Translations under genes and position numbers: made by a program | NCBI GenBank assembly: GCA_028711505.1 | Contig: JAQTSC010000001.1 | Location: forward strand, 56,447-120,446 | Source: Minisyncoccota bacterium | Lineage (GTDB): Bacteria > Patescibacteriota > Minisyncoccia > JAHISW01 > Tagabacteraceae | Direction: 5' to 3' | Length of the DNA stretch: 64,000 bases | Shown: positions 1-64,000 of the stretch, in pieces | Layout of the letters: each line of letters starts with the position of its first letter | Numbering within the stretch: the stretch's first letter is position 1 | The notes under the pieces: model-generated | Told to the model about the DNA's origin: nothing | Database searches by the model: none | What the model saw: the letters and a program-made list of their open reading frames with translations, nothing else

Positions 1-1787
1 GTCGGTTCAGTAAGATCTTCTTTTTCCACGCTTTCGTATTTTTCCAAAAGATTTTTTTCGAAAGGTTCGTAAAATTCTTTTACAATCGGCGGATATTCCG
101 TTTTGCCTTCGGCAATATCGTCCAAATCGCTTTCCATCTTGGCGGTAAAATTTATGTCAACAATTTTAGGAAAATGTTCAACCAAAATTCCGTTTACTTT
201 TTCTCCTATTTCCGTGGGCACGAACCTTTTTTGCTCGTCGCGTTCCACGTAGTTTCTTGTTTCAATCGTTGAAATTATTTGGGCGTAAGTTGAAGGCCGG
301 CCGATGCCGTTTTTTTCAAGCTCTTTGACGATAGAAGCGTCGTTAAATCGCGCCGGCGGCTGAGTTTGGTGCTTGTCCGGAATTATTTCTTTTGCCGAGA
401 TTTTGTCAGTTTTTGAAATTTCGGGAAGAATTTTTTCTTCTGCTTTTACCGGATAAACTTTCAAGAATCCGTCAAATTTGAGTATTGAACCTTTTGATTG
501 AAAAAGATAATTTTTCCCGTCTTCGCCGTTTGCTTCTATCTTTATGTTTGTGTCTTCAAAAACGGCGTTTGCCATTTGGCAGGCGATAAACCTCTGCCAT
601 ATTAAACTGTAAAGTTTGTGCTGAGACGGATTAAGGTCGTTTTTTATGGAATCGGGGGAAAGGTGCGGGTGAGTCGGCCTTATAGCTTCGTGAGCTTCCT
701 GCGCGCCTTTTGATTTTGTTTTGAACCGGCGATATTTTTCCACTCCGTATTTTTCTCCGAAACTATTTTTGATGAAGTCGCTTGCCTGAACCAGCGCGCT
801 TTCGGCGATATTTAAAGAATCCGTTCTCATGTAGGTTATGAGGCCGACATGCCCTCCTTCTTTTTTTAAGTCTATTCCTTCATAAAGCTGTTGGGCGAGC
901 ATCATTGTCCTTTTGGCGGAAAATTTCAGCCGTTGCCATGCCGCTTGCTGCAAGGTGCTTGTGGTAAAAGGAGGCCGAGGAGTTCTTTCAACGGATTTTT
1001 TTTCTATGTCCGTTATTTTGAATTCGCGATTTTTAAGCGCGTCTATTATTCCGTCAACTTCGTCTCCGTCCAAAAATCCCGGCTTGGGAACGGCTTTCTC
1101 GTCTATCTTCACCAAAAATCCCTCAAATTCTTCTTTCTGCCCGTCTTCTTTTTTAAAAATCACTGTTATGAGCCAATAGTCCTGCGGTATGAAATCTTTT
1201 ATTTCTTTCTCGCGTTCCACTATAAGGCGCAGGGCAACAGACTGTACGCGTCCGGCAGAAAGCCCGCGCATCAGTTTTTTCCATAAAAACGGCGAAAGCT
1301 TGTATCCCACGAGCCGGTCTAAAATTCTTCTCGCCTGCTGCGCGTTTACAAGATTTATATCCAATGCGCGCGGATTTTTAAGCGCTTCTTCTATCGCCGA
1401 CTTGGTGATTTCATGAAAGGCGATGCGTTCAATCGTTTTTTGCCCGACTGCCGCCGAAGCGGTTTTTTTACTTTTCTTTTTTTGTTCGTTCAGGTTCAGT
1501 GCCTGAATAAGGTGCCAGGCGATGGCTTCTCCTTCGCGGTCTTCATCGGTTGCCAGTATTACTCTTTCCGCTGTTTTCGCGGCTTTCTTCAAGAGGTTGA
1601 CCTGTTTCTCGCTTTTTTTGGGAATTACGTATTTGGGTTTAAAGTCATTTTCAAGGTCTATCCCCAGGTTTCCTTTTGGCAAATCCCTAACATGCCCGTT
1701 TGACGATTCAACGGTAAAGTCTTTTCCCAAAAACCGGGAGATTGTTTTTGCTTTGGTTGGGCTTTCTACTATAACCAGGTTTTTCAT
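1..1787 (-). CDS. topA: DNA topoisomerase I, N-terminal portion (3' end of the gene runs off the window start)
   Basis: Minus-strand translation from ATG at 1787-1785 gives MKNLVIVESPTKAKTISRFLGKDFTVESSNGHVRDLPK..., the canonical TopA Toprim N-terminus, in one long open frame down to position 1. The + strand ORFs listed at 891-1851 are antisense artefacts. Confidence 0.85.
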   Translation of the reverse strand, partial: MKNLVIVESPTKAKTISRFLGKDFTVESSNGHVRDLPKGNLGIDLENDFKPKYVIPKKSEKQVNLLKKAAKTAERVILATDEDREGEAIAWHLIQALNLNEQKKKSKKTASAAVGQKTIERIAFHEITKSAIEEALKNPRALDINLVNAQQARRILDRLVGYKLSPFLWKKLMRGLSAGRVQSVALRLIVEREKEIKDFIPQDYWLITVIFKKEDGQKEEFEGFLVKIDEKAVPKPGFLDGDEVDGIIDALKNREFKITDIEKKSVERTPRPPFTTSTLQQAAWQRLKFSAKRTMMLAQQLYEGIDLKKEGGHVGLITYMRTDSLNIAESALVQASDFIKNSFGEKYGVEKYRRFKTKSKGAQEAHEAIRPTHPHLSPDSIKNDLNPSQHKLYSLIWQRFIACQMANAVFEDTNIKIEANGEDGKNYLFQSKGSILKFDGFLKVYPVKAEEKILPEISKTDKISAKEIIPDKHQTQPPARFNDASIVKELEKNGIGRPSTYAQIISTIETRNYVERDEQKRFVPTEIGEKVNGILVEHFPKIVDINFTAKMESDLDDIAEGKTEYPPIVKEFYEPFEKNLLEKYESVEKEDLTEP

Positions 1788-1788
1788 T

Positions 1789-2853
1789 TTATTTTTTGTA
1801 AATTTTTCCTCCGTTTTCTTTTATAAGCCCTTTTATTTCCATTTGCATTAAGATAGCCATAACTTCTTTTGCTGTCAAATCGGACTCTTTTATTATTTCG
1901 TCGCGAGCTTTCGGTTCCGACAAAAGGAATATTATTTTTTCTTCATCGGATGAAAGGTTTAACCCTCCGTTTTTTTCTTCGGATTTTTCTTCAAGCCCCA
2001 AGGCAAAAATAGCGTCTTTTGCTTCTGTTACGGGCACCGCGCCCATTTTTATCAAAAGATTGGGTCCTTTCGAATTTTCGCTGAAAATGGAACCGGGCAC
2101 GGCCATAACTTCTTTTCCGTATTCCAGAGCAATGTAAGCCGTTATCATCGCCCCGCTTTTTTCCGGCGCGTCTGTAACAAGAATTCCTTTTGAAAGCCCC
2201 GCCACTATTCTGTTTCTTCTTGGAAATGTGTATTTGGCCGCGCGCATTTTTAAAGGATATTCGGAAACAAGACTTCCTCCTTTTTCAAGTATCTCTTTTG
2301 CCAGACCGAAATTCGCTCTCGGGTATATGACGCTGTCGGAAAGCCCGCATCCCAAGACAGCTGTTGTTTTGAGCCCGTTTTCCATGGCGGCTTTATGAGC
2401 GATAGCGTCTATCCCGAGCGCCAAGCCGCTTACTATATTTATATCAAAACCGTTGAACCCGTGTATTATTTTTTCCGTTGCCTGTTGTCCGTATGAAGAA
2501 AATTTTCTGGTGCCGACAACCGCTAGCAAAATTTGTTTTTCGCCGGGCAGATTTCCTTTTAAATAAAGCATCTGAGGTTCGGGGAAAGTTTCCTTTAAAG
2601 AAGAAGGGAATTCGTCTTCAAGAAGAATTTTAACATCTTCTTTTTCAAGAAACTCGAATTCTTTTTCGGGATTGACGCCTTCTCTGAAATCTTTGAGCGA
2701 TTCGGTTTCTCCGGCGGTTTTTATTTTTGAAAATTCCGCTTTCCATGCTTTTTCAAAAGAACCGAAACTTTTTTTGATTTTTTTCAGAGAAACGGCATCT
2801 AGCTGCGGTGATTGATTGAAAGCGTTGGCGAAGATTTTTTCCGTTTCGTTCAT
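1789..2853 (-). CDS. dprA: DNA-processing protein DprA (Smf)
   Basis: 354 aa with the DprA Rossmann-like core (LAVVGTRKFSSYG...GIDAIAHKAA...VLGCGLD...VSEYP...RNRIVAGLS). Its stop lies 2 nt from the topA start codon, the conserved smf-topA arrangement. Confidence 0.85.
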   Translation of the reverse strand: MNETEKIFANAFNQSPQLDAVSLKKIKKSFGSFEKAWKAEFSKIKTAGETESLKDFREGVNPEKEFEFLEKEDVKILLEDEFPSSLKETFPEPQMLYLKGNLPGEKQILLAVVGTRKFSSYGQQATEKIIHGFNGFDINIVSGLALGIDAIAHKAAMENGLKTTAVLGCGLSDSVIYPRANFGLAKEILEKGGSLVSEYPLKMRAAKYTFPRRNRIVAGLSKGILVTDAPEKSGAMITAYIALEYGKEVMAVPGSIFSENSKGPNLLIKMGAVPVTEAKDAIFALGLEEKSEEKNGGLNLSSDEEKIIFLLSEPKARDEIIKESDLTAKEVMAILMQMEIKGLIKENGGKIYKK

Positions 2854-3069
2854 CTGCGTATGCTCTTTATTTTATAGTATGGAAAATCGCTGTCAAAATT
2901 TTTTGATAATTTTGATTTGATTTTTTTGACTGCTCTGCCTTTTTTTGTTTTTTCATTATTAAGGGGGATTTTTTTGAGTTCACCTAATGGGGTCGAAATA
3001 GAAACAGGGGAAGTATAAAATTTTTATTGCAGATGAAAAAATAGAAAAGGAGAGCGAAGTTTTTTAACC

Positions 3070-3099
3070 TTGACAACTCTTAGATAAGCGTGCTATTTT
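3070..3099 (+). promoter_or_regulatory. Candidate sigma70-type promoter (TTGACA, 17-18 nt spacer, TGcTATTTT extended -10-like)
   Basis: TTGACA at 3070-3075; TG plus TATTTT about 18 nt downstream; lies upstream of the 3166 gene. Confidence 0.35.
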
Positions 3100-3165
3100 G
3101 TGGTTAGAAAAAAAGGTCAAAAAGACCATTGAAAATAAACTTTTTGAGGAAGGGAGGTGGTTTGG

Positions 3166-4371
3166 ATGAAGCGTCAGTCGTCTACGTCTTTCGGGATGTG
3201 GCTTTCGCTTGTCGGAGTTTTTGCGGTTTTGGCATGCCTTTCTTTTGCTCAGGGGTGCACTACCCTTTTAACAGAGAAAGGCCGCGAGGAACGTGATTTG
3301 AATCTGAATTATAAAAAGGTGTTTGTCGCGGACGCCGGGATGAAAGCCTATTTCAACTGCCGTAAGGCGGGTGGAAGCAAGGAATTTTGCGAGGTTCGTT
3401 ACGGTGTCTATGATGACGGCGAAGGCGGATTTTTGCCGGACGCTGAAGGTTCATATAAGTCAACTTATTCACCGGTTTCTGGCGGTTCGGTAAATTCGGT
3501 AAACCATGTTTCCAGTCGCGCGGATATTCCCCCGGTAGAAAAACGCCACTATTTAAATATCGGCGGCGATCCAGTAAATCGTTATCGGAAACTTGGTGCG
3601 GATGAGACTTTAAGTTCTCTTCCTTATGACACCGAGGTTGTTTTAGAAGGTCGGAACAGAAATTCTACCGGGTGGATACGAGGCGGAACACCGGCTGTTT
3701 ATGGGCCGGATGGAAAACTACGCTGGATAAAAGCGTGCGGAAATGATGTTTTAAAAATTTTGCGGGATGCGCGGCCTTTGTCCGAACAAACCCCTGTCGT
3801 TGCAACAAAAAGAGAGGATGAAAGCAAAACTGTTTATAATCCTCCGTTCCAGTTTTTGCCGATGCCGAACCTTGGTATGGCATATCTGGATGCGCCGAGA
3901 GGAACGTGGCAAGGCAATTTGTGGGAGATGGTACCGAGAACTTACTTGGGCGCAAGCGCCAATTGGGTTTTTGGTTTGCCTGACACCAACTTCAACACTT
4001 CCGTGAACACTCAGACGGGTGTCGGAGTTAGCGCAACGGGAAGCGGCGCGGGAGCAGGCGGCGGAACAACAACGTCCGCGCCCACAACAACCACAAATAC
4101 CACTTCCAGTTCCAACTCCGGATATTCAAGCTCCAATACCAGTACTTATTATTATCAGTCGCTTCCAGGGCAAACTTCTGTCGTGGCAGGTGGCGGTCCG
4201 GTTGGCGGAGCTCCGGGAAATGCCGGTTCTGGCGCCGGAGCTCCGATTGGAGGCGCTCCTACTGTTATTGTAACAACGCCTTCCTCCGGGGTAGCAATTG
4301 GCGCCGGCGGTGCTGGCGGCGGTTTTGGTGGAACTGGCGTCGGCGGACCTGTTGGCGGCAATGCTCCTTAA
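3166..4371 (+). CDS. Secreted putative lipoprotein with a C-terminal Gly/Ala/Ser/Thr-rich low-complexity tail
   Basis: N-terminal signal peptide ending in the lipobox-like LSFAQGC. RBS GGGAGG sits 8 nt before ATG 3166 (the ORF track starts at an upstream GTG at 3157). The C-terminal ~130 aa are GAGAGGGTTTSAPTTTT... low complexity. The gene is visibly GC-richer than its neighbours. No catalytic motif recognised. Confidence 0.6.
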   Translation: MKRQSSTSFGMWLSLVGVFAVLACLSFAQGCTTLLTEKGREERDLNLNYKKVFVADAGMKAYFNCRKAGGSKEFCEVRYGVYDDGEGGFLPDAEGSYKSTYSPVSGGSVNSVNHVSSRADIPPVEKRHYLNIGGDPVNRYRKLGADETLSSLPYDTEVVLEGRNRNSTGWIRGGTPAVYGPDGKLRWIKACGNDVLKILRDARPLSEQTPVVATKREDESKTVYNPPFQFLPMPNLGMAYLDAPRGTWQGNLWEMVPRTYLGASANWVFGLPDTNFNTSVNTQTGVGVSATGSGAGAGGGTTTSAPTTTTNTTSSSNSGYSSSNTSTYYYQSLPGQTSVVAGGGPVGGAPGNAGSGAGAPIGGAPTVIVTTPSSGVAIGAGGAGGGFGGTGVGGPVGGNAP

Positions 4372-4394
4372 AAAGTTTTTTCAATAAACAATTT

Positions 4395-4442
4395 CGCGAG
4401 GAAAGTCTGGAAAACTTTCCTCGCGCGCATTCTTGAATTTTT
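4395..4442 (+). terminator. Hairpin terminator-like element (GCGAGGAAAGT...ACTTTCCTCGC)
   Basis: 11-bp stem directly after the 4371 stop; weak T-tract. Confidence 0.45.
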
Positions 4443-4504
4443 AAATGCTTTGGCGTTTGAAGGTTCAAACATGCGATATCAAAATTAAATATAAAAAAAC
4501 GAAT

Positions 4505-5962
4505 ATGAAAAAAATAATATTAAAAACAATAGTGCTATCTGTCGTCGCTTTAACAACGGTTGCCATGTTTTCGCCCGGTGCTTTTGCTGCGACTTTTAAC
4601 ACCGACCCTGCCGATTATCAAACCTTAAGAGTCGGCAATGTCACCAAACAGCCCGGGACTACAAGTTCTGGCTGGGGTACTTCTATTACCGCTACTCCCG
4701 GCGACATAATCGCAGTGGCTGTTTATTATCACAATACTTCTTTGGAAACGGCAAAAGACGTGAGGGTAAAAATTACTCCCAAAAATGACGCGGAAGGAAT
4801 AAACCATGTAATTCGCGCGGAGGTATGGTCTGAAAATACCCCGATAGCTTCGGGAAGCGTTAGCATTTCTTTGTCGGAACCTCGCTCTCTTGACTATATC
4901 GAAGGTTCTGCTACTTGGAGGCCGAACCAGACTACTTACGGTTCTTCGGAGTTTCCTTTTGGTCAGGAAAAATATCATATCTTTACTACGAGCGGAATAA
5001 GAATCGGCGATATAGCCCCGGGGTGGTCCAGCCAAGGAAATGTGGTCGTTTCTTTTAAAGTGAATGAAAACGGGGGTTCGGTTTCGGGCTCAAAATTTTT
5101 ATCTGTCGTGTCTTTGTCCCCGGATTCTGTCGGGCTTTATGACGCGACATTGAAAGGTTCTGTCGCTTCAAATGATACCGTTTCTGTTTCAACTTGGTTT
5201 GAATGGGGAACATCAGTCGCGCTTGGCAATAAAACCGGCGTAAAAGCTGTTTCTTTGCCGAATCGCTCTTCTTCTTTTACCGGTTACGTTTCCGGTCTTT
5301 TGCCAAACACTCTTTATTACTATCGCGCAGTCGCGAGTTCGGCTTCTGCCACAAATTATGGGCAGATATTGAGTTTTAAAACCGGATCCGGCGCCGCTAC
5401 CGCTGTTGGGAAAGAAATTTCTGTCGTAAAATCCGTTGAAAACATTACGTCTCCGAACGGAACGCAAGACGAAGTTTCGGCTTTAAGGGGCGATGTTTTA
5501 AGATTTACCTTTACTTTAAAAAATAACGGAAGCGAAACTTTGAAAAACATCGAAGTAAGAGATTTGGTCTCCGAATATCTTAAATTGGTAAGCAATGATA
5601 GCGGAAATACGGATTGCGGAATTCAGAAAAAAGTCGTCTGGAAAATAGGAGAATTGAATGCGGGAGACGAAAAGAAAATTTCTCTTGATACCGTTGTTTG
5701 TTCCGAGGCTCCCTATGATGAATCCATAAAAAATGGCGGGGATACTGCCGTTGTCGAAGCTGACGGAATATTGCGTTCTTCAAACGAAACTTTTGTGAAG
5801 GTTTTTGAAGAAAGAAATTTCGGAGCCATCGGCGCGATTGCCGGACTTGGTTTTTCTTTTTCCAAATGGGCGTTGGTTTTCGGAATGCTGGTTTTGATTC
5901 TGGCGATATTTTATTGCGCGTCCAGGTTTTTAAAGGAAAGAAATTTTCAATCCGTAAAATAA
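4505..5962 (+). CDS. Cell-surface protein: signal peptide, Fn3-like and DUF11-like repeat domains, C-terminal hydrophobic anchor
   Basis: Start taken at the MKKIILKTIVLSVVALTTVAMFSPGAFA signal peptide (ATG 4505). Mid-region TLYYYRAVASSASATNYGQILSFKT is Fn3-like. VRDLVSEYLKLVSNDSGNTDC... resembles the conserved DUF11 repeat. The C-terminus is a hydrophobic anchor followed by positive residues (ALVFGMLVLILAIFYCASRFLKER). Confidence 0.6.
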   Translation: MKKIILKTIVLSVVALTTVAMFSPGAFAATFNTDPADYQTLRVGNVTKQPGTTSSGWGTSITATPGDIIAVAVYYHNTSLETAKDVRVKITPKNDAEGINHVIRAEVWSENTPIASGSVSISLSEPRSLDYIEGSATWRPNQTTYGSSEFPFGQEKYHIFTTSGIRIGDIAPGWSSQGNVVVSFKVNENGGSVSGSKFLSVVSLSPDSVGLYDATLKGSVASNDTVSVSTWFEWGTSVALGNKTGVKAVSLPNRSSSFTGYVSGLLPNTLYYYRAVASSASATNYGQILSFKTGSGAATAVGKEISVVKSVENITSPNGTQDEVSALRGDVLRFTFTLKNNGSETLKNIEVRDLVSEYLKLVSNDSGNTDCGIQKKVVWKIGELNAGDEKKISLDTVVCSEAPYDESIKNGGDTAVVEADGILRSSNETFVKVFEERNFGAIGAIAGLGFSFSKWALVFGMLVLILAIFYCASRFLKERNFQSVK

Positions 5963-5997
5963 TTCAGTTTTAGAAATTGTTTGTCGCGTAATTTTTA

Positions 5998-6036
5998 GCC
6001 CGCCGCCGTTTAAACGGCGGCGGACTTTTGTTTTTG
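5998..6036 (+). terminator. Rho-independent terminator
   Basis: GCCCGCCGCCG-TTTAAA-CGGCGGCGG stem followed by TTTTGTTTTT. Confidence 0.8.
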
Positions 6037-6069
6037 CCAACTTTTGCTTGTTTTGTTATCATAAATTCA

Positions 6070-7335
6070 ATGCTGGATATAAAATTTATTCGTGAGAACC
6101 GAGAGCTTGTAAAAGAGGCTGCAAGAAAAAAACGTATCAATTTCAATGTTGACCGGCTTTTGGAATTGGATGAGGCCCGCCGCAAACTTCTTCAGGAAAC
6201 GGAAACCATGAAAGCGGAGCAAAACATCCGTTCGGAAAGAGTGTCTAAAATTACCGACGAATCGGAAAAACAAAAGCTTATAAGCGAACTTAAAATTTTA
6301 AAAGATAAATTTGCCGCCGGCGAAAAAAATCTAAATGATTTGACGGAAAAATGGCAAAATTTGATGTTTGAAGCTCCGAATATTCCTGATTTGTCCGTTC
6401 CCGAAGGAGAAAGCGATTTGGATAACAAAGAGATAAGAAGGTGGGGAAAAATTCCGTTTTTTGATTTTACTCCCAAAAACCATTTGGAAATTTTAAAGAC
6501 ATTCGACCTTGCCGATTTTGAACGCGGGTCCAAGGTTTCCGGTTTTCGCGGATATTTTTTGAAAAACGAAGGAGCGCTTCTTGATTTCGCGATATGGCAA
6601 TTTGTTTTTGACGAGATGGTTCAAAACGGATTTGTTCCGTTCCTCGCGCCGTCTCTAGTAAAAGAAGAAAGTTTTTTAGGCACGGGCTGGCTTCCGCAGG
6701 GTAAAGATGAAGTTTATCAAACGCAAGATAATCTTTATTTGGCAGGCACGGCAGAAGTGCCGATGATGGGCTATCATGCCGGGGAAATTTTAATAGAAGA
6801 AGAGCTTCCCAAAAAATACGTGGCTCTTTCCCCGTGTTTCAGGCGGGAGGCGGGAAGTTATGGAAAAGATGTCAAAGGGCTTTACCGCGTCCATGAATTC
6901 ATGAAAGTGGAACAGATTGTTTTGTGTAAAGCGGATCACCAGGAATCCGTAAAGTGGCATGAGGAAATAACTCAAAACTCCGAGCGTATTATGCAGAAAC
7001 TCGGAATACCTTACAGAGTGGTGGTAAATTGCGGGGCTGATTTGGGCCTGGGGCAGGTAAAAAAATACGATATAGAAGGGTGGGTGGCTTCGGAGAAAAA
7101 ATACAGAGAAACTCATTCGGCTTCTTATTTTCATGATTTTCAGACAAGAAGGCTGAATATGCGTTATCGTTCAAAAGACGGCAAAATTTATTTCGTTCAC
7201 TCGTTAAACAATACCGTTATAGCCACACCGCGAATTTTGATTTCCATTCTTGAAAACAATCAGCAAAAAGACGGCTCAATTATAATTCCCGAACCGCTGA
7301 GAAAATACATGGGAAAGGACAGGATTTTCAGATAA
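6070..7335 (+). CDS. serS: Seryl-tRNA synthetase
   Basis: MLDIKFIRENRELVKEAARKKRINFNVDRLLELDEARRKLL... coiled-coil N-arm followed by a class II catalytic core (FRREAGSYGKD..., GLYRVHEF...). Start chosen at ATG 6070, the conserved SerS N-terminus. Confidence 0.9.
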   Translation: MLDIKFIRENRELVKEAARKKRINFNVDRLLELDEARRKLLQETETMKAEQNIRSERVSKITDESEKQKLISELKILKDKFAAGEKNLNDLTEKWQNLMFEAPNIPDLSVPEGESDLDNKEIRRWGKIPFFDFTPKNHLEILKTFDLADFERGSKVSGFRGYFLKNEGALLDFAIWQFVFDEMVQNGFVPFLAPSLVKEESFLGTGWLPQGKDEVYQTQDNLYLAGTAEVPMMGYHAGEILIEEELPKKYVALSPCFRREAGSYGKDVKGLYRVHEFMKVEQIVLCKADHQESVKWHEEITQNSERIMQKLGIPYRVVVNCGADLGLGQVKKYDIEGWVASEKKYRETHSASYFHDFQTRRLNMRYRSKDGKIYFVHSLNNTVIATPRILISILENNQQKDGSIIIPEPLRKYMGKDRIFR

Positions 7336-7417
7336 ATTCGGCCTCGTTTGATGAGCGTTTTATAAGACATACTTGATTGTTTATGGCGTACCTTCTCCTT
7401 CGTTTTAATTTTCGTTT

Positions 7418-8233
7418 ATGTCTTCCACACCAGGAATTTTGGCTTCAAGAAAAAGGGCAAAAAGGAAGAAACTTTTTCTTCGTCTTGCCCTTTTGTCGTT
7501 TTCGGCTTTTTCGATAATTTTTGCCGCCGCATTTTTCTTTTTTAGGGCGGAAAAATTTAGGATAACCGAAATAAAAATAAGCGGCCTTGAAAATATTTCA
7601 GAGGAAGAAATAAGAAAGGAGGCGGAATCTTTTCTGTCGGCGAACATACTGAAAGTTTTTCCGGCGAATAATTTCTTCCTCTTTTCGGAGAAAAAAACGC
7701 AGGATAAATTTCTTGCCAAATTTACCCGAGCCGTCTCGGTTTCAGTAGAAAAAGATTATCCTTCGTCGCTCAGTATAAACATAGAAGAAAGGTCTCCTGT
7801 CGCGTTATTTTGCGAGGCAGGGGGCAAAGAATGTTTTTTTGCGGATAACACCGGCTATATTTTTGAAAAAGCGCCGTTTTTTTCAGCCGGAGTCTTTTTG
7901 AAATTTTTCGACGAGAGAACGGCGGAAAATTTATCGGTAGGCAAGACTTTGCTGGAGAGAGAAGAATTTGAAAAGATGATTGGTTTCGCGAGACGAATTT
8001 CAAATTCGGTTTTTCCGATTTGCGAAATACATTTTGTTAAAGACGGCGTCTGTGAATTTTGGGACGAAGACGGAGTGAAAATTATAATTAACGAGAAAGA
8101 CGATTTTAATTTGATTTTTGCCAATTTGGAAACGGCTTTTTCTGAAATTTTTGAAAAAGAAAAAAAGACGGCGAAGGATGCCGAGTATATAGACTTGCGT
8201 TTTGGCAATAAAGTTTTTTTCAAATGGAAATAA
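7418..8233 (+). CDS. ftsQ: Cell division protein FtsQ/DivIB-like (TM anchor, POTRA and beta domains)
   Basis: N-terminal TM helix, then a POTRA-like segment (FRITEIKISGLENISEEEIRKEAESFL) and an FtsQ beta-domain pattern (LSINIEERSPVALFCEAGGKECFFADNTGYIF). Not located in a dcw cluster. Confidence 0.55.
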   Translation: MSSTPGILASRKRAKRKKLFLRLALLSFSAFSIIFAAAFFFFRAEKFRITEIKISGLENISEEEIRKEAESFLSANILKVFPANNFFLFSEKKTQDKFLAKFTRAVSVSVEKDYPSSLSINIEERSPVALFCEAGGKECFFADNTGYIFEKAPFFSAGVFLKFFDERTAENLSVGKTLLEREEFEKMIGFARRISNSVFPICEIHFVKDGVCEFWDEDGVKIIINEKDDFNLIFANLETAFSEIFEKEKKTAKDAEYIDLRFGNKVFFKWK

Positions 8234-9249
8234 AAAAAACAAAAAAAGCGGTTTGGTCTTTAGCGGCTTTGTCCGTCGGTTTTTTAGTCCCCATGGTTTT
8301 TTTCAGCGCCATGGAAAAGCCTGCCGCTGAATTTTTGGCCGGCAGGGTACTTTCGGGATTTTCAAACAATATCGCTGCTTCTCCGGTTTTGACTCCTAAA
8401 GAGCCGTTTCTTTTGGTTTTTGTCGGCGATATAATGCTGGATAGAGGAGTTGAAAATTCGGTTTTCAAAAATGCTTCCGGAGATTTTTCCTTTCTTTTTG
8501 AAAAAGCGGGATTTTTAAAAGAGGCTGATGTCCTTTTTGGCAACCTTGAAGGAAGTGTTTCTGTTTCAGGTTCTGACCAGGGAAGCGAAATTTCTTTCCG
8601 TTTTTCTCCGGCAGTCCTTCTGGCTTTAAAATCCGCGGGTTTTGATGCCGTTTCCGTGGCGAACAATCACGCGGCTGATTGGGGCAAGGAGGCGTTTTCC
8701 GAAAGTGTCAGACTTTTGAAAAATTTTGATATTTTGCCCGTAGGAGGAGGAGAAGATAAAGATGACGCGCAAAGACCGCGAATAGTGGAATATAACGGAA
8801 CCAAAATCGGATTTCTGGGTTTTAGCGATGTCGGGCCGAAATGGCTTGAAGCCGGAGAAAACAAAGAGGGCATTTTGAATGTTTCTGACGATTTTTCTTC
8901 GGTCATAAAAAAGGCTTCCGAGCAAGCCGATGTACTGGTTGTTTCTTTTCATTTTGGCGAGGAATATGAACCGGCGGCAAACGAGAGGCAGAAAATTTTA
9001 TCAAAAACCGCGATTGATTCCGGAGCGAAAATCGTTATCGGTCATCACCCTCACGTGATGCAGGAATTTGAAGATTACAATGGCGGGCTGATAGCTTACA
9101 GCTTGGGAAATTTTATTTTTGACCAGAACTTTTCAGACGAAACAATGAGCGGCGCCGCTCTCGCTGTTTATATTGAAGGGAAAGAGATTACGGCTGTTAA
9201 AAAAATAGGCGTGAATATAGACCAGACCTTTCGTCCGGAGGAGAGATAG
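8224..9249 (+). CDS. CapA/PgsA-family metallophosphoesterase (poly-gamma-glutamate/capsule synthesis family)
   Basis: Signal/TM N-terminus and CapA hallmark segments (FVGDIMLDRG, ANNHAADWG, IGHHPHVMQEFE, YSLGNFIFDQ). Overlaps the ftsQ-like stop by 10 nt. Confidence 0.75.
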   Translation: MEIKKTKKAVWSLAALSVGFLVPMVFFSAMEKPAAEFLAGRVLSGFSNNIAASPVLTPKEPFLLVFVGDIMLDRGVENSVFKNASGDFSFLFEKAGFLKEADVLFGNLEGSVSVSGSDQGSEISFRFSPAVLLALKSAGFDAVSVANNHAADWGKEAFSESVRLLKNFDILPVGGGEDKDDAQRPRIVEYNGTKIGFLGFSDVGPKWLEAGENKEGILNVSDDFSSVIKKASEQADVLVVSFHFGEEYEPAANERQKILSKTAIDSGAKIVIGHHPHVMQEFEDYNGGLIAYSLGNFIFDQNFSDETMSGAALAVYIEGKEITAVKKIGVNIDQTFRPEER

Positions 9250-9257
9250 AACAAAAA

Positions 9258-9305
9258 CTAAGACCGCCCCGGCAAGATGCCGGGGCGGTCTTAGTTTAGA
9301 TTTTT
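9258..9305. terminator. Bidirectional rho-independent terminator between convergent genes
   Basis: Perfect 15-bp stem CTAAGACCGCCCCGG...CCGGGGCGGTCTTAG with T-rich flanks on both strands. Confidence 0.8.
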
Positions 9306-9306
9306 G

Positions 9307-11124
9307 TTAAAACTTATACACGTCTATTGATGTCCCCGCGCGGAAGACCGGAGTTTTTCCCAGTAGCCACGGATAAGTATCTTCAAATTTTTGTTTGAAA
9401 TTTTTTACCGGTACTGCGTGTCCTCCCTGCAGAAATGTGTGCGAAATGGCGAACCAGCTGCCCTCAGAAGGTTCTCCTTTTGCCGACCACCACTGCTCGT
9501 ACCTTTCACCAAAATAATATTTTGGATTTCCTCCGCCGAAATAATCAATTCCTATTTTTTTTATTTGGTTTTTGTCGGCAAAATCCTTGAGCCGTTTTAA
9601 ATCCTGCCCCCAATCGTAATTTGAGTCAACGGCGATTTTATAGCCGTTTTCCGTTCCGCCCCCCAAGATGTTGAAATAAGAAAGATAATAAGGATAAGTT
9701 GCTATCGCGGAAATAATCATCCAAAGAAGCAGTATTAGCAGCAAAGCGCCCCTTTCAACCGGCCTTAAATACTTCATAAAAAATTCTTTTATCTTTTCTT
9801 TAAAACTTCTCGGTTCCGAAAACGGCGGCGATTTTATCCATTTTATGGTTTGTCTCGCGACCAAAAGATAAATGAAGGGGAAGGTCGGAAGCACGTGCCT
9901 TACTCCTATGTTAAGAGGGCTTGATATTGCTTGAAACCAATAAACCGCGATAAATATAAAACTTGCCGTAAGCGCGAAATTTTCTCTAAGCCATGCGCAT
10001 GTTTTTTTGAAACTTTTATTTTTGCTTAAGATGATGTTTTTCAACCCAATTGCCATGGCCAAAAGAGTTAAAATGTGCAGAACAAGGTGTTCTTTAAAAA
10101 GATATAGCAAAGGAAAATATGAAGGCCACCCCGCCGCTGAAACTTCACCCATAAAATAAGTGGTGTTTCCTCCGGATGCTCGCTGAACAACCATAAGAAG
10201 ACCGACAAAATATTGGCCGATAGACCTGAATATCGGATTTCCGCACATCCAGACAGCGGCATCCACAAGCGGCCTTATCCCGAAGGAAGAGAGGTTAAAA
10301 ACGGCGTCACTTACTTGCCGTTCTATCGGATAATTCCAAACGTGAAAAACATAAACCGGCCATATCACAAAAAGTCCGATGATTCCTATCAAAATAGTTT
10401 TCGCGATAACGGACAGCTCTTCTTTCAAGAATTTTTTCCAATAAAAATTGTCTATGTTTTTTAAAAATACCCATGACACTCCGAAGACGGCGTATAGCGG
10501 CGCGAGAAGCACAAGCGAGAATTTTAAAAGCTGGGCAACTCCGAATGCCGCGCCCGCGATAATCAGGCTTTTTTTGTCTCCGCGGAAAAGGAAATTGAGA
10601 TAAGCGCTTATTCCTATGAAAAAACCAAAGGCCGCGCCAAGGTCAGTGGTAACATAGCGCGAGTGCGCCAGAAATGTCGGTGAAAAGCAGAAAAAGAAAA
10701 GGGCAAGAAGCGCCACTCTGTTTCCGTAAAGTCCTTGTATCAATTTGAAAAAAAGCCAGCCGAAAAGAACCGCGAGAATCATTATGGGCAGCCGGGAAAA
10801 AACGATTATGTTGTCGGCATTGTTTCCCGATTCATAAATGAAAATTCTTCCCATGTCCCATTGTCCGTTTATATATTCGCTCCATGCGGCCGCGTTCGTG
10901 GGAAAATTCAAATTTAAAAATAAAAGGGGGATAGCGGAGAGGTCTTTTATCAGGGGCGGATGCTCCGGGTTCAGACGATAATCTTTTTGCGAAAGATACG
11001 AATATCCCGAAGGTATATGCGCAAGCTCGTCCATGGTGGCGGAATCGCCCAGCGCGGAAGTAAAAATAATGCCGAACATCGCGAGAAGCATTAACCCTGC
11101 CGTGAAATTCACTATTTTTTTCAT
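9307..11124 (-). CDS. Polytopic membrane glycosyltransferase, GT39/GT83 (ArnT/PMT-like) family
   Basis: 605 aa with many TM helices. The N-terminal loop motif DELAHIPSGYSYL...HPPL is typical of PMT_2/ArnT-like lipid-linked sugar transferases. Confidence 0.7.
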   Translation of the reverse strand: MKKIVNFTAGLMLLAMFGIIFTSALGDSATMDELAHIPSGYSYLSQKDYRLNPEHPPLIKDLSAIPLLFLNLNFPTNAAAWSEYINGQWDMGRIFIYESGNNADNIIVFSRLPIMILAVLFGWLFFKLIQGLYGNRVALLALFFFCFSPTFLAHSRYVTTDLGAAFGFFIGISAYLNFLFRGDKKSLIIAGAAFGVAQLLKFSLVLLAPLYAVFGVSWVFLKNIDNFYWKKFLKEELSVIAKTILIGIIGLFVIWPVYVFHVWNYPIERQVSDAVFNLSSFGIRPLVDAAVWMCGNPIFRSIGQYFVGLLMVVQRASGGNTTYFMGEVSAAGWPSYFPLLYLFKEHLVLHILTLLAMAIGLKNIILSKNKSFKKTCAWLRENFALTASFIFIAVYWFQAISSPLNIGVRHVLPTFPFIYLLVARQTIKWIKSPPFSEPRSFKEKIKEFFMKYLRPVERGALLLILLLWMIISAIATYPYYLSYFNILGGGTENGYKIAVDSNYDWGQDLKRLKDFADKNQIKKIGIDYFGGGNPKYYFGERYEQWWSAKGEPSEGSWFAISHTFLQGGHAVPVKNFKQKFEDTYPWLLGKTPVFRAGTSIDVYKF

Positions 11125-11148
11125 AATTTTTTTAGATTAATAATGTTT

Positions 11149-12699
11149 TTATTTATATAGCATTTCAAATCCCGGAAAGACGCTTATTCTAACTCCGGGT
11201 TGAATTTGTTTTACTCTGTCGCGCAGCTTGGCGTCCGACTCAAGCGAAACTATAAAACAGGAATTTTTCGTCTCGGAACATTTTATTTTTTCGAGTTCGG
11301 AAGGAAGAAGATAAGTAAAATGTTTTTCCGCTTGTCCTTTTTCGGTAAAAGAACCGGTTAAAAACATTACGGTTTGCGCCGGCATCGGGATATTTTTTAC
11401 TTTTACTCCGTCAACATTAACAATCACGAATTTATCGGTCTGCGGCGGCACTTTGTTCAGGAAATTCGCTATGTCGCTTGCCCTGCCGTTAAAAGCGTAA
11501 TAGGTATTTATATTATCTCCCCATCTGATGAAATATTTCGTGTAGGTTGTTGTCGCTATTGCCGCGAGAAACACAAACAGAAAAAGAATCAACTCTTTTC
11601 TTATCCTTGAAATTTGATTTTCGTATTGGGGATATTTTTCCCGCTGTTTTTTAATCCAGCCGTTTACCGTTTCCGCTGTTTTTTCAAGTCCGATTCCGGC
11701 AAAGAGCATTACCGGCGGAATAAGAATTATGGAACGCAGAGCGTGCGGAATTCCTTCGTTTGAAATTACAACCGGAAGCGCCATCACGATAAGCCACAAG
11801 AACAGAAGAAGATATTTTCTGCGGATGATTGTCCAGAAAAAGCCGATTAAAAAGAGAATTCCTACCGGCCACCATAAAGAAGGAGAACCCGCCAGATTGT
11901 GCCTCCAATTCGCGTCTCCGTAGAAGAAAAGCATGTTCGCGGTTTTTACGGAATTTATCGCCAGATTTTTCAGCGGAGCGTCTGAAGAAAAAACCGAAAG
12001 CTGGGAAGTGCGTCCAAAAAAATCAGACGGATTTTTTAGAAAATACCACCCAAGAGGAATTGCCGCGATGAACGCCCCTAAAAGAAAAACAGCTATAATT
12101 TTTTTCTGCCCGCCTTTCCAAAGTTTTATGAAAGGGAAAATCAAAAGAAGAGGCGCGGCGCGATAGGCGATGTATGAATGGAAACCGAGTCCGAAAGCGA
12201 TACCCGCGAAAGCGCTTAATTTCCAGCTGTTTTTTCTTCCGGCCGCGAGCAGAAGAGCGAAAGCCCAGGTCAAGAAAAAAGGCGCCATTATGGCGCGGAA
12301 TCCTATGCGCGAAAAAAGCAGATGCCAAAAACTCGTGGCGAGGATAAATGAAGAAAATAGCGCGAGGCGTTTATTTCCGGTGAGCTCCTTTGCCAGATAA
12401 TAAAGCCCTAAAACTGTAAGTATTCCGAAAATTGCCGATACTCCGCGCAAAGCCCATGCTTCGTTTCCGAATATTTTTACGGACAGGGCTTGTATATTTA
12501 TAAAAAACCCTTCACGCCCGTTGTTTTCGGGGTAAAACATTTTGTAATCGCCCGATTCGTTCGCTTCAAGAGCGTTGCTTCCGTTCATGGCTTCATCGGA
12601 ATAAAGTCCGGGAGGGATTGATTGGATTTGCCAGAGGCGAAGAAAAGCGGCCGTTAAGATAATAAGCGACAAGAATATAAAAACGCTTTTTTTAGACAT
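11149..12699 (-). CDS. Second polytopic membrane glycosyltransferase, GT39/GT83 (ArnT-like) family
   Basis: 516 aa and multi-TM. The N-terminal LYSDEAMNGSNALEA motif is the DE..xG loop of ArnT/PMT-like enzymes. In tandem with the preceding GT. Confidence 0.7.
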   Translation of the reverse strand: MSKKSVFIFLSLIILTAAFLRLWQIQSIPPGLYSDEAMNGSNALEANESGDYKMFYPENNGREGFFINIQALSVKIFGNEAWALRGVSAIFGILTVLGLYYLAKELTGNKRLALFSSFILATSFWHLLFSRIGFRAIMAPFFLTWAFALLLAAGRKNSWKLSAFAGIAFGLGFHSYIAYRAAPLLLIFPFIKLWKGGQKKIIAVFLLGAFIAAIPLGWYFLKNPSDFFGRTSQLSVFSSDAPLKNLAINSVKTANMLFFYGDANWRHNLAGSPSLWWPVGILFLIGFFWTIIRRKYLLLFLWLIVMALPVVISNEGIPHALRSIILIPPVMLFAGIGLEKTAETVNGWIKKQREKYPQYENQISRIRKELILFLFVFLAAIATTTYTKYFIRWGDNINTYYAFNGRASDIANFLNKVPPQTDKFVIVNVDGVKVKNIPMPAQTVMFLTGSFTEKGQAEKHFTYLLPSELEKIKCSETKNSCFIVSLESDAKLRDRVKQIQPGVRISVFPGFEMLYK

Positions 12700-12743
12700 T
12701 GTTTTTTAGTTTATAAAAGCCTGGTTTAATAAATAATAGAATA

Positions 12744-12778
12744 GCAGAGAAAATAAAAAATTATTTTATTTTCTCTGC
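12744..12778. repeat. Perfect 15-bp inverted repeat with 5-nt loop (GCAGAGAAAATAAAA-aatta-TTTTATTTTCTCTGC)
   Basis: Read directly from the sequence. Sits in the divergent intergenic region between the minus-strand GT gene (start 12699) and the + gene at 12917. Confidence 0.6.
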
Positions 12779-12916
12779 GTTATTTCCGCTTGCTCTTATG
12801 TACTTTATTTTAACCGAAAAAGGCTTTTATCGCCAAAGGAAGTTTTGCACACCTCTTGCCCCATTCCATTCGTTTTGTCTATTTCAGTTTGCCGTTTTTT
12901 TTGATATTATAAATTT

Positions 12917-13318
12917 ATGGTTAATGAACCTCAGTTTGAACAAGGCATTACTCCGGAAACCGAACGGGCAAATTTGCGCGAGCGCGTTTTGTCTTCTCCC
13001 GAACAAGGCAGAGAAATCATAAAAGAATACGCCGAATTGCCGCCGGAAAAAGTTTACGCGCCGGAATACAATCTTTCGCCCGAAGAAATGGAAAAATTGG
13101 AAAGGAGGGTGATTGACGTTAATTTTGAAGAAAAAGAAAAAGTGCTTCAGGAACTTTTTAACATCGCGAGAGAAAAAGGAATTATAAACGCGGCAAAAGC
13201 CGCTTCAAAACTTCCTCCTTCGCTTCTGGATGATTTTCACGACCTTCTTGTGAGGTTTGTTCACGAAGAGCAGAATCAGGCGCAGGATGCCGGAGCTTCT
13301 CCTTCGCAAGCGGCATAA
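12917..13318 (+). CDS. Hypothetical soluble acidic protein
   Basis: 133-aa ORF immediately upstream of, and co-oriented with, the ATPase gene. No recognisable motif. Confidence 0.45.
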   Translation: MVNEPQFEQGITPETERANLRERVLSSPEQGREIIKEYAELPPEKVYAPEYNLSPEEMEKLERRVIDVNFEEKEKVLQELFNIAREKGIINAAKAASKLPPSLLDDFHDLLVRFVHEEQNQAQDAGASPSQAA

Positions 13319-13334
13319 ATAAAATTCAATCAAA

Positions 13335-15779
13335 ATGGAATTTATCGCGTTCCTTTTTAGTCCTTATCCCGTTGCCGGGCTTCTTGCTTTGGCTGCGGTT
13401 TTTCTCATATATCATTTCTTGCGTTCTTCACGTGAAAAAGAGTTTTTCCGCTCTCTGGATTTTACTCTTTTCGAGATTATTTTGCCCCGTCCGGAAAAAG
13501 AAGAAGGCAAGACTTTCAAAGACGCTATCGCCGTGATGGAACAGTTTTATTCGGGCATGTCGGGTTTGAAGTCGCACTTTGCGCTTGAACTGGTTTCTCC
13601 GGCAACGGAAAACGAGACTAATTTTTACGTTTCTATGCCGAAAAGCCATGCGTCTTTTTTCGAAAAGCAATTGCATGCCGTTTTTCCTTCTGCCGAAATA
13701 AGGGAAGAAAAAACCGATTACAATATTTTTAAATACAAATATCCGACCGCGGCGGCGGAAGTCGTTTTCACCCAGCCTTCGGTTCTTCCTCTAAGAACTT
13801 ACGATGAGCTTGTAAACGACCCGTTATCGGTTATCGCCAATGTTTTTTCGGATATCAAAAGAGAAAAAGAAGGCGCCGCTTTCCAGATAGTGATAAATCC
13901 TTTTGCAAAAGGATTAAAAAGCGATGTTGAAAAGTCGCTTAAGCTTTTGCAGGCGGGAGAGCCTATAAAAAAAGCGCTGGAAGGAGGGCGGGGTTTTTTT
14001 GAAGGATTTTTAGATATCATTTTCCATAACGATTCCAAGAAAGGGAATTCCGACCCCGCTTCCATGGCAAGAGGCGCGCTTTCCGCGGCGCAGGAAGCCC
14101 GTTCCGAAGTGATAAAAATTTTAACGAAGAAAATTTCCAAACCGATTATGTCCGCGAATATCCGGCTTGTGGCGTCCGGACAGACAGAGGATCGCGCTCA
14201 AAAAATACTTGAAGAAATGAAAAGCGCTTTTTCCCAGTTCAATGATCCGCGCGCCAATTCGTTTGCGTGCAAAGATGTTTCTGGCTGGGGATTGCGCAAA
14301 TTTTTCTACAATTTTTCTTTCAGGCTTTTTGACAAAAAAAGAGCCCTGGTTTTAAATATCGCCGAGCTCACGGGCATTTTTCATTTTCCGACTACTTTGG
14401 CTTTGGCTCCCAGGATGAAATTCCTTAAAGCGAAAAAAGCCGAACCGCCGATAAACCTGTCCGCGAACGGAATTATTATCGGTAAAAATATTTTTCGCGA
14501 CGAAGAAAAAGAAATAAAAATCGCTCCTGACGACCGCCGCCGGCATTTTTATTCCGTTGGCCAGACCGGCACCGGCAAGTCCGTTCTTATGAAAAACATG
14601 GTTGTTCAGGATATAGAAGAAGGCAGGGGCGTGTGTTTTATAGACCCTCACGGAGACGCGGTTGAAGAAATAATGGGGTTGATTCCCTTTGAAAGGTGGA
14701 ACGATATCGTTTACTTTAATCCGGGTGATGCCACGCGTCCTTTCGGTATGAATATGCTGGAATTTGATTCCAAATATCCGGAGCAAAAAACTTTCATCAT
14801 AAACGAACTTCTTGAAATTTTTAACAAGCTCTATGACATGAAAGCAGCCGGCGGTCCGATGTTTGAGCAGTACTTCAGAAACGCCACTTTGCTTGCCATG
14901 GAAGATAAAGACGGCACTCTGCTTGAAATTTCCCGCGTTCTTTCCGATTCGGAATTCAGGGCAAAAATGCTTTCGCGGACACAGAATCCTTTGCTTAAAA
15001 ATTTCTGGACCGAGACGGCGGAAAAGGCGGGAGGCGATGCCACGCTACAGAACATGGTTCCTTACATTACGAGCAAATTTGACACATTTCTTTCAAATGA
15101 AATAATACGGCCCGTGCTTTGCCAGTCGCGTTCTTCTTTTAATTTTCGCGAAGCGATGGACAGCGGTAAAATTGTTTTGATAAATCTTTCAAAGGGAAGA
15201 ATCGGCGAAACGAACGCTTATCTTTTGGGAATGGTTTTTGTCGGAAAACTTTTTATGGCGGCGATGTCTCGCGCGGACTTGCCGGAAGAAAAACGCAGAG
15301 ATTTCTTTTTATATATAGACGAATTCCAAAACGTAACGACAAATTCCATTTCAATGATTTTATCCGAAGCGAGAAAATATCGCTTGTGCCTGAATATCAC
15401 GCATCAATTTATCGGTCAGCTTACGGAAGACATCAAGAAAGCTGTCTTTGGAAATGTGGGTTCGTTTGCTGTCTTTAGAATAGGGAAAGACGATGCCGAA
15501 TACCTCGCAAAACATTTTGAGCCGGTTTTTAACGCCGAGGATTTGATGAATATCGGAAACTATAACGCTTACGTAAAACTTTTAATAAACGGGGAGACAT
15601 CGCGTCCGTTTAACATAGAAACTTACGCTCCGGCAAAAAGCGAAGAAGCCGTACGCGAAAAAACCAAAGAAGTTTCGGCAATAAAATACGGCCGGCCTTT
15701 GCGCGAAGTGGAGTCGGAGATAAATAAGAGGTATTTGCGGTTATCCGGCAGTGGAGAGGCGGAAGGCGAGATGGAATAA
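13335..15779 (+). CDS. Membrane-anchored P-loop ATPase of the type IV coupling protein (TraD/TraG/VirD4) / FtsK-HerA superfamily
   Basis: N-terminal TM helices. Walker A in HFYSVGQTGTGKSVLM, Walker B in FFLYIDEFQNVTT, and a T4CP-like C-terminal block (NITHQFIGQLTEDIKKAVFGNVGSFAVFRIG). 814 aa. Confidence 0.55.
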   Translation: MEFIAFLFSPYPVAGLLALAAVFLIYHFLRSSREKEFFRSLDFTLFEIILPRPEKEEGKTFKDAIAVMEQFYSGMSGLKSHFALELVSPATENETNFYVSMPKSHASFFEKQLHAVFPSAEIREEKTDYNIFKYKYPTAAAEVVFTQPSVLPLRTYDELVNDPLSVIANVFSDIKREKEGAAFQIVINPFAKGLKSDVEKSLKLLQAGEPIKKALEGGRGFFEGFLDIIFHNDSKKGNSDPASMARGALSAAQEARSEVIKILTKKISKPIMSANIRLVASGQTEDRAQKILEEMKSAFSQFNDPRANSFACKDVSGWGLRKFFYNFSFRLFDKKRALVLNIAELTGIFHFPTTLALAPRMKFLKAKKAEPPINLSANGIIIGKNIFRDEEKEIKIAPDDRRRHFYSVGQTGTGKSVLMKNMVVQDIEEGRGVCFIDPHGDAVEEIMGLIPFERWNDIVYFNPGDATRPFGMNMLEFDSKYPEQKTFIINELLEIFNKLYDMKAAGGPMFEQYFRNATLLAMEDKDGTLLEISRVLSDSEFRAKMLSRTQNPLLKNFWTETAEKAGGDATLQNMVPYITSKFDTFLSNEIIRPVLCQSRSSFNFREAMDSGKIVLINLSKGRIGETNAYLLGMVFVGKLFMAAMSRADLPEEKRRDFFLYIDEFQNVTTNSISMILSEARKYRLCLNITHQFIGQLTEDIKKAVFGNVGSFAVFRIGKDDAEYLAKHFEPVFNAEDLMNIGNYNAYVKLLINGETSRPFNIETYAPAKSEEAVREKTKEVSAIKYGRPLREVESEINKRYLRLSGSGEAEGEME

Positions 15780-15819
15780 TAATTTGTTCTAACTTTTTAA
15801 TTTTGATAAAATCTTAAAA

Positions 15820-16314
15820 ATGAGCATTTTCGGTAAAATAAAAAGTCATAAGATTTTTTGGGGAGTTGTCATTGCCCTGCTTTTTATTGTGGTTTTGGAT
15901 TTGACCGCCCGGTGGTACGAAATGTATCAAGACCAGAAAAAAGTTGAAAATCTGGCAAAATCTCTGGAAGAAATGGACAGGTTGGTTTTAGAGGCGCGCG
16001 CCGCGGATAAGATTGGAGGCAAAACCCCGCAGGAAACATTGGATTTATTTATTAATGCGGTTGAAAAAGGCGATTATGAGTTGGCTAGTAAATATTTTGT
16101 GTTGGAAGAAAAAGAAAATACTAAGAAAGAATTATTGATTTTAGATGAAAAGAACAAGACAGAATGGTATTTGGCTATTTTGAAAAACGCAAAATCCGAC
16201 GGAGAAATAAAAGACGGGTCTTTTAGAATGAGATCAAAATTAGAAAATCCTCCTGACTATTTAATTAATTTTTCTCAATATCCATCTGGTAATTGGAAAA
16301 TAGAAAAGATTTAA
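15820..16314 (+). CDS. Small membrane-anchored (signal-anchor) hypothetical protein
   Basis: 164 aa with a single N-terminal TM segment (IFWGVVIALLFIVVLDL) and a charged extracytoplasmic domain. Confidence 0.5.
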   Translation: MSIFGKIKSHKIFWGVVIALLFIVVLDLTARWYEMYQDQKKVENLAKSLEEMDRLVLEARAADKIGGKTPQETLDLFINAVEKGDYELASKYFVLEEKENTKKELLILDEKNKTEWYLAILKNAKSDGEIKDGSFRMRSKLENPPDYLINFSQYPSGNWKIEKI

Positions 16315-16321
16315 TCAAAAT

Positions 16322-19300
16322 ATGAAAAAGGCCATTTTGCTTTTTATCATTTTCAGCCCTTTGCTTTTCAGCCGGGCTGTTTTTGCGTATAACGACACAA
16401 ATACGCACCCCGCTTTAACCGACGAAACAATAGATTTTTATAATTCAATTTCAGAAAATAAGCTCACGGACGAAGAAAAAGAATGGATTATTTCCGGCGC
16501 GGAAGGCGAAGATACCCCTCCCAGATGGACAAATCATTTTTACGACCCTGTCTATGACGAAGGTTTTACCGGTGAGCGCGGTCCTTCAAACATTATAAAC
16601 GAACTCTCGGGAAAATATTCGGACGTCTGGCTTTCGGTGGAAGACGCTGTTTCCGCAAAGATCTGGTCGCAAAATCAGGAACTTCAGGCAAAATATAGGC
16701 TTTATAAAGGCAATAAAACCTGGGAAAAAGCGATTTACGAATATGTAAAAAATAATAATAAACAGGAAGCATTTTATTCATTAGGTTTTGTTTTGCATCT
16801 TTTGCAGGACATGGCAGTGCCTGATCACACAAGAAACGACAGTCATCCGCCAACCGACGGCAGTCCTTATGAAAATTATTGCGTCGGGTTTAATAGAAAT
16901 AATTTCAGCATCCAAGATAAAATAAAGGGGAATCAGCCTGCTTCTTTAACTTCTCTGGATAATTATTTTGATTATTTAGCCAATTACTCAAACAAATATT
17001 TTTTTAGTAAAGATACGATAAATGACGAGAAATACGAGAACCCAAAAATTATAAAAGTTGAAGGTGATTATGGTTATGGTCCTGATAATAGAGGGAATGA
17101 ATTTAAGATAGTGGGTGCTACTAGAGAAATTAAAAATGGTGAATTGAAAATTTCGTATTTTTTAAGAACCCAGGAGGAAAAAGTTTTTGAATCTTATTGG
17201 TCTCGCCTGTCCACTGAAGCCGTTCTGTCCGGAGCAGGAGTTATAGAATTATTTTTTAGCGAAGCCGAAAAAGCGAAAAATAATCAGAACCTGCTTGAAG
17301 AACCTCCTCAAGAGAAATCAGCCATCGTGAGTATTTTTATGGGCGATTTTTCTTTTGCCGGAGAATATTTCCGCATGGGAAAACTGGCCAATGGCGCAAA
17401 AGATTGGTTTTCAAATACGTTTAACAATTTTGCCAGCGCTCTTATGTCTCCGTTTTATGGAAAAAACAACTTGAATTCCGGTCTTGCTAATGTTGTTTTC
17501 TCCGAATCAAGTGAAGCCGAACCGCCAGCCCAATCCGCTTACGATGATGAAATTGAACAGCCGCAGATATTGCCTCAAATACTTCCGCAAGAAACAATTC
17601 AAGCTTTTGAAACACAGACGCAAGAAACATCCGCTGAAATTGAAGTTTTAGAAGAAATTTTGCCTGAAGCCGTAATAACAGAAGTTATACCGGAACCCGA
17701 GCAGATACCGGATTTTTTAAAAACCATTCCTATCCCGCCTATTGCTATGGGCGGTGGCGGCAGTCCTTCAGTCGGGTCAACAGTCTTGCCGCAAACAAAC
17801 TCAACGCAGAATTCTTCAAACCAGCCAGAATCCTCATCTTTTGTTTCAGCCCCGCCAGAGCCTCCGGCAGACACTACTCCGCCGGACATTTCATTTGAAA
17901 TTGCCGAGTGCGCCGATTCGTTTTCGGAAGAAGGATGTGTTATTGCTCCGCAGATTATTCACTTATCCTGGCAAAGCGTTGCCGGTGATATTGAAGAATT
18001 TGAACTTACAATAAACGGTACCGCGCAAGCGCTGGCTACAACTTCTACTTCAACCGAGTTCAGCGCGATTCAAGACAACGCAGCTCATTCTTTTTCAATT
18101 CGCGCGAAAGATTCGTCGGACAATTATTCGGACCCGCAATCCATTGACATTGAAATTTTTTCCGCGCCAATAGTAATAAACGAAATTGCATGGGGAGGCA
18201 CTTCGGGCAGGCCGAACGATGAGTGGGTTGAACTTTACAATAAATCTTCAAGCGCGATAAATCTCGCGAATTGGACCTTGTCATCAGCCGACAGCGAACC
18301 GTACATAATTTTATCGGGAAAAATCTCTCAAAAAGGTTATTGTCTTCTTGAACGCACCGATGATAATACTATCAGTGATATAGCGGCTGATTTGATTTAT
18401 ACGGGAGCGTTAAACAATACCGGGGATGATCATCTGACTTTGTATTTCGCTTCAACCACAATAGACCAAACTCCTTTGGGGAATTGGCCTGCCGGAACAT
18501 CGGCAGGTTTTTCAATGGAAAGATACGATTCAAAAACCAGCGGGGATAATCCTTCTAATTGGCTCACAAACGATACTCCGATAGCGAATGGTTTGGCTTC
18601 GGGCCCGGAATTTTACAAAATTGCCGGAACTCCAAAGCAAAGAAATAGCGCCAATTATCTTGTAAACAAGAATCAGAATATTTTTTCCGACATTGTCTTA
18701 AAAAAATCAGAAAGCCCGTACTTCATCGACGGCACCGTCATAAATGTTTCCGCTTCGGCTACTCTTACGATAGAACCCGGCGTTGTCATCAAATTTCATA
18801 ATGACGCCGGCCTAAAAATTGACGGAAAAATTTTAGCGCAAGGGACGGAAAATGACAAAATTGTTTTTACTTCAATAATGGATGACGAATACGGCGGAGA
18901 TACAAACGGAGCCGATGCGACAACAACTTTGCCTTATCCGGGAAGCTGGTTTGGCGTCGTAGTAAGCGAAACAGCTCCGGCTGGTTCAATTTTTGATTAT
19001 GCTATTTTAAGATACGCAGGAAAATATTATACCGGACAAACGCAGGAACGCGCCTTGCTTGCGTCAAAAGGTTCGGTTATTACGGTTTCAAACTCTATTT
19101 TTGAATATTCAAAAGTTTACGGGCTTAAGCTTGCCGGTTCAAATTCGCTTGTGAAAAATAATATATTCAGGAATAACAATACAGCTGGCATCACTTCGCC
19201 TAAGGCCGCGCTCTACGCAGGTTCGTGCTTGCCGACCATATCCGGAAATTTGTTTGAAAAAAATAATGCGGGAATTTATCTGGCTGACGCGCCGGGAATA

Positions 19301-20116
19301 GTGAGCGGCAATACTTTTACGAATAATGCCGGTGATGCGATTTTATCCTTCGCTTCCGTGGGAGAATTCACGAATAACACGGCTTCCGGAAATTTAAGAA
19401 ACAGCGTCAGCATTTTTGGAAACATTACCGAACCCGGAGAAAATCTTTTTTTGAAGGCCGACAATCTTGCTTATTATTTTATGCCGGGAGAAAATATTCA
19501 GGTTTCAACTTCTTCGTCTTTGACCATTGAAAAGGGAGCCGTTGTAAAAAGCGATGGAAAACCGCTTTGGGTTTATGGAAATCTTGTTATTGCGGGAGAA
19601 AATTCCGGAGATGTTATTTTCACTTCGTTTTATGACGATACCGCGGCTGGCGATTCAAACGCGGATATGGCACTAAGTTCAGCCGCTCCGGGGCAATTTG
19701 CCGGAATTGAAATTAAGACGGGCGCTTTTCTTCGGGCCAAGGGCTTTGAAATGCGATATTCCGGACACGGGAATTTTGAGGGCGGTAATTCCGCCGGTAT
19801 GGAAATTTTGGGCGGAGTAGCCGATATTTCAAACGCGGTTTTTAGCCAGAATTACGCTCATGGAATTTTTGCCCAAAATTCACCCTCGCTTAAAATTTCA
19901 AACACCAGCTTTAAAAATCACACTATAACCTCGCCATACGGAGTGAAAGCCGCTTTGGCTGTTTATAGCACCATCGCTACGTTTTCAAACATTACTTTTG
20001 AAAATAACTTGATTGGTGTGATAGGGAATTCCGAATCGGTTTTTACAATAGACCCATTGGATTCTATAATTTGGACGAATAATACGGAAAATATGTTGCC
20101 CGTGGATTTATTTTGA
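16322..20116 (+). CDS. Giant secreted multidomain protein: zinc-dependent phospholipase C / P1-nuclease-like N-domain, Pro/Gln-rich linker, Ig/Fn3-like module, lamin-tail domain (LTD), C-terminal right-handed beta-helix repeats
   Basis: Signal peptide MKKAILLFIIFSPLLFSRAVFA. NHFYDP and HLLQDMAVPDH motifs resemble Zn-PLC (alpha-toxin has DHFWDP). PQILPQILPQ linker. LTD signature INEIAWGGTSGRPNDEWVELYN...LANWTL. Multiple NN(I/T)F..N..G(I/A) parallel beta-helix repeats over roughly aa 770-1264. Confidence 0.65.
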   Translation: MKKAILLFIIFSPLLFSRAVFAYNDTNTHPALTDETIDFYNSISENKLTDEEKEWIISGAEGEDTPPRWTNHFYDPVYDEGFTGERGPSNIINELSGKYSDVWLSVEDAVSAKIWSQNQELQAKYRLYKGNKTWEKAIYEYVKNNNKQEAFYSLGFVLHLLQDMAVPDHTRNDSHPPTDGSPYENYCVGFNRNNFSIQDKIKGNQPASLTSLDNYFDYLANYSNKYFFSKDTINDEKYENPKIIKVEGDYGYGPDNRGNEFKIVGATREIKNGELKISYFLRTQEEKVFESYWSRLSTEAVLSGAGVIELFFSEAEKAKNNQNLLEEPPQEKSAIVSIFMGDFSFAGEYFRMGKLANGAKDWFSNTFNNFASALMSPFYGKNNLNSGLANVVFSESSEAEPPAQSAYDDEIEQPQILPQILPQETIQAFETQTQETSAEIEVLEEILPEAVITEVIPEPEQIPDFLKTIPIPPIAMGGGGSPSVGSTVLPQTNSTQNSSNQPESSSFVSAPPEPPADTTPPDISFEIAECADSFSEEGCVIAPQIIHLSWQSVAGDIEEFELTINGTAQALATTSTSTEFSAIQDNAAHSFSIRAKDSSDNYSDPQSIDIEIFSAPIVINEIAWGGTSGRPNDEWVELYNKSSSAINLANWTLSSADSEPYIILSGKISQKGYCLLERTDDNTISDIAADLIYTGALNNTGDDHLTLYFASTTIDQTPLGNWPAGTSAGFSMERYDSKTSGDNPSNWLTNDTPIANGLASGPEFYKIAGTPKQRNSANYLVNKNQNIFSDIVLKKSESPYFIDGTVINVSASATLTIEPGVVIKFHNDAGLKIDGKILAQGTENDKIVFTSIMDDEYGGDTNGADATTTLPYPGSWFGVVVSETAPAGSIFDYAILRYAGKYYTGQTQERALLASKGSVITVSNSIFEYSKVYGLKLAGSNSLVKNNIFRNNNTAGITSPKAALYAGSCLPTISGNLFEKNNAGIYLADAPGIVSGNTFTNNAGDAILSFASVGEFTNNTASGNLRNSVSIFGNITEPGENLFLKADNLAYYFMPGENIQVSTSSSLTIEKGAVVKSDGKPLWVYGNLVIAGENSGDVIFTSFYDDTAAGDSNADMALSSAAPGQFAGIEIKTGAFLRAKGFEMRYSGHGNFEGGNSAGMEILGGVADISNAVFSQNYAHGIFAQNSPSLKISNTSFKNHTITSPYGVKAALAVYSTIATFSNITFENNLIGVIGNSESVFTIDPLDSIIWTNNTENMLPVDLF

Positions 20117-20265
20117 CGGGCAAGAAATCATTTTCCGCTCGTGTTCCTCTCGTACATTTTGCTTTTTTTCTTCAATAAGGCTTTTTTACGGCGCTGGACA
20201 TTTTGTTTCGGCTTGCTAATATTTTTGCAGATTGACAATTTCAATTCAAAAGGAGAGGAGGGGTT

Positions 20266-20595
20266 ATGAAGATTTCGGAATATGCGGATTTTCAGGAAGC
20301 GGTTCTTTCTTTTCAGCCGTTGGACAAAGAATTTATAAGTGTTCGCCATGAACTCGATCCTACGGAAGAAATAAGACCGCATTATCATCCTAAAGCCACG
20401 GAGTGGATTATTGTTTGCGAAGGCACTTTTGATGTTCAAATCGGGGACGAAGCGCTTACCTTTTATAGCGTTTCGCCCGGCGAGTTTTTGGTGATAGAAA
20501 TTCCAAAAAAAGAGCCGCATACTTTTTACGCGCAAAAAAAGACGAAATATCATGTATATCGGGAAAGGAAGGACAGAATAATTTACTGCAAATAA
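20266..20595 (+). CDS. Cupin-domain protein 1
   Basis: 109 aa with strong RBS AGGAGAGGAGGGG. Two-His cupin motif HYHPKATEWIIVCEGTFDV...PGEFLVIEIPKKEPHTFY. Confidence 0.7.
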   Translation: MKISEYADFQEAVLSFQPLDKEFISVRHELDPTEEIRPHYHPKATEWIIVCEGTFDVQIGDEALTFYSVSPGEFLVIEIPKKEPHTFYAQKKTKYHVYRERKDRIIYCK

Positions 20596-20615
20596 AAAAC
20601 AAGGAGGATCTTTGG

Positions 20616-20978
20616 GTGATAAAAACGGTTATAGGCGTCAAAAAATTGCCATTAACTTCCAATGTATGCAAGCAGGCTGTAAGAGAGGTCATTAATCTTA
20701 ACCGGGCAAGCGTTGCCCATGTGGAAGTGCAGCCGGGAGATGCATCTCTTTTGCACAGACATAAAATCTTTACTCAGCTCTATTACATTTTGGAAGGCAG
20801 GGGCAGGATGTATGTTGGCGGACGCGGTGATTTTCCGGTGGCTAAAGACACTTTGATTTGGATAGCTCCGGGAAGGCCGCACAAATTGGAAAATACGGGC
20901 AGAAAGATTTTAAGCCATTTGGTCATCTCTATTCCCCCATTCAGTCAAACCGATGTGGAGGTAATTGATGAGCAATAA
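20616..20978 (+). CDS. Cupin-domain protein 2
   Basis: GTG start with RBS AAGGAGG 8 nt upstream. HRHKIFTQLYYILEGRGRMYV...IWIAPGRPHKLENTG cupin barrel. Confidence 0.65.
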   Translation: MIKTVIGVKKLPLTSNVCKQAVREVINLNRASVAHVEVQPGDASLLHRHKIFTQLYYILEGRGRMYVGGRGDFPVAKDTLIWIAPGRPHKLENTGRKILSHLVISIPPFSQTDVEVIDEQ

Positions 20979-21345
20979 ATCGTACGTCGGAAAAAGAAAA
21001 AAGGGAGGTTTTTCTGTTGCCAAAGACGGCGCTTTTATTTCTGAATTTGAATGGCCTGGCAATTCTAAGATTCGGAAAACAAGCACCACCTGCGGTCGTC
21101 TCAATCCAGGGCAAAAAGCAAAGCTTCATCGCCATGAGGTTTCCGAAGAAATGTGTTATGTGCTATCAGGTCATGGCGAGATAAAGGTGGGTGAGATTGT
21201 AGAAAAAATAGGAAAAGGTGATGTTGTCTGCATACCCGCCCGCGCTGCTCACTCGCTTAAAAACATCAGTCAAAAGAAACTTTTGAAAGTTTTAGCTTTT
21301 TATTCTCCCATGTGTACGGACGGCAGCACTACTTTTCTTGAATAG
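20965..21345 (+). CDS. Cupin-domain protein 3
   Basis: Overlaps cupin 2 by 14 nt, with RBS GGAGG. HRHEVSEEMCYVLSGHGEIKVG...VCIPARAAHSLKN cupin barrel. Confidence 0.7.
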   Translation: MMSNKSYVGKRKKGGFSVAKDGAFISEFEWPGNSKIRKTSTTCGRLNPGQKAKLHRHEVSEEMCYVLSGHGEIKVGEIVEKIGKGDVVCIPARAAHSLKNISQKKLLKVLAFYSPMCTDGSTTFLE

Positions 21346-21363
21346 CTGAACTGTTTTAGGGTA

Positions 21364-21391
21364 TTGACAGATTTTTATGGGTAAGTATAAT
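21364..21391 (+). promoter_or_regulatory. Sigma70-type promoter (TTGACA - 16 nt - TATAAT)
   Basis: Consensus -35 and -10 hexamers read directly at 21364-21369 and 21386-21391. Confidence 0.55.
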
Positions 21392-21631
21392 AATTTTAGA
21401 ATCTTAAAAAAGAAGGGAGGTGAAAAACATACTGTAAAGCGTAAGCGGCTGCAGGTCCCCGGCGGTGTTTAAATAACACTTTTCACCCATCCGGGCTGGT
21501 GTTGCCGAACCCATTTTTTGGGAGGACATTTATTATGTGTCGTTACCAAGGGCCCTTAGACTATGGCTAGCGTTTTGATTCTAGCGTCTCTTCTTTTTAT
21601 GTTTTTGTGATGATGCGAGTACTCTCGCGGC
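21392..21631 (+). ncRNA. Candidate structured leader / small RNA of unassigned family between the consensus promoter and a strong terminator
   Basis: GC-rich stems in an AT-rich background (CCCGGCGGTG...CACCCATCCGGG; GCGAGTACTCTCGC). Two tiny ORFs with GGGAGG RBSs (the clearer one is MCRYQGPLDYG). Ends at the terminator at 21632-21670, about 55 nt before the FecR-domain gene start. No match to SRP, RNase P or tmRNA motifs that I could recognise. Confidence 0.25.
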
Positions 21632-21670
21632 GGGGTGTCCGGATTTTTCCTGGGCACCCCCTTTTTTTAT
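21632..21670 (+). terminator. Rho-independent terminator (GGGGTGTCC...GGGCACCCC + T7)
   Basis: 9-bp GC stem followed by CTTTTTTTATTT. Confidence 0.75.
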
Positions 21671-21725
21671 TTGTTTTGGGTTTTTAAAAAGCGTAAAATT
21701 CAGAATATAGAAACAAAAGATAAAA

Positions 21726-23123
21726 ATGAAGCATAAATTTATTTTTGGTTTTATCGCGTTTATTTTAATTTCCGCCGCTGGGGGCGCGGCTGTGCTTGTT
21801 AATCATTACAAAAAAGCAAGAATCGGGGCTTCGGAGGACGGCGGCGTCGCGCAAAATATTCAAGTTTCAAAACCATGGGTGGAAGTGTTAAAGCCGAACG
21901 TTTACGCGTCTGTTGAAAGCGGCGAAAAAAAATCTTTGCAGACCGGAGATGAAATTGATTCCGGCTATACCGTAGAGACCGACACATGGGGTTTGGCGAA
22001 CATTTATTTTCCGGATGGCTCGGTGGCGCGCCTTGATTCCGGAACGCAGATTTTTTTGGAAGAAGGCGAATACAGCGATTCAGACCAAAGTCTGAAAGTA
22101 AAAATATCTTTAAGCGCCGGCAGGGTGTGGTCTAAAATAATAGAACTTGCCACACCCGATTCGCTTTGGGAAGTGAAAACAACGAATGCGGTTGCCACTG
22201 TGCGCGGCACCGCTTTCGGTTTTGAACACATAGACGGAAAATCCAGCGTCGTCGGTTCTGAAAATCAGGTGGAGCTGGCGCCGATTGACCCGGACACGAA
22301 AGAAATTTTAACCGACAAAAAAGTAATTATTTCGCCGAATAAAATAGTTGAATTGAAAAGGCAGGATTTGGGAGAAATTAAATCAGGCAAAATCGCCATC
22401 GCGGATAAAGTGAAAGAAGCAGGGCCTGAAGTTTTGGAAAAGGAATGGGTAAAACGCGCCGCGGCGTCCGATGTCGTTTTAAACGAAAAAATTAAAGAAA
22501 TAAAACAAAGGGTGGAAGAAAACAGAGGCGAGGATATAAATAAGGAAGAATTGAAAAAAGAAATCAAGCAGGAAATTCGCAATGAAATCAAAAAAGACGC
22601 GATAAAACCTTTTATTCAGGAAATAGAAAAGAGGAGGATTGAGAAAGAAGAGTCAAAGCAAAAGTCAAAAGATAATATTTTGGAAAATAAAAATATTCAG
22701 AGCGAAGAGAAAAAAATTTTAAAACCTCAAACCGAAGGCGGGCAAGCGGGAACGGGCGCTGGAAACCAGGGAACAAAAGAATCTTTAAAGCCGATTAAAT
22801 TATTGGTAAGACCCGCGGATTTTTCCGGTGAAATAAAAGAAGGAGAGAGAATAACTTTTCAGGCGGTGCTTATCATGGCCGACAATTCGGAAAAAATCGT
22901 TACCGAAGGCGTAAAGTGGCAAGTTCTTGGGCAAATGGGAAAAATGGAGCGGCCCGGGGTTTTTTATGCCGAGCTTGATTCGACGATTTCCGAGTTTGGG
23001 GAAGCGTCAGGCGCGGTAATAGCGGTTTGGGAAAGCGAAGACGGAACTGTAAATTTTTTGGCAAAAACGAAAATTTTTAAAGTGAGAGCCCGCGTTGAAG
23101 AAACAACTGACACCCGCGGATAA
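21726..23123 (+). CDS. Membrane-anchored FecR-domain protein with Lys/Glu-rich coiled-coil and C-terminal Ig-like region
   Basis: N-terminal TM helix. FecR-like beta segment (DSGYTVETDTWGLANIYFPDGSVARLDSGTQIF...VATVRGTAFGF). KEIKQEIRNEIKKD charged repeats. Confidence 0.55.
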   Translation: MKHKFIFGFIAFILISAAGGAAVLVNHYKKARIGASEDGGVAQNIQVSKPWVEVLKPNVYASVESGEKKSLQTGDEIDSGYTVETDTWGLANIYFPDGSVARLDSGTQIFLEEGEYSDSDQSLKVKISLSAGRVWSKIIELATPDSLWEVKTTNAVATVRGTAFGFEHIDGKSSVVGSENQVELAPIDPDTKEILTDKKVIISPNKIVELKRQDLGEIKSGKIAIADKVKEAGPEVLEKEWVKRAAASDVVLNEKIKEIKQRVEENRGEDINKEELKKEIKQEIRNEIKKDAIKPFIQEIEKRRIEKEESKQKSKDNILENKNIQSEEKKILKPQTEGGQAGTGAGNQGTKESLKPIKLLVRPADFSGEIKEGERITFQAVLIMADNSEKIVTEGVKWQVLGQMGKMERPGVFYAELDSTISEFGEASGAVIAVWESEDGTVNFLAKTKIFKVRARVEETTDTRG

Positions 23124-23124
23124 T

Positions 23125-24882
23125 ATGAAATCTAAAATATACTATTTTATTATTGCCTCGCTTGCCGGCGTTTTGGTTTGTTTTTCTTTTTATTTCGGGA
23201 TTTTTTCCGGACTTGAAGTTTTTTTTGAAGATTTGTTTTTCGCGCCGAAGCCGGTGAGCGGAGATTTTGTGATTGTTTCGATTGACGACGAGTCTTTGTC
23301 GCGTATCGGTCAGTGGCCGTGGCCGCGCGAGGTTTTTGCAAAAGCTCTTCTGGAGATGGAAAAAAATACCCCGCTTGCCGCAGGGATGGACATTGTTTTT
23401 TCGGAACTTTCTTCAAATGGAGCTGAAGACGACGAAAAGCTGGCGTCTGCTTTGGGAAAAATTTCTTATCCCGTTGTCTTGGCAAGCGAAGCGCAAAATA
23501 TTTTTTTAAGCCAGGACGGGACAATTACGGCTTCGGAATTTATAAAACCGCTGGATAGTTTTACAAATGAAAAAAACGTAAGTTTGGGGCATGTGAATTT
23601 GATTTTAGACAGAGATAATGTGGCGAGAAAAATCCCTTTTTTGATTTCTGAAAAAAGTCCCGAAGGAATCGAATCCCAGATGCCGTTTGCTTATGAAATT
23701 GTTAAAAAAACCGGGAAAAATATCAGCAGTGAGCGGACGCTTGAAGGCGTAAACCGCATTGTTTATTCATCTTTGCCCGGAACGATAAAAAGAATTCCTT
23801 TTTGGCGTGTTTTGGAAGGGCAGGTTTCGGGCGAATTGAAAGACAAAATTGTTTTCATTGGCGCGACGGCGCCGGATCTTCATGACGATAAACCTGTTCC
23901 GAATGCCAGGGGAAAAACGATGGCGGGTGTTGAAATACAAGCAAATGTCGCGAACATGCTTATTTTCGGTTATCGTTTGGTTCCGCTTGGCAAGTTCTAT
24001 TCCTTTTTGTGGATTTTTATCAGCGCGCTGTTTCCGGTTATTTTTATTTTGTTGTTCAGGCGTTTTCTTTCCGCGCTGTCCGGTGTTTTGATTTTGGGAA
24101 TTTTATATATTATTTTTTGCGCGGTCCTTTTTGACCTTGGAGTAAGCGCCAGCGTTTTGCACATAAGTTTGTCGTGGCTTCTTTCTTCCGCGGGACTTTT
24201 CGGATTCAGACATTTTTCCGGAGAAAAAGACAAACTTCAGCTTAAGCGGATTTTTTCCAAATATGTTTCCGCCGGAGTTTTGGAAGAAATTTTAAGCAAT
24301 CCGAAAAAGGTCGCGCTTGGCGGAGAAGAAAAAGAAATTACGGTTTTGTTTTCCGACATAAGGGGATTTACTTCCATTTCGGAAAAAACTCCGCCGAAAG
24401 AACTTGTTAGAATTTTAAATAAATATTTTTCGGCGATGACGGAAGAAATTTTGAAACAGGGCGGAGTTTTGGATAAATATATAGGCGATGCGATAATGGC
24501 TTTTTGGGGAGCTCCTTTGGAAGAGCCGGACCAGGCGGATAACGCTTTGAGAGCGTCAAAAAACATGATGAAAAGGCTGAAAATTCTAAATGAGGAGTTT
24601 AAGGCCGCCGGAGACCCGGAAATAAACATAGGAATAGGGCTTTGTTCGGGCATGGCGGTGGTGGGAAACGTAGGTTCGGAAGAAAGGTTTGATTATACGG
24701 CGATAGGTGATACGGTGAACGCGGCTTCGCGGCTTGAAGGGCTTACGAAAGAATATCAAGTAAAAATAATTTTGAGCGAAAGCGTGAAAGCTAAGGCAAA
24801 AAACGATTATGATTTTAAATACCTCGGAGCGGCGGCGGTAAAAGGGAAAGACGAGCCGATAAAAATTTACACCGTCATTTAA
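23125..24882 (+). CDS. CHASE2 sensor-domain class III adenylate/guanylate cyclase
   Basis: ATG 23125 sits 1 nt after the upstream stop. Periplasmic CHASE2-like domain (VIVSIDDESLSRIGQWPWPR), TM block, then cyclase core (ITVLFSDIRGFTSISE...KYIGDAIMAFWGAP...GIGLCSGMAVVGNVGS). Confidence 0.8.
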   Translation: MKSKIYYFIIASLAGVLVCFSFYFGIFSGLEVFFEDLFFAPKPVSGDFVIVSIDDESLSRIGQWPWPREVFAKALLEMEKNTPLAAGMDIVFSELSSNGAEDDEKLASALGKISYPVVLASEAQNIFLSQDGTITASEFIKPLDSFTNEKNVSLGHVNLILDRDNVARKIPFLISEKSPEGIESQMPFAYEIVKKTGKNISSERTLEGVNRIVYSSLPGTIKRIPFWRVLEGQVSGELKDKIVFIGATAPDLHDDKPVPNARGKTMAGVEIQANVANMLIFGYRLVPLGKFYSFLWIFISALFPVIFILLFRRFLSALSGVLILGILYIIFCAVLFDLGVSASVLHISLSWLLSSAGLFGFRHFSGEKDKLQLKRIFSKYVSAGVLEEILSNPKKVALGGEEKEITVLFSDIRGFTSISEKTPPKELVRILNKYFSAMTEEILKQGGVLDKYIGDAIMAFWGAPLEEPDQADNALRASKNMMKRLKILNEEFKAAGDPEINIGIGLCSGMAVVGNVGSEERFDYTAIGDTVNAASRLEGLTKEYQVKIILSESVKAKAKNDYDFKYLGAAAVKGKDEPIKIYTVI

Positions 24883-24946
24883 ATATCCACATTTTTCGCC
24901 GCCTCCGCTGTCTTATGTTTTTAAAATCGGATATAATCATTTTATT

Positions 24947-25561
24947 ATGACTACAACAAAAAGGGATTATTTATATGCGATTATCGCCGGCGTCGCCGCG
25001 GCTTTTTTTATTTTTCCGTCTCTTAAAAATATCAAAATAGGGGGCGGGACAGCGATGTATTTTTTGCCGGTTGTTCTGCCTGTCTTGTGGATTATCGGTT
25101 TGGCTTTCGGTAAATTGATAAGCCGGTTTGTTTCGTTCGGCTATCAGTTCGCGAAATTCGTCATTGTCGGTTTTTTGAATACCGCGATTGATTTTGGCGT
25201 GTTAAATTTTTTGAGTGCCATAACCGGGCTCACCGGCGGGTTTCTTCTCGGAGGCGTAAACGTTCCCGGATTTATTCTTGCCGCCACAAACAGTTATTTC
25301 TGGAATAAGTTTTGGGTTTTCAGCCATAAGCGGTTGCCGGGAGAAAAAATCGATTACAGCGATTTTGCCAGTTTTGTGTTCGTTGTTTTGTTCGGAGTTA
25401 TTGTAAACGGAGGCATAGTAATTTTGATGACGACTTACATTTCTCCGCTTTTTAATCTTTCTCCGGAAAGATGGCTGAATATCGCGAAAGTTATTGCCAC
25501 AGCCTTCTCTCTTATTTGGAATTTTATCGGCTTTAAGTTGATAGTATTCGGCAAAAAATAG
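24947..25561 (+). CDS. GtrA-family membrane protein (polysaccharide/glycolipid flippase-associated)
   Basis: 204 aa, 4 TM helices. GtrA-like FVIVGFLNTAIDFGVLNFL and C-terminal FSLIWNFIGFKLIVFGK. Confidence 0.65.
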   Translation: MTTTKRDYLYAIIAGVAAAFFIFPSLKNIKIGGGTAMYFLPVVLPVLWIIGLAFGKLISRFVSFGYQFAKFVIVGFLNTAIDFGVLNFLSAITGLTGGFLLGGVNVPGFILAATNSYFWNKFWVFSHKRLPGEKIDYSDFASFVFVVLFGVIVNGGIVILMTTYISPLFNLSPERWLNIAKVIATAFSLIWNFIGFKLIVFGKK

Positions 25562-25685
25562 AGTTGACAAAGTAAGAAGTTTGTCGGGAAGATAGACGAA
25601 AGCATAATGAAGAGAAACTTTTAAAGCTTGAAGGTCGTTTCAATAGATGAAGGAACGTCGCTATAAAATAAGGCGACGCTCACAA

Positions 25686-25716
25686 AAACCCCGCGAATAG
25701 GCGGGGTTTTTGTGTT
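25686..25716 (+). terminator. Rho-independent terminator (AAAACCCCGC...GCGGGGTTTT)
   Basis: 10-bp stem plus TTTTTGTGTTGTTTT downstream of the GtrA-like gene. Confidence 0.75.
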
Positions 25717-25723
25717 GTTTTGA

Positions 25724-25776
25724 GTAAAAAAAGAGCCCAGCACCTTTATTGGCAAAAGCCTAAAAGGTGCTGGGCG
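25724..25776 (-). terminator. Minus-strand terminator (CCCAGCACCTTT...AAAGGTGCTGGG + T-run on minus)
   Basis: 12-bp stem. The T-tract (CTCTTTTTTT) is present only on the minus strand. Immediately 3' of the 21-aa ORF. Confidence 0.6.
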
Positions 25777-25778
25777 AG

Positions 25779-25844
25779 TCAGCAGCCGCATTCGCTGCCG
25801 CAGTTCATGGCCAAAGTTCCATGGATTATCAGCCTGTCTCTCAT
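25779..25844 (-). CDS. Candidate 21-aa Cys-rich micro-protein (MRDRLIIHGTLAMNCGSECGC)
   Basis: RBS AAGGAGG 9 nt upstream of ATG. Candidate promoter on minus (TTGTTT - 16 nt - TATAAT). Own terminator directly downstream. Below the ORF-track size cutoff. Confidence 0.3.
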   Translation of the reverse strand: MRDRLIIHGTLAMNCGSECGC

Positions 25845-25959
25845 GTTTGTAAGCCTCCTTTCTTAGGATAGAGCAACTCTGTTTGTATTATATTACAAAA
25901 TTTTGTTAAAACAAGCGGCGGGCTTTTTTTGTTGCCGTTTTTAATTTAATATAAAAACA

Positions 25960-27021
25960 ATGACCCAAGCGCTTTATCGTAAATACAGACCGAAAAAATT
26001 CAGCGAAGTTCAAGGGCAGGAACATATCGTAAAAGTTCTTGAAGCGTCGGTAAAATCGGGACGCATTTCTCACGCCTATCTTTTCTCCGGCCCGCGCGGC
26101 ACCGGCAAAACCAGTGTGGCGCGAATTCTTGCTTCGGAAATCGGATGCCACGAGTATGACCTTTTTGAAATGGACGCGGCGTCATCGCGCGGCATAGACG
26201 AAATTCGCAGCCTTCGCGAAGGCGTGCATGTTATGCCGCTGAAAGGAAAATGCAAAGTATATATAGTGGACGAAGTTCACATGCTTACAAAAGAAGCGTT
26301 TAACGCGCTTCTAAAAACACTTGAAGAACCGCCGGCTCACGCTATTTTTATGCTTGCCACGACCGAGCCCGAAAAACTTCCCGACACAATTGTTTCCCGC
26401 TGCCAGCATTTTTCGTTTAAAAAAATACCGGAAGATATTTTAGCCGAGTCCGTTTTAAAAGTCGCCAAAAAAGAAGGGTTTGAGATGGACGAGGAATCCG
26501 CAGGGCTTGTGGCGCTTTTTTCGGACGGTTCTTTCCGCGACAGCCAGGTGATGCTTGATCAGCTTTTAAGTATTGCCGATAAAAACAAAGATAAGAAAAT
26601 AAGCGGCCGGGAAGCGCGGGAGATACTCTCGGCTCCTTCAAAAGACCTTATCCGCGATTTTGTTTTGGCGGTTTTGGATGCCGATACCGATAAAGGTTTT
26701 TCGGTTCTGCAAAAAATCGTTGAAAAGGGAATGGCGGTGCAGCTTTTTTTGAAATTTGTTTTAAGGGATATCCGCGCCATCTTGATGCTCAAGCTTTCTC
26801 CAAAAAGCGAAGAGCTTCTTCTGAAAATTTTGGGCAAAGATGAAATGGAATTTTTGAAATCTAAAAAAGACACTTTAAGCGTGAAAGATCTGGGCTTTAC
26901 CTTATTCCTGCTTTTGGACGCTTATGACAAAACCAACCGCGCTTATTTGCCCCAGCTTCCTCTTGAATTGACTCTTGCAAAAATTCAGCTAAGGAAGCAG
27001 GGAGGGGTTGACGCTCGTTAA
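25960..27021 (+). CDS. dnaX: DNA polymerase III subunit gamma/tau, short form
   Basis: YRPKKFSEVQGQEHIVKVLE...AYLFSGPRGTGKTSVARILA clamp-loader AAA+ motifs with sensor motifs. 353 aa, ending after domain III. Confidence 0.85.
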   Translation: MTQALYRKYRPKKFSEVQGQEHIVKVLEASVKSGRISHAYLFSGPRGTGKTSVARILASEIGCHEYDLFEMDAASSRGIDEIRSLREGVHVMPLKGKCKVYIVDEVHMLTKEAFNALLKTLEEPPAHAIFMLATTEPEKLPDTIVSRCQHFSFKKIPEDILAESVLKVAKKEGFEMDEESAGLVALFSDGSFRDSQVMLDQLLSIADKNKDKKISGREAREILSAPSKDLIRDFVLAVLDADTDKGFSVLQKIVEKGMAVQLFLKFVLRDIRAILMLKLSPKSEELLLKILGKDEMEFLKSKKDTLSVKDLGFTLFLLLDAYDKTNRAYLPQLPLELTLAKIQLRKQGGVDAR

Positions 27022-27046
27022 TTTTTGTATAGAAACCGATTTTTTC

Positions 27047-27076
27047 TTGCTGTTTTTGCCGAAGGGGCGTTATAAT
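27047..27076 (+). promoter_or_regulatory. Candidate promoter (TTGCTG - 18 nt - TATAAT)
   Basis: Consensus -10 TATAAT at 27071-27076 with a -35-like hexamer 18 nt upstream. Precedes two small ORFs. Confidence 0.4.
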
Positions 27077-27129
27077 TTTGGCAAGATTTTTCTTTGACAA
27101 AACTATTTTTGAAAGGAGATGTTGCTATT

Positions 27130-27324
27130 ATGATGATTGGTTTTTGTCAGAAAAAGAATCGAAATATTCCGGACAGAAAAGTTGAACATTATTGTTTTCC
27201 CTCGGGTTGTATCCAGCTTGTCATGAAGGCGACAAATCCTAAAGAACGAATAATCAAAAGGAATTTGCGGGACAATGGTAAGAATGGAAACGGGAATAGG
27301 AATGGCAAAAACGGATGCAGATGA
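27130..27324 (+). CDS. Candidate 64-aa small protein with Cys pairs and Asn/Gly-rich C-terminus (...GKNGNGNRNGKNGCR)
   Basis: RBS AGGAG 11 nt upstream of ATG 27130 (the ORF track extends it to a TTG at 27094). Within the promoter-terminator unit at 27047-27587. Confidence 0.25.
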   Translation: MMIGFCQKKNRNIPDRKVEHYCFPSGCIQLVMKATNPKERIIKRNLRDNGKNGNGNRNGKNGCR

Positions 27325-27355
27325 TTTTATTTTTGCGAGAAAGGAGGGGTAGAAA

Positions 27356-27514
27356 ATGGCGGAAGGAATTCCTTGCGTTTGTGTCGGTTGTCTGATGGCT
27401 GAAAAAGATGATTGCGACGAAGGAAAATTTGGCCTTTCTTTTAAAAACTGTACTAACGGCAAAGTGATTGAATGTGATCTGCGCATTCCCTTGCCGGAAG
27501 AAAAAGGAGCTTAG
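27356..27514 (+). CDS. Candidate 52-aa Cys-rich small protein (MAEGIPCVCVGCLMAEKDDCDEG...NCTNGKVIECD...)
   Basis: Strong RBS AAAGGAGGGG 7 nt upstream of ATG 27356; 7 Cys in 52 aa; terminator follows at 27541-27587. Confidence 0.35.
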   Translation: MAEGIPCVCVGCLMAEKDDCDEGKFGLSFKNCTNGKVIECDLRIPLPEEKGA

Positions 27515-27540
27515 CTAGTTTAGATGAAAAACAAAAAACA

Positions 27541-27587
27541 AAAGTCTTTCACGGCGTTCTTGCCATGAAAGACTTTTTCGTTTTTAA
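27541..27587 (+). terminator. Rho-independent terminator (AAAGTCTTTCACGG...CCATGAAAGACTTT + TTCGTTTTT)
   Basis: 14-bp stem and T-tract read directly. Confidence 0.7.
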
Positions 27588-27636
27588 TTAGAAGGAAGGG
27601 GAAAAATAATAATAAAAACTAATTTGACCCTAAACC

Positions 27637-27707
27637 TGCGGGGTCGTCTAGCGGTAGGACATCGCCCTTTGGAGGCGAGTACCTTGGTTCGAATCCAAGC
27701 CCCGCAG
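27637..27707 (+). tRNA. tRNA-Gln (anticodon TTG), CCA not encoded
   Basis: Manual cloverleaf. Acceptor TGCGGGG/CCCCGCA, D-arm GTCT..GGAC, anticodon stem TCGCC/GGCGA with loop CTTTGGA (U33, TTG, G37), T-arm CTTGG-TTCGAAT-CCAAG, discriminator G. Confidence 0.8.
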
Positions 27708-27734
27708 GTTTGCGGTCAAATTGTCGCGGGATCG

Positions 27735-27754
27735 CCTGCCTGCCGGCAGGCAGG
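27735..27754. repeat. Perfect 20-nt GC-rich palindrome CCTGCCTGCCGGCAGGCAGG
   Basis: Read directly. Sits between the tRNA-Gln and its truncated duplicate. Related copies lie at 46663-46683 and 46770-46790 inside uvrA. Confidence 0.7.
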
Positions 27755-27807
27755 TCTAGCGGTAGGACATCGCCCTTTGGAGGCGAGTATCTTGGTTCGA
27801 ATCCAAG
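27754..27807 (+). pseudogene. Truncated tRNA-Gln duplicate (D-arm to T-arm only, no acceptor stem)
   Basis: 54 nt identical, apart from one C>T, to the 27646-27699 core of the tRNA-Gln. The 5' flank (GGCAGGCAG) and 3' flank (TTCGATT) cannot pair. An 8-bp hairpin TTCGATTT...AAATCGAA follows. Confidence 0.55.
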
Positions 27808-27846
27808 TTCGATTTCTTTTCTGTAAATCGAATTGGCAAATAAAAC

Positions 27847-28341
27847 ATGAAAAATAATATCATTTTTAGAAAAGCAGAAATAAAAGATTTAAAAGACATC
27901 CTCAAATTAAATTTTGAATTATTCAAGAAAGAGCATAAAAAATTTGATAAGAGTTTGAATTTGGAATGGACATACAAAAATGGAAGAAAATATTTTAAGG
28001 ATCGCGTTACTAAAAAAGATGGTTTTGTGGAAGTTGTAAAAAACAATGATAAAACAGTCGGCTATCTGTGCGGCGGTATTTCAGAATTCTTGCCCTATCG
28101 AAAAAGGGCCAGATATGCAGAATTGGAAAATATGTTTATAGCAAAAGAATTCAGAGGAAAGAATTTGGGCGCCAAATTAACAAAAGATTTTATAAATTGG
28201 TGCAAGAAAAGTAAAATTGATTATATCTCCGTAAGAGCTTCTAGCCTAAATAAACCGGCATTGGGATTTTATAGAATTTTAGGGTTCAAAGACTACGATA
28301 CTATTTTAGAAATGAGATTGCTGAAAAGAAAAATTAAATAA
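27847..28341 (+). CDS. GNAT-family N-acetyltransferase
   Basis: 164 aa with an acetyl-CoA-binding motif region (IAKEFRGKNLGAKLTKDFINWCK...) typical of GNAT folds. Confidence 0.75.
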   Translation: MKNNIIFRKAEIKDLKDILKLNFELFKKEHKKFDKSLNLEWTYKNGRKYFKDRVTKKDGFVEVVKNNDKTVGYLCGGISEFLPYRKRARYAELENMFIAKEFRGKNLGAKLTKDFINWCKKSKIDYISVRASSLNKPALGFYRILGFKDYDTILEMRLLKRKIK

Positions 28342-28520
28342 ATGACCTATCGTGGGTTCGAACCGAATTTGAAAAATTAAAGCGAGTATTTTCAATGATT
28401 TCTCAGAAAAAGTTCAAATAGGCTCTCTCCGCCAATTAGGAATTTTAGGGGGCTGTAGTCAGAAACTTTTGTCGGGCGCAAAGGCTTATATAGGAAAAGA
28501 GAAATCTCAAAACTTATGCC

Positions 28521-30374
28521 ATGAGTCAATCAAACGCCAATAACTTCGCGGAAAAGTTTTCAAAAAATACCATAATCAAGCTCTTCGCATGCGTCGGGCT
28601 TGCCGTTTTTTGGGTGGTGTTTCTTTGGAATTTTTGGGATAGGGAAGTATATGCTTTGGGCATCAACGCCCTTGTTTTTTTTGCGTTATTCCTCGGATTT
28701 TTTATTTGGGTCCTTTTTGAAAAAGGCAGATGCTTGAAGAAGGATACTCTTTGGATTGTCCCGTTATCGTTGATGATTGTCAGCTTTTTTTTGTATGATA
28801 ATCCGTTTGTGAAAGTTGTGACATTGCTTGTCGGCCCTGTTTCTTTTTTCGTTTTTTATAACTATTCCTTTTTGAAAGACAGGAGGGAAAAATCGTGGAA
28901 TTTATCTTTCGCGCTGAGTTTGTTTATTGGACGCCTAGTGGCAATTTTCGGCAATATCGGCAAGTCGGCTATTTTGTATTTAGAGTTTATAATCCCGGCA
29001 AACGAGAAATATAAAAAGATTATTGCCAGAATACTTATAGGGTTTGTTTTTTTTGTGATCATCTCGCTTGCCGTTTTGATCCCCTTGCTGTCTTCGGCAG
29101 ATGCGGTTTTTGCTCACTCCGTCAAAGCGGTTTATGATTGGGCAACAAAAATCATATCGCTACCGTTTGCGAAAAAGCTGTTTTTTGCAGCCATTCTTTC
29201 CGTAATTTTTTTAGCAGCGGTGATTACATGGGAAAAGGAATTTGATTATAACAAAAAAGAAAAAGAAACTTTTCCAATAGATTCCATTATTGCCGGTATT
29301 GTGCTTGGAGGCATCCTGATAGTGTATTTGCTTTTTTTGTGGATACAAATCGGTCATTTATGGGTCGGTTCATTGCCGTTTGATTTTAAAACTACTGAAA
29401 ATTTGGTAAAAAGCGGTTTTTGGCAGCTGTTGGTTTTGACGTTTCTTAATATTTTTATTTACTTTTTCATCTATAAAAAGACTTCATTGTTTGTGCAGAA
29501 AATTTTACTTGCATTTACCGCGGCTTCATTATTGCTTCTTGTTTCAGCGGGATACCGCATGGGTCTATATGTGATTTTTTACGGATTTAGTTATGAGAAA
29601 TTTTTTGCCTCATATACGGTATTATTTTGCGCGTTGCTTTTTTTCTGGCTATTATTGAGATTAGTTGTTGATAAAAAAACAGATATTCTTAAAACGGCGG
29701 TTGTTCTGTTTATTTGGATGTACGGGGTGATGACGGTTTTCCCCGTAGAACAGTTTATTTTTCGTTCAAACATAGCGCTCTCGCATCGTGAAGATTCGCG
29801 CATTAAACTCTCGGAACTTTCCATGCTTTCGCCGGATGTGCTGGGATTGGTAAAAAGATATGAAGCGGCGGGTGTTTTGAAAAAAGAAACGTTTGATTGG
29901 ACGCCTTGGATAGAAAGCCAGGAGAAAAAAGTTGCTGATAAAAAGTGGTACGAGCGCAATGCGATGAACCTGCTTTATCTGGCAAATAAAACTGAAACAG
30001 AAAATAATTTGGTCGGCGGCGACAAAGACGTTTACGGCTGTATCGGTTCTGCCGGCTACTCGTGGTGTGAAGCAAAACAAAAATGTATCAGAAGTTGGGA
30101 AGAATATTGTACGATAACAACGCCAAAGAAAGTTGTTTTCGCTTGCGACGGCTCAAAAACAATCACTGCCACGTTTTATATTGGCGACGATAAATTTGTT
30201 GATTTGGAATTAAGCGATGGCAAAAAACTTTCCGTGCCGCGTGCCATATCCGCTTCCGGCGCGCGATACACTAAAGCCGACGAGACTTTTGTTTTTTGGA
30301 ACAAAGGAGATACGGCGTTCATAACCGAGGGCGCGGATAGCGTTGAAACTTATTCAAACTGCAATCTTCAATAA
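28521..30374 (+). CDS. Polytopic integral membrane protein with a C-terminal MliC-like (C-type lysozyme inhibitor) domain
   Basis: About 12 predicted TM helices over aa 1-400. The C-terminal 90 aa (CDGSKTITATFYIGDDKFVDLELSDGKKLSVPRAISASGARYTKADETFVFWNKGDTAFI...SNCN) match the MliC fold pattern (C...SGARY...FW.KGD...C). Confidence 0.55.
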   Translation: MSQSNANNFAEKFSKNTIIKLFACVGLAVFWVVFLWNFWDREVYALGINALVFFALFLGFFIWVLFEKGRCLKKDTLWIVPLSLMIVSFFLYDNPFVKVVTLLVGPVSFFVFYNYSFLKDRREKSWNLSFALSLFIGRLVAIFGNIGKSAILYLEFIIPANEKYKKIIARILIGFVFFVIISLAVLIPLLSSADAVFAHSVKAVYDWATKIISLPFAKKLFFAAILSVIFLAAVITWEKEFDYNKKEKETFPIDSIIAGIVLGGILIVYLLFLWIQIGHLWVGSLPFDFKTTENLVKSGFWQLLVLTFLNIFIYFFIYKKTSLFVQKILLAFTAASLLLLVSAGYRMGLYVIFYGFSYEKFFASYTVLFCALLFFWLLLRLVVDKKTDILKTAVVLFIWMYGVMTVFPVEQFIFRSNIALSHREDSRIKLSELSMLSPDVLGLVKRYEAAGVLKKETFDWTPWIESQEKKVADKKWYERNAMNLLYLANKTETENNLVGGDKDVYGCIGSAGYSWCEAKQKCIRSWEEYCTITTPKKVVFACDGSKTITATFYIGDDKFVDLELSDGKKLSVPRAISASGARYTKADETFVFWNKGDTAFITEGADSVETYSNCNLQ

Positions 30375-30390
30375 GATAAAAAAATGCGTT

Positions 30391-31842
30391 TTATTTTAAC
30401 ACGCTCCACATATTAGGATCCGCGCTGCCGTCAAACTTGAACACGGCGACTCCGCGGACTCCGAGTTTGCGCGCGAGCGCGACTTTTTCTGCGATGGCTT
30501 GAGTATCGCTCCACGATAAAAAGTTGAAAGGCTGACTGGTATTTACCTGTGAGCCTGTGTTTTGCGCGACGGAAGAAGACGCGATTTCCTGCTGTGTCTG
30601 GGTTAATTCGTTTCCGGCGGGAGCAATCGCTTCAAGAACTTTTGGATCGTATGTAAATCCGAGTTCATTGGCGCTGGTGCGAGTTGGCGTAATGCCGAGC
30701 TGGCTGGCAATATCAGTGGCGTAGCGCGGATTAAACGGCCAAAGCAATTTATATTGATAACTGCCGTCGGTTTTGGGCGTTATCGTGTATTCGTAGCCGT
30801 ACGTGGGAATGCCTATTATTATTTTATTTTTTGAAATTTTTTGGCTTGCGAGATTAACCAAAGTTTCCACCCATGCCGGGTCCGCAACCGGCGCGTATGG
30901 TGCTTTGCGGGCTGAATTCAAAAGTACATCTATTGTCCCTTGGTCGTAAGCCATTATTTCCACGCGGTCGCAGTATTTGTTTATTGCCGCGTAATCGTTG
31001 GCATAATCCATTGCGTCATCGGGGATAGTCGCGCCCGGGCTGTAGCGGTGGCTAAGCGGCATACGGGCTTCAATAGTGCAATAAACCCATTTGTTGCCCA
31101 TTCGCTGATATAATCCCTTGAGGAAAGTTGAAAAATAATCTATTGTTTCGTGTTTTTTCGCTTCAAAATCTATATCAATGCCGTCAAAACCGTTTTGTTT
31201 GACCGTGTTCGCTATTTCGTCTTCAAGAGCGATGCGGCTTGTGGTGTTGCTTAATATTTTGTGTATCGCGTTGCCGTCTCCCCACATTACCGTTGGCACG
31301 ACTCTAGTTTTATTTTTCTTTGCCTCGGCAACAAAGCTGGTCCAGGGTTCTTGTCCGAGTTTCGCGGTGTCGGCCAAAGTGCCGTTGCTTTTTACCGTGT
31401 AGCCAAAAGGCATTACGCTTGTGAGTTGCGTGATGTGCTCAAGAGTTTCGCGAGTGCCCGTGGCTGAACGCCAATATGGCACCCAGCCTGAAAATTCAAA
31501 TGTTGGACTTTTTGTGGTTGCGGTGCTTGAGGAGCCTGAGAGAGCGGCACGGGTTTTTGGCCCGTAAACTCCATAACCCGAGGCTTTTGTTCCCGAGCAA
31601 ATAATATTTTGTTCGCATTGGAATTTTTTAAGCGCGGCTTCCGTAAGAGAACCGAAGTATCCGGTATTTTTTCCCGAAGCAAGATATCCTTTTTCAATAA
31701 GTTTATTTTGCAAAGCGCGCACGTCTTCGCCCGAGAGTCCGAAAGAAAGTGAGCGTTCAGCCGCCATGGCGCCAAGGGGCAAGATGAAAAATATCCCAAA
31801 AAACAAAAATAGGGTTAAAGCAAGTTTTTTTCTCATAAACAT
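30391..31842 (-). CDS. Secreted glycoside hydrolase family 18 (chitinase/peptidoglycan hydrolase-like) with N-terminal peptidoglycan-binding domain
   Basis: Signal peptide. PG_binding_1-like segment (LSFGLSGEDVRALQNKLIEKGYLASGKNTGYFGSLTEAALKKFQ). GH18 catalytic DxxDxDxE motif in GFDGIDIDFE. Confidence 0.75.
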   Translation of the reverse strand: MFMRKKLALTLFLFFGIFFILPLGAMAAERSLSFGLSGEDVRALQNKLIEKGYLASGKNTGYFGSLTEAALKKFQCEQNIICSGTKASGYGVYGPKTRAALSGSSSTATTKSPTFEFSGWVPYWRSATGTRETLEHITQLTSVMPFGYTVKSNGTLADTAKLGQEPWTSFVAEAKKNKTRVVPTVMWGDGNAIHKILSNTTSRIALEDEIANTVKQNGFDGIDIDFEAKKHETIDYFSTFLKGLYQRMGNKWVYCTIEARMPLSHRYSPGATIPDDAMDYANDYAAINKYCDRVEIMAYDQGTIDVLLNSARKAPYAPVADPAWVETLVNLASQKISKNKIIIGIPTYGYEYTITPKTDGSYQYKLLWPFNPRYATDIASQLGITPTRTSANELGFTYDPKVLEAIAPAGNELTQTQQEIASSSVAQNTGSQVNTSQPFNFLSWSDTQAIAEKVALARKLGVRGVAVFKFDGSADPNMWSVLK

Positions 31843-31978
31843 ATATTAACAGACGCGAAAGGATTTCAGAAGTTCCAAAACGGAATAAGTTTTCGGCGCG
31901 AAATTTTTGTTTGCGTATTTTTTTAGGAAGAGCGATAATAACTGAACCTTTATCCGTTTAAAAAATATTTTACGATTT

Positions 31979-33124
31979 ATGCCTCGCAGTAAAACAACCG
32001 GAGAAAAATCGCTTGCGCTTCACAAAAAAAATGTCGGAAAATTTTGCGTTGCCAGTAAAGTGCCTCTTGATAATGCCGATGATTTGAGCGTCGTTTACAC
32101 TCCCGGAGTGGGAACAGTAAGCTCTTTTTTGTCGAAAAATAAAAACAAGGCGCGCGAATACACGATGAAAGGGAATAGTGTTGCCGTAGTTTCCGACGGC
32201 TCGGCCGTGCTCGGTCTCGGAAATATCGGTCCTGAAGCAGCTTTGCCTGTAATGGAAGGCAAATGTCTTATTTTTAAAAAATTTGCCGACATAGATGCCG
32301 TGCCCATAGTGCTTTCCACTCAAAACACGGAAGAAATTATCAGCGCGGTAAAAGCCATCTCTCCGACATTCGGCGGCATAAACCTTGAAGATATTTCCGC
32401 CCCTCGATGTTTTGAGATAGAGGAGCGGCTTAAAACGGAGCTTGATATTCCTGTGATGCATGATGATCAGCATGGCACGGCGATTGTTATTTTAGCAGGT
32501 CTTATAAACGCCTTAAAAGTTGTTAAAAAGAAAATTTCGGATGTAAAAATTGTAGTAAGCGGCGCGGGAGCGGCCGGGGTGGCGGCGGTTAAAATGATTT
32601 TAGGAGAAGGCGCTAAAAATATTTTGGTTTTGGACAGCAAAGGAATTATTCATAAAAATAGGGAAGGGTTAAATGGGGAAAAAATAAAAATTGCGGAAAC
32701 TACGAACAGCAATAATTGTTCCGGAAATCTTTCCGACGCGCTAGAAGGAGCGGATGTTTTTATCGGCGTTTCCGCAGCCGGAATTTTGACGCAAGAAATG
32801 GTTCGTAAAATGGCGAAAAATCCGGTGATTTTCGCCTTGGCGAATCCTGTCCCTGAGATCATGCCCGATTTGGCGCTTAAAGCGGGGGCAAAAATAGTCG
32901 CCACCGGAAGAAGCGATTTTCCCAACCAGCTGAATAACGCTTTGGTCTTTCCCGGAGTTTTCCGCGGAGCGATTGATAATAAAATTTCTAAAATTACGGA
33001 TGAGATGAAAAGAAAAGCCGCCCGCGCTTTGGCGAAGCTGGTTTCAAAGCCGAATTCAAAACTTCTTGTGCCGAAAGTTTTTGACAAAAGAGTGGTTAAG
33101 ACTGTTTCCCGAGCTATCAGATAA
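31979..33124 (+). CDS. NAD(P)-dependent malic enzyme (short ~380-aa form)
   Basis: LSVVYTPGVGTVS..., NLEDISAPRCFEIEERL, VVSGAGAAGVAAVK Rossmann motif and FALANPVPEI; typical of compact bacterial malic enzymes. Confidence 0.85.
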   Translation: MPRSKTTGEKSLALHKKNVGKFCVASKVPLDNADDLSVVYTPGVGTVSSFLSKNKNKAREYTMKGNSVAVVSDGSAVLGLGNIGPEAALPVMEGKCLIFKKFADIDAVPIVLSTQNTEEIISAVKAISPTFGGINLEDISAPRCFEIEERLKTELDIPVMHDDQHGTAIVILAGLINALKVVKKKISDVKIVVSGAGAAGVAAVKMILGEGAKNILVLDSKGIIHKNREGLNGEKIKIAETTNSNNCSGNLSDALEGADVFIGVSAAGILTQEMVRKMAKNPVIFALANPVPEIMPDLALKAGAKIVATGRSDFPNQLNNALVFPGVFRGAIDNKISKITDEMKRKAARALAKLVSKPNSKLLVPKVFDKRVVKTVSRAIR

Positions 33125-33147
33125 ACAGCGAAATTTTTAGAAAAAGA

Positions 33148-33183
33148 AATCCCCCGATTTCGTAAAACGAAATCGGGGGATTG
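33148..33183. terminator. Bidirectional hairpin terminator between convergent genes (AAATCCCCCGATTTCG...CGAAATCGGGGGATT)
   Basis: 15/16-bp stem read directly; T-rich on the minus side. Confidence 0.65.
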
Positions 33184-33186
33184 GCT

Positions 33187-33708
33187 TTATGCGTGGGAGT
33201 GCGATGAAATAGAAACTACTTTGCCGGGGATTTTTTTACTGTCTTTTCCCTCCTCTGTGCGGTTGAACAATAATTTTTGCAGAATTTCGTTATGTAAATC
33301 TTCTTCAACAAAAAACAAGGGATATTCCATCGGGCGGGTTTGGATGAACATGCTCTTTGCCAGCGATAAAGCTGTTACGCAATAACCGACCGTGATGGTG
33401 TTTTCCTCTATGTCCGCGATTTCTTGGACGGAAAGAAGAACTGTTTCGCGTTTTTCTCCCAGTTCGATTTTAAGGAAGGCTGCCAGTTCAATTGATTCTT
33501 CTTCCGATTCGTGTTTGTCTTTCTCTCTGCTTCTGAAAGAAAGTTCACACCTTCGTATTCCGGACCATAATATGTTCAGGTTTTCGTCGCTAAGCCCCAA
33601 TGCCTCTCTATATTCTTTTGAATGGTTTAAAATTATGTCCCGATTTTCTTGCAGTCTTTTCTTCATTCTGCAAACCATCTTTTGAATATCGTCTTTATAT
33701 CCGGGCAT
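33187..33708 (-). CDS. Hypothetical acidic cytoplasmic protein, C-terminus ...ISSHSHA
   Basis: 173-aa ORF with no recognisable family motif. Bounded by terminator hairpins on both sides. Confidence 0.5.
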   Translation of the reverse strand: MPGYKDDIQKMVCRMKKRLQENRDIILNHSKEYREALGLSDENLNILWSGIRRCELSFRSREKDKHESEEESIELAAFLKIELGEKRETVLLSVQEIADIEENTITVGYCVTALSLAKSMFIQTRPMEYPLFFVEEDLHNEILQKLLFNRTEEGKDSKKIPGKVVSISSHSHA

Positions 33709-33797
33709 AACCCCTCCTTATTCAAGATTCAAGTTTCAAATTTCTGTTCTTTTTCTTTTTAACTTTTCTTCCGTCAGAAGTCAATTTTTTGTTTTAG

Positions 33798-33849
33798 GCG
33801 GCAAAATAAAAACCCTTCCTTCGGTCTATGTATCCGAAGAAAGGGTTTT
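33798..33849 (-). terminator. Minus-strand hairpin plus T-tract located in the 5' region upstream of the 33708 gene (attenuator-like or sRNA terminator)
   Basis: AAACCCTTCCTTCGG-tctatgta-TCCGAAGAAAGGGTTTT stem (one mismatch). The T-run (GGGTTTTTATTTTG) is on the minus strand only. Confidence 0.4.
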
Positions 33850-33983
33850 CGGGAAAAAAAAGAGCATGAACATTATTAAATTAGCATTTTTGCCAGCTTT
33901 GTCAACAAGGTAAAATTCAATTTTATTCACAGCCTCTTGTTGTGGATTTTATTTCATTTTTGGGGCATAATAGAGATATTCAT

Positions 33984-34361
33984 ATGTTTATGCCACTTTT
34001 TTCTCAATCTCAGACTTCTTTCTCTTATTGGCTGCCCAGAGTGCTCACCATGCTATTCGTGATTTTTATGGGTTTTGTGGCTAACGCGGAAATAGACAGC
34101 AAATATGAATATCCGGATGTGCTTACCGCTTCGGCTCTTCATTATATTCCTACTGCCATAGTCGCTATTGCCGGCGCCATTGCCTGGAGAAAAGAGAAGC
34201 TGGGGGCATTCGCGATGGTTTTTCTCGGGCTGCTCTATATTGCTTTGGGCTGGGGTTCTCAATCAATCTGGGCTTTTTTGGCGGTGTCCGGACCTTTATT
34301 TTTAATAGGAGCGATTTTTTTGCGGAACGATTTGGAAAATAAAAAGAAGTTAATTTCGTAA
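33984..34361 (+). CDS. Small integral membrane protein (about 4 TM helices), hypothetical
   Basis: Start uncertain: the ORF opens at 33942, and internal ATGs at 33984 and 33990 precede the hydrophobic core. Four hydrophobic segments. Confidence 0.45.
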   Translation: MFMPLFSQSQTSFSYWLPRVLTMLFVIFMGFVANAEIDSKYEYPDVLTASALHYIPTAIVAIAGAIAWRKEKLGAFAMVFLGLLYIALGWGSQSIWAFLAVSGPLFLIGAIFLRNDLENKKKLIS

Positions 34362-34442
34362 ATTTTTAAGCAACTTTAAAATAGTGTTTTTTATCTCGCT
34401 AAAGCCGCGGGATATTTTTATTTTCACGATTTTTGGTACAAT

Positions 34443-34649
34443 ATGGGCATGGATGATAAAAAACATTTTATATGCCCTGTCTGTGGCGTGCTTTCGGACG
34501 AGCCCGGTGTTTGTAAAACCGGCGGCTGCGAGAGGGAAAATATGCCTTTGAAAGAATGCCGTTGCGGAAACGGAGAAGAGCATAAAAAAGCCGTTGCTAA
34601 AGGCGGATGCGATTGCGGCGATTCAGGCTGTTGTTCTTGCTGCGGATAA
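34443..34649 (+). CDS. 68-aa Cys-rich small protein: zinc-ribbon-like N-half (CPVCG...CKTGGC) and poly-Cys C-terminus (GGCDCGDSGCCSCCG)
   Basis: 15 Cys in 68 aa. Its stop lies 11 nt before the start of the downstream nuclease gene. Confidence 0.5.
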   Translation: MGMDDKKHFICPVCGVLSDEPGVCKTGGCERENMPLKECRCGNGEEHKKAVAKGGCDCGDSGCCSCCG

Positions 34650-34660
34650 AATTTGACGAG

Positions 34661-35359
34661 ATGCCGATCAAAATAAGCAGAAGCAAAATAGATTTATTTT
34701 TGGAATGTCCGAAGTGTTTTTATTTGGACAAAGTTTTAGGCGTGCCGAGACCTCCCGGTTTTCCTTTCACTTTAAATTCCGCGGTTGATAACCTTTTGAA
34801 AAAAGAATTTGATATCCATCGTGCCAAGGGCGAACCGCATCCGCTTATGAAAACTTACGGCATAGATGCCGTTCCTTTTAAACACGAAAAGATAGAAGAG
34901 TGGCGCGACGCGAGAACTCGCGGAATAAGATTTTTGCACGAGCCGACGGATATTTTAGTCGGAGGCGGAATAGACGACATGTGGGTTAATTCAAAAGGCG
35001 AACTCCATGTGGTTGATTATAAAGCCACGGCGAAAGCCGGTAGGGTGAATTTGGATGCCGAGTGGCAGATAGGTTACAAAAGGCAGGTGGAAGTGTATCA
35101 ATGGCTGTTTAGAAAGAACGGATTCAAAGTAAGCGACGTCGCTTATTTCGTATATGTGAACGGCAAACGCGACGCGGCGGCTTTTGACGCCCGTTTGGAA
35201 TTTGACATTGACATAATTCCATACAAGGGCAATGATGATTGGATAGAAAAAGTGCTGTTTGAAATTAGAAAAACATTGGATGGAGATGATGTTCCGAAAG
35301 AGTCTAAAAATTGCGAGTATTGCGCTTATCGCAACGCCGTTAATGAGGCGGAAATGTAG
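34661..35359 (+). CDS. PD-(D/E)XK nuclease, Cas4/RecB-like, with four-Cys (Fe-S type) arrangement
   Basis: N-terminal FLECPKCFY, core ...GGIDDMWVNSKGELHVVDYKATAKAG (D...E.K motif pattern) and C-terminal CEYCAYRN. Start chosen at MPIKISRSK (ATG 34661), as the ORF-track N-extension overlaps the upstream gene. Confidence 0.6.
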   Translation: MPIKISRSKIDLFLECPKCFYLDKVLGVPRPPGFPFTLNSAVDNLLKKEFDIHRAKGEPHPLMKTYGIDAVPFKHEKIEEWRDARTRGIRFLHEPTDILVGGGIDDMWVNSKGELHVVDYKATAKAGRVNLDAEWQIGYKRQVEVYQWLFRKNGFKVSDVAYFVYVNGKRDAAAFDARLEFDIDIIPYKGNDDWIEKVLFEIRKTLDGDDVPKESKNCEYCAYRNAVNEAEM

Positions 35360-35369
35360 GAGGTAAAAG

Positions 35370-35612
35370 ATGAGAAAGGAAAAGAAGGGGGAGGGGAAAA
35401 GGCCTGATGAAGTTGGAGAGATACTGCTGGAAGACGGGGAAAAAAGGATATTGCGGTTTTCTGCCGAATCAGCCGATTTTATCAGAAAACTGGCGGCAGA
35501 AAGGAAAGTTGACTCGATCTATCTTTTGACAAAACTTGGCAGATTCGTGGACAAGGAGGGGTACAAAGGAGAATATGTCATGGGCGCGACGATTAAAATA
35601 TGCCTTTTATAA
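35370..35612 (+). CDS. 80-aa hypothetical protein
   Basis: RBS GGAGG upstream; charged N-terminus (MRKEKKGEGKRPDE...); terminator-like hairpin downstream. Confidence 0.45.
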   Translation: MRKEKKGEGKRPDEVGEILLEDGEKRILRFSAESADFIRKLAAERKVDSIYLLTKLGRFVDKEGYKGEYVMGATIKICLL

Positions 35613-35632
35613 AAATATAAATTTTGACGGCG

Positions 35633-35670
35633 CCAAAGGTCCTGCTTAAAAGCCGGGCCTTTTCTTTTTT
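35633..35670 (+). terminator. Terminator-like hairpin plus T-tract (…GGTCCTGCTTAAAAGCCGGGCCTTTTCTTTTTT)
   Basis: Imperfect GC stem followed by a T-rich run. Confidence 0.45.
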
Positions 35671-35735
35671 GTCCTTTTTTTGATTATAAAAAGTTTGGCG
35701 CAGGGATTGGTCTGTGCTATGTTTTTTGTATTAAG

Positions 35736-36896
35736 ATGATTGAATTTAAAATACTTAAAAAATCCAAGAAATCGCGCGCCCGGCTGGGAATTTTAAAAAC
35801 TCCGCACGGAGAAATAGAAACTCCGGCGCTTGTGACGGTTGCCACGCAGGCGAGCGTAAAAACTTTGACGAGCGAAGAAGCCGAAAGGGCCGGCAGCCAG
35901 CTTTTGATTGCCAATACTTTTCATCTGCATTTGAAACCGGGAGAAAAAATCATAAAATCTTCCGGCGGAATTCACGAATTTATGAATTGGCAAAAGCCGC
36001 TTATGACAGATTCGGGGGGATTTCAGGTTTTTAGTCTGGGGTTTGGCAGAGATTTGGGAGTGGGAAAAATACTTAAATATTTCAGCGGGGAAGAAAAGAA
36101 AGATATTGTTTTAAAAAACAGACAGCCGTCGTCGGTAAAAATAACGGATGACGGCGTAAAGTTTCGTTCGCCGATAGACGGCAAAGAATTTTTTTTGGGA
36201 CCGAAAGAATCAATAAAAATACAGGAACAAATCGGGGCCGATATTATTTTCGCCTTTGATGAATGCACGCCGCCGCTGTCAAATTTTGAATACGCTAAAA
36301 AATCGCTGGAGCGGACGCATAAATGGGCGGAAGTCTGCTTGTCTAACCACAAAACCAGACAGGCGCTTTTTGGCATTATCCAGGGATCTCATTTTAAGGA
36401 ACTCAGGGAAAAGGGCTCTAAATTTATAAATTCTTTAGGTTTTGACGGATATGGGATTGGCGGCGATTTGGGAAAAAGCAAAAGCGACATGAAAACGATT
36501 TTAGACTGGATCGTGCCTAACCTTGACGCTCAGAGACCCCGGCATCTTTTGGGTATCGGTCATCTGGAAGATATGATACCGAACATAAAATCTGGCATGG
36601 ATACGTTTGACTGCATTACCCCGACTCATTATGCGAGGCACGGAACGGCATTTACGTCGTCGGGCCGTTTGGATATGAGACAGAAAAAATTTTTGAATAC
36701 GTCAGCCGGCGGAAAAAAACCGCTTGACCCGAAATGCGGCTGCGAGGTTTGCCAAAATTACACCCGCTCTTACATTTCTCATCTTTTGCGCGCGAAAGAA
36801 ATCACCGCCTTGCGCCTCTTAACTTTCCATAATCTGTATTTTTTCAATAACTATGTCGCGGAAATAAGAGAAAAAATAAAAGCGGGAAAATTGTGA
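35736..36896 (+). CDS. tgt: Queuine tRNA-ribosyltransferase
   Basis: LIANTFHL, DSGGFQVFSL and LGIGHLEDM motifs with the zinc site CGCEVCQNYTRSYISHL. Confidence 0.9.
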   Translation: MIEFKILKKSKKSRARLGILKTPHGEIETPALVTVATQASVKTLTSEEAERAGSQLLIANTFHLHLKPGEKIIKSSGGIHEFMNWQKPLMTDSGGFQVFSLGFGRDLGVGKILKYFSGEEKKDIVLKNRQPSSVKITDDGVKFRSPIDGKEFFLGPKESIKIQEQIGADIIFAFDECTPPLSNFEYAKKSLERTHKWAEVCLSNHKTRQALFGIIQGSHFKELREKGSKFINSLGFDGYGIGGDLGKSKSDMKTILDWIVPNLDAQRPRHLLGIGHLEDMIPNIKSGMDTFDCITPTHYARHGTAFTSSGRLDMRQKKFLNTSAGGKKPLDPKCGCEVCQNYTRSYISHLLRAKEITALRLLTFHNLYFFNNYVAEIREKIKAGKL

Positions 36897-36993
36897 AAAG
36901 AAAAAGATATTTTTTAAACGAAGTTTATAGTATAGTATGTGATATAATGAATTTTAACGTTCGGTTTTTTATCGGGTTTAAAACATTATTATT

Positions 36994-37251
36994 ATGAAGC
37001 AGAGAAAATTTACGGGTATTCTGGGCATTTGGATAATAGTGCTGGCCTTTTTGGGGCTTTCTTCCACTCTCCACGCGGCGCTTTTGACCATAACCGGTTT
37101 GGCGATAGCGCTTTTGTCTTTTAAGCCGCGCGGTATGGTAAAATCAGACAAGGAGCTGATTGAAGATGTTGAAAAGGCGCATGAAGAATTTAAAAAATTC
37201 AACGCAAAAAATGCCGATGAAGACGAAAATGAAACAGAACAGGAAAAATAA
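36994..37251 (+). CDS. Small membrane protein, hypothetical (two TM helices then an acidic tail)
   Basis: 85 aa. Extended -10 TGTGATATAAT upstream. Confidence 0.4.
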   Translation: MKQRKFTGILGIWIIVLAFLGLSSTLHAALLTITGLAIALLSFKPRGMVKSDKELIEDVEKAHEEFKKFNAKNADEDENETEQEK

Positions 37252-37263
37252 AATTTATATTCT

Positions 37264-38427
37264 ATGAATTTTATCCGTTCAAGATGGGCGCTTATTTCCA
37301 TAGCGGCGATTTTTGGCATTTCGGCATACGCCGCGAATTTTTTATTTTCCAAAAAAGACGGTTACGTCGGGGCGGAGCCGGTTGTTTTTTCGCAGAACAC
37401 GGAAGCTTCCGTTGAAGCGGCGGCGGAAGAATTGCCAAAAATTACTCATATCAAGACCCCGGCGTCTGTTAAGGCGATCTACATGACAAGCTGGGTTGCC
37501 GGCACGACGGATTGGCGCGAAAGTCTGGTGGAGTTGATAGATTCAACGGAATTGAATTCCATTGTGATAGACGTCAAAGATTATTCTGGACATCTTTCGT
37601 TTGAGCCGACCGACCCTGTTTTGAAAGAAATCGGTTCCGCGGAAAAACGCATTCCCGATGTCAAAGAATTTATAAACGAGCTTCATCAAAAAAATATTTA
37701 TGTTATTGCCCGCATAAGCGTTTTTCAGGACCCTTTTATGGTAAAGGCAAGACCGGATTTGGCGGTGAAAAAAAATAACGGTTCGGTGTGGAAAGATTAT
37801 AAAGGAATAACGTGGATAGACCCGGCTTCAAAGGAATACTGGGATTACATAATAAGAATTTCAAAAGAGTGTGAAAAATCCGGATTTGATGAACTGAATT
37901 TTGATTACATACGTTTTCCTTCCGACGGCAACATGAAAGATATCTCGTATGATTTTTGGGATGAAAAAACTCCGAAAGCCGAGGTGATGAAAAATTTTTA
38001 TAAATACTTGTCTGGCGGGCTTAAAGAAATAGACATTACGCTTTCAGCGGATCTTTTTGGAATGACAACTTGGAACGAAGATGATTTGAACATAGGCCAA
38101 GTTTTGGGAGACGCGGGACAATATTTTGATTACGTGGCGCCTATGGTTTATCCGTCGCATTATCCCGCGACGTTTCAGGGATATAAAAATCCGGCCGCGC
38201 ATCCTTATGAAATCGTGTATTCGGCCATGGTTCGCGGTTCGGAAAAACTTCTAGCCGCGAGTACGACCCCGTCAAAACTCCGGCCATGGCTGCAAGACTT
38301 TGATTTGGGGGCGGATTATGGAATAACCGAAGTGCGGGCACAAAAAAAGGCGGTTTACGATGCGGGCCTTACAAGCTGGATGCTGTGGGCTCCGTCAAAC
38401 AAATACACGGAGGGAGCGTTAGATTGA
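37264..38427 (+). CDS. Secreted putative glycoside hydrolase (TIM-barrel, DUF4015/GHL-like family)
   Basis: Signal anchor, then KAIYMTSWVAGTTDWRESLVELIDSTELNSIVIDVKDYSGHLSF...NIYVIARISVFQDPF, reminiscent of the YngK/DUF4015 family. Family assignment is from memory of the motif pattern only. Confidence 0.45.
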   Translation: MNFIRSRWALISIAAIFGISAYAANFLFSKKDGYVGAEPVVFSQNTEASVEAAAEELPKITHIKTPASVKAIYMTSWVAGTTDWRESLVELIDSTELNSIVIDVKDYSGHLSFEPTDPVLKEIGSAEKRIPDVKEFINELHQKNIYVIARISVFQDPFMVKARPDLAVKKNNGSVWKDYKGITWIDPASKEYWDYIIRISKECEKSGFDELNFDYIRFPSDGNMKDISYDFWDEKTPKAEVMKNFYKYLSGGLKEIDITLSADLFGMTTWNEDDLNIGQVLGDAGQYFDYVAPMVYPSHYPATFQGYKNPAAHPYEIVYSAMVRGSEKLLAASTTPSKLRPWLQDFDLGADYGITEVRAQKKAVYDAGLTSWMLWAPSNKYTEGALD

Positions 38428-38504
38428 TATCTGTCAGTTGAATGTTTATCGGTTATCCACAAGCGTTTTGAGCCAAAATTTTTAAAGCGAGGTATAATTT
38501 AATT

Positions 38505-38879
38505 ATGGATGACATCTCTAAGCAGGGTCCGGAAATGGTTTATCCGGAAGCAAATAAGCCGGACAGAAAGAAAAAAATATTGATAATTTCCGCTATAATT
38601 GTCGGGATTATTATTTTGTCTGTTTTGGGATATCTTGCATGGAAAAAATGGGGCGTCCAGCCTGTAATTGAACCAATGACTTTAACCGAAAGGCAGGCTA
38701 AAGAGCTTGATGATTTAAGAGCGGCGGCCGGCGGCAAAGAACTTACCCAGGAAGAACTTATGGCTCAATCCAACGAACTGGAGCAAGCAAGAGCTGATAA
38801 AGAAGACGGAAGTTTTTCCGGAGAAGATATAAATAAACAAGCAGCGGAAATTGACGCTTTGCGGGAAAAATATAAATAA
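38505..38879 (+). CDS. Membrane-anchored coiled-coil hypothetical protein
   Basis: 124 aa with one TM helix (ILIISAIIVGIIILSVLGYLAW) and a charged C-terminal domain. Confidence 0.45.
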   Translation: MDDISKQGPEMVYPEANKPDRKKKILIISAIIVGIIILSVLGYLAWKKWGVQPVIEPMTLTERQAKELDDLRAAAGGKELTQEELMAQSNELEQARADKEDGSFSGEDINKQAAEIDALREKYK

Positions 38880-38915
38880 AAATTAAAAAATTTTAAAAAA
38901 ATAAAAAATATTATT

Positions 38916-39686
38916 ATGCAAACCCTTAAGCAATCTTTTCTTTCAATAGTTATTTCTCTGGTTCTTCTCGCCGGAGTCAATTTGGTTTTTGGCTGGACAG
39001 CTCCGTCGGATGAAGGATTTACGATTTCAAATAATGTTCCCACCGGAAACGTGGCAACGCCGATAAATATCGGTTCGACTTCGCAATACAAAACCGGAGC
39101 GTTCGGAGTGGGCGGACTTTTAAGGGCTTATGGCCTGCTGCAAGTCTCCGGCGGGATGAAAATTGACGGTTTTCTTTCCTGCGCTTCTTTGAGCACGGAT
39201 TCAAGCGGTAATGTCACGTGCACCGGCGGCTGTACTCCAAATTGCACTGGCAAAGTATGCGGCAGTGACGGTTGCGGAGGTTCTTGCGGAACTTGTACAT
39301 CGCCGGCTACTTGCGATGGAAGCGGCCAATGCGTAACGCCTACTTATACGTATAGCTGTACTTCCACTACTTGCGGAACTTGTTCTGAAGCTTGCGGAGG
39401 AACACAAACTTGCACGGGCAGTTGCCAAAGAAATGACGGAGTTATTGTTTCTTCCAGCTATTGTCCCGGTGGCACATGCACGTATTCTCAAAGTTGTGGT
39501 GGAGGATGCACATGGCAACAATACACGCTTAGTTGTGTTGAAATAACAACATGGGATTATTGTCAATATATTGGGGCTATAATTGGTCAATCATGTGGTA
39601 CTTCTGGACAAACTTGTTTACGGACTTCCAATTATTGTTCTTATGAACCAGTTACTTATTACGCGGATCGTTTAAGGTGCCAATAA
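38916..39686 (+). CDS. Secreted Cys/Gly/Thr-rich repeat protein
   Basis: Signal peptide. 40 Cys in 256 aa arranged as CGxCT / CTGxC repeats (GGCTPNCTGKVCGSDGCGGSCGTCTSPATCDGSGQC...). Confidence 0.55.
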   Translation: MQTLKQSFLSIVISLVLLAGVNLVFGWTAPSDEGFTISNNVPTGNVATPINIGSTSQYKTGAFGVGGLLRAYGLLQVSGGMKIDGFLSCASLSTDSSGNVTCTGGCTPNCTGKVCGSDGCGGSCGTCTSPATCDGSGQCVTPTYTYSCTSTTCGTCSEACGGTQTCTGSCQRNDGVIVSSSYCPGGTCTYSQSCGGGCTWQQYTLSCVEITTWDYCQYIGAIIGQSCGTSGQTCLRTSNYCSYEPVTYYADRLRCQ

Positions 39687-39707
39687 AATAGACTAAAGAT
39701 TATAAAA

Positions 39708-39740
39708 AATCCGTCCCGCTTTGGCGAGGGCGGATTTTTT
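39708..39740 (+). terminator. Rho-independent terminator
   Basis: ATCCGTCCCGC...GCGAGGGCGGAT stem plus TTTTTTGTT. Confidence 0.6.
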
Positions 39741-39825
39741 GTTGCCGGAGATTTAAACTTCCAATTTTTACGGCATTGGCGTAAAATTTGGATATTAGAA
39801 ATTAATTTTTTGCTTTATTTATATT

Positions 39826-40800
39826 ATGAAAATCGCGATAAACGGGTTTGGCAGAATAGGAAGAATTTTTCTCCGCCAAGCCGTCAAAGAAAAAGATATG
39901 GAAATAGTCGCCATAAACGATTTGGCTGATAAGGACAATCTTATTTATCTCGCGGAGCGTGATTCCGTTTACGGAAAATTCAAGTTTCCGGATACCGAAA
40001 TCAAATTTTTAAGCGAAAAAGACCCGTCAAAGCTTCCGTGGAAAGAACTCAGCGTGGATGTTGTTGTTGAAGCAAGCGGAGTTTTTACTTCGTATGAAAA
40101 GGCAAAGCCTCATCTGGACGCGGGCGCGAAACGGGTCGTGCTTACAGCTCCCGCTTCAAAAGATGACGAAAATACGGCGACTTTTACTCCCAATATCGGA
40201 GAAAAAAACGCCGAAAAATGCGTCATTACTTCAAACGCTTCCTGCACCACGAATTGCGTCGCTCCCGTGGCGGCGATAATGGCGGAAAATCCCGGGATTG
40301 AAAAAGCCATATTGAATACGGTGCACGCCTACACGGCAACGCAGAGCATTGTTGACGGCCCGGCGAAAAAAGATTTTACAAGAGGCAGGGCCGGAGCGAT
40401 AAACGTCGGACCATCCCATACCGGCGCGGCGGCGGCGACGGGAAAAGTTTTGCCCGAATTGGATGGAAAGTTTGACGGGGTGGCGGTGCGGGTGCCCGTT
40501 CCGTGCGGCTCGCTTGTGGATTTTACTTTTTTGGCAAAGAAAAAAACTTCGGTTGAAGAAATAAATAATATTTTTCGCGAAGCGGCGAAAAAACCGGAGT
40601 GGCAGGGAATTTTAAAGATTTCCGAAGAACCTCTTGTCTCCACGGACATCATTGCCGAGCCGTACGCCTCAATCGTTGATTTGTCGTTTACGCGCGTGGT
40701 TGACGGAGACTTGGTGAAAATTTTTTCCTGGTATGACAACGAGTGGGGGTATTGCTCAATGCTTATAAAGCACATTAAAACATTGGAAAAACTTTTATGA
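39826..40800 (+). CDS. gap: Glyceraldehyde-3-phosphate dehydrogenase, type I
   Basis: MKIAINGFGRIGR; active-site ASCTTNCVAPV. Confidence 0.9.
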   Translation: MKIAINGFGRIGRIFLRQAVKEKDMEIVAINDLADKDNLIYLAERDSVYGKFKFPDTEIKFLSEKDPSKLPWKELSVDVVVEASGVFTSYEKAKPHLDAGAKRVVLTAPASKDDENTATFTPNIGEKNAEKCVITSNASCTTNCVAPVAAIMAENPGIEKAILNTVHAYTATQSIVDGPAKKDFTRGRAGAINVGPSHTGAAAATGKVLPELDGKFDGVAVRVPVPCGSLVDFTFLAKKKTSVEEINNIFREAAKKPEWQGILKISEEPLVSTDIIAEPYASIVDLSFTRVVDGDLVKIFSWYDNEWGYCSMLIKHIKTLEKLL

Positions 40801-41240
40801 AAATTTTTATCTCTTCCGACCATGCCGGTTTTGAATTGAAAGAAAAATTGAAAATTTTTCTGGCGGAGCTCGGGCATGAGGTAAAAGATTTCGGAGCGTT
40901 TTCTTTTGATGAAAACGACGACTATCCGGATTTTATAAATCCTCTTGCCGAAGAAATTTCAAGAAGCCCGGAAGAAGCGAAAGGAATAATTCTTGGAGGT
41001 TCGGGGCAGGGAGAAGCGATTTGCGCCAACCGTTTCAAAAATGTCCGCGCCGCGGTTTTGCATCATTTTTCAGAAGATATAATAAAATTATCGCGCCGGC
41101 ATAACGATGCCAATGTTTTATCTTTGGCGGCGCGTTTTTTAAACGAAGATGAAGCGAAAAAAGCGGTGAAATTGTGGCTGGAAACGGATTTCAGCGGCGA
41201 AGAACGGCACTCAAGACGGATTAAAAAAATAGATGAGTAA
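40797..41240 (+). CDS. rpiB: Ribose-5-phosphate isomerase B (RpiB/LacAB family)
   Basis: MKIFISSDHAGFELKEKLKIFL...ILGGSGQGEAICANR...; ATGA overlap with gap. Confidence 0.85.
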   Translation: MKIFISSDHAGFELKEKLKIFLAELGHEVKDFGAFSFDENDDYPDFINPLAEEISRSPEEAKGIILGGSGQGEAICANRFKNVRAAVLHHFSEDIIKLSRRHNDANVLSLAARFLNEDEAKKAVKLWLETDFSGEERHSRRIKKIDE

Positions 41241-42663
41241 TTACAAACCAAAAATAGGGCTGGAGATTCACGCTGAATTAAAGACGCGGACAAAAATGTT
41301 TTGTAATTCAGCGAATAATCCGGATGAAAAACATCCGAATATTAATGTTTGTCCGGTTTGCATGGGATACCCCGGAACTTTGCCGGTGATAAACAAAGAG
41401 GCGGTAAAAAGCGTTTTGAAGGCAGGTTTGGCTCTTGGGGGCAGACTGGCCGACTATTCGCGTTTTGACCGTAAAAATTATTTCTACCCCGATTTGCCTA
41501 AGGGCTATCAGATAAGCCAATACAAGCATCCGCTTGTTGAAGGCGGGGCTTTAAGCGGCGTCAGGATAACCCGTATTCACCTTGAAGAAGACACCGGTCG
41601 TTTGGTGCATGAAAAAGACAGCACCTTGGTGGATTTTAATCGCGCCGGAGTGCCGCTTATGGAGCTTGTCACGGAGCCCGATATCGTTTCCGCGGAACAA
41701 GCCAGAAATTTTGCGGAGGAATTGCGTCTGGTCTTGAGATATCTGGGAATTTCCGACGCGGACATGGAAAAAGGACACATGAGGATAGAAGGGAATATAA
41801 GCGTTTCAAAGGAAAGCGACACTGAATGGGGGACGAAGGTGGAAATTAAAAATATAAATTCCTTTAAGGCGATTGAGGCGGCGCTTAAATATGAAATTGA
41901 AAGGCAGAAAAAGGTTATTGAAAAAGGAGAAAAAATAAGGCAGGAAACGCGGGGTTGGGATGACGCGAAACAAAAGACTTTTTCTCAAAGAAGCAAAGAA
42001 GAAGCGCACGATTACAGATATTTTCCCGAACCGGATTTGCCGCCGTTGAAAATAAGCGAGGTTCCGGAATTTCAAAATCTTCAGGCGGAGATTCCCGAAA
42101 TGCCGTGGCAAAAAAGGGAGAGGTTTAAAAAAGAATACGGGATTAAAGACGATGTCATAAATATTTTGGCAAACGACAAAAAAGCCGCGGATTTTTTTGA
42201 AAGCGTTGTTTCGGAAATAAAATCCGATACGGACACGAAATTTGCCGCGGAACTGGCGTCAAGTTACATTATTTCCGATATGTTCGGAATTATGAAAGAA
42301 AAGATGCTGGATTTTGAGGAAGTCCTTGTTAAGCCTGATAATTTGGCGGACCTTTTGGTAATGATTATGAAAAATAAAATTTCCTCGCGCGTGGCTAAAG
42401 ATGTTTTGAGGGAAATGATTGAAACGGGCGCGGACTCGCTGGCTGTTGTTTCTGAAAAAGGTCTTGAGCAGACAAGCGATGAAGGAGAAATAGAAATGTT
42501 GGTAAAAAAAGCGATTGAAGCCAACCCTAAAGCGGCGGAAGATTTCAAAAAAGGAAAAGAAAATGCCGGGCAATTCATACTGGGAGCGGTTATGAAAGAA
42601 AGCAAAGGCAAAACGAATCCGCAGAAAACCCGTGAAATTTTGGAACGTCTTTTAAAAAAATAA
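41233..42663 (+). CDS. gatB: Asp/Glu-tRNA(Asn/Gln) amidotransferase subunit B
   Basis: KIGLEIHAEL, CPVCMGYPGTLPV, HLEEDTG... GatB signatures. Overlaps rpiB by 8 nt. Confidence 0.9.
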   Translation: MSNYKPKIGLEIHAELKTRTKMFCNSANNPDEKHPNINVCPVCMGYPGTLPVINKEAVKSVLKAGLALGGRLADYSRFDRKNYFYPDLPKGYQISQYKHPLVEGGALSGVRITRIHLEEDTGRLVHEKDSTLVDFNRAGVPLMELVTEPDIVSAEQARNFAEELRLVLRYLGISDADMEKGHMRIEGNISVSKESDTEWGTKVEIKNINSFKAIEAALKYEIERQKKVIEKGEKIRQETRGWDDAKQKTFSQRSKEEAHDYRYFPEPDLPPLKISEVPEFQNLQAEIPEMPWQKRERFKKEYGIKDDVINILANDKKAADFFESVVSEIKSDTDTKFAAELASSYIISDMFGIMKEKMLDFEEVLVKPDNLADLLVMIMKNKISSRVAKDVLREMIETGADSLAVVSEKGLEQTSDEGEIEMLVKKAIEANPKAAEDFKKGKENAGQFILGAVMKESKGKTNPQKTREILERLLKK

Positions 42664-42829
42664 TGCCATGATAAAATATAAATATGGGCATGTGTTCTTA
42701 AAAAGAGGACAACCCTTCGTCGCGGAGGCGACTCAACTAACAAAGACAAAGGCGCTACTCCAGGACGAAGGCCCCTAGACCTAGGCTGAGCTGTAAATGG
42801 CTCTCGCTTGGGTCTTTTTTTCTTAATTT

Positions 42830-43921
42830 ATGGATTTCAAAGACAGTCCGGATTTTCCCAATTTATTTCTTCTCCACTTTAAAAAGAAGCGGCATCTTTA
42901 TGTTTCTTCGGTTTTTTCTGTCTCTGTTTTGCTCGTTTTTTTTGTTCTTTTTTTTATTTCCGTTTCGGCTGATTTTCCAGTAAGAAAAATAATTACCATC
43001 GAAGAAGGGAAGACATTGAAAGAAGTTGCCGCGGATTTTGAAAAACAAAAACTTATCCGTTCATCTTTCGCTTTTGAAACAATCGGATGGATTATGAAAA
43101 CGGAAAAGCAGATAAAAGCCGGAGAATACTTTTTTGAGGAAAAAATGCCAGCGATAAATTTAATGAAAGCGATTTCGGGAAACGATTATCTTAAATTCGC
43201 GAGAATTACGATACCGGAAGGATTTACTTTGCGCGACATCTCATCTCTTTGCGAGAATAAAAAAATTTGGAGCGATGGCGATTTGTGGAAAGAAACCGGA
43301 ACCCCGGGCATAGAATGCGTAAATCATGGCTGTTTGAAACCGGACCCGGAATTTTTATCGTCTTTCCCCCTGCTTTCTTCAAAGCCCGGATACGCAAGCC
43401 TTGAAGGATTTCTTTTTCCTGACACTTATTATGTGCCTCTTTCCGTGACGCCGGAATCCATGGTTAAAATCATGCTTGAAAATACCGAAAAGAAGATTAC
43501 GCCGGAGTTGCGCGAAAAAATTGAAAAAAGCGGGCATAGTTTTTACGAAATTTTAACCATGGCGTCGCTTTTGGAAAAAGAGGCGGCAAAAAAAGAAGAC
43601 AAGGAAATTATTTCCGGAATTTTATGGAAACGGATTGAGGCGGGTATGCCGCTTCAGGTTGACGCCACTTTTCTTTATATGATAGGCAAGCCCAGCAAAG
43701 AACTCACCTTGAGAGATTTGAAAATGGATTCGCCGTACAATACTTATGTTTACAAAGGACTTCCGTCCGGCCCGATTTGCAATCCGGGATTGGATTCCAT
43801 AGAAGCCGCGCTCTCGCCGAAAGATTCGCCGTATTGGTATTATCTTTCGGACAGAAATTACAAGGTCTACTATAGCCAAACTTTTAACGAACATGTGGAA
43901 AAGAAAGGGATCTATTTATAA
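42830..43921 (+). CDS. mltG: Endolytic murein transglycosylase MltG (YceG-like)
   Basis: N-terminal TM and YceG motifs (GYASLEGFLFPDTYY, LQVDATFLYMIGK, YNTYVYKGLPSGPICNPG). Confidence 0.8.
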   Translation: MDFKDSPDFPNLFLLHFKKKRHLYVSSVFSVSVLLVFFVLFFISVSADFPVRKIITIEEGKTLKEVAADFEKQKLIRSSFAFETIGWIMKTEKQIKAGEYFFEEKMPAINLMKAISGNDYLKFARITIPEGFTLRDISSLCENKKIWSDGDLWKETGTPGIECVNHGCLKPDPEFLSSFPLLSSKPGYASLEGFLFPDTYYVPLSVTPESMVKIMLENTEKKITPELREKIEKSGHSFYEILTMASLLEKEAAKKEDKEIISGILWKRIEAGMPLQVDATFLYMIGKPSKELTLRDLKMDSPYNTYVYKGLPSGPICNPGLDSIEAALSPKDSPYWYYLSDRNYKVYYSQTFNEHVEKKGIYL

Positions 43922-44037
43922 TTGGGATTGCTGAAAATATAAAAGTTGATTTCTGGTCCGGAGCGTAATACATTATAGATAACTAAATAAAGATATACAC
44001 CCCCTATATGAAGAAAGCGGGGTGGTTTGGCGTATTT

Positions 44038-45855
44038 ATGTTTAAGCTCAAAGCAAAATTCAAGCCGGCAGGCGATCAGCCCGAAGCCATAAAAAAACTG
44101 ATAAAGGGCGTAGACAAAGGTTTTAGATACCAGACTCTTTTGGGTGTTACCGGAAGCGGGAAAACTTTTACCGTGGCGAACGTGATAGAAAAAATAAATA
44201 AACCGACGCTTGTTATCGCTCCAAATAAAACCCTTGCCGCCCAGCTTTATCGCGAGTATAAAGATTTTTTTCCTGAAAACAAAGTCTGCTATTTCGTCTC
44301 TTATTACGACTATTACCAGCCTGAAGCGTATTTGCCGGTTTCCGATACTTATATACAAAAAGAGGCGATGATAAACGATGAGATAGACCGATTGCGGCAC
44401 GAAGCGACCTCGGCGCTTCTTTCCAGAAAAGACGTTATTATTGTGGCGTCGGTTTCCTGCATTTATAATTTAGGCGTTCCCGGAAAGTATCTTGAAACGA
44501 GCATAAAGATTGAAAAAGGAAAACCGATTACCCGCGGCGATCTCATTCGCCAGTTTATAAGAATTTATTTTGAGAGAAACAATATTGCCGTATTAAAAAG
44601 AGGTCAATTCAGGGTGCGCGGAGATGTTTTTGAATTTATGCCGGCATCGGAAGATGTAATTTATAGAATTATTTTGGATGGACAAAAAACCGGTAAAATT
44701 GCCAAAGTTGACCCGATAACAAGAAAAGAAATTGGGGAGCTTGAAGAGCTCGCAATTTTTCCATCAAAACATTTTATTACTCCTGTTCCGGAAAGAGAGC
44801 GCGCGGTATCGGATATAAAAAAGGAATTGAGAGAGCGGCTGGCGTATTTTAAAAAGAATAATCTTTATTTGGAAATAGAGCGTCTTGAAAAGCGCACGCG
44901 CGAAGATTTGGAAATGATAAGACGCGTTGGTTATTGTCATGGAATTGAAAATTATTCGCGGCATTTGAGCGGAAAACTGGCGGGCGAAGCGCCTGATACT
45001 TTGCTTGCGTATTTTGGCCAGCCTGATGAATTTCTAACGGTTATAGATGAATCGCATTTGGCGGTGCCGCAGATTCGGGGAATGTTTGAAGGCGACAGAA
45101 GCAGGAAACAGATTTTAGCGGAGCATGGCTGGCGCTTGCCGTCTGCCTTGGATAACAGACCTCTTAATTTTAAAGAATTTCAGGCGAGAATAGGCCAGGT
45201 CATTTTTACTTCGGCAACTCCGGCTGAATTTGAGGCGAAAAATTCGGAGCAAGTTATTGAGCAGATTATTCGGCCAACAGGGCTTATTGATCCGGAAATT
45301 TATGTGCGTCCGGTTTATAACGAAAAAACGAATTACAGCCAAATAGATGACGTTGTTAAAGAAATTGAAAAGACCGCGGCAAAAAAAGGACGAGTTATGG
45401 TCACGACATTGACCAAAAAAATGTCCGAAGAGCTTTCGGATTATTTTGCTAAAAAGAAAATAAAATCGCGATATATGCACAGCGACATAAAAACTCTTGA
45501 GCGCGCCGATATTTTGATGGATTTTAGAAAAGGAGAGTTTGACGTGCTTGTCGGGATAAATCTTTTACGCGAGGGTTTGGATTTGCCCGAAGTGGAGCTT
45601 GTGGCGATTTTGGATGCCGACAGCATGGGATTTTTGAGAAATCAGACCTCGCTTATTCAGACCATTGGCAGGGCGGCTAGAAATTCCAAAGCGCGGGTGA
45701 TTCTTTACGCCGACAGAATGACAGATGCGCTAAAAGCTGCGGTTTCCGAAACCGAAAGAAGACGCAAAATTCAGATAGCGTATAACAAAAAGCATAAAAT
45801 TACGCCAAAAACGATTATTAAAGACGTGCAGAGGTTTATTGATGTGGGTTCTTAA
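44038..45855 (+). CDS. uvrB: Excinuclease ABC subunit B
   Basis: FKLKAKFKPAGDQPEAI..., GVTGSGKTFT Walker A, helicase motifs. Start set at ATG 44038, the conserved N-terminus. Confidence 0.9.
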   Translation: MFKLKAKFKPAGDQPEAIKKLIKGVDKGFRYQTLLGVTGSGKTFTVANVIEKINKPTLVIAPNKTLAAQLYREYKDFFPENKVCYFVSYYDYYQPEAYLPVSDTYIQKEAMINDEIDRLRHEATSALLSRKDVIIVASVSCIYNLGVPGKYLETSIKIEKGKPITRGDLIRQFIRIYFERNNIAVLKRGQFRVRGDVFEFMPASEDVIYRIILDGQKTGKIAKVDPITRKEIGELEELAIFPSKHFITPVPERERAVSDIKKELRERLAYFKKNNLYLEIERLEKRTREDLEMIRRVGYCHGIENYSRHLSGKLAGEAPDTLLAYFGQPDEFLTVIDESHLAVPQIRGMFEGDRSRKQILAEHGWRLPSALDNRPLNFKEFQARIGQVIFTSATPAEFEAKNSEQVIEQIIRPTGLIDPEIYVRPVYNEKTNYSQIDDVVKEIEKTAAKKGRVMVTTLTKKMSEELSDYFAKKKIKSRYMHSDIKTLERADILMDFRKGEFDVLVGINLLREGLDLPEVELVAILDADSMGFLRNQTSLIQTIGRAARNSKARVILYADRMTDALKAAVSETERRRKIQIAYNKKHKITPKTIIKDVQRFIDVGS

Positions 45856-46015
45856 ACCTCGGGCTATATATATTTCGCGATACGCTCGCTTCGCTTCCAG
45901 CGGCTCGCTCGCTCGTCTTCGGCGAAAAAAATTTTTTGTTTTATAAATTTTAACAAAAAATACCAATCTTTTTTCGCCTTCGAATGATCTTGAAACATAT
46001 ATAGCTCGAGGTTTT
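45855..46015. repeat. About 160-bp nested imperfect palindrome (MITE-like long hairpin) in the uvrB-uvrA spacer
   Basis: Outer arms AAACCTCGGGCTATATATATTTC / GAAACATATATAGCTCGAGGTTT (2 mismatches). Inner arms GGCGAAAAAA / TTTTTTCGCC and TTTTTTGTT / AACAAAAAA around a TTATAAATTTT apex. Confidence 0.55.
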
Positions 46016-46026
46016 TAAAATAAAAC

Positions 46027-48558
46027 ATGAACGATAAAATAAAAATTCATGGGGCGCGGGTGCATAACCTCAAAAATATAGATTTGGAAATACCCAAAAA
46101 TAAATTGGTGGTTTTTACCGGTGTCTCGGGAAGCGGGAAATCGTCTTTAGCTTTTGACACTATTTTTGTGGAGGGCCAGCGAAGATATATTGAATCCCTT
46201 TCTCCTTACGCGCGGCTTTTCTTGGGTCAGGCAGACAGGCCTGATGTGGACGACATAGAAGGTCTTTCTCCTGCGATTGCCATAAATCAAAAAGCTCACG
46301 GTCATAATCCTCGTTCAATAGTGGCTACTCTTACGGAAATTTATGATTATCTTCGCGTGCTTTACGCCAGAATCGGCAAAGTTTATTGTCCGGTTTGCGG
46401 CGGCCCGATAGAAAAATTATCCAGCCAAGAAATTGTTGATGAAATAATCGAAAAAGCGAACAAAGATAAATCAGGATTTATTACGATTCTCGCGCCGGTT
46501 GTGCGCGGAAGAAAAGGCGAATATTACCAAATGCTTTATGATTTTTTGGAAAAAGGATTTAGCGAAGCGAGAATTGACGGAAAAATTTATTCTCTCCATG
46601 AAAAAGTTGAGCTGTCGCGATACAAAAACCATGATATAGAAATTATTGTTGATAAGATAATGCCTGCTTTGCCGGCAGGCGGGCCGTCTGACGCTAGTCG
46701 TTTGAACGAGGCAGTTGAAGATGCTTTGGGTTTTGCTAAGGGTTTGATTATTGCCGCCTTTACTTCGGGCCTGCCTGCCGGCAAGGCAGGCGAGAAACTT
46801 TATTCCGCAAACTGGAGCTGTCCGAAAGACGGGTTTTCTTATGAAGAAATAGAGCCGCGACTTTTTTCGTTCAATAGTCCTCACGGTGCGTGCGATGCTT
46901 GCGATGGGCTTGGCAAGAAAGATTTTTTCTCGGATGAAGTTTGTCCGAAGTGCGGCGGAAAACGTTTAAAACCGGAGGCTCTTTCAATAAGAATACATGG
47001 AAAAAACATCAGCGAAGCCATAGGAATGACAATTGACGAAGCTTATGATTTTTTCGTTAATCTTGAAAGCAAATTGAATAAAAAAGAATTAACTATTTCA
47101 AAAGAGCCCCTAAAAGAAATTGTTTCCAGGCTAGGCTTTTTGATGGAAGTAGGTCTTGATTATATCACTTTAGACAGACGGGCATCATCGCTTTCGGGCG
47201 GCGAAGCGCAAAGAATACGTTTGGCTTCGCAAATCGGCTCAAAACTTTCCGGAACTTTATATGTTTTGGACGAGCCGACTATCGGGCTTCATGAACGCGA
47301 TAACGAGCGGCTTATAAAAATGCTTAAAGAACTGAAAAATGCCGGAAATACGGTTATTGTTGTTGAACATGACGAACGCACAATAAAAGAGTCGGATTAT
47401 TTGGTTGATTTAGGGCCGGGGCCCGGCGTGCATGGCGGCGAAGTTGTTGTTCACGGAGAAACGCAAAAACTTTTAAAATCAAAAACGGCAAAGGAAGAAT
47501 CTTCCACCGTGCGGTTTTTAGCCGGTGAGGATGGAATAGAAATCGGAAAACGTCGTCCAATAATTCATCAAAAAATAAGCGTAATTGGTGCCGATGCGAA
47601 CAATCTAAAAAATATAAACGTTGATGTTCCTCTTAACAAGTTTGTCGTGCTTACAGGTGTTTCCGGAAGCGGAAAATCAACATTGCTTTATGACGTTTTG
47701 TATAAAAATATTCAATATAATTTGCGCCGCCGCGATAAAAAGTTTGAAGGAGTAAACAAAATTTTAGGGCTGGAATATCTGACGAAAATAATTGAAATAA
47801 ACCAATCTCCGATAGGAAGAACTCCGCGTTCCAATTCGGCAACCTACACCGGAATGTGGGGCTATATACGAGAAATTTTCGCTCAAATGCCCGAGGCGCG
47901 CGAGAGAGGATATAAAGCGGGCAGATTTTCTTTTAATAAACCAGGGGGTCGGTGCGAAGCCTGCGAAGGTGCCGGATTTAATCTTGTTGAAATGCATTTT
48001 CTTCCGACTATTTCCGTTCAGTGCAATGTGTGTCATGGCAAAAGATTTAATCGCGAAACCTTGGAAGTGAAGTATAAAGGAAAAAATATTGCCGATGTTT
48101 TGGATATGACGGTCGAAGAAGCCGAGAAATTTTTCAGCGAGTTCTATCACATAAGCGATAAACTAAAAGTGATGAAAGAGGTGGGGCTTGGGTATATAAA
48201 ACTTGGACAACCGGCAACGACTCTTTCTGGCGGCGAAGCGCAGAGAGTAAAACTTTCAGCCGAGCTTTCGCGGCCGATGACCAGAAACGCGATCTATCTT
48301 TTAGATGAACCGTCAACCGGGTTGCACTACGATGACATCAAAATGCTCATTTCTGTTTTGCAGAAAATTGTTGATAAAGGGAATACAGTTGTTGTGATTG
48401 AGCATAATATGCACATAATAAAAACAGCGGACTACGTGATTGATTTGGGGCCCGAGGGAGGCGAAAAAGGAGGCAAGGTGGTGGCTAAAGGCACTCCTGA
48501 AGAAGTGGCGCGAAACGATAAATCGCACACGGGGAAGTATCTGAAGAAGTATTTATAA
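46027..48558 (+). CDS. uvrA: Excinuclease ABC subunit A
   Basis: Two ABC ATPase modules ([14 protein letters not shown]; [13 protein letters not shown]) and zinc fingers (CPVCGG; CDACDGLG; CEACEGAG...CNVCHGKR). 843 aa. Confidence 0.9.
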
Positions 48559-48574
48559 AGCACTAATTTTATGT

Positions 48575-48603
48575 TTGACAAATAGCTAAAAATAAGGTAA
48601 TCT
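48575..48603 (+). promoter_or_regulatory. Candidate promoter (TTGACA - 17 nt - TAATCT)
   Basis: Read directly upstream of the 48675 gene. Confidence 0.45.
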
Positions 48604-48674
48604 TCTGTCAAATTTGTTGTTTGAAAATTGCGAAATGTACACGAAAACAGAATAAAAGGAAAGGAGGTTGGGAT

Positions 48675-49241
48675 ATGGAGCGTTATTATGGAAAGATTGC
48701 GTTAGCGTTTATTATTGCCCTTGTCGGGATTATGGGTTTTTTGCTTTCTCATTCCCGGGGCCCTTTTGGTCTTCCCAAAGAGCCGGTTATGATTGTTGAC
48801 CGTTATGTTGCGACATGGGGTGGATCGGTGAATACAAGAATGACTGTCACGCGGCAAGATGGGAAAATAGACTCTTATAAAGTTTTCCCGTCAAGTGAAT
48901 GGTTGGCTTGCAGAATTGATTACATTCCGTTCGGTTCTTACGGTATTTTGGTTGAAGACGCGGAAGGGAGATTGTGGTTTAAGCCGGCCCAAAGAACTTT
49001 TAATGTGAAAAGCTGGATTTTCGCGGTTGAAGTCGTCTACGATTGTGGAGGTGCTGTAAAAGTCAAGCTGAAAGATGGTTCAAAGATTTGGGCTTACAAT
49101 AATTTTCTCGGTAATTCCTACGTCGGCTATAGACTCAAGGAAGGGGCTGTGGGTGCTGTAGAGATAGAGGCAGATGGAGTTGGTTGGTTTGTCTCGAACG
49201 AAGCTCTTGAGTGGAATTTATGGACCTCTCGGCTTTCCTAG
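48675..49241 (+). CDS. Membrane-anchored hypothetical protein
   Basis: Start at MERYYGK (RBS AAAGGAGG 8 nt upstream), one TM helix, then a beta-rich extracytoplasmic domain. Lies between uvrA and uvrC. Confidence 0.5.
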   Translation: MERYYGKIALAFIIALVGIMGFLLSHSRGPFGLPKEPVMIVDRYVATWGGSVNTRMTVTRQDGKIDSYKVFPSSEWLACRIDYIPFGSYGILVEDAEGRLWFKPAQRTFNVKSWIFAVEVVYDCGGAVKVKLKDGSKIWAYNNFLGNSYVGYRLKEGAVGAVEIEADGVGWFVSNEALEWNLWTSRLS

Positions 49242-49259
49242 CCCTCTAATGAGTCTGAT

Positions 49260-49305
49260 GGGTCGGGTCGGATATTTTTTTCCGAGCCCGGCCCTTTGTT
49301 TTTAA
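49260..49305 (+). terminator. Terminator-like GC hairpin plus T-tract
   Basis: GGGTCGGGTCGG...CCGAGCCCGGCCC followed by TTTGTTTTT. Confidence 0.5.
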
Positions 49306-49343
49306 AATTTAAATATTTTTAAATATTAAGGTAATCTAAACTT

Positions 49344-50516
49344 ATGAAAGTTTTGAATACCAAAACCAAAGATTTTTTGAAAAAACTTCCGAACGCGGCG
49401 GGTGTTTATATTTTCCGCGACAAAGCCAAAAAAATTATTTATATTGGCCGCGCGGCTTCTTTACGAAGTCGGGTCTCATCGTATTTTAGAAAAAACAGCT
49501 TGGAATACGTCCGCCCCGCGGAACTTTTTTCTTCAGAAATAGTGTTTGTTTCTTTTACAAAAACCCCAACGCTTCTTGAAGCGGCGATTTTGGAAAATAA
49601 TCTGATAAAGAAACACAGGCCGAAATATAATATAAAAGATAAAGACGACAGGTCCTTTGTTTATGTGTTTTTTGATATGAAAACCGATTATCCGAAACCG
49701 ATTATAATAAGAGGCAGGGAACTTGAAAAACATTCGCCAAAAGGGGTTGTTATTGGTCCTTTCCGAAGCCAGGCCTTTCTTAAAAAAATTTTACTTTCGG
49801 CGCGGAGAATTTTTCCGTATTCAACGTGTCGGCCGAATTCAGGCAAGCCGTGTTTTCATTATCAGATAGGGCTTTGCCTAGGCGTGTGCGTGGGAGAAAT
49901 TTTGCCGAAAGAATACAAGAGAAACATCCGTGGCCTTATCAGATTTTTAAAATCAGGAGTGCTTTCCAAAAAAGAATCAGGGAGAAAATTTGACGATACG
50001 ACATTAATTCCCGAAGAATTTATTTTCAGCTCTAAAAAATCTGGCGTTTCCCGAATAGAAGGTTATGACATCTCGCATCTTTCAGGCAAAGGCGCATACG
50101 GCGCAATGATCGTTTTTCAGAACGGAGTTTCCAAAAATTCCCATTATCGTTTATTTAAAATAAGGAATAAGGAGAAGGGGAGCGATATAGATGCATTAAA
50201 AGAAGTTTTGGAGCGTAGAATTAAACATAGAGAGTGGCAATATCCGGATTTGATTGTCGTTGACGGAGGTGTCGCGCAAGTTCATTTGGCTGCAAGAGTT
50301 TTACGCTTAGTCGGATTAAAAATTCCAGTCGTCGGTCTAAGCAAGGCCGGGCTTCACTCGGCATCGGCCTCAAGACAGGACAAACTTGTTTTTTCGGCAG
50401 CCATAAAAAAGCCGGTTCGCGAGATGATTATTTCGCAGAAAAAACTTTTACAGCAAGTCCGCAACGAAGCGCACAGATTCTCACTTAGGGCACAAAAAAA
50501 ATCGAGGAGAATATGA
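49344..50516 (+). CDS. uvrC: Excinuclease ABC subunit C, minimal form (GIY-YIG + Cys-rich + RNase H-like endonuclease domains; no UvrBC-interaction or HhH domains)
   Basis: GIY-YIG (GVYIFRDKAKKIIYIGRAASLRSRV), UvrC Cys region (CFHYQIGLCLGVC), and C-terminal EGYDISHLSG...DLIVVDGGVAQV...VVGLSKAG endonuclease domain. Only 390 aa. Confidence 0.7.
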   Translation: MKVLNTKTKDFLKKLPNAAGVYIFRDKAKKIIYIGRAASLRSRVSSYFRKNSLEYVRPAELFSSEIVFVSFTKTPTLLEAAILENNLIKKHRPKYNIKDKDDRSFVYVFFDMKTDYPKPIIIRGRELEKHSPKGVVIGPFRSQAFLKKILLSARRIFPYSTCRPNSGKPCFHYQIGLCLGVCVGEILPKEYKRNIRGLIRFLKSGVLSKKESGRKFDDTTLIPEEFIFSSKKSGVSRIEGYDISHLSGKGAYGAMIVFQNGVSKNSHYRLFKIRNKEKGSDIDALKEVLERRIKHREWQYPDLIVVDGGVAQVHLAARVLRLVGLKIPVVGLSKAGLHSASASRQDKLVFSAAIKKPVREMIISQKKLLQQVRNEAHRFSLRAQKKSRRI

Positions 50517-51568
50517 AAAAAATAGTTAAAAAATTAAAAGTTTTTGTCGCAATGTCTGGCGGAGTTGATTCGTCGGTTTCGGCGGCGTTGCTGAAAAAAC
50601 AAGGCTATGATGTTTACGGGGTTTTTATAAAAGGATGGTATCCGCAGGGGATTCCGTGTGATTGGCGAAATGACAGACGGGATGCTATGCGTGTGGCGGC
50701 GAAGTTGGATATTCCTTTTTATACTTTTGATTTTGAAAAAGAATATAAAAAATGGGTGATAGATTATATGATTCGCGAATATAAGGCCGGCAGGACGCCA
50801 AATCCGGATATCATGTGCAATAAACACGTGAAGTTTGACGCGTTTTTGAAAAAAGCGTTAAAAATGGGAGCGGACATGATCGCTACGGGTCATTATGTAA
50901 AAATTCAAAATTCTAAATTAAAAATTTCTAAAGATAAAAATAAAGATCAAAGTTATTTTTTGTGGACGTTAAAACAGGAGCAGTTAAAACATTGCCTTTT
51001 TCCGGTTGGCGGTTATGAAAAAACAGAAGTGCGAAAAGTGGCGGAAAAGTTTAGTTTGCCTGTGGCAAAAAAACCGGATAGCCAGGGGCTTTGTTTTGTC
51101 GGTGAATTCAAGCTTGAAGATTTTCTTAAAAAATACATCAAGCCAAAACCCGGAAAAATTATTGATGAAAAAGGAAAAGTTTTAGGCGAGCATAAAGGAA
51201 TTCATTATTACACAATAGGGCAGAGGCAGGGCCTGAATCTAGCGGCAGGAATTCCATATTATATTGTAGAAAAAGATGTAAAGAAAAATATTTTGGTGGT
51301 AGCTTCCGGAAAAAACGAAAAAGATTTTTATAGGAAAGAAGTTAAAATTTCTGATGTAAATTGGATTTTGGAAAAACAACCCAGCGTTTCTAAAAAATAT
51401 TTAGCAAGAATTCGATATCGCCAACCCCTTCAAAAATGCCGGATTATAAAAATTTCAGGTTCTAAAATTAAAGTTTCGTTTGTTCAACCCCAGCGCGCCG
51501 TAGCTCCCGGCCAATCGCTTGTTTTATATGATAAAAACGAGCTTTTGGGAGGTGGAATAATTGTTTAA
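50513..51568 (+). CDS. mnmA: tRNA-specific 2-thiouridylase
   Basis: PP-loop VAMSGGVDSSVSA with catalytic Cys context (DIMCNKHVKFD, QGLCFVG). ATGA overlap with uvrC. Confidence 0.9.
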   Translation: MKKIVKKLKVFVAMSGGVDSSVSAALLKKQGYDVYGVFIKGWYPQGIPCDWRNDRRDAMRVAAKLDIPFYTFDFEKEYKKWVIDYMIREYKAGRTPNPDIMCNKHVKFDAFLKKALKMGADMIATGHYVKIQNSKLKISKDKNKDQSYFLWTLKQEQLKHCLFPVGGYEKTEVRKVAEKFSLPVAKKPDSQGLCFVGEFKLEDFLKKYIKPKPGKIIDEKGKVLGEHKGIHYYTIGQRQGLNLAAGIPYYIVEKDVKKNILVVASGKNEKDFYRKEVKISDVNWILEKQPSVSKKYLARIRYRQPLQKCRIIKISGSKIKVSFVQPQRAVAPGQSLVLYDKNELLGGGIIV

Positions 51569-51587
51569 ATTCTGATAGCATAAAATA

Positions 51588-53204
51588 ATGAATTCCGAAG
51601 AAATCCGGGAAAAATTTCTGGAATTTTTTGAAAAGAACGGGCACAAAATTATTCCATCGTCTTCGCTTATCCCGACCGATCCGTCGGTTCTTTTGACTAC
51701 TGCCGGAATGCAGCAATTTAAGCCCTATTATCTTGGAGAAAAATCCCCTTATGGCGATAAGGTTTGTTCTGTTCAGAAATGTTTTAGAACTTCTGACATA
51801 GATGAAGTCGGCGATGAGAGGCACCTGACTTTTTTTGAGATGCTTGGCAATTTTTCGTTTAATAACGCTTGCTCCAAAAAAGAAGCGATTGAATTAGCGT
51901 ATGAATTTATAACGAAAGAGATGGAGTTGGAAATTGATTATGTTTCGGTTTTTGGAGGCGAGGGAAATTTGACAGCGGACAAAAAATCGGAGGAAATTTG
52001 GAAACAGGTAGATTCCAGTTTGGAAGTTAAAAAATTTGGGAAAGAAGATAATTTTTGGGGTCCGACAGGAGATGAAGGCCCGTGCGGTCCGACAACGGAA
52101 ATTTATGTAAACGGAATTGAAATTTGGAACATCGTTTTTAATGAATATTACAAAAACAAAGATGGAAAATACGAGCGTTTAGAAACCCTCGGGGTTGATA
52201 CAGGAATGGGTCTGGAGCGGCTGGCGATGGTATCACAGAATAAAAATAATGTTTTTGAAAATGACTTGTTTGAGCCGATAATGCAGGCGGTTTCAAATAA
52301 TAGAATTATCGCTGACCATTTGCGGGGAGCGGTATTTTTGCTTGCCGATGGAATTACGCCATCAAATTTGGGACGAGGTTATATTTTGCGGCGTTTGATA
52401 AGACGGGTGATGGCAAAAGGTTTTGGCGATAAAATGGAAAATATCGCGGACATTGTGATAGAAAATTACGGAAATTTTTATCCGGAGCTGGAACAGAATA
52501 AAAATAATGTTTTTGAAGAATTTAAAAAAGAAAAGGAAGCTTTTGAAAAAACTTTGGAAAAAGGAATGAAAGAATTGCAGAAAATGGGGCAAAAAATCTC
52601 TGGAGAACAAGCGTTTTTATTATTTTCCACTTATGGATTTCCGTTAGAACTTATAAAAGAATCGGTTAAGGAGGTTGATGAGGCGAGTTTCCAAAAAGAA
52701 TTTGAAAAGCACCAGGAACTTTCACGCACCGCGTCCGCGGGAATGTTTAAGTCGGGCTTAGCCGGTCATTCGGAACAGGAAATAAAATATCATACCGCTT
52801 CGCACCTTTTGCTCGCGGCTTTAAGAAAAGTTTTGGGCGAAAGCGTTTCGCAAAAGGGTTCAAACATTACACCGGAAAGACTGCGTCTGGATTTTTCCTG
52901 GTCTGAAAAATTAACGGATGAACAAAAAACGCAAGTTGAAAAACTTGTTAATGAAAAAATAGCTGAAAACCTGTCCGTGTTGCGCGAGGAAATGACTTTG
53001 GATGAAGCGAAAAACAGCGGAGCTCTTGGGGTTTTTGAACATAAATACGGCGAAAAAGTAAGCGTTTATTCAATTTCCGATTTCAGCAAAGAAATATGCG
53101 GAGGACCGCACGTGGAAAACACCTGCGTGTTGGGAAAATTTAAAATTATAAAAGAGGAAGCGGTGTCTGCCGGAGTAAGGAGAATAAAAGCGATTTTGGA
53201 ATAA
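51588..53204 (+). CDS. alaS: Alanyl-tRNA synthetase, compact 538-aa form lacking the C-Ala domain
   Basis: AlaRS catalytic N-terminus (FLEFFEKNGHKIIPSSSLIP...TTAGMQQFKPYYLG), editing HxxxH (HTASHLLLAALRKVLG) and CxxxH (CGGPHVENT). Ends shortly after the editing core. Confidence 0.85.
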   Translation: MNSEEIREKFLEFFEKNGHKIIPSSSLIPTDPSVLLTTAGMQQFKPYYLGEKSPYGDKVCSVQKCFRTSDIDEVGDERHLTFFEMLGNFSFNNACSKKEAIELAYEFITKEMELEIDYVSVFGGEGNLTADKKSEEIWKQVDSSLEVKKFGKEDNFWGPTGDEGPCGPTTEIYVNGIEIWNIVFNEYYKNKDGKYERLETLGVDTGMGLERLAMVSQNKNNVFENDLFEPIMQAVSNNRIIADHLRGAVFLLADGITPSNLGRGYILRRLIRRVMAKGFGDKMENIADIVIENYGNFYPELEQNKNNVFEEFKKEKEAFEKTLEKGMKELQKMGQKISGEQAFLLFSTYGFPLELIKESVKEVDEASFQKEFEKHQELSRTASAGMFKSGLAGHSEQEIKYHTASHLLLAALRKVLGESVSQKGSNITPERLRLDFSWSEKLTDEQKTQVEKLVNEKIAENLSVLREEMTLDEAKNSGALGVFEHKYGEKVSVYSISDFSKEICGGPHVENTCVLGKFKIIKEEAVSAGVRRIKAILE

Positions 53205-53236
53205 CTCAATTTGTGATAAAATATACTTAATAAAAA

Positions 53237-54391
53237 ATGTCTGGCAACGGCACACCTATCGCTGTTTTTGACATAGCAAGCGCTTCTGTGGGCGGGCTGT
53301 TATTCCGCGTGAAAAAAGATTGCGGAGTTGAAATTTTAACCAGCGTCCGCCTGCCCGTGAATTTTTCAAAAGACGAGAAAAGGACGCGGCTTTGGCAAAA
53401 TCTAAAAGACGGAGTCAAGGCGGTCTCAGAACAGCTGAAAAAATCGCCGTTTCCCAAACCGGAAGCGGCTTTATGCGTTTTTTCATCGCCATGGTACGCA
53501 GGGCAGACAAAAATAATAAAAGTAAAAAGAGAAATACCGTTTAAAATAGACGAAAAATTGCTTGAAAGTCTGACGAAAGACGAGATGGGTATTTTTGAAA
53601 AAAGCTGGGCTGACACCAAAGACGGCAATGCTCAGTTTCTTGAACATACGCCAACGAAAGCGGTTTTAAACGGTTATGATATAAAAGATATTTTTGGAAA
53701 AACGGCCAAAGCCGCGGAGCTGCATTTATATTTAAGCATTATACCCGGCGAACTTGAAAATAAAATAAAAAAAGAAATCCTAAACGACCTAAAACCGGAC
53801 TCGATTAAACTTCATAGTTTTGCATTCGCTTTTTTCAAAGTGATGGAGAATCTTATTGATATGGAAAAAGGCGCGATGTTTGTGGATATCACCGGAGATA
53901 TTACGGACGTGATTGTTTTTCGCGAACATTCAATAGAAGAAATTTGTTCTTTTCCGAAAGGCGAAAAATTTTTCGCGAGAAGAATAGCCAGCGCTCTGAA
54001 TTTGGACGAGACTGACGCTTCCAACCGTTTAATACAGTACCAGCGAGGAGAATTAGACCAGTATTACGGACAAAAGATAAAACTTGTTTTGGAATCTGCC
54101 GCTGAGGAATGGGGTAAAAGTATGGAAAGTCTTTTTGAGGAAATGTCCAAAGACAGGCTTTTACCGCAGAATCTTTATTTTTGCGGTCAGGCAGTTTCTT
54201 TTCCCGAGATAACAGCACAATTTTCTAAGAGAAATTTCGCCAGGTTCACAAATTTGGGCATGCCTTTTGAAACGCAATATCTGCTTCCAGAATCTCTTAA
54301 GTATCATTTTGATTTTCCTCAGGGGTTTTCCGGCAATAAAGATATTTTTCTTTTACTTGAAGCTCTTTTTGCTTCAACATTTGTTTTTTGA
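53237..54391 (+). CDS. Actin-like ATPase of the FtsA/PilM family (tentative)
   Basis: N-terminal phosphate-1-like IAVFDIASASVGG and a second phosphate motif AMFVDITGDITDVIVF, resembling the FtsA/PilM DIGGGTTD segment. No ftsZ is adjacent. Confidence 0.4.
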   Translation: MSGNGTPIAVFDIASASVGGLLFRVKKDCGVEILTSVRLPVNFSKDEKRTRLWQNLKDGVKAVSEQLKKSPFPKPEAALCVFSSPWYAGQTKIIKVKREIPFKIDEKLLESLTKDEMGIFEKSWADTKDGNAQFLEHTPTKAVLNGYDIKDIFGKTAKAAELHLYLSIIPGELENKIKKEILNDLKPDSIKLHSFAFAFFKVMENLIDMEKGAMFVDITGDITDVIVFREHSIEEICSFPKGEKFFARRIASALNLDETDASNRLIQYQRGELDQYYGQKIKLVLESAAEEWGKSMESLFEEMSKDRLLPQNLYFCGQAVSFPEITAQFSKRNFARFTNLGMPFETQYLLPESLKYHFDFPQGFSGNKDIFLLLEALFASTFVF

Positions 54392-54409
54392 ATGTTAGAA
54401 TAAAAAAAC

Positions 54410-55717
54410 ATGATCAAACAAACCATACAAGATATCATCATAAAAAAACCCGGCGAATCAAAGAGGGAAAGTTCTGAAAAAGCATGGCTGGAAACTCAAA
54501 AAATAAAACAGCGTTCGGACTCGTCAGAAAAAGTCCTGAGCGAAAAAAAAGATAGCGCCAAAAACGGACCCGGCTGTTTGAAAAGAATTTCTAAAGGGAA
54601 GATAGCCTTTGGTCTGGCCGTTTTTTTTCTTGCGGTTATTTTGGGCGCCAAAATGATTGATGCGTTTTCAAGAGCCGTTGTTTTGATAACTTTGCGGGCA
54701 GAAAAAATCAATCTGGAAACAATAGTAAAAGCCGGTCCGGGGGAAAATTATGATTTTGCCGCGGAAAAGATGGAATTTTCTTTGGAAAAAAGCAAATCAG
54801 CCCGGGCTACCGGAGCGGAAGACGTTAACCAATACGCTTCCGGAAAAATAAAGATTTTTAATGAATTCAGCTCAACCTCTCAATTGTTGGTGGCAAATAC
54901 ACGTTTTGAAACTTCAGCGGGAAAGGTTTTCCGTATTCATTCTTCGGTTGTTGTTCCCGGCGCCACCGGTAAAAACGAAGATTTGATTCCAGGTTCCATA
55001 GAAGCGATAATTTACGCCGACAAGCCTGGAGAAGAATACAACATAGGTCTTTCCGATTTTACGATTCCGGGTTTCAAAGACAGTCCCCGTTACGAAAAAT
55101 TTTATGCGAGGTCCGTTTCACCTGTTGAAGGAGGTTTTATCGGCAAGAAAGCCGTAATCGCGGAGGAAGATTATGAACGCATTACCGCAGAGCTGGAAAA
55201 TGAAATAACCAGTGAGATTATGGAAAAAGCGGTTCATCAGATTCCCGAAGGATATATTTTTTACAAAAACGCTTCCAATGTCTCTTTCGTCAAGAAAGAA
55301 TCTTCGGAACCGGCCGAAAATGGAGGAACTACTTTTGTTTTATCCGAAATCGGGACAATCTCGGCATTTTTAATGCCCGCGGATTCTTTTTCGCGTTTTC
55401 TCGCTGTAAAATATCTGGGCGAGGAATTCCGGGAAAAAGTTAAAGTCGCGAATTTGGGAAGTCTTGATTTTGAAAAAATAGATGGTGATTTTGAAAATGG
55501 GACTATTACATTTAAAATAAAGGGTGAAGCCAATTTTGAATGGATTGTTGACGAGGGCAAACTGAAAGAGGCCCTTACGGCTTCTCCCAAAAACATGAGC
55601 GATGTTTTTGGTCAAACTCCGGCGATAAAGAAAGCGTCCATTGTTTTCAAGCCGTCTTGGTGGCATTTTTTCCCAGACAATCCGTCAAAGATAGAATTAC
55701 GGTTTTCCGAACAATAG
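54410..55717 (+). CDS. Membrane-anchored hypothetical protein with large extracytoplasmic domain
   Basis: 435 aa. Single TM helix (IAFGLAVFFLAVILGAKMI) after a 60-aa cytoplasmic Lys/Ser-rich N-terminus. Directly follows the actin-like ATPase gene. Confidence 0.5.
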   Translation: MIKQTIQDIIIKKPGESKRESSEKAWLETQKIKQRSDSSEKVLSEKKDSAKNGPGCLKRISKGKIAFGLAVFFLAVILGAKMIDAFSRAVVLITLRAEKINLETIVKAGPGENYDFAAEKMEFSLEKSKSARATGAEDVNQYASGKIKIFNEFSSTSQLLVANTRFETSAGKVFRIHSSVVVPGATGKNEDLIPGSIEAIIYADKPGEEYNIGLSDFTIPGFKDSPRYEKFYARSVSPVEGGFIGKKAVIAEEDYERITAELENEITSEIMEKAVHQIPEGYIFYKNASNVSFVKKESSEPAENGGTTFVLSEIGTISAFLMPADSFSRFLAVKYLGEEFREKVKVANLGSLDFEKIDGDFENGTITFKIKGEANFEWIVDEGKLKEALTASPKNMSDVFGQTPAIKKASIVFKPSWWHFFPDNPSKIELRFSEQ

Positions 55718-55742
55718 AGGCTGTGTTACCGGCTTTACCTAT

Positions 55743-55772
55743 TTGACAGAATCATCGTTTTTTTGCTAGTAT
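55743..55772 (+). promoter_or_regulatory. Promoter (TTGACA - 18 nt - TAGTAT) for the infA-rpmJ-rpsM... operon
   Basis: Read directly. Followed by a 5'UTR hairpin CAAAGGCAG-tgatgg-CTGTCTTTG just before the infA start. Confidence 0.55.
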
Positions 55773-55858
55773 CTTTTTTATAAGACATTTGTTTTATCGG
55801 TTTAATACCCGATCGATGAGCCAATCAAAGGCAGTGATGGCTGTCTTTGGTGCTAATA

Positions 55859-56074
55859 ATGCAAAAAGAAGCAATTAAAACAGTTGATGGAACGGTCACT
55901 GAGGCGTTGCCAAACGCCACTTTTCGAGTTCAACTGGATAACAGCGAGGAAGTAATTTTGGCTCATCTGTCCGGCAAGATGAGGATGTACAGGATAAAAG
56001 TTCTTGTTGGAGACAAAGTAAAATTAGAAATGAGCCCTTATGGCGAAAGAGGAAGAATAGTAAAGAGATTTTAA
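55859..56074 (+). CDS. infA: Translation initiation factor IF-1
   Basis: [71 protein letters not shown]: full S1-like IF-1. Confidence 0.9.
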
Positions 56075-56079
56075 CGAGC

Positions 56080-56193
56080 ATGAAAGTAAGGTCTTCAGTA
56101 AAAAAAATATGTAAAGACTGTAAATCGATCAAAAGAAGAGGTCGAATTTTTGTCATCTGCAAAAACCCGAAACACAAGCAAAGACAAGGTTAA
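56080..56193 (+). CDS. rpmJ: 50S ribosomal protein L36
   Basis: [37 protein letters not shown] (37 aa, zinc-ribbon CxxC...C...H). Not in the ORF track because it is under 60 aa. Confidence 0.85.
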
Positions 56194-56205
56194 ATTTATA
56201 AAATT

Positions 56206-56589
56206 ATGCGTATTTCCGGAACAAATATACCAGATAACAAACGGCTTGACGTGGCTTTGTCGTATTTGTTCGGTATTGGCAAAAGTTCCGCCCAGAAAAT
56301 TTTGAAGGAAGCGGGCGTTCTTCCAACCGCAAAAGCGAAAGATCTTTCCGCCGAAGAGTCGAATAAAATTAGAGAACTTTCTGAAAAAACAAAGATAGAA
56401 GCCGAATTAAGAAGAGAAATTTCCGCGAATATAAAACGCCTTAAGGATATAAAATGTTATCGGGGATCCAGACACGCCCGCAACCTTCCTGTTCGCGGAC
56501 AAAACACGAAAACTAATTCCAGAACAGTGAGACCTTATCGCGGAAGAAAGACGATGACAAGTGGGAGAAGAAAACTTGAAAAGAAATAA
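56206..56589 (+). CDS. rpsM: 30S ribosomal protein S13
   Basis: [33 protein letters not shown]... Confidence 0.9.
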
Positions 56590-56635
56590 TTCGACTTGTC
56601 TGCCGATGGGCGGGAAAATTCACTATAAATAAAAA

Positions 56636-57070
56636 ATGGGAAAAAAACGCATTATAAAAGAAAAAGGAGGGGGCGCCAGCGCTGAAATGAGAGCGAGGGC
56701 TTATAGCAAAATACCGAAGAAAAAAATCGAGGCGGGTTCTGTTTACATTGAAGCGACATACAATAATACCCGCATAACTTTTACGGATACGCAGGGCAAT
56801 GTCCTCATATGGGCTTCGGCCGGAGGTCTTGGGTTCAAAGGGGCGAAAAAATCAACCCCTTTCGCGGCTTCCAAGGTGGCTGAACTTATTTCCGATAAGG
56901 CAAAAATGATAGGCGTTAAAGAAGTCAACATAGAAATAAAAGGAGTCGGACCGGGCAGAGAATCGGCGTTAAGAACCATTGGCAATCAAGGAATCGAGAT
57001 AAATTCCATAAAAGACACCACCCCGATTCCGCATAACGGCCCTTCGCCGAAAAAACCGAGAAGGGTATAA
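56636..57070 (+). CDS. rpsK: 30S ribosomal protein S11
   Basis: ...[43 protein letters not shown]... Confidence 0.9.
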
Positions 57071-57074
57071 AAAT

Positions 57075-57695
57075 ATGGCTGATACAAAATGCAAAACTTG
57101 CAGAAGAACAGGACAAAAACTCTTTTCAAAAGAAGAGAAATGTTTTGGCGCGAAATGTCCGATGATAAAAAAACCGTATGCTCCAGGCAAAAAGACAAAA
57201 AGGCCGAAATCTCTTTCGGAATACGGAATACAGCTTCGTGAAAAGCAGAAATTGAAATTTTTCTACGGATTAAGAGAGAGGCAGTTCGCAAACTACGTGA
57301 AAGAAGCGATAAGCAGAGGAGGGTCGGGCATTTCCGATCGTCTCGCGTCAACGCTGGAATCCCGTTTGGATAACGTCGTTTTTAGGGCGGGTTTCGCAAA
57401 ATCAAGAAGCATCGCGCGGCAGATTGTCGGACACGGACATATTTGCGTAAATGGCAGAAAAATCACAATACCGTCTTTCCAGATAAAAAAGGGAGATAAA
57501 ATTTCTTTAAGGCCGCAGAGCGCCGGCAAAGCGATATTCAAAGATTTGGATGTCTGGTTGAAAAAATACAATCCTCCCGCATGGCTCAAAGTGGATAAAG
57601 ATAAAAAAGAATCCGAAATGGCAAAGCCGATATCGGGAATTGACGCCGAAACCGGAGCCAATATGAACTCAATAATAGAATTTTATTCGAGGTAA
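57075..57695 (+). CDS. rpsD: 30S ribosomal protein S4
   Basis: Zn-ribbon CKTCRR...C..KC, ...REKQKLKFFYGLRERQFANYVKEA..., and S4 domain ...LESRLDNVVFRAGFA... Confidence 0.9.
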   Translation: MADTKCKTCRRTGQKLFSKEEKCFGAKCPMIKKPYAPGKKTKRPKSLSEYGIQLREKQKLKFFYGLRERQFANYVKEAISRGGSGISDRLASTLESRLDNVVFRAGFAKSRSIARQIVGHGHICVNGRKITIPSFQIKKGDKISLRPQSAGKAIFKDLDVWLKKYNPPAWLKVDKDKKESEMAKPISGIDAETGANMNSIIEFYSR

Positions 57696-57726
57696 TAATA
57701 ATTTTATTGGTAATTTTTAAATAAAT

Positions 57727-58761
57727 ATGCAAGATTTTGAAATTGCGTTGCCCTTAAGTCCCAAGATAATTTTGGAAGAAGGGAAAAAGGGAATTTATGA
57801 AATAGACGGACTTTATGCCGGATATGGACACACTCTCGGAAATTCTTTAAGAAGAATCATTCTTTCGTCTATTCCCGGAGCCGCCATAACTACGGTTAAA
57901 ATAGAAGGAGTAAGCCACGAATTTTCGACAATCTCTGGCATAAAAGAAGACGTGATCGTTTTGTTGCTTAATCTGAAACAGGTTCGTTTTAATATGGATT
58001 CAGGAGCGCCGCTTAAAGCGACATTAAATATAAAAGGTCAGAAAGTTGTTACTGCCGGGGATTTTGAAACGCCGGCGGGATTGGAAGTTCTTAACAAAGA
58101 CAGGGTGATAGCGACTTTGACGGATAAAAATTCCCATCTTTCCCTTGAAGTGGATGTTGAAAAAGGCTTGGGCTATGTCCCTAGGGAAGTTTTGAAGAAA
58201 GATAAAATCGAAACAGGCATGATTATTCTTGACGCGGTTTTTACTCCGGTAAGAAGAGTAAATTATGAAGTGGAAAACATGCGTGTTGGCGACAGGACGG
58301 ACTATAACCGTTTAAGGTTCATAATAGAAACCGACGGAAGCATAACCCCGCGGTTCGCTCTTGAAAACTCAATAAAAATTCTCTTGAAACAGCTCAGCGC
58401 TATTGTCGGTTTTTCCGAAGAGGATACGAACAAAATGATGGAAGAGGTCAAATCAAAACAGCCGGGAGCCGAATTGAAAAAATCGAAAAAAGACAATCAG
58501 GAAAAAACCGGCGAAGATTCTTTTGAGGGAGAAGAATTGTCTTCCGAAGACGATTCTCAGGCAGATTTCTTAAAGACAAGAATAGAAGATTTAGGGCTTT
58601 CAAACCGGACGCTGAATTCTTTGTCGAAAGCGAGCATCAGGACGGCTGGAGGGCTTGCCAGAAAAAAAGCCGATGATTTGAAGGAAATAGAAGGTCTTGG
58701 AGAAAAAGGCATAAATGAAATAAGAAGAGCCTTGGGTAATTTAGGCTTGATATTAAAATAA
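57727..58761 (+). CDS. rpoA: DNA-directed RNA polymerase subunit alpha
   Basis: N-terminal dimerisation domain (GHTLGNSLRRIILSSIPGAAIT) and C-terminal alpha-CTD (DFLKTRIEDLGLSNRTLNSL). Confidence 0.9.
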   Translation: MQDFEIALPLSPKIILEEGKKGIYEIDGLYAGYGHTLGNSLRRIILSSIPGAAITTVKIEGVSHEFSTISGIKEDVIVLLLNLKQVRFNMDSGAPLKATLNIKGQKVVTAGDFETPAGLEVLNKDRVIATLTDKNSHLSLEVDVEKGLGYVPREVLKKDKIETGMIILDAVFTPVRRVNYEVENMRVGDRTDYNRLRFIIETDGSITPRFALENSIKILLKQLSAIVGFSEEDTNKMMEEVKSKQPGAELKKSKKDNQEKTGEDSFEGEELSSEDDSQADFLKTRIEDLGLSNRTLNSLSKASIRTAGGLARKKADDLKEIEGLGEKGINEIRRALGNLGLILK

Positions 58762-58762
58762 T

Positions 58763-59110
58763 ATGCGCAAGCAAAAAAAGGGCAGAAAATTAGGGAGAGT
58801 CAGCAAACAAAGAAAAGCGCTCATGAAATCGCTTTTCAATAATTTGACGCGCGACGGAAAAATAAAGACGACGGAAGCCAAAGCGAAAGAGATGAGGCCG
58901 AAATTTGAAAAAATTATTTCAAGGGCGAAAAAAGACACCGTGGCGAACAGAAGAATTATAGCCACGTATCTTACCCAGTCCATGACTAAGAAAATGTTTG
59001 AAGATGTCGCTAAAAAATACGCCGATAGAAACGGCGGATATACCAGAATAACGAAGTTGGGGGCGCGGCGCGGAGATGCCGGAAAAATGGCTGTTATAGA
59101 GCTGGTTTAA
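58763..59110 (+). CDS. rplQ: 50S ribosomal protein L17
   Basis: ...RKLGRVSKQRKALMKSLFNNLTRDGKIKTTEAKAKEMRP... Confidence 0.9.
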   Translation: MRKQKKGRKLGRVSKQRKALMKSLFNNLTRDGKIKTTEAKAKEMRPKFEKIISRAKKDTVANRRIIATYLTQSMTKKMFEDVAKKYADRNGGYTRITKLGARRGDAGKMAVIELV

Positions 59111-59123
59111 TTAATATAATTCT

Positions 59124-59489
59124 ATGTCAGAAATTAAAAACAAAAAACCAAAAATAGTGGAGATAGATGCCGAAAATAAGTCATTTGGAAGAGTGGCGTC
59201 TCTTGTCGCATCCACGTTAAGGGGAAAAACTTCGGCGTCTTTTGAACCGAATCGCGTTCCCGACACAAAAGTAAAAATTTTAAATCTGGCAAAAATCAAT
59301 TTCACGGGCAAAAAATTTCAAGATATAACATATCAAAGATATTCCGGTTATCCCGGCAATTTGAAAATTCTGCGCCTTAAAGACCTATTCGCCAAAAATC
59401 CGGAGAATGTTTTTAGAAAAACCGTGGAAAGAATGTTGCCCAAAAACAGATTAAGGAAAGTGGCGCTTAAAAATCTGATTTTTAAATAA
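59124..59489 (+). CDS. rplM: 50S ribosomal protein L13
   Basis: ...FGRVASLVASTLRGK...FTGKKFQDITYQRYSGYPGNLKI...MLPKNRL... Confidence 0.85.
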   Translation: MSEIKNKKPKIVEIDAENKSFGRVASLVASTLRGKTSASFEPNRVPDTKVKILNLAKINFTGKKFQDITYQRYSGYPGNLKILRLKDLFAKNPENVFRKTVERMLPKNRLRKVALKNLIFK

Positions 59490-59491
59490 TC

Positions 59492-59929
59492 ATGACAAAA
59501 ACAACAACACCCGCGAAACCCGCGAAAAACGACGAAATTTATTTTGAAGCCGTAGGCAGAAGAAAAACTGCCGTTGCGCGCGTGCGTCTTTTCGGCAAGG
59601 CAAAAAAGAAAAGCGGGGTTTTGGTTAACGATAAAGAATTGGGAATTTATTTTCCGATTTTTGAACATCAGGAAAACGCGATATCGCCGCTTAAAAAAAC
59701 GAAGACAAAAGACGAATTTTTTGTAAGCGTAAAAATTTCCGGCGGCGGAATAAACGCGCAGTCAGATGCCATGCGGCTTGGCGTAAGCAGAGCTCTTCTT
59801 AAATATGACAAAGAGCTGAGGCAGCTTTTAAAAGATGAAGGATTTTTGAGGAGAGACAGCAGGGCGAAAGAACGCCGAAAATTCGGCTTAAAAAAGGCCA
59901 GAAAAGCTCCACAGTGGTCAAAGAGATAA
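59492..59929 (+). CDS. rpsI: 30S ribosomal protein S9
   Basis: ...GRRKTAVARVRLFGK...RRDSRAKERRKFGLKKARKAPQWSKR. Confidence 0.9.
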   Translation: MTKTTTPAKPAKNDEIYFEAVGRRKTAVARVRLFGKAKKKSGVLVNDKELGIYFPIFEHQENAISPLKKTKTKDEFFVSVKISGGGINAQSDAMRLGVSRALLKYDKELRQLLKDEGFLRRDSRAKERRKFGLKKARKAPQWSKR

Positions 59930-59942
59930 ACTTTTTAAAAAT

Positions 59943-60464
59943 ATGCCTGATGAAATCATAAATGACGAAATCAGCGTAGAAAAAGAAGACGAATTTCCCA
60001 AAGATAAATTAAAAAAACTCAAAGAGGAACTGAAAAAGTGCGAGAAAGAAAAAGAAGAATATCTGTTGGGGTGGCAAAGATCAAAAGCTGACTTCATAAA
60101 TGCCAGAAAAGACGAGGAAAAAAGACGTGAAGAATTCGTAAAATTCGCTAATTCGCTCATAATTTACGACATTATACCTGTTTTAGACAGTTTGGAGCTG
60201 GCTTTTTCGTGTTTCCCCGCAAAAGAACAAAACAAACACGGCGATGGGATACGTCTGATAAAACTACAAATAGAAAATGTTTTAAAAAAATACGGCCTTA
60301 AAGAAATTAAATCTCTTGGAGAAACATTTAATCCGGAATTTCATGAATCCGTCGGAGAAATCGAATCGGATAAGGAAAGCGGGGCAGTAGCGGAAGAAAT
60401 TCAAAAAGGATATATTTTAAACGGGAAAATTTTGAGGCCGGCAAAAGTAAAATTGGCAAAATAA
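59943..60464 (+). CDS. grpE: Nucleotide exchange factor GrpE
   Basis: ...LLGWQRSKADFINARKDEEKRREEFVKFANSLIIYDIIPVLDSLELA... Begins 13 nt after the rpsI stop. Confidence 0.85.
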   Translation: MPDEIINDEISVEKEDEFPKDKLKKLKEELKKCEKEKEEYLLGWQRSKADFINARKDEEKRREEFVKFANSLIIYDIIPVLDSLELAFSCFPAKEQNKHGDGIRLIKLQIENVLKKYGLKEIKSLGETFNPEFHESVGEIESDKESGAVAEEIQKGYILNGKILRPAKVKLAK

Positions 60465-60487
60465 AAATAGCGGAGGCGCCGGAACAC

Positions 60488-60516
60488 TTGAAATGCGAAA
60501 ATTTAGAAGATAAAAT
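60488..60516 (+). promoter_or_regulatory. Candidate promoter (TTGAAA - 17 nt - TAAAAT) upstream of dnaK
   Basis: Read directly. No CIRCE (TTAGCACTC-N9-GAGTGCTAA) element found nearby. Confidence 0.45.
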
Positions 60517-60545
60517 TTTTCATATAAAATAAGTTATAAAAAAAT

Positions 60546-62462
60546 ATGGCGAAAATATTAGGGATAGATTTAGGAACAACCAACTCGGCGATGGCCGTTG
60601 TGGACGGAGGGGAGCCGAGAATCATAGAAAATGACGAAGGAGGAAGAACTACGCCTTCTGTTGTTGCCATGACTAAATCCGGCGAACGCGTAGTCGGCCT
60701 TTTGGCAAAAAGGCAGGCGATAACCAATCCTAAAAATACGATTTTTTCCGCGAAACGGCTTGTCGGCCGCAAATTTACGGATAAAGAAATACAAGAAGAC
60801 AGAAACCTCTTGCCTTATGAATTGCGCGAATCTGGCGAGGGCGGGGCTGAAGTCAAAATGGGAGAAAAATGGCATGGTCCGGCGGAAATTTCGGCCATGA
60901 TTCTTCAAAAACTCAAAAAAGACGCGGAGGCAAAGATCGGAGAAAAAATAGAAGAAGCCATCATCACGGTCCCCGCGTATTTTAACGACAGCCAAAGAAA
61001 GGCCACAAAAGACGCCGGAGAAATAGCCGGGTTTAAAGTGCGCAGGATTTTGAATGAACCTACGGCGGCGGCGCTGGCGTACGGATTCAACAAAAGAAAA
61101 AACGAACAAATAGTAGTTTATGATTTTGGAGGAGGAACTTTCGACGTTTCCGTTCTTGAAGTCGGAGACGACGTTGTGGAAGTAAAATCCACGGATGGCG
61201 ATACGCATCTTGGCGGCGATGATTTTGACCAAAAAATAATAGATTGGATAATATCGGAATTTAAAAAAACAAGCGGAATAGATATTTCCAAAGATCAATT
61301 GGCACTCCAGCGGCTTAAGGAAGCGGCGGAAAAAGCCAAACACGAGCTTTCAACAACAATTGAATCGGAAATAAACATACCTTTCATAACGTCAAATGAA
61401 AGCGGCCCGCAGCATCTTCTCCTTAAATTATCGCGCGCGAAGCTTGAGGAAATTGTCGGCAAGTATATTGACGGCTCTATTGAAATAACAAAGAAAGCCA
61501 TTGCCGCGGCAGGTTTTTCCGTTTCGGACATAGACGAAGTGGTTCTGGTAGGCGGACAAACCCGAATGCCCGCCATACAAAACGCGGTAAAAAATCTTTT
61601 CGGCAAAGAGCCGAATAAATCAATCAATCCGGACGAAGTCGTGGCGCTTGGAGCGGCTTTGCAGGCGGGAATACTTCAAGGAGATGTGCGCGATGTGCTT
61701 CTTCTTGACGTTACGCCTCTTTCTCTTGGCATTGAGACGCTCGGCGGCGTAATGACTAAGATAATAGACAGAAACACAACCATACCGGTTTCGCGTTCAC
61801 AGGTTTTTTCCACCGCTCAAGACAATCAGAGTTCAGTTGAAATACATGTTTTGCAGGGAGAAAGGGAAATGTCCAATGATAACAGGACGCTAGGAAGATT
61901 TATTTTAGACGGCATTCCGCCGTCTCCCAGGGGCATGCCCCAGGTGGAAGTCACTTTTGATATTGATGCCAACGGTATTTTAAGCGTAAAAGCGAAAGAC
62001 AAAGCGACCGCAAAAGAACAGACAATAAGGATTGAAGCGTCTTCCGATTTGAGCAAAGAACAGGTGGAAAAAATGCGGCAAGAAGCGCAGGCTCATGCCG
62101 AAGACGACAGAAAGAAAAAAGAAATTATCGAAGCCAAGAACACGGCTGACGCATTGGTCTACGCTTCCGAGAAATCTTTAAAAGAGGCAGGAGATAAAAT
62201 TTCAGAATCAATTAAAAAATCCGTGGGAGATAAAATAGAAGCGCTTAAAAAAGCGAAAGAAGGAGATAACATTCAGGAAATAAAAAATAAGACATCGGAA
62301 TTGTCTTCTGAAATTCAAAAAATAGGAGCGGAACTATACAAACAACCGGGATCTCATGAAACGCAGGATGGAAAAGATAATCAAGAAAAAAATGACAAAG
62401 ACAACGATTCTGGCAATATCCATGACGCGGATTTCGGGCCGGCTGACGACAAAAAATCATAA
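60546..62462 (+). CDS. dnaK: Chaperone DnaK (Hsp70)
   Basis: [22 protein letters not shown]..., [21 protein letters not shown]; full Hsp70. Confidence 0.95.
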
Positions 62463-62464
62463 TT

Positions 62465-63532
62465 ATGAATAAAGATTACTACGACATATTGGGCGTTTCC
62501 AAAAACGCTCCCAAAGATGAAATTAAAAAAGCCTACCGTAAATTAGCGCATAAATACCACCCTGACAAAGATGGAGGAAACGAACAAAAATTTAAAGAAT
62601 TAAACGAAGCATATTACATCTTGGGGGATGAAAAAAGAAGGTCCGAATACGACCGTTATGGCAGAGTTTTTTCCGGAAACGGAGCCGGCGGCGGTCCGCA
62701 AGGATTTGATTTCAACGGTTTTGATTTTTCCGGTCTTTCCGATTTTTCTGATATATTTTCCGACTTGTTCGGTTTTTCCTACGGCGGTTCAGAAAGCGGG
62801 GCGAGAAAGCGGCGGGGCAGAGATATCTCCATAGACCTTGAAATAACATTCGAAGAATCGGTTTTCGGGGTTTTAAGAAAAGTGCTTCTTTCTAGAACAG
62901 CCGTATGCGATGAATGCAAAGGCAAGGGAAGCGCGCCGGATGCTACTTTTAAAACATGCGATATTTGTTCCGGAACCGGAAAAATACGCGAAACAAAAAA
63001 ATCTATTTTCGGGACTTTTACCTCGCAGAAAACTTGTTCCGAATGCCGAGGCTCCGGTAAAATCGCTTCAAAAAAATGTAAAGTTTGCAGGGGGGAGGGC
63101 GTTTTGAAAAAATCAGATGAAATTTCAATAAAAATTCCTTCGGGAATTTACGACGGAGAAATGATAAAAATGCCGGCAAGCGGCGAAGCCGTTCCCACGG
63201 GCGTTTCCGGAGATTTATATGTTAAAATACATGTAAGACCGCATCAAATTTTTAGAAGAGAAGGGGATAATCTGATTATGCATCTGAACATCCCTCTTTC
63301 CGAAGCGTTGCTTGGCGGCGAAAGAAAAATAAGCACGCTTGAAGACCAGGTAAAAGTAAAAATTCCGGAAGGGGTGAATTACGGCGACGTTTTACGATTG
63401 AAGGGCAAAGGGGTACCGCATAAAAACGGCGGCAGGGGAGATCTCCTCGTAAAAATCATAATAAAAATGCCCAAAAATCTTTCGAGGAAAAGCAAGAAAT
63501 TGATTGAGGAACTCAAAGAAGAAGGAATATAA
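62465..63532 (+). CDS. dnaJ: Chaperone DnaJ
   Basis: J-domain ([32 protein letters not shown]), G/F region, and four CxxCxGxG zinc repeats. Confidence 0.9.
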
Positions 63533-63544
63533 AATAAACCGGCA

Positions 63545-64000
63545 TGATATTTAATATCGTAGGCGTGGAAACTGCGTCAAGGATACTTTCACATCCGACT
63601 TGGGATATTTTAGCTATTTCCTTTTTCCTCGCGGTCGGATTTTTTTACGGTCTTTCCGCGGGAAAAAGAAAGCTTTTCGCCATTCTTTTTGCCATCTATG
63701 CCGCGATTCTGATATATTCTAATTTTTTATACATTGATTTCCTCCCGGATAAAGGGAAAATTATCAATCTTTTTCTTTTAAGAACAGGTTTTTTCTCCTT
63801 TCTTGTGGCGGTATTTGGAATTATTTTCAGTAAAACGGTTTTTTCGGGAGTCGAAAAAGTAGACAAATGGTGGCATGCTTTCGTTTTGAGCTTTCTTGAG
63901 ACTGGACTTCTGATGAGCGCTATTTTTCAGATATTTCCGGCAAAAGGATTCGTGGAATTTTCCTCGATAACGGAAAATCTTTTTGCCTCGGACGAAGCGT
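63545..64000 (+). CDS. Integral membrane protein, hypothetical (5' part; continues beyond window end)
   Basis: Open frame from ATG 63545 to the window end with several hydrophobic segments. Confidence 0.45.

Follow-up and report, generated by a model that had tools for sequence, protein, structure and literature searches.

The closest described relatives of the protein analysed here are the zinc-metallophospholipases C (PF00882), namely B. cereus PC-PLC (1AH7), Listeria monocytogenes PlcB (8CQM) and the N-domains of clostridial alpha-toxins (1OLP, 1CA1). In B. cereus PLC and PlcB, activation involves a propeptide, and the metal site of the former provides nine reference ligands (W1, H14, D55, H69, H118, D122, H128, H142 and E146). 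S1/P1 nucleases (5FB9, 8QJL, 3W52; PF02265) belong to the same superfamily and combine trinuclear-zinc phosphodiesterase chemistry with a mature N-terminal aromatic residue as ligand and a short spacing to the first His. Some phospholipases are accompanied by accessory or immunity proteins; in PlcH/PlcR of P. aeruginosa and in Tle/Tli of the T6SS, the gene of a membrane-active enzyme lies beside that of a small dedicated protein, whose task is chaperoning, anchoring or neutralising the enzyme. Among the immunity proteins of polymorphic toxins, NTF2-like folds are also known.

Lamin tail domains (LTDs) are typically fused to extracellular nucleases or phosphoesterases, and both membrane targeting and DNA binding have been proposed as their role (PMC6085458, PMC4486849). 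The protein described below resembles such proteins, for example Shewanella ExeM, as a predicted secreted or surface phosphoester hydrolase with an LTD, whereas their catalytic domains are of the EEP, metallo-beta-lactamase or calcineurin type and its own has a zinc-PLC fold, which does not appear in the quoted list of LTD partner domains (PMC6085458).

Patescibacteria (CPR) account for a large share of bacterial diversity. These organisms cannot synthesise fatty acids or lipids, and the route by which host lipids are acquired or broken down has been stated to be unknown (PMC11665869). Lipidomics suggests neighbouring cells as the source of CPR lipids (PMC7242380), and a secreted phospholipase has been proposed in Vampirococcus (PMC8080830). 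Our literature search for a PLC-like family in Patescibacteria found nothing relevant to such a family; what it returned on phospholipases and lipid dependence of CPR was of a general nature.

An exported multidomain protein and its gene partner

We computed open reading frames, fold, ligand conservation, cleavage-site pattern, domain content, gene-pair conservation and taxonomic spread for a locus in the window, that is, the whole 64-kb stretch of DNA that was analysed, which comes from an ultrasmall bacterium of the Patescibacteria (CPR). The ORF listing of the window includes a forward-strand frame at 16322..20116 that begins with ATG and encodes 1264 aa. An identical protein is present in NCBI, from a Candidatus Pacebacteria MAG, and at least 420 homologues were found; this is therefore not a chance ORF. 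Its translation contains every motif quoted in the original prediction: NHFYDP (aa 71-76; 16532-16549), HLLQDMAVPDH (aa 159-169; 16796-16828), PQILPQ (aa 414-419), INEIAWGG (aa 619-626), DEWVELYN (aa 633-640) and LANWTL (aa 648-653). The window holds no paralogue of the protein. The two genes and the order of modules in the large protein are as follows:

15820..16314, + strand: partner gene, 164 aa, with an N-terminal TM helix at aa 12-30, then a long helical stalk as far as aa 62 and a predicted NTF2-like ectodomain over aa 63-164
16322..20116, + strand: gene for the exported multidomain protein, starting 7 nt past the partner stop codon (intergenic TAA-TCAAAAT-ATG)
16322..16387, + strand: signal peptide, aa 1-22, from hydropathy and a predicted signal peptidase I cleavage between AVFA and YNDT
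16388..17272, + strand: zinc-metallophospholipase-C-fold domain, aa 23-317, from the family profile, homologues and structure
17273..17926, + strand: linker of about 220 aa, aa 318-535, from composition and a motif
17927..18160, + strand: Ig/Fn3-like module, aa 536-613, weakly assigned from the family profile against PDB and from Big_15
18164..18466, + strand: LTD, aa 615-715, from PF00932
18629..19441, + strand: right-handed parallel beta-helix module 1, aa ~770-1040, from PF13229, NosD, DUF1565 and an internal repeat
19442..20113, + strand: right-handed parallel beta-helix module 2, aa 1041-1264, from PF13229 (E 6.4e-6) and as a repeat of module 1

Signal peptide prediction, put forward earlier as a check, supports export: in a hydropathy scan, aa 4-22 form the sole strongly hydrophobic segment of the 1264 aa and lead into the cleavage context AVFA-Y. 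The same scan revealed no C-terminal anchor, sorting motif or further TM segment. Cleavage by signal peptidase I at the predicted site would leave Tyr23 as the mature N-terminus. Of 231 family members, 230 have an aromatic residue right behind the predicted site (Y 211, F 11, W 8), at a median position of 26; A, S or G occupies position -1 in 226, and position -3 is small or aliphatic. This aromatic residue precedes an invariant His by 6 residues in 223 members and by 5 or 7 in the remaining 7. The spacing from N-terminus to first His is 6 residues in the present protein, compared with 13 or 10 in PLCs; the short spacing, and the mature N-terminal aromatic as a putative ligand, are shared with S1/P1 nucleases.

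The PLC-like head and its putative zinc site

The N-terminal domain had been proposed to resemble a zinc-dependent PLC or, alternatively, a P1/S1 nuclease. As a single sequence it matches PF00882 (Zn_dep_PLPC) over aa 129-191 only, with 18.3 bits (E 0.0024), under the gathering threshold of 26.8 bits. Homologues P0008 (27.9 bits), P0015 (33.5) and P0017 (27.3) reach the threshold, matching from profile position 1, and P0003, P0026, P0099 and P0118 lie slightly under it; the family therefore straddles the PF00882 cut-off. A full-length family profile searched against PDB gave an Fn3 match only and no PLC, and a profile trimmed to the N-domain was needed, which matched B. cereus PLC (E 7e-5). 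By hhalign, the head aligns with B. cereus PLC at 94% probability. Identity to zinc-metallophospholipases C is just 17-20%. The domain has the all-alpha PLC fold and, beyond what known PLCs have, a beta-hairpin sheet and a C-terminal helix of 40 residues. The PLC-like assignment, sub-threshold for the single sequence, is thus firm from the family profile, homologues and structure.

Its profile matches in Pfam and PDB are to Zn-PLC only; there is no Pfam match to S1/P1 nuclease (PF02265), and S1/P1 nucleases are not the closest structural neighbours. The profile matches, the putative metal site and the predicted mature N-terminus all favour PLC, and at the level of fold and family the N-domain is a PLC rather than a P1/S1 nuclease. 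In function, an extracellular nuclease or nucleotide phosphodiesterase is an unlikely alternative: a head of the shared superfamily could act in a P1/S1-like manner on DNA, RNA or nucleotides, with the LTD helping to bind nucleic acid, and serve nucleotide scavenging in an organism unable to make nucleotides.

The putative trinuclear-zinc ligands are Tyr23 (through its main chain), His29, Asp64, His72, His159, Asp163, His169, Glu184 and probably His175. The hhalign alignment pairs H72/H69, H159/H118, D163/D122, H169/H128 and E184/E146, whereas Y23, H29 and D64 were matched to W1, H14 and D55 from their order and invariance and from Pfam profile position 1. This gives eight of the nine reference ligands an invariant putative counterpart. 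No His of the present protein aligns with His142 of B. cereus PLC; our guess is that it is replaced by the invariant His175 or Asp173 of the same loop. Across 119 sequences that share just 35-56% identity with this protein, the ligand columns show no variation; Arg68, Asp75, Arg171 and Asp173 are likewise invariant. The original prediction was to be abandoned if the His/Asp/Glu zinc ligands or homology to PLC/P1 families were lacking; the ligands are conserved, homology to the PLC/P1 superfamily is clear, and the reading stands. Against a PROSITE-type Zn-PLC signature of the form H-Y-x-[GT]-D-[LIVM]-[DNS]-x-P-x-H-[PA]-x-N, HLLQDMAVPDHTRN would show no strict match (4 mismatches). We predict that the head, though divergent, is a bacterial zinc-metallophospholipase-C-fold domain with a complete catalytic site.

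The loop between Asp64 and His72 holds 7 intervening residues, versus 13 in B. cereus PLC, where the corresponding loop forms the choline pocket. An invariant Arg lies within this loop in the family, and a second one follows His169. Given the shorter loop and the invariant Arg residues, head-group specificity must differ from that of PC-PLC, and the residue pattern makes an anionic substrate possible, nucleic acid included. This remodelled loop, with invariant Arg68, Arg171 and Asp173, also speaks for a phosphodiesterase directed at another envelope polymer or lipid, such as glycerol-phosphate chains of teichoic or lipoteichoic acid, glycerophosphodiesters, or anionic lipids (PG, cardiolipin) only, with the beta-helix and LTD modules binding cell-wall carbohydrate. 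Exchangeable C-terminal modules would suit such surface-specific targeting, and beta-helix modules of the NosD/Beta_helix type commonly bind carbohydrate. Among solved structures, however, we found no PLC-fold enzyme with a substrate of this kind, and we regard this reading as improbable to about the same degree as a nuclease; where the substrate is an anionic phospholipid, it overlaps with attack on membrane phospholipids, the explanation that we prefer.

Variable modules and a conserved partner

The N-domain family is found in Patescibacteria, where it comprises 1010 clusters at E<=1e-30 and occurs in at least 496 species-level genomes. Among the 150 best representatives, the start of the N-domain falls between residues 4 and 73, and nearly always between 20 and 40, immediately behind the signal peptide. 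C-termini of homologues vary, carrying LTD, beta-helix, Ig-like, PKD, PQQ-propeller or SNase domains. The N-domain is thus the conserved part, and the C-terminal modules the variable part, of a large Patescibacteria family. Neither this family nor the variability of its modules was noticed in the original prediction.

In the present protein, about 950 further residues follow the head, in place of the PLAT/C2-like domain of alpha-toxin. The linker begins with the conserved motif KAKxNPxLLExPPxExSAIxSxxGE, continues with an aromatic-rich stretch and passes into S/E/P/Q-rich low complexity that includes PQILPQILPQ; aa 318-535 have no Pfam match, and alignability across the family is lost past about aa 350. 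Of the modules in the original prediction, the LTD is secure: PF00932 scores 46.0 bits (E 7.7e-12) in the full protein, above the gathering threshold of 34.3, and 51.2 bits (E 1.8e-13; profile positions 6-103 of 109) with the isolated fragment. A hand count of the precomputed domain column places an LTD in 113 of the 120 best homologues. The beta-helix repeats are also supported: PF13229 (53.9 bits, cut-off 25.9; aa 914-1035 and ~1152-1229) and NosD (PF05048; 32.5 bits, cut-off 23.6) both exceed their thresholds, and the region contains two tandem copies of one sequence, aa 800-985 and aa 1052-1233, with 33% identity over 193 aa (E 2e-18). Module 1 by itself matches PF13229 (E 3.7e-11), NosD (E 7.7e-8) and DUF1565 (E 2.2e-4). 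"Pectate-lyase-like" holds as a fold label and fails as an enzyme name, as no pectate-lyase Pfam family is among the matches at E<=1 and no catalytic signature accompanies the fold; aa 601-1264 gave no PDB sequence match. The Ig/Fn3-like module is weakly supported: the Fn3 domain of chitinase A1 (1k85) is matched by the family profile at E 4.8e-4 and by the single sequence at E 0.06, as is Big_15 at E 0.06.

Ig-like, LTD and beta-helix modules are typical of adhesins, and such a large, repetitive architecture might suggest an adhesin or surface-layer protein in which the PLC-like head serves only for binding or structure; CPR bacteria commonly have giant surface proteins (PMC8080830). However, 119-231 sequences at 35-56% identity show little or no variation in the aligned metal ligands and in the aromatic residue at the predicted mature N-terminus, as is usual where an active site has been preserved, and it is the head that is conserved and the adhesin-like modules that vary. 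A non-catalytic role therefore appears very improbable. The LTD, by its usual company, counts against a phospholipase, as does the additional SNase domain of homologue P0081.

The gene immediately upstream, which the original prediction also overlooked, encodes a predicted NTF2-like fold on a TM helix and stalk, with the invariant ectodomain motifs D-x2-GGKTPQETL...AVE.GDYELASKY and YPSGNWKI. Partner and PLC-like genes are paired at 77 of 83 genome loci, and three of the six exceptions are contig edges. In the reverse test, starting from the partner, the PLC-like gene lies directly downstream at 64 of 70 loci and nearby at 4 more. The two genes form a nearly obligate, reciprocal operon, a companionship that known PLCs lack, and this module belongs to Patescibacteria, mainly to Parcubacteria/Paceibacteria lineages. 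No fusion of the two occurs among 231 enzyme-family and 120 partner-family proteins.

This arrangement recalls PlcH/PlcR and Tle/Tli, in which the enzyme gene likewise adjoins that of a small dedicated protein. Here, in contrast, the partner gene lies upstream, its product is membrane-anchored on a stalk and the pair has no associated toxin-delivery system; we detected no homology to PlcR or Tli, and Pfam gives only a weak match to DUF4878 (PF12870, gathering score 24.1 bits).

A TrwB/TraG/HerA-like ATPase gene farther upstream (13335..15779) might have belonged to a secretion module, but we discarded this idea because only 1 of 83 loci keeps the gene. The downstream cupin and FecR/CHASE2-cyclase genes are not conserved beside homologues.

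A candidate pathway of membrane attack

From these data we infer zinc binding, catalysis, a substrate, an interaction of the two proteins and a biological role. The functions suggested in the original prediction, host attachment or lysis or the scavenging of DNA, stand as candidates. We give about an even chance to an exported phosphodiesterase of the Zn-PLC fold that attacks membrane phospholipids, equipped with variable targeting modules and a membrane-anchored partner. In such a scheme, Sec would export the large protein and signal peptidase would cut after Ala22, freeing Tyr23. The amino and carbonyl groups of Tyr23 would close the trinuclear zinc site formed with the ligands named above, just as the N-terminal aromatic does in P1 nuclease, alpha-toxin and the PLC of B. 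cereus. Since the new N-terminus completes the site, export itself would switch the enzyme on; activation is thus predicted to need signal peptidase alone, as opposed to the propeptide of B. cereus PLC and PlcB.

The head most likely cleaves a phosphodiester, and the substrate that we favour is the head-group phosphodiester of host or neighbour membrane phospholipids, cleavage of which would release diacylglycerol. The flexible linker would connect the enzyme with the Ig-like, LTD and beta-helix modules, which are swapped freely among homologues and are therefore probably parts that bind the target surface and place the enzyme. The co-translated single-pass partner most likely docks onto the conserved head and may tether the anchorless enzyme to the producer surface, shield the producer's own membrane, or do both. 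Besides the LTD and the SNase domain, the sub-threshold PF00882 score, the lack of a His aligned to His142, the altered head-group loop and the absence of lipid-metabolism genes near the pair count against this explanation, as does, for the proposed role of the partner, the lack of fusions in the proteins surveyed.

A more specific proposal, which we consider more doubtful than either alternative substrate class, is that the pair is a machine for host-lipid harvest in Parcubacteria-type Patescibacteria. The enzyme, displayed at the surface and directed by its exchangeable LTD and beta-helix modules, would cut head groups from host membrane phospholipids at the contact site, and the hydrophobic-ligand cone of the NTF2-like partner would capture diacylglycerol, pass it to the epibiont membrane and shield that membrane.

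The pair offers a concrete two-protein candidate, with a predicted catalytic site, for host-membrane attack or lipid salvage, and adds the Zn-PLC fold to the phosphoesterases combined with LTDs. Both gene families also gain a correction of their public annotation, which describes enzyme-family proteins only as "beta-helix repeat" or "lamin tail domain" and the partner as "hypothetical".

The large gene and its exported product

The window's ORF listing placed the large gene exactly where the original prediction had it, with an ATG start, and every motif quoted from its product was found in the same order: NHFYDP (aa 71-76), HLLQDMAVPDH (aa 159-169), PQILPQ (aa 414-419), and INEIAWGG, DEWVELYN and LANWTL (within aa 619-653). 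This is a real feature, not a chance ORF; at least 420 homologues of the protein were scored, and NCBI holds an identical protein on a 234-kb contig, named [quoted passage not shown].

15820-16314 (+): partner gene, 164 aa
16322-20116 (+): large gene, 1264 aa

The sole strongly hydrophobic segment of the large protein (aa 4-22) leads into the cleavage context AVFA↓YNDTNTH, and a signal peptide is predicted here, in agreement with the proposal that the protein is secreted. No C-terminal anchor or sorting signal was found in it. PLCs and P1 nuclease bind zinc through the amino and carbonyl groups of Trp1, their first mature residue. Among 231 family proteins examined, 230 carry an aromatic residue (Y in 211, F in 11, W in 8; median position 26) shortly before the invariant first His, at a spacing of 6 residues in 223; the seven others have a spacing of 5 or 7. 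Of these 230, 226 have A, S or G at position -1, and the residue at -3 is small or aliphatic. Such conservation strongly suggests a signal peptidase I site with the aromatic residue as predicted first mature residue, in which case export would complete the active site.

Pfam matches of the whole large protein (family; residues; score; gathering cut-off)
Zn_dep_PLPC, PF00882; aa 129-191; 18.3 bits; 26.8
LTD, PF00932; aa 615-715; 46 bits; 34.3
Beta_helix, PF13229; two stretches; 53.9 bits; 25.9

The lamin-tail domain named in the original prediction was borne out by Pfam, its match improving to E = 1.8e-13 when the fragment alone was searched. The C-terminal beta-helix was likewise recovered, although "pectate-lyase-like" holds as a fold label only. 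These last 500 residues are one beta-helix module tandemly duplicated (33% identity over 193 aa, E = 2e-18), with fragment matches at aa 914-1007 and approximately 1152-1229; NosD and DUF1565 were matched as well. The Ig/Fn3-like module is plausible but weak, given that the family profile matched the chitinase A1 Fn3 domain (1k85) at E = 4.8e-4 and that the sole Pfam match of aa 536-613, searched as a fragment, was Big_15 at E = 0.06. The linker is enriched in S, E, P and Q, and a fragment search of aa 316-535 returned no Pfam match. Many homologues share a motif following the last N-domain helix, KAKxNPxLLExPPxExSAIxSxxGE (aa 318-350, window 17273-17370); beyond it the linker could not be aligned among them.

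Fold and metal-ligand columns of the N-domain

A scan of 1.84 billion proteins, counted as representatives of 50% clusters, returned 1010 N-domain relatives at E<=1e-30, 4291 at E<=1e-10 and 6886 at E<=1e-3. In the best 150 representatives its first residue lies between 4 and 73, and nearly always between 20 and 40. Among the 600 pattern-matched stretches listed from one-genome-per-species contigs, 496 encode a relative, which is a lower bound. Named records are nearly all Parcubacteria-type Patescibacteria (Nomura-, Azam-, Wolfe-, Yonath-, Lipton-, Jorgensen-, Magasanik-, Yanofsky-, Sung-, Harrison- and Terrybacteria). The gene pair, in the same CPR-type form, is also found on a handful of contigs whose records name Gammaproteobacteria, Nanoarchaeota, Legionellaceae or Omnitrophota (loci L006, L007, L020, L029, L034-L036, L040, L044 and L051); these names probably reflect labelling or binning errors, or placeholder taxonomy. 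Across the family it is the tail that varies, not the head domain: by hand count of precomputed Pfam matches, an LTD is present in 113 of the 120 best homologues and beta-helix families in roughly half, and other tails contain Ig-like, PKD, PQQ-propeller or fn3 domains. One homologue (P0081) combines the PLC-like head and an LTD with a staphylococcal-nuclease domain (PF00565), which hints at action on, or close to, nucleic acid in some members.

The large protein itself misses the PF00882 gathering score, which several homologues reach, with matches from profile position 1. Conservation was read from two alignments. One joined 118 homologues to the first 378 residues of the mature protein (A1); for the other, the N-domain was trimmed and aligned with 49 varied homologues that share 37-60% identity with it (A2). 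The conserved domain stops at mature residue ~295. Invariant columns are H7, D42, R46, H50, D53, P54, H137, D141, H147, R149, D151, H153 and E162 (precursor H29, D64, R68, H72, D75, P76, H159, D163, H169, R171, D173, H175 and E184), together with a few structural residues; Y1 is kept in at least 90% of sequences.

The original prediction had left the N-domain between Zn-dependent PLC and P1/S1 nucleases, and at the fold level both profile and predicted structure decided for the Zn-PLC branch. Searched against the PDB, the A2 profile matched B. cereus PLC (E = 7e-5) and Listeria PlcB (E = 6e-4), and no nuclease. The AlphaFold2 model built from A2 (pLDDT 93.1, pTM 0.92) was also closest to Zn-PLCs. 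Foldseek agreed, its best 16 chains all being Zn-PLCs (E = 2e-4 to 1e-2, probability 1.00) and its top nuclease reaching E = 0.16.

Structure comparison of the N-domain model (structure; score)
B. cereus PLC, 1ah7; 21.2 (203 residues aligned, 2.4 A)
Alpha-toxin, 1olp; 20.5
Listeria PlcB, 8cqm; 19.8
S1 nuclease, 5fb9; 14.3
SmNuc1, 8qjl; 13.4
Endonuclease 2, 3w52; 9.2
All other structures; <= 6.2

The N-domain is thus a member of the PLC/P1 superfamily and, within it, of the bacterial Zn-PLC branch; membership of the S1/P1 nucleases was rejected on its larger structural and sequence distances. Bacterial Zn-PLCs are also the closest likeness in its presumed working, sharing the fold and, with the predicted cleavage, the N-terminus. 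An hhalign comparison with B. cereus PLC, in a sequence that agrees with the stretches in the search alignments, gave 94% probability (E = 1.2e-7) and paired H72 with H69, H159 with H118, D163 with D122, H169 with H128 and E184 with E146. Eight of the nine Zn-PLC ligands have an aligned or putative counterpart in all, Y23, H29 and D64 being assigned by order, invariance and profile position. No His of the N-domain aligns with PLC His142, for which the invariant His175 is the obvious candidate substitute. In contrast to known PLCs, the N-domain is predicted to have a 40-residue helix at its C-terminus and an insertion that forms a four-stranded sheet. Its Asp-His ligand loop is shorter (7 intervening residues versus 13) and carries the invariant Arg68; His169 is followed by another invariant Arg (R171) and by an Asp (D173).

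A near-obligate membrane-anchored partner

The partner ORF stops 7 nt before the large gene, and in another Pacebacteria genome the same location holds an equally long homologue with 41% identity. Among 83 loci fetched via the N-domain, 77 carry a partner homologue immediately upstream in the same orientation (phmmer E = 1e-7 to 1e-35); the six exceptions comprise three contig edges and three loci with the small gene 0.6-4 kb upstream. Conversely, 80 metagenome loci were fetched via the small gene, 70 with enough downstream sequence to judge: the N-domain lies directly downstream in 64, a little further on in 4, and is absent in only 2. Seen from either gene, the pairing is thus nearly obligate. 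No protein fusing the two families was found.

The 407 members of the partner family are all annotated as hypothetical. The partner has a TM helix (aa 12-30), and two family motifs, GGKTPQETL..FI.AVE.GDYELASKYF and YPSGNWKIEEI, are very strongly conserved. Its AF2 model (pLDDT 93.2) consists of a single long helix (aa 9-62), the TM segment plus a stalk, and then an alpha+beta cone; DUF4878 matches below threshold in 41 of 53 members.

Directly upstream of the pair lies an 814-aa TrwB/TraG/HerA-like P-loop ATPase (13335-15779, +). It was excluded from the module because just one of the 83 related loci keeps it in that place, as were the genes downstream of the large gene, which are kept in none.

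Proposed working, substrate and genomic surroundings

Computationally, the module comprises an exported protein with a conserved Zn-PLC-fold head, invariant metal-ligand columns and an aromatic N-terminus predicted to arise by processing, a tail of binding-type modules that varies among homologues, and a dedicated partner predicted to be membrane-anchored and NTF2-like. The head would be an active trinuclear-zinc phosphodiesterase switched on by export, and the tail would direct it to a surface. The partner would bind the head, either tethering an anchorless protein or restraining the enzyme near the producer's membrane. A purely structural head is very improbable in view of the invariant ligands.

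We favour membrane phospholipid as the substrate, at roughly even chances, because all closest structures are phospholipases C and because Patescibacteria, which are unable to make lipids, probably obtain them from neighbouring cells (PMC7242380, PMC11665869). For another CPR bacterium, a secreted phospholipase has already been proposed to serve this end (PMC8080830). As the main rival, the head would be a nuclease or nucleotide phosphodiesterase. Pointing that way are the association of LTDs with nucleases (PMC6085458, PMC4486849), the two invariant arginines, an N-terminal spacing like that of P1 and the SNase domain of one homologue, but the structural and sequence distances of the N-domain speak against it and we regard it as unlikely. 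That the phospholipase-like head cleaves another envelope phosphodiester instead is likewise doubtful.

We found no paper on this protein family, its PLC-like head or the partner, and public names for the large proteins mention the LTD or beta-helix only. This appears to be a new subfamily of the Zn-PLC fold, spread across the Patescibacteria, with an architecture of its own and a near-obligate partner of NTF2-like type. Familiar as the chemistry is, the gene pair is widespread and unannotated, and it bears directly on how CPR bacteria acquire lipids.

The remaining window is ordinary Patescibacteria chromosome (DprA, SerRS, FtsQ, DNA pol III tau, TGT, GAPDH, GatB, UvrABC, AlaRS, RpoA, GrpE-DnaK-DnaJ and one tRNA-Gln), with several further features.

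9307-12699 (-): two neighbouring PMT_2-type (dolichyl-phosphate-mannose-like) glycosyltransferase membrane proteins, 605 and 516 aa
20266-21345 (+): three small cupin-domain genes in a row (109, 120 and 126 aa), directly downstream of the large gene
21726-24882 (+): 465-aa FecR-domain protein, overlapping by 29 nt a CHASE2 sensor-adenylate/guanylate cyclase fusion (595 aa)
27636-27708: tRNA-Gln
27753-27807 (+): partial tRNA-like match, 45 nt further on
28521-30374 (+): DUF4153 membrane protein with a C-terminal MliC lysozyme-inhibitor domain
30391-31842 (-): GH18 glycosidase with a peptidoglycan-binding domain, convergent with the DUF4153-MliC gene

The PMT_2-type pair suggests that surface proteins or lipids are glycosylated in the neighbourhood of the locus, and the FecR and CHASE2-cyclase genes possibly link a surface signal to a cyclic nucleotide. 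The tRNA-like match (Rfam RF00005, 40.3 bits, model positions 9-63) was not called as a tRNA by ARAGORN and could be an unusual or degraded tRNA.

Follow-up and report, generated by a model that had tools for sequence, protein, structure and literature searches.

What is encoded in the 380 nt that separate a run of cupin genes from a FecR-domain gene in the genome of this ultra-small, uncultivated member of the Patescibacteria: a regulatory leader of the FecR gene, or a transcription unit in its own right? The reduced genomes of Patescibacteria encode few regulators, and to our knowledge the regulatory RNAs of these CPR bacteria are almost unexplored; our literature search returned nothing relevant on Patescibacteria riboswitches or structured RNAs or on leaders of FecR/CHASE2 genes. 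A verified small RNA or attenuator beside a FecR gene and a CHASE2 cyclase gene, which are among few signalling modules in the CPR, would be a useful entry point, if true. The clustering of FecR-domain and CHASE2 cyclase genes is itself an already known signalling module (PMC9239204). We analyzed a 64-kb stretch of DNA around this spacer (hereafter, the window), in which the cupin, FecR and CHASE2 cyclase genes and the element described below all lie on the plus strand; a Logan contig from SRR22315508 also carries the FecR gene and the element, and the FecR and DnaX proteins are identical to entries from a MAG labelled Candidatus Pacebacteria. The setting is as follows.

20042-20070, plus strand: promoter of the cupin operon, 11/12 match
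20266-21345, plus strand: three tandem cupin genes, each with a strong Shine-Dalgarno (SD) motif (starts at 20266, 20616 and 20965; last gene 20965-21345)
21346-21725: the spacer under study, 380 nt, from the end of the third cupin gene to the FecR-domain gene
21726-23123, plus strand: FecR-domain gene, ATG at 21726
23095-24882, plus strand: gene for a CHASE2 and class III cyclase protein, following the FecR gene

An earlier reading made from the sequence alone (the sequence-only reading) had pointed to a consensus promoter, TTGACA-16-TATAAT, and to a strong intrinsic terminator with a T7 tail about 55 nt before the FecR gene. Both features stood up to closer analysis, and they bound the element.

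21364-21391, plus strand: sigma-70-type promoter, 12/12 match, made up of TTGACA (21364-21369), a 16-nt spacer and TATAAT (21386-21391)
21398-21668, plus strand: predicted transcript of ~270 nt, placed from the promoter and terminator, with a putative start at ~21398-21399
21632-21668, plus strand: intrinsic terminator, GGGGTGTCCGGATTTTTCCTGGGCACCCC followed by C and T7 (hairpin 21632-21660, T7 21662-21668), with an 11-bp stem that includes 8 G-C pairs and a 7-nt loop

The promoter is the sole perfect match in the 64 kb when both strands are scanned, with three 11/12 matches elsewhere; by our own rough estimate, which is not the output of a tool, about 0.02-0.05 perfect matches would be expected by chance. 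Near-consensus sites precede a minus-strand gene (2896-2869, ahead of 1789-2853) and the cupin operon (20042-20070), and because these matches sit upstream of real genes, consensus-like boxes appear to be in use in this genome. Promoter and terminator are about 234 nt apart. The terminator hairpin is worth -22.8 kcal/mol with a pair probability of 1.0 and leaves 57 nt to the FecR ATG at 21726. Its reverse complement has no T run, so it is expected to act on the plus strand only, and it is also the earliest terminator for the cupin operon, with none before 21632. The suggestion that the stems are unusually GC-rich for an AT-rich genome went too far: GC content is 41.8% over the window and 46.7% in the predicted transcript, a value like that of coding DNA, and it falls to 29-33% in gene-free spacers.

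A perfect promoter directly before a strong terminator also fits a leader or attenuator, and this counts against regarding the element as an independent gene. The element would then act in cis as the 5' leader of the FecR/CHASE2-cyclase operon, with the perfect promoter belonging to the operon and the terminator serving as an attenuator that is read through in response to a ligand (a riboswitch), through a protein or by constitutive leak. The order of the parts, with a promoter, a 234-nt structured region, a terminator, 57 nt and a same-strand gene, is the classic one for an attenuator.

Searches for known RNA families gave this alternative no help. Both at the gathering thresholds of Rfam 15 and at E<=10 with permissive filters, the element matches no family, riboswitches and leaders included; the only sub-threshold matches, to RsaF (18.8 bits), Phe_leader (17.2) and the S15 leader (11.2), fall on the terminator and the A/T-rich spacer. 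Over the whole window Rfam returned tRNAs and junk matches only, and ARAGORN called no tmRNA. These searches agree with the sequence-only reading, which had seen no match to SRP, RNase P, tmRNA, 6S or riboswitch cores, and the element is thus not recognizable as a riboswitch, leader, 6S, SRP, RNase P or tmRNA. It does have what is expected of an independent small RNA gene, namely its own promoter and a Rho-independent terminator on the same strand and no long ORF, the longest being 41 aa.

Elsewhere in the window, a partial tRNA-like Rfam match (40 bits, model positions 9-63) lies at 27753-27807, 45 nt after tRNA-Gln (27636-27708); it is not called by ARAGORN and may represent a tRNA copy that is truncated or has degenerated.

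Two other identities were considered for the element and rejected. For a decayed gene, tblastn of the neighboring proteins against the element and a Pfam search of its small ORFs returned nothing. For a MITE or other repeat, a second copy of the element was found neither in the 64-kb window nor in 90 Patescibacteria loci, nor in plasmid or phage collections, and the combination of multiple copies and terminal inverted repeats that marks a MITE was not found in the 64 kb of this genome that were covered. In a metagenome scan, an 18-mer taken from the core had 54 matches, all of them in contigs of 50-74% GC without extended similarity, which identifies them as chance matches.

Structure prediction yielded two long-range helices, a loosely folded interior and a pair of hairpins at the 3' end, the second of which is the terminator.

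21407-21421, plus strand: 5' arm of predicted helix P1, AAAAAGAAGGGAGGU, a purine tract with the first GGGAGG (21415-21420); pairs with 21584-21598 at a probability of 0.91
21584-21598, plus strand: 3' arm of P1, GCGUCUCUUCUUUUU, a pyrimidine tract
21435-21442, plus strand: 5' arm of predicted helix P2, UAAAGCGU; pairs with 21570-21577 at a probability of 0.82
21570-21577, plus strand: 3' arm of P2, GCGUUUUG, which shares one base with the stop codon of a tiny ORF (the last base of that codon)
21443-21569, plus strand: interior of the fold, poorly defined, with small predicted hairpins at 21464-21480, 21510-21522 and 21525-21541
21548-21557, plus strand: 10-nt perfect palindrome, AAGGGCCCTT, within the tiny ORF, read from the sequence
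21615-21628, plus strand: small hairpin GCGAG-UACU-CUCGC adjoining the terminator, pair probability 1.0

The arms of P1 correspond to an inverted repeat, I1, of 23 nt and 74%. Pair probabilities in the interior are 0.3-0.6, but that of the hairpin at 21525-21541 is given as 0.98; the ensemble diversity is 58. The full 272 nt fold with an MFE of -91.2 kcal/mol (z = -3.0; 1 of 200 shuffles as good), and the element ranks second among the 119 windows of a coarse folding scan. Most of this full-length signal comes from the terminator, and the core is only marginally above shuffles: without the terminator, the 207-nt core has z = -1.7 (10 of 200 shuffles as good) and its reverse strand z = -1.3.

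Just past P1, a 13-nt segment at 21602-21614 (TTTTTGTGATGAT) is 92% complementary to 21802-21814 (ATCATTACAAAAA) within the FecR coding region. This complementarity could be due to chance; were the RNA to act on the FecR mRNA, it could mark where the two pair.

The predicted fold also bears on whether the element is a housekeeping RNA (6S, SRP, RNase P or tmRNA) so divergent in Patescibacteria that its family model fails to detect it. A consensus promoter and a strong terminator are typical of abundant stable RNAs, and the pairing of the 5' with the 3' region of the core recalls 6S RNA. The fold is nevertheless not a rod with a central bubble but has several branches, neither the permissive family search (E<=10) nor ARAGORN brought up a candidate, and a lineage-specific block that relatives lack at this locus, where the element lies (see below), would be an odd place for a housekeeping gene. 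We find this identity hardly credible.

Attenuation by a cis-acting leader also requires an alternative to the terminator fold, and whether such an antiterminator pairing could be drawn was one of the points on which the sequence-only reading was to be judged. A single candidate was found.

21490-21507, plus strand: candidate antiterminator segment, the only one; predicted to pair with the 5' arm of the terminator (21628-21643) at -20.9 kcal/mol

The pairing can be drawn, and its energy of -20.9 kcal/mol stands against -22.8 kcal/mol for the terminator; the segment is otherwise paired within the core, which gives a 1:2 / 2:3 / 3:4 logic of the kind that a leader would use. However, an equal or better energy is reached by 120 of 1000 dinucleotide shuffles (12%) and by 46 of 275 real genome windows (17%), which puts the pairing at chance level, and the segment lies ~120 nt from the terminator with hairpins between the two. 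As 12% of shuffles do as well, the fact that an antiterminator pairing can be drawn is no evidence.

The sequence-only reading had further proposed comparing the orthologous intergenic region in related genomes. We assembled 83 loci, made up of 80 FecR loci from GTDB species genomes (found by a profile scan) and the contigs of the three closest FecR homologues, and searched them with blastn, nhmmer and a covariance model, R1, which was built from the element alone (a single sequence; 200 positions, 47 pairs). No similar sequence or structure was found in the 83 loci besides the element itself, the three closest homologues (43-45% identity) included, and seven syntenic loci described below hold no counterpart, so that the comparison went against a conserved leader. 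An exact-protein scan of GTDB genomes found nothing, and the closest FecR homologue among 5.8 billion proteins is 45% identical; with the nearest FecR compared this distant, the lack of conservation is weak evidence. In the contigs of the three closest homologues the upstream genes are unrelated (ATP-cone, an unnamed gene and NYN), as are the spacers. Most of the 44 FecR homologues examined have upstream spacers of less than 100 nt. The absence of a similar RNA from the 83 loci and the mostly short spacers together indicate that a long structured leader is not a property of the FecR/CHASE2 family.

The long upstream spacers that we inspected had contents of their own. Five of them (L028, L048, L049, L051 and L058) carry a minus-strand tRNA, on the strand opposite to the FecR homologue and ~300-900 nt upstream of it, a recurrent neighborhood in Patescibacteria. 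A sixth (L023) has a similar layout to the element, with a promoter, ~380 nt, a terminator and FecR, but encodes a small SD-preceded protein of ~60 aa and was rejected as a counterpart.

How the FecR gene itself is likely to be transcribed can be judged from the start regions of its neighbors. Of the native genes among the 43 ORFs in the window, nearly all start after A/T-rich sequence that lacks an SD, in many cases with a -10-like box within ~10-25 nt of the ATG, and this suggests that they are expressed from short-leader or leaderless mRNAs. Strong GGAGG-type SDs are found at the three cupin genes and at the minus-strand gene 33187-33708 (start at 33708); set against the SD-less native genes, they hint that these genes are foreign or are expressed in another way. 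The FecR start region is of the native type: A/T-rich and without an SD, with a -10-like box near.

21671-21699, plus strand: candidate FecR promoter, TTGTTT-17-TAAAAT, 8/12 match, read from the sequence, with a -10 box that ends 26 nt before the ATG

Given this native-type upstream region, an independent FecR promoter is plausible, and since native leaders appear to be short, the 330-nt FecR 5' UTR that a cis-acting leader entails would be atypical in this genome. In favor of the leader, our promoter scan found no site of at least 9/12 between the terminator and the FecR ATG, the candidate lying below this 9/12 cut-off; A/T-rich spacers often contain 8/12 matches, so FecR mRNA could still arise chiefly by read-through from the perfect promoter. 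On balance, we regard a cis-acting leader of the FecR/CHASE2-cyclase operon as unlikely, though a serious contender.

Two tiny ORFs with GGGAGG ribosome-binding sites had also been proposed within the element. GGGAGG does occur twice, at 21415 and 21520, but the first has no usable start codon downstream (the nearest reading is CTG-TAA), which leaves one RBS-preceded tiny ORF, not two.

21520-21525, plus strand: second GGGAGG, Shine-Dalgarno-like, 9 nt ahead of the ATG at 21535
21535-21570, plus strand: tiny ORF MCRYQGPLDYG, 11 codons and a stop, ATG at 21535

The element might therefore be a short mRNA or leader-peptide unit, in which MCRYQGPLDYG is a micro-peptide or in which its translation remodels P2 and P1 and so affects downstream events. 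The spacing of the second GGGAGG favors this possibility, as does the rarity of the motif: the 64 kb hold 13 on the plus strand and 5 on the minus strand, and two of them fall within this 270 nt. A ribosome terminating at the stop codon would be expected to open P2 and P1, since the 3' arm of P2 includes one base of that codon, and a comparable SD-bearing small peptide unit lies at 25779-25844 on the minus strand. On the other side, the eleven codons contain neither repeated codons nor a run of regulatory ones and show no conservation, and Pfam searches of all small ORFs of the spacer, including the frame-2 stretch that ends in MCRYQGPLDYG, gave no match. The SD and AUG are predicted to be partly sequestered by local hairpins, most native genes do not use an SD, and a 5' UTR of 137 nt would be left unexplained, as would the 60 nt that separate the stop codon from the terminator. 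A leader-peptide attenuator has an amino-acid-enriched ORF that overlaps the alternative hairpins, whereas MCRYQGPLDYG is not such an ORF: it does not overlap the candidate alternative pairing, and it sits 3' of the candidate antiterminator segment and 60 nt 5' of the terminator. With that segment upstream of the ORF, translation would not control it. We consider a peptide-based unit improbable.

The history of the locus was approached through synteny. The upstream cupin was of no use as an anchor, with no homologue sharing words among 5.8 billion proteins. DnaX, 4.3 kb downstream, is 71-77% identical in relatives and gave seven syntenic loci (L139-L145), which retain homologues of a DUF8128 protein, a 164-aa protein, a large LTD/beta-helix protein, GtrA and DnaX. 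The cupins, FecR, CHASE2 and the element are found in none of the seven (0/7 by tblastn, blastn, nhmmer and R1), and in L142 GtrA starts 12 nt past the LTD protein. This absence identifies a block of ~4.8 kb (20117-24946), with the element in its middle, as lineage-specific and located at a variable spot. Other genes occupy the variable spot in relatives, for example MFS and CDP-OH-P-transferase genes.

An insertion of this kind also raises the possibility that the element has no function and is a junction, a ~380-nt scar between separately acquired modules (the cupin operon and FecR/CHASE2), such as the 5' remnant of a lost gene, whose terminator insulates the two operons. This would be in keeping with the lack of block 20117-24946 at all seven syntenic loci, with SD motifs that the cupin genes and the element have and native genes do not, with core folding near background, and with the failure to find a homologue in the loci, in the metagenome 18-mer scan or in the plasmid and phage searches. 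A 12/12 promoter and a very strong terminator would, however, be unlikely to persist by chance in a reduced genome; no protein remnant is detectable, and both P1 and P2 are long, well-defined helices. We think a functionless junction doubtful, while giving it real weight.

The spacer between GtrA and DnaX (25562-25959) is a further variable site: it is 398 nt here versus 2-38 nt in five of six distinct relatives, with two extra genes in the sixth, and no other window of the folding scan folds more stably. On the plus strand a weak promoter-like site (25581-25608) is followed by a terminator (25681-25714), and on the minus strand there is a mini-gene with its own TATAAT promoter, an SD (AAAGGAGG) and a strong terminator. 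The 21-codon ORF of this mini-gene (25779-25844, minus strand), MRDRLIIHGTLAMNCGSECGC, has a Cys-rich C-terminus and could be a gene for a small peptide or a RiPP-like precursor. As this 21-aa unit is bounded by a promoter, an SD and a terminator and is absent in relatives, compact stand-alone units would seem to occur in lineage-specific spacers here, a point in favor of the element being one.

Of what the sequence-only reading had proposed, the promoter-to-terminator layout has thus been borne out; two of its three explanations for that layout, a riboswitch and a leader-peptide attenuator, are unsupported by every test that could be run, and the third, an independent small RNA, remains viable. 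We tentatively favor the view, at a probability of about 0.45, that the element forms a short transcription unit by itself, as an orphan small RNA gene ~270 nt long that possibly contains an 11-codon ORF and whose terminator serves the cupin operon as well. In support of a small RNA gene, the 12/12 promoter is unique in 64 kb and the terminator is strong and unidirectional, and folding places the element in the top two of 119 windows, with predicted probabilities of 0.91 for P1 and 0.82 for P2. The coding evidence points the same way, with a longest ORF of 41 aa, no Pfam match and no decayed copy of a neighboring gene. FecR homologues elsewhere appear without such a leader, and the SD-like motifs that the element shares with the cupins, unlike the FecR start, argue for a separate unit. 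Counting against it, no homologue was found, so no covariation supports any helix, and the core has a predicted z of only -1.7 with an ill-defined interior.

If the element is such a small RNA gene, transcription would start at ~21398 from the perfect sigma-70 consensus promoter. The RNA would be closed by a 14-bp helix, in which the purine tract with its SD-like GGGAGG pairs with the pyrimidine tract, followed by a second helix of 8 bp, and its loosely structured interior would hold the one SD-preceded 11-codon ORF. Its 3' end would consist of two adjacent hairpins, of which the second, tailed by U7, is the strong intrinsic terminator. The terminator at 21632 would also halt read-through from the three-cupin operon and so insulate the cupins from FecR/CHASE2, and the FecR/CHASE2-cyclase operon would depend chiefly on a weaker promoter of its own, TTGTTT-17-TAAAAT, within the 57 nt that separate the terminator from FecR, in line with the short, A/T-rich leaders without an SD that native genes have here. 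That the element is transcribed, and separately from the FecR operon, we infer from the sequence, and the same holds for any role of the RNA or peptide in the cell.

A more far-reaching proposal would see in the element the first representative of a novel type of structured regulatory RNA from Patescibacteria, either a ligand-sensing leader that gates the FecR/CHASE2 cyclic-nucleotide signalling operon or an RNA that acts in trans on translation through its SD-like and anti-SD-like tracts, in a genome where most native genes do without an SD; this is very improbable. At present the element is a single orphan locus, and its main practical value is as a candidate pair of strong promoter and terminator. 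It also marks a lineage-specific inserted gene block, in which the SD-bearing inserted genes, set against SD-less native ones, give a hint of horizontal origin and of unusual rules of translation initiation in this lineage.

Comparison with known systems places the element among them as follows. Like 6S RNA, it has a strong promoter, a ~190-nt core closed by end pairing and a terminator, but its predicted fold is branched and has no central bubble between long stems, it matches no 6S model, and it is not conserved at the syntenic locus. With the trp, his and pheA leader-peptide attenuators it shares a short SD-preceded ORF upstream of a terminator, whereas this ORF has no run of codons for a single amino acid and no overlap with segments 1/2; the match to Phe_leader reaches 17 bits against a threshold of 55 bits and covers only the terminator and the A/T-rich spacer. 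Attenuating riboswitches and leaders resemble it in their promoter, their structured region with a long P1-like helix, their terminator and the same-strand gene that follows. It differs from them in having no conserved aptamer and no Rfam match, in an antiterminator that is distant and at chance level, in its absence from orthologous operons and in a plausible separate promoter for the gene. Stand-alone bacterial sRNA genes, with a sigma-70 promoter, a Rho-independent terminator and a length of 50-400 nt, differ from the element in that it is without homologues or an Rfam sRNA family. They are matched by its own consensus promoter, its U-tailed terminator after a second hairpin, its length of ~270 nt, its intergenic position and the lack of a long ORF.

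Follow-up and report, generated by a model that had tools for sequence, protein, structure and literature searches.

An intact tRNA-Gln gene and a probable tandem pseudogene interrupted by a recurrent 20-bp palindrome in a Patescibacteria genome

Two copies of a tRNA-Gln gene and their surroundings

In the window, by which we mean the whole 64,000-nt stretch of DNA that was analysed, ARAGORN calls a single tRNA, a tRNA-Gln(ttg) at 27636–27708. The Rfam tRNA model (RF00005) matches this gene over its full length (27637–27707, 61.6 bits, model positions 1–71) and returns a second, local match at 27753–27807 that covers model positions 9–63 only; at 40.3 bits, this second match exceeds the Rfam gathering score of 29. 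We refer to the intact gene as copy 1, to the second match together with the tRNA-like sequence in front of it as copy 2, and to the 20-nt loop-less perfect palindrome that interrupts copy 2 as PAL. The gene order 5′ of the tRNA-Gln gene is GtrA, dnaX, 335 nt and then an orphan Cys-rich ORF of 52 amino acids with its own terminator (27356–27514), through whose protein no relatives could be found. The individual features of the locus, with the evidence for each, are as follows.

27621..27636, + strand: 5′ leader arm of the long inverted repeat that extends the tRNA-Gln acceptor stem (repeat search and predicted fold)
27637..27707, + strand: intact tRNA-Gln(UUG) gene, copy 1 (ARAGORN, Rfam RF00005, dnaX-linked position in relatives)
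27708..27722, + strand: 3′ trailer arm of the leader/trailer inverted repeat of tRNA-Gln (repeat search and predicted fold)
27725..27734, + strand: probable copy 2 positions 1–10, CGCGGGATCG, comprising the 5′ acceptor strand, positions 8–9 and G10 (alignment, palindrome boundary)
27735..27754, no strand assigned: PAL, 20-nt loop-less perfect palindrome CCTGCCTGCCGGCAGGCAGG, between G10 and U11 of copy 2 (sequence, recurrence)
27755..27807, + strand: copy 2 positions 11–65, comprising the remaining D arm, the anticodon arm (UUG), the variable loop GUAU and the T arm (Rfam, alignment)
27790, + strand: sole core difference of copy 2 from copy 1, T against C27682, changing C48 to U (alignment)
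27808..27832, + strand: AT-rich hairpin TTCGATTT-N9-AAATCGAA in place of the absent 3′ acceptor strand, followed by the GNAT start (sequence, predicted fold)
27847..28341, + strand: GNAT acetyltransferase gene, given as context only (Pfam Acetyltransf_1, E = 2.2e-13)

Copy 1 has a U1–A72 pair, G73 and a 4-nt variable loop (GUAC), and the CCA end is not encoded. It is enclosed by an inverted repeat whose arms, at 27621–27643 and 27700–27722, are 23 nt long and 91% complementary in the repeat search, and the resulting leader/trailer helix is present in the predicted minimum-energy fold. The equivalent helix around the tRNA-Gln gene of the relative L037 is a perfect 13 bp long and differs in its distal sequence.

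The closest DnaX relatives in the protein collection, with 72–77% amino acid identity, come from five loci. Four of these (L033, L037, L038 and L034) carry one tRNA-Gln(UUG) directly downstream of dnaX, and the fifth (L036) carries one tRNA-Gln about 1 kb from dnaX on the opposite strand; the tRNA-Gln of L037 is the most similar to copy 1. Neither a second tRNA match nor the palindrome is present at any of the five loci. Homologues of the GNAT protein (65–72% identity) are found in four unrelated contexts that share no conserved neighborhood, and no tRNA or tRNA-like leader lies upstream of them. Copy 2 is specific to its lineage and does not represent a conserved leader of the GNAT gene. The loci L003–L020 hold unrelated tRNA-Gln genes.

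The two copies are separated by only 17 nt. Over 54 nt, 27754–27807 is the same as 27646–27699 except for one mismatch (C27682 against T27790). The 10 nt directly 5′ of the palindrome, CGCGGGATCG, are identical to the corresponding TGCGGGGTCG of copy 1 at eight of ten positions and to the TGCGGGATCG of the L037 tRNA-Gln at nine of ten. Across the window's + strand, only the two tRNA sites match the L037 10-mer at 9/10 or better; the copy 1 10-mer is matched at 8/10 or better at 14 further sites among 64,000 positions. When all placements of a 20-nt gap were scored, the best alignment to copy 1 (60/63) was obtained by removing exactly the palindrome or the 20 nt displaced from it by 1 nt. The gap that MAFFT placed after position 1 of copy 2 was rejected, as it proved poorer than palindrome removal under explicit scoring. 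The assignment of 27725–27734 to the 5′ acceptor side of copy 2 is probable; it rests on the 8/10 matches and faces a rival gap placement, dropping the first 20 nt of copy 2, that reaches 57/63.

With this assignment, the 5′ acceptor strand of copy 2 (27725–27731) would be present, and no complementary 3′ strand follows the T stem. The T stem is followed by TTCGATTTC, belonging to the AT-rich hairpin at 27808–27832, and no copy of the tRNA-Gln 3′ end is found elsewhere in the 64-kb window. The D arm is interrupted by the 20 nt between G10 and U11, and the anticodon arm and the T arm are retained with their conserved loops, as reflected in the 40.3-bit Rfam score. Copy 2 has an A at position 7, as does L037, where copy 1 has a G7–C66 pair. 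The single substitution in the core, T27790, arose in copy 2, given that the variable loop reads GTAC in L037 as well as in copy 1; it alters C48, the tertiary partner of G15. A terminator scan also picks out a terminator-like site at 27791–27807, which consists of the T arm of copy 2 and a T-rich tail.

An initial annotation of this DNA had described an intact tRNA-Gln(TTG), a 20-nt palindrome at 27735–27754 and a 54-nt core with one mismatch, and on these points ARAGORN, Rfam and the repeat comparison agree with it. The tRNA-model search that it proposed gave one ARAGORN tRNA together with a full-length and a local Rfam match, and the proposed comparison with syntenic relatives found the second copy and the palindrome absent in all five dnaX relatives. 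Its statement that the copy lacks both acceptor halves needs correction: the 5′ strand appears to be present within 27725–27734 (positions 1–10), and only the 3′ strand and the discriminator are absent.

ARAGORN accepts no second tRNA, whether in the native sequence or with the palindrome deleted in silico, and at an 80% threshold it offers only malformed solutions for copy 2. Two ways of closing an acceptor stem were considered and rejected. One pairs GGGATCG (27728–27734) with CGATTTC (27810–27816) over 7 bp and places the palindrome at positions 8–9; it needs a 2-nt bulge and uses nucleotides that are homologous to tRNA positions 4–10. Helices of at least 7 bp between such flanks arise in 44–65% of random controls, so this pairing is not evidence of an acceptor stem. 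The other, a permuted tRNA with the palindrome as a closed acceptor helix, has no free 3′ end and no junction motif.

Judged by its sequence, copy 2 is very probably a pseudogene, because it lacks the acceptor/T-arm helix on which RNase P, RNase Z and the CCA-adding and charging enzymes would act. Its combination of 60/63 homology once the palindrome is removed with the absence of an essential 3′ acceptor is that of a tRNA pseudogene or fragment, and we expect it to have no cellular function. Such a pseudogene is ordinary in itself; the point of interest is the palindrome that disrupts it.

The repeat is also present in the reads. Two Logan contigs of run SRR22315508 (L001 and L002) are 100% identical to the window, although they may derive from the same read set. 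L002 ends inside copy 1 at 27675, that is at 27645+30, which is where a k=31 graph must branch given two left neighbors of the repeat. L001, which starts inside copy 2 at 27779, runs from the T variant into the GNAT flank. Positions 27676–27778 lie outside the coverage of these contigs.

A 20-bp palindrome shared with viral contigs

Within the window, PAL has no other match at up to three mismatches, and none of 100 shuffles contains one. Its insertion point in copy 2 is ambiguous by 1 nt, as there is a G on both sides. In about 6% of mononucleotide shuffles of the window the longest palindrome reaches at least 20 nt, so the length of PAL is only mildly unusual and it is the composition (80% GC against about 42% for the window) that stands out. 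The other GC-rich palindrome of the window, at 6000–6023, is an ordinary terminator.

The exact 20-mer of PAL occurs in IMG/VR viral contigs in 42 copies on 35 stretches, with unrelated flanks and a GC content between 0.38 and 0.68, and several phage contigs carry two to six copies. A control palindrome of identical composition, made by reversing the half-site, gave no matches in the viral contigs; recurrence at many unrelated sites above chance, here 35 stretches against none, is a property of mobile insertions. The 16-nt core TGCCTGCCGGCAGGCA is found in 44 viral stretches. Since the complete CC..GG ends are kept in 42 of 55 copies of this core and conservation stops there, PAL is a 20-bp unit with sharp boundaries. 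PAL half-sites separated by a spacer of 1–12 nt are seen in only three stretches. The dominance of the loop-less form argues against selection for a hairpin, and this form fits a site in duplex DNA better.

Many of the phage copies lie among short iteron-like direct repeats, and one contig contains a 21-nt tandem array. At each of the seven low-GC loci, PAL falls either in a gap between ORFs or inside a tRNA. No long ORFs were restored when PAL was deleted in silico, an exercise that is uninformative in GC-rich contigs. The proteins common to PAL-bearing phage loci are portal, terminase and capsid only, and across these loci we found no shared enzyme, no consistent target-site duplication and no target motif.

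Two observations argue that the PAL sequence is natural: degenerate copies with one to three mismatches exist in several GC-rich contigs, and PAL has been inherited in diverged relatives (L041/L064 and L040/L069). The exact 20-mer is absent from isolate phages (2.3 Gb), plasmids (7.3 Gb) and 5,426 E. coli genomes; matches in E. coli proved to be an unrelated hairpin, CCTGCC-AGTC-GGCAGG, and were discarded. PAL is therefore so far known from metagenome-derived sequence only, and this gives a technical origin some room. We found no description of the PAL sequence, or of such an insertion unit, in the literature searched.

Three of about 36 PAL sites are independent insertions into tRNA genes, namely copy 2 of the window, L064 and L071, a proportion far higher than tRNAs contribute to the sequence. 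The insertion in L064 falls within the variable loop (AGG|TC) of a phage tRNA-Met(CAT), a gene that ARAGORN and Rfam both still call, with PAL read as a long extra (variable) arm. A diverged relative from another sample, L041, has PAL at the same site together with an adjacent 12-nt deletion, and the same tRNA-Met is found without PAL in L075, L076 and L077. The alleles with and without PAL differ by exactly 20 nt, with no target duplication beyond the 3-nt ambiguity of AGG. Presence/absence alleles of the kind that mobile insertions leave are seen twice, in L064/L041 against L075–L077 and in copy 2 against copy 1. In L071 (GC 0.42), PAL sits in the D arm/D loop, between GGTA and GAGC, of a tRNA that also carries a group I intron (RF00028, 86 bits), accompanied by an endonuclease ORF, and has its 3′ exon downstream. 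A scan for a PAL-less allele of L074 returned L074 alone. A tRNA pattern fitted to the 4-nt variable loop of copy 1, when run on viral contigs, picked up five ordinary phage tRNA-Gln genes.

Origin of the arrangement

The reading that we consider likely is that the locus holds one working tRNA-Gln(UUG) gene and, 17 nt downstream, a dead tandem paralogue, which a recurrent 20-bp palindromic insertion and the loss of the 3′ end have inactivated. It builds on the structure of the locus, the homology of the two copies, the lineage specificity of the second and the recurrence of PAL, all of which the comparisons above establish; the order and timing of duplication, insertion and truncation are what we infer, the nearest relatives being distant. 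The tRNA-Gln gene would have been duplicated in tandem after the split from the L037 lineage, and the redundant copy would then have gained PAL and lost its 3′ end, in either order. The near-identity of the 53-nt core may reflect recency or gene conversion; conversion may have been blocked 5′ of PAL, where 2 of 10 positions differ as compared with 1 of 53 in the core. Our best guess for the insertion itself is a trans-acting nuclease or transposase that would handle the palindrome as double-stranded DNA. On this reading PAL is a discrete 20-bp unit and not a by-product of the tRNA duplication, and it may be a tiny mobile element that is not described in the literature searched.

A broader version of this reading is tentative, and we think it less likely to be right than wrong. 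PAL could be an ultra-small, 20-bp, loop-less mobile palindrome that spreads across phages and Patescibacteria of widely differing GC content with a preference for non-coding DNA and tRNA genes, where it would either persist as an additional, tolerated arm or be excised from the RNA. The tRNA-Gln duplicate could then be either a casualty of the insertion or a case of rescue by duplication.

It is very unlikely that copy 2 is a functional tRNA-like element in the leader of the GNAT mRNA, in which the PAL hairpin and the anticodon and T arms would form a processing signal, a decoy for tRNA-binding proteins or a regulator of GNAT. The core is nearly unchanged, with one difference in 54 nt, and lies 40 nt upstream of a GNAT start for which no Shine-Dalgarno sequence is obvious; the predicted fold of the region is more stable than that of shuffled sequence (z = −3.2), and some GNAT enzymes act on aminoacyl-tRNA. 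However, recency or gene conversion explains the high identity equally well, and the one substitution that has occurred weakens the G15–C48 tertiary pair. The four contexts of GNAT homologues at 65–72% identity have no tRNA-like leader and the dnaX relatives have no second copy. The suggestion in the initial annotation that the copy might act as an RNase P/Z processing mimic upstream of GNAT finds no support in the sequence: these four contexts lack such a leader, and copy 2 offers neither RNase P nor RNase Z an acceptor helix.

That the arrangement or PAL is a technical artefact, in which the assembly fused two strain variants into a chimera or PAL came from an adapter or linker, is highly unlikely. 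PAL is perfectly conserved with sharp ends and is so far confined to metagenome-derived sequence, and 27676–27778 falls outside the Logan contigs. Against a chimera, the exact repeat stretches measure 36 and 17 nt, which is below the k-mers and reads of the final assembly, and the k=31 contig ends exactly where the core must have a second left context. PAL itself is shared by inheritance between diverged relatives that were sampled separately, one of which has since acquired a 12-nt deletion; it also has degenerate copies in several contigs and, unlike a random artefact, avoids coding sequence at seven of seven AT-rich loci. We know of no adapter that matches PAL, and its sequence was not found in the literature searched.

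The initial annotation had weighed a local duplication associated with a small palindromic insertion against a remnant attachment-site duplication. The former holds up well, with a paralogue of positions 1–65, a clean 20-nt insert and presence/absence alleles in a phage tRNA. The latter, in which the repeat would be the remnant attL/attR of an integrative element targeting tRNA-Gln, we hold to be extremely improbable, and it is already largely refuted. Although integration often targets tRNA genes, the sequence downstream of tRNA-Gln is different in every relative and 3′-end duplications exist at other tRNA-Gln loci (L005, L036), the duplicated part here is the 5′ and central portion of the tRNA (positions 1–65) and not its 3′ end. 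Moreover, the intact gene lies upstream of the fragment, opposite to what recombination with an element-borne partial copy would produce, and the copies are a mere 17 nt apart. In the stretch from 15.8 to 39.7 kb (about 11 kb either way), the 17 ORFs that were scanned yielded no Pfam match to an integrase or transposase, and no matching 3′ fragment lies elsewhere in the window.

We give next to no credence to copy 2 as a genuine second tRNA, with PAL removed at the RNA level or with a split or permuted gene that draws its acceptor from non-adjacent sequence. PAL does occur in tRNAs that otherwise look complete, in L064 (accepted by ARAGORN and Rfam) and L071 (both exons), and its half GCCTGCC/GGCAGGC can be drawn as a closed 7-bp helix just 5′ of positions 8–9. 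Copy 2, however, lacks both a 3′ acceptor strand and a discriminator with a free end, the pairing between leader and trailer is at chance level, and an intact copy adjoins. A bulge–helix–bulge splicing endonuclease is not known from bacteria, and no such motif is evident. A valid acceptor stem, which the initial annotation had named as the feature that would make copy 2 a second gene, could not be credibly drawn, and ARAGORN found none.

Relation to known elements and significance

Fragments of tRNA genes that derive from integration usually keep the 3′ part of the tRNA. Copy 2 differs from these in that it keeps positions 1–65, follows the intact gene by 17 nt with no element between and contains a 20-bp palindrome. 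Partial and non-canonical tRNA gene fragments have been described in prokaryotes (van der Gulik et al. 2023, PMC9897764), and copy 2 resembles them in scoring above the Rfam gathering threshold, in missing functional parts and in lying beside an intact gene.

PAL has much in common with REP/REPIN and other small bacterial palindromic repeats, being a short GC-rich palindrome of non-coding DNA that is sometimes present in several copies per genome, has degenerate variants and shows no target-site duplication. REPs are mobilised by RAYT and are species-specific, usually 20–40 nt long with a loop and a flanking tetranucleotide, and present in tens to hundreds of copies per genome along with a RAYT gene. 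PAL, in contrast, is loop-less, is identical across contigs of 38 to 68% GC and has a single copy in the 64-kb window, where neither RAYT nor TnpA (Y1 transposase) is found among the same scanned proteins. Mobile GC clusters in yeast mitochondria (PMC4478555) and repetitive hairpin-forming elements in sponge mitochondria (PMC2800124) are likewise described as small GC-rich palindromic inserts that are dispersed over AT-rich genomes, encode nothing themselves and are polymorphic for presence among relatives. They differ from PAL in being organellar, measuring about 30–60 nt and forming diverged families, and they are not known from bacteria or phages. We therefore note the resemblance in behavior to REP-type elements and to mitochondrial GC clusters and file PAL under neither, because the defining features (copy number per genome, transposase, length and loop) do not match or extend beyond the sequence covered.

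Disrupted tRNA genes are also known from archaea and algae, as non-canonical introns and circularly permuted genes (PMC3978253, PMC4033280). Like PAL, these short inserts lie off position 37/38, the D arm and variable region included, and are mobile between tRNA genes. They depend on a bulge–helix–bulge motif and the archaeal/eukaryal splicing endonuclease, whereas in copy 2 no such motif can be drawn by eye and the 3′ acceptor strand is absent. Patescibacteria are known to carry group I introns in their tRNA genes (PMC13011429); that paper makes no mention of a palindrome or hairpin. Such introns illustrate how often selfish insertions target tRNA genes in this phylum, and L071 has both an intron and PAL. 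Group I introns are self-splicing ribozymes of more than 200 nt; PAL, at 20 nt, has no catalytic potential.

As Rfam scores copy 2 above its gathering threshold, annotation pipelines may report a second tRNA-Gln in this genome that does not work. If the tRNAs that carry PAL are functional, one would have to ask by what means they accommodate, or dispose of, a 20-nt helix in the D arm or variable region. The wider interest of PAL lies in the fact that a Patescibacteria genome shares the identical sequence with dozens of unrelated uncultured phages, with sharp ends, avoidance of coding sequence and presence/absence alleles in a tRNA gene. If it is indeed mobile, this would imply an inserting enzyme, and PAL would be the smallest mobile unit known to us in prokaryotes.

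The tRNA-Gln leader, trailer and upstream insert

The functional tRNA-Gln(UUG) gene of the window is framed by complementary leader and trailer sequences that, according to a repeat search and the predicted fold, lengthen its acceptor stem. A similar helix is found in L037, the relative's locus with the most similar tRNA.

27621-27636 and 27707-27722 (window): arms of the leader/trailer helix
1355-1367 and 1438-1450 (L037): arms of the equivalent helix

The extension spans 16 bp in the window, including one G-U pair and one mismatch, and 13 bp without mispairs in L037. The proximal CCAAA/TTTGG is common to both helices, whereas the distal part differs in sequence between the two with its pairing retained. 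The helix is absent from L033, L034 and L038, three other relatives' loci with a single tRNA-Gln near dnaX. Its role might be that of a processing stem, or it might have arisen by repeated fold-back copying.

The gap between dnaX and tRNA-Gln (27022-27636) holds ~600 nt of extra sequence in the window, the corresponding gap in the relatives being 0-45 nt. Two features lie within this insert:

27356-27514: orphan 52-aa Cys-rich ORF with an AGGAGG ribosome-binding site
27540-27577: 16-bp hairpin

A terminator scan marks the hairpin as terminator-like on the minus strand, and a T-rich run follows it on the plus strand as well. A second GC-rich perfect palindrome in the window (24 nt, 6000-6023, CCGCCGCCGTTTAAACGGCGGCGG) is followed by a T run and is therefore an ordinary intrinsic terminator, unrelated to the 20-nt palindrome that interrupts the disabled tRNA-Gln copy.

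On the other side of the tRNA region, we found no recognisable Shine-Dalgarno sequence at the start codon of the GNAT gene (27847; 27833-27849 inspected). The sole promoter-like site near this gene, TTGGCA-16-TAATAT at 27833-27860, overlaps the start codon. Either a leaderless transcript or co-transcription with the tRNA region is possible for GNAT.

Duplicated 3' ends at other tRNA-Gln loci

A Berkelbacteria contig (L005, PEVO01000038.1, ~3003-3050) has a second copy of the tRNA-Gln 3' end, CCATCCCCCGGAGCCA, 20 nt downstream; this extra copy is absent from the related contigs L013, L015 and L018. This duplication follows the classical att-like pattern, in contrast to the arrangement in the window. 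In L036, another relative's locus (region 7020-7160, minus strand of the locus), the tRNA-Gln gene is followed after ~50 nt by an inverted partial copy of its 3' end (CTGTTCGGCAGGGACTCGAA) and directly preceded by a GIY-YIG ORF. L034 also carries a GIY-YIG ORF, ~2 kb from its tRNA-Gln.

The 20-nt palindrome in viral contigs

In the viral stretch L071 (IMGVR_UViG_3300035537_000177, 478-1470), a single tRNA gene, missed by ARAGORN, is interrupted twice: by the palindrome in the D loop and by a group I intron in the anticodon loop (RF00028, 86 bits). This intron carries an ORF whose N terminus looks GIY-YIG-like on visual inspection and which may contain an HNH motif. Another viral contig, L073, contains one perfect palindrome and three other variants together with a tandem array (3916-4142) of at least 10 units of 21 nt, CCATGCCTACCGGCAGGCAGG, each palindrome-like with two mismatches; the array continues up to the last nucleotides of the available sequence. 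In many GC-rich phage contigs (L040, L063, L048, L042, L061, L065 and L045), the palindrome has short direct repeats resembling iterons on its flanks, among them GGTGAGA, GGTGAAA, TCTCGTC and CGTATTT, an arrangement that suggests a control region of the origin or packaging type.
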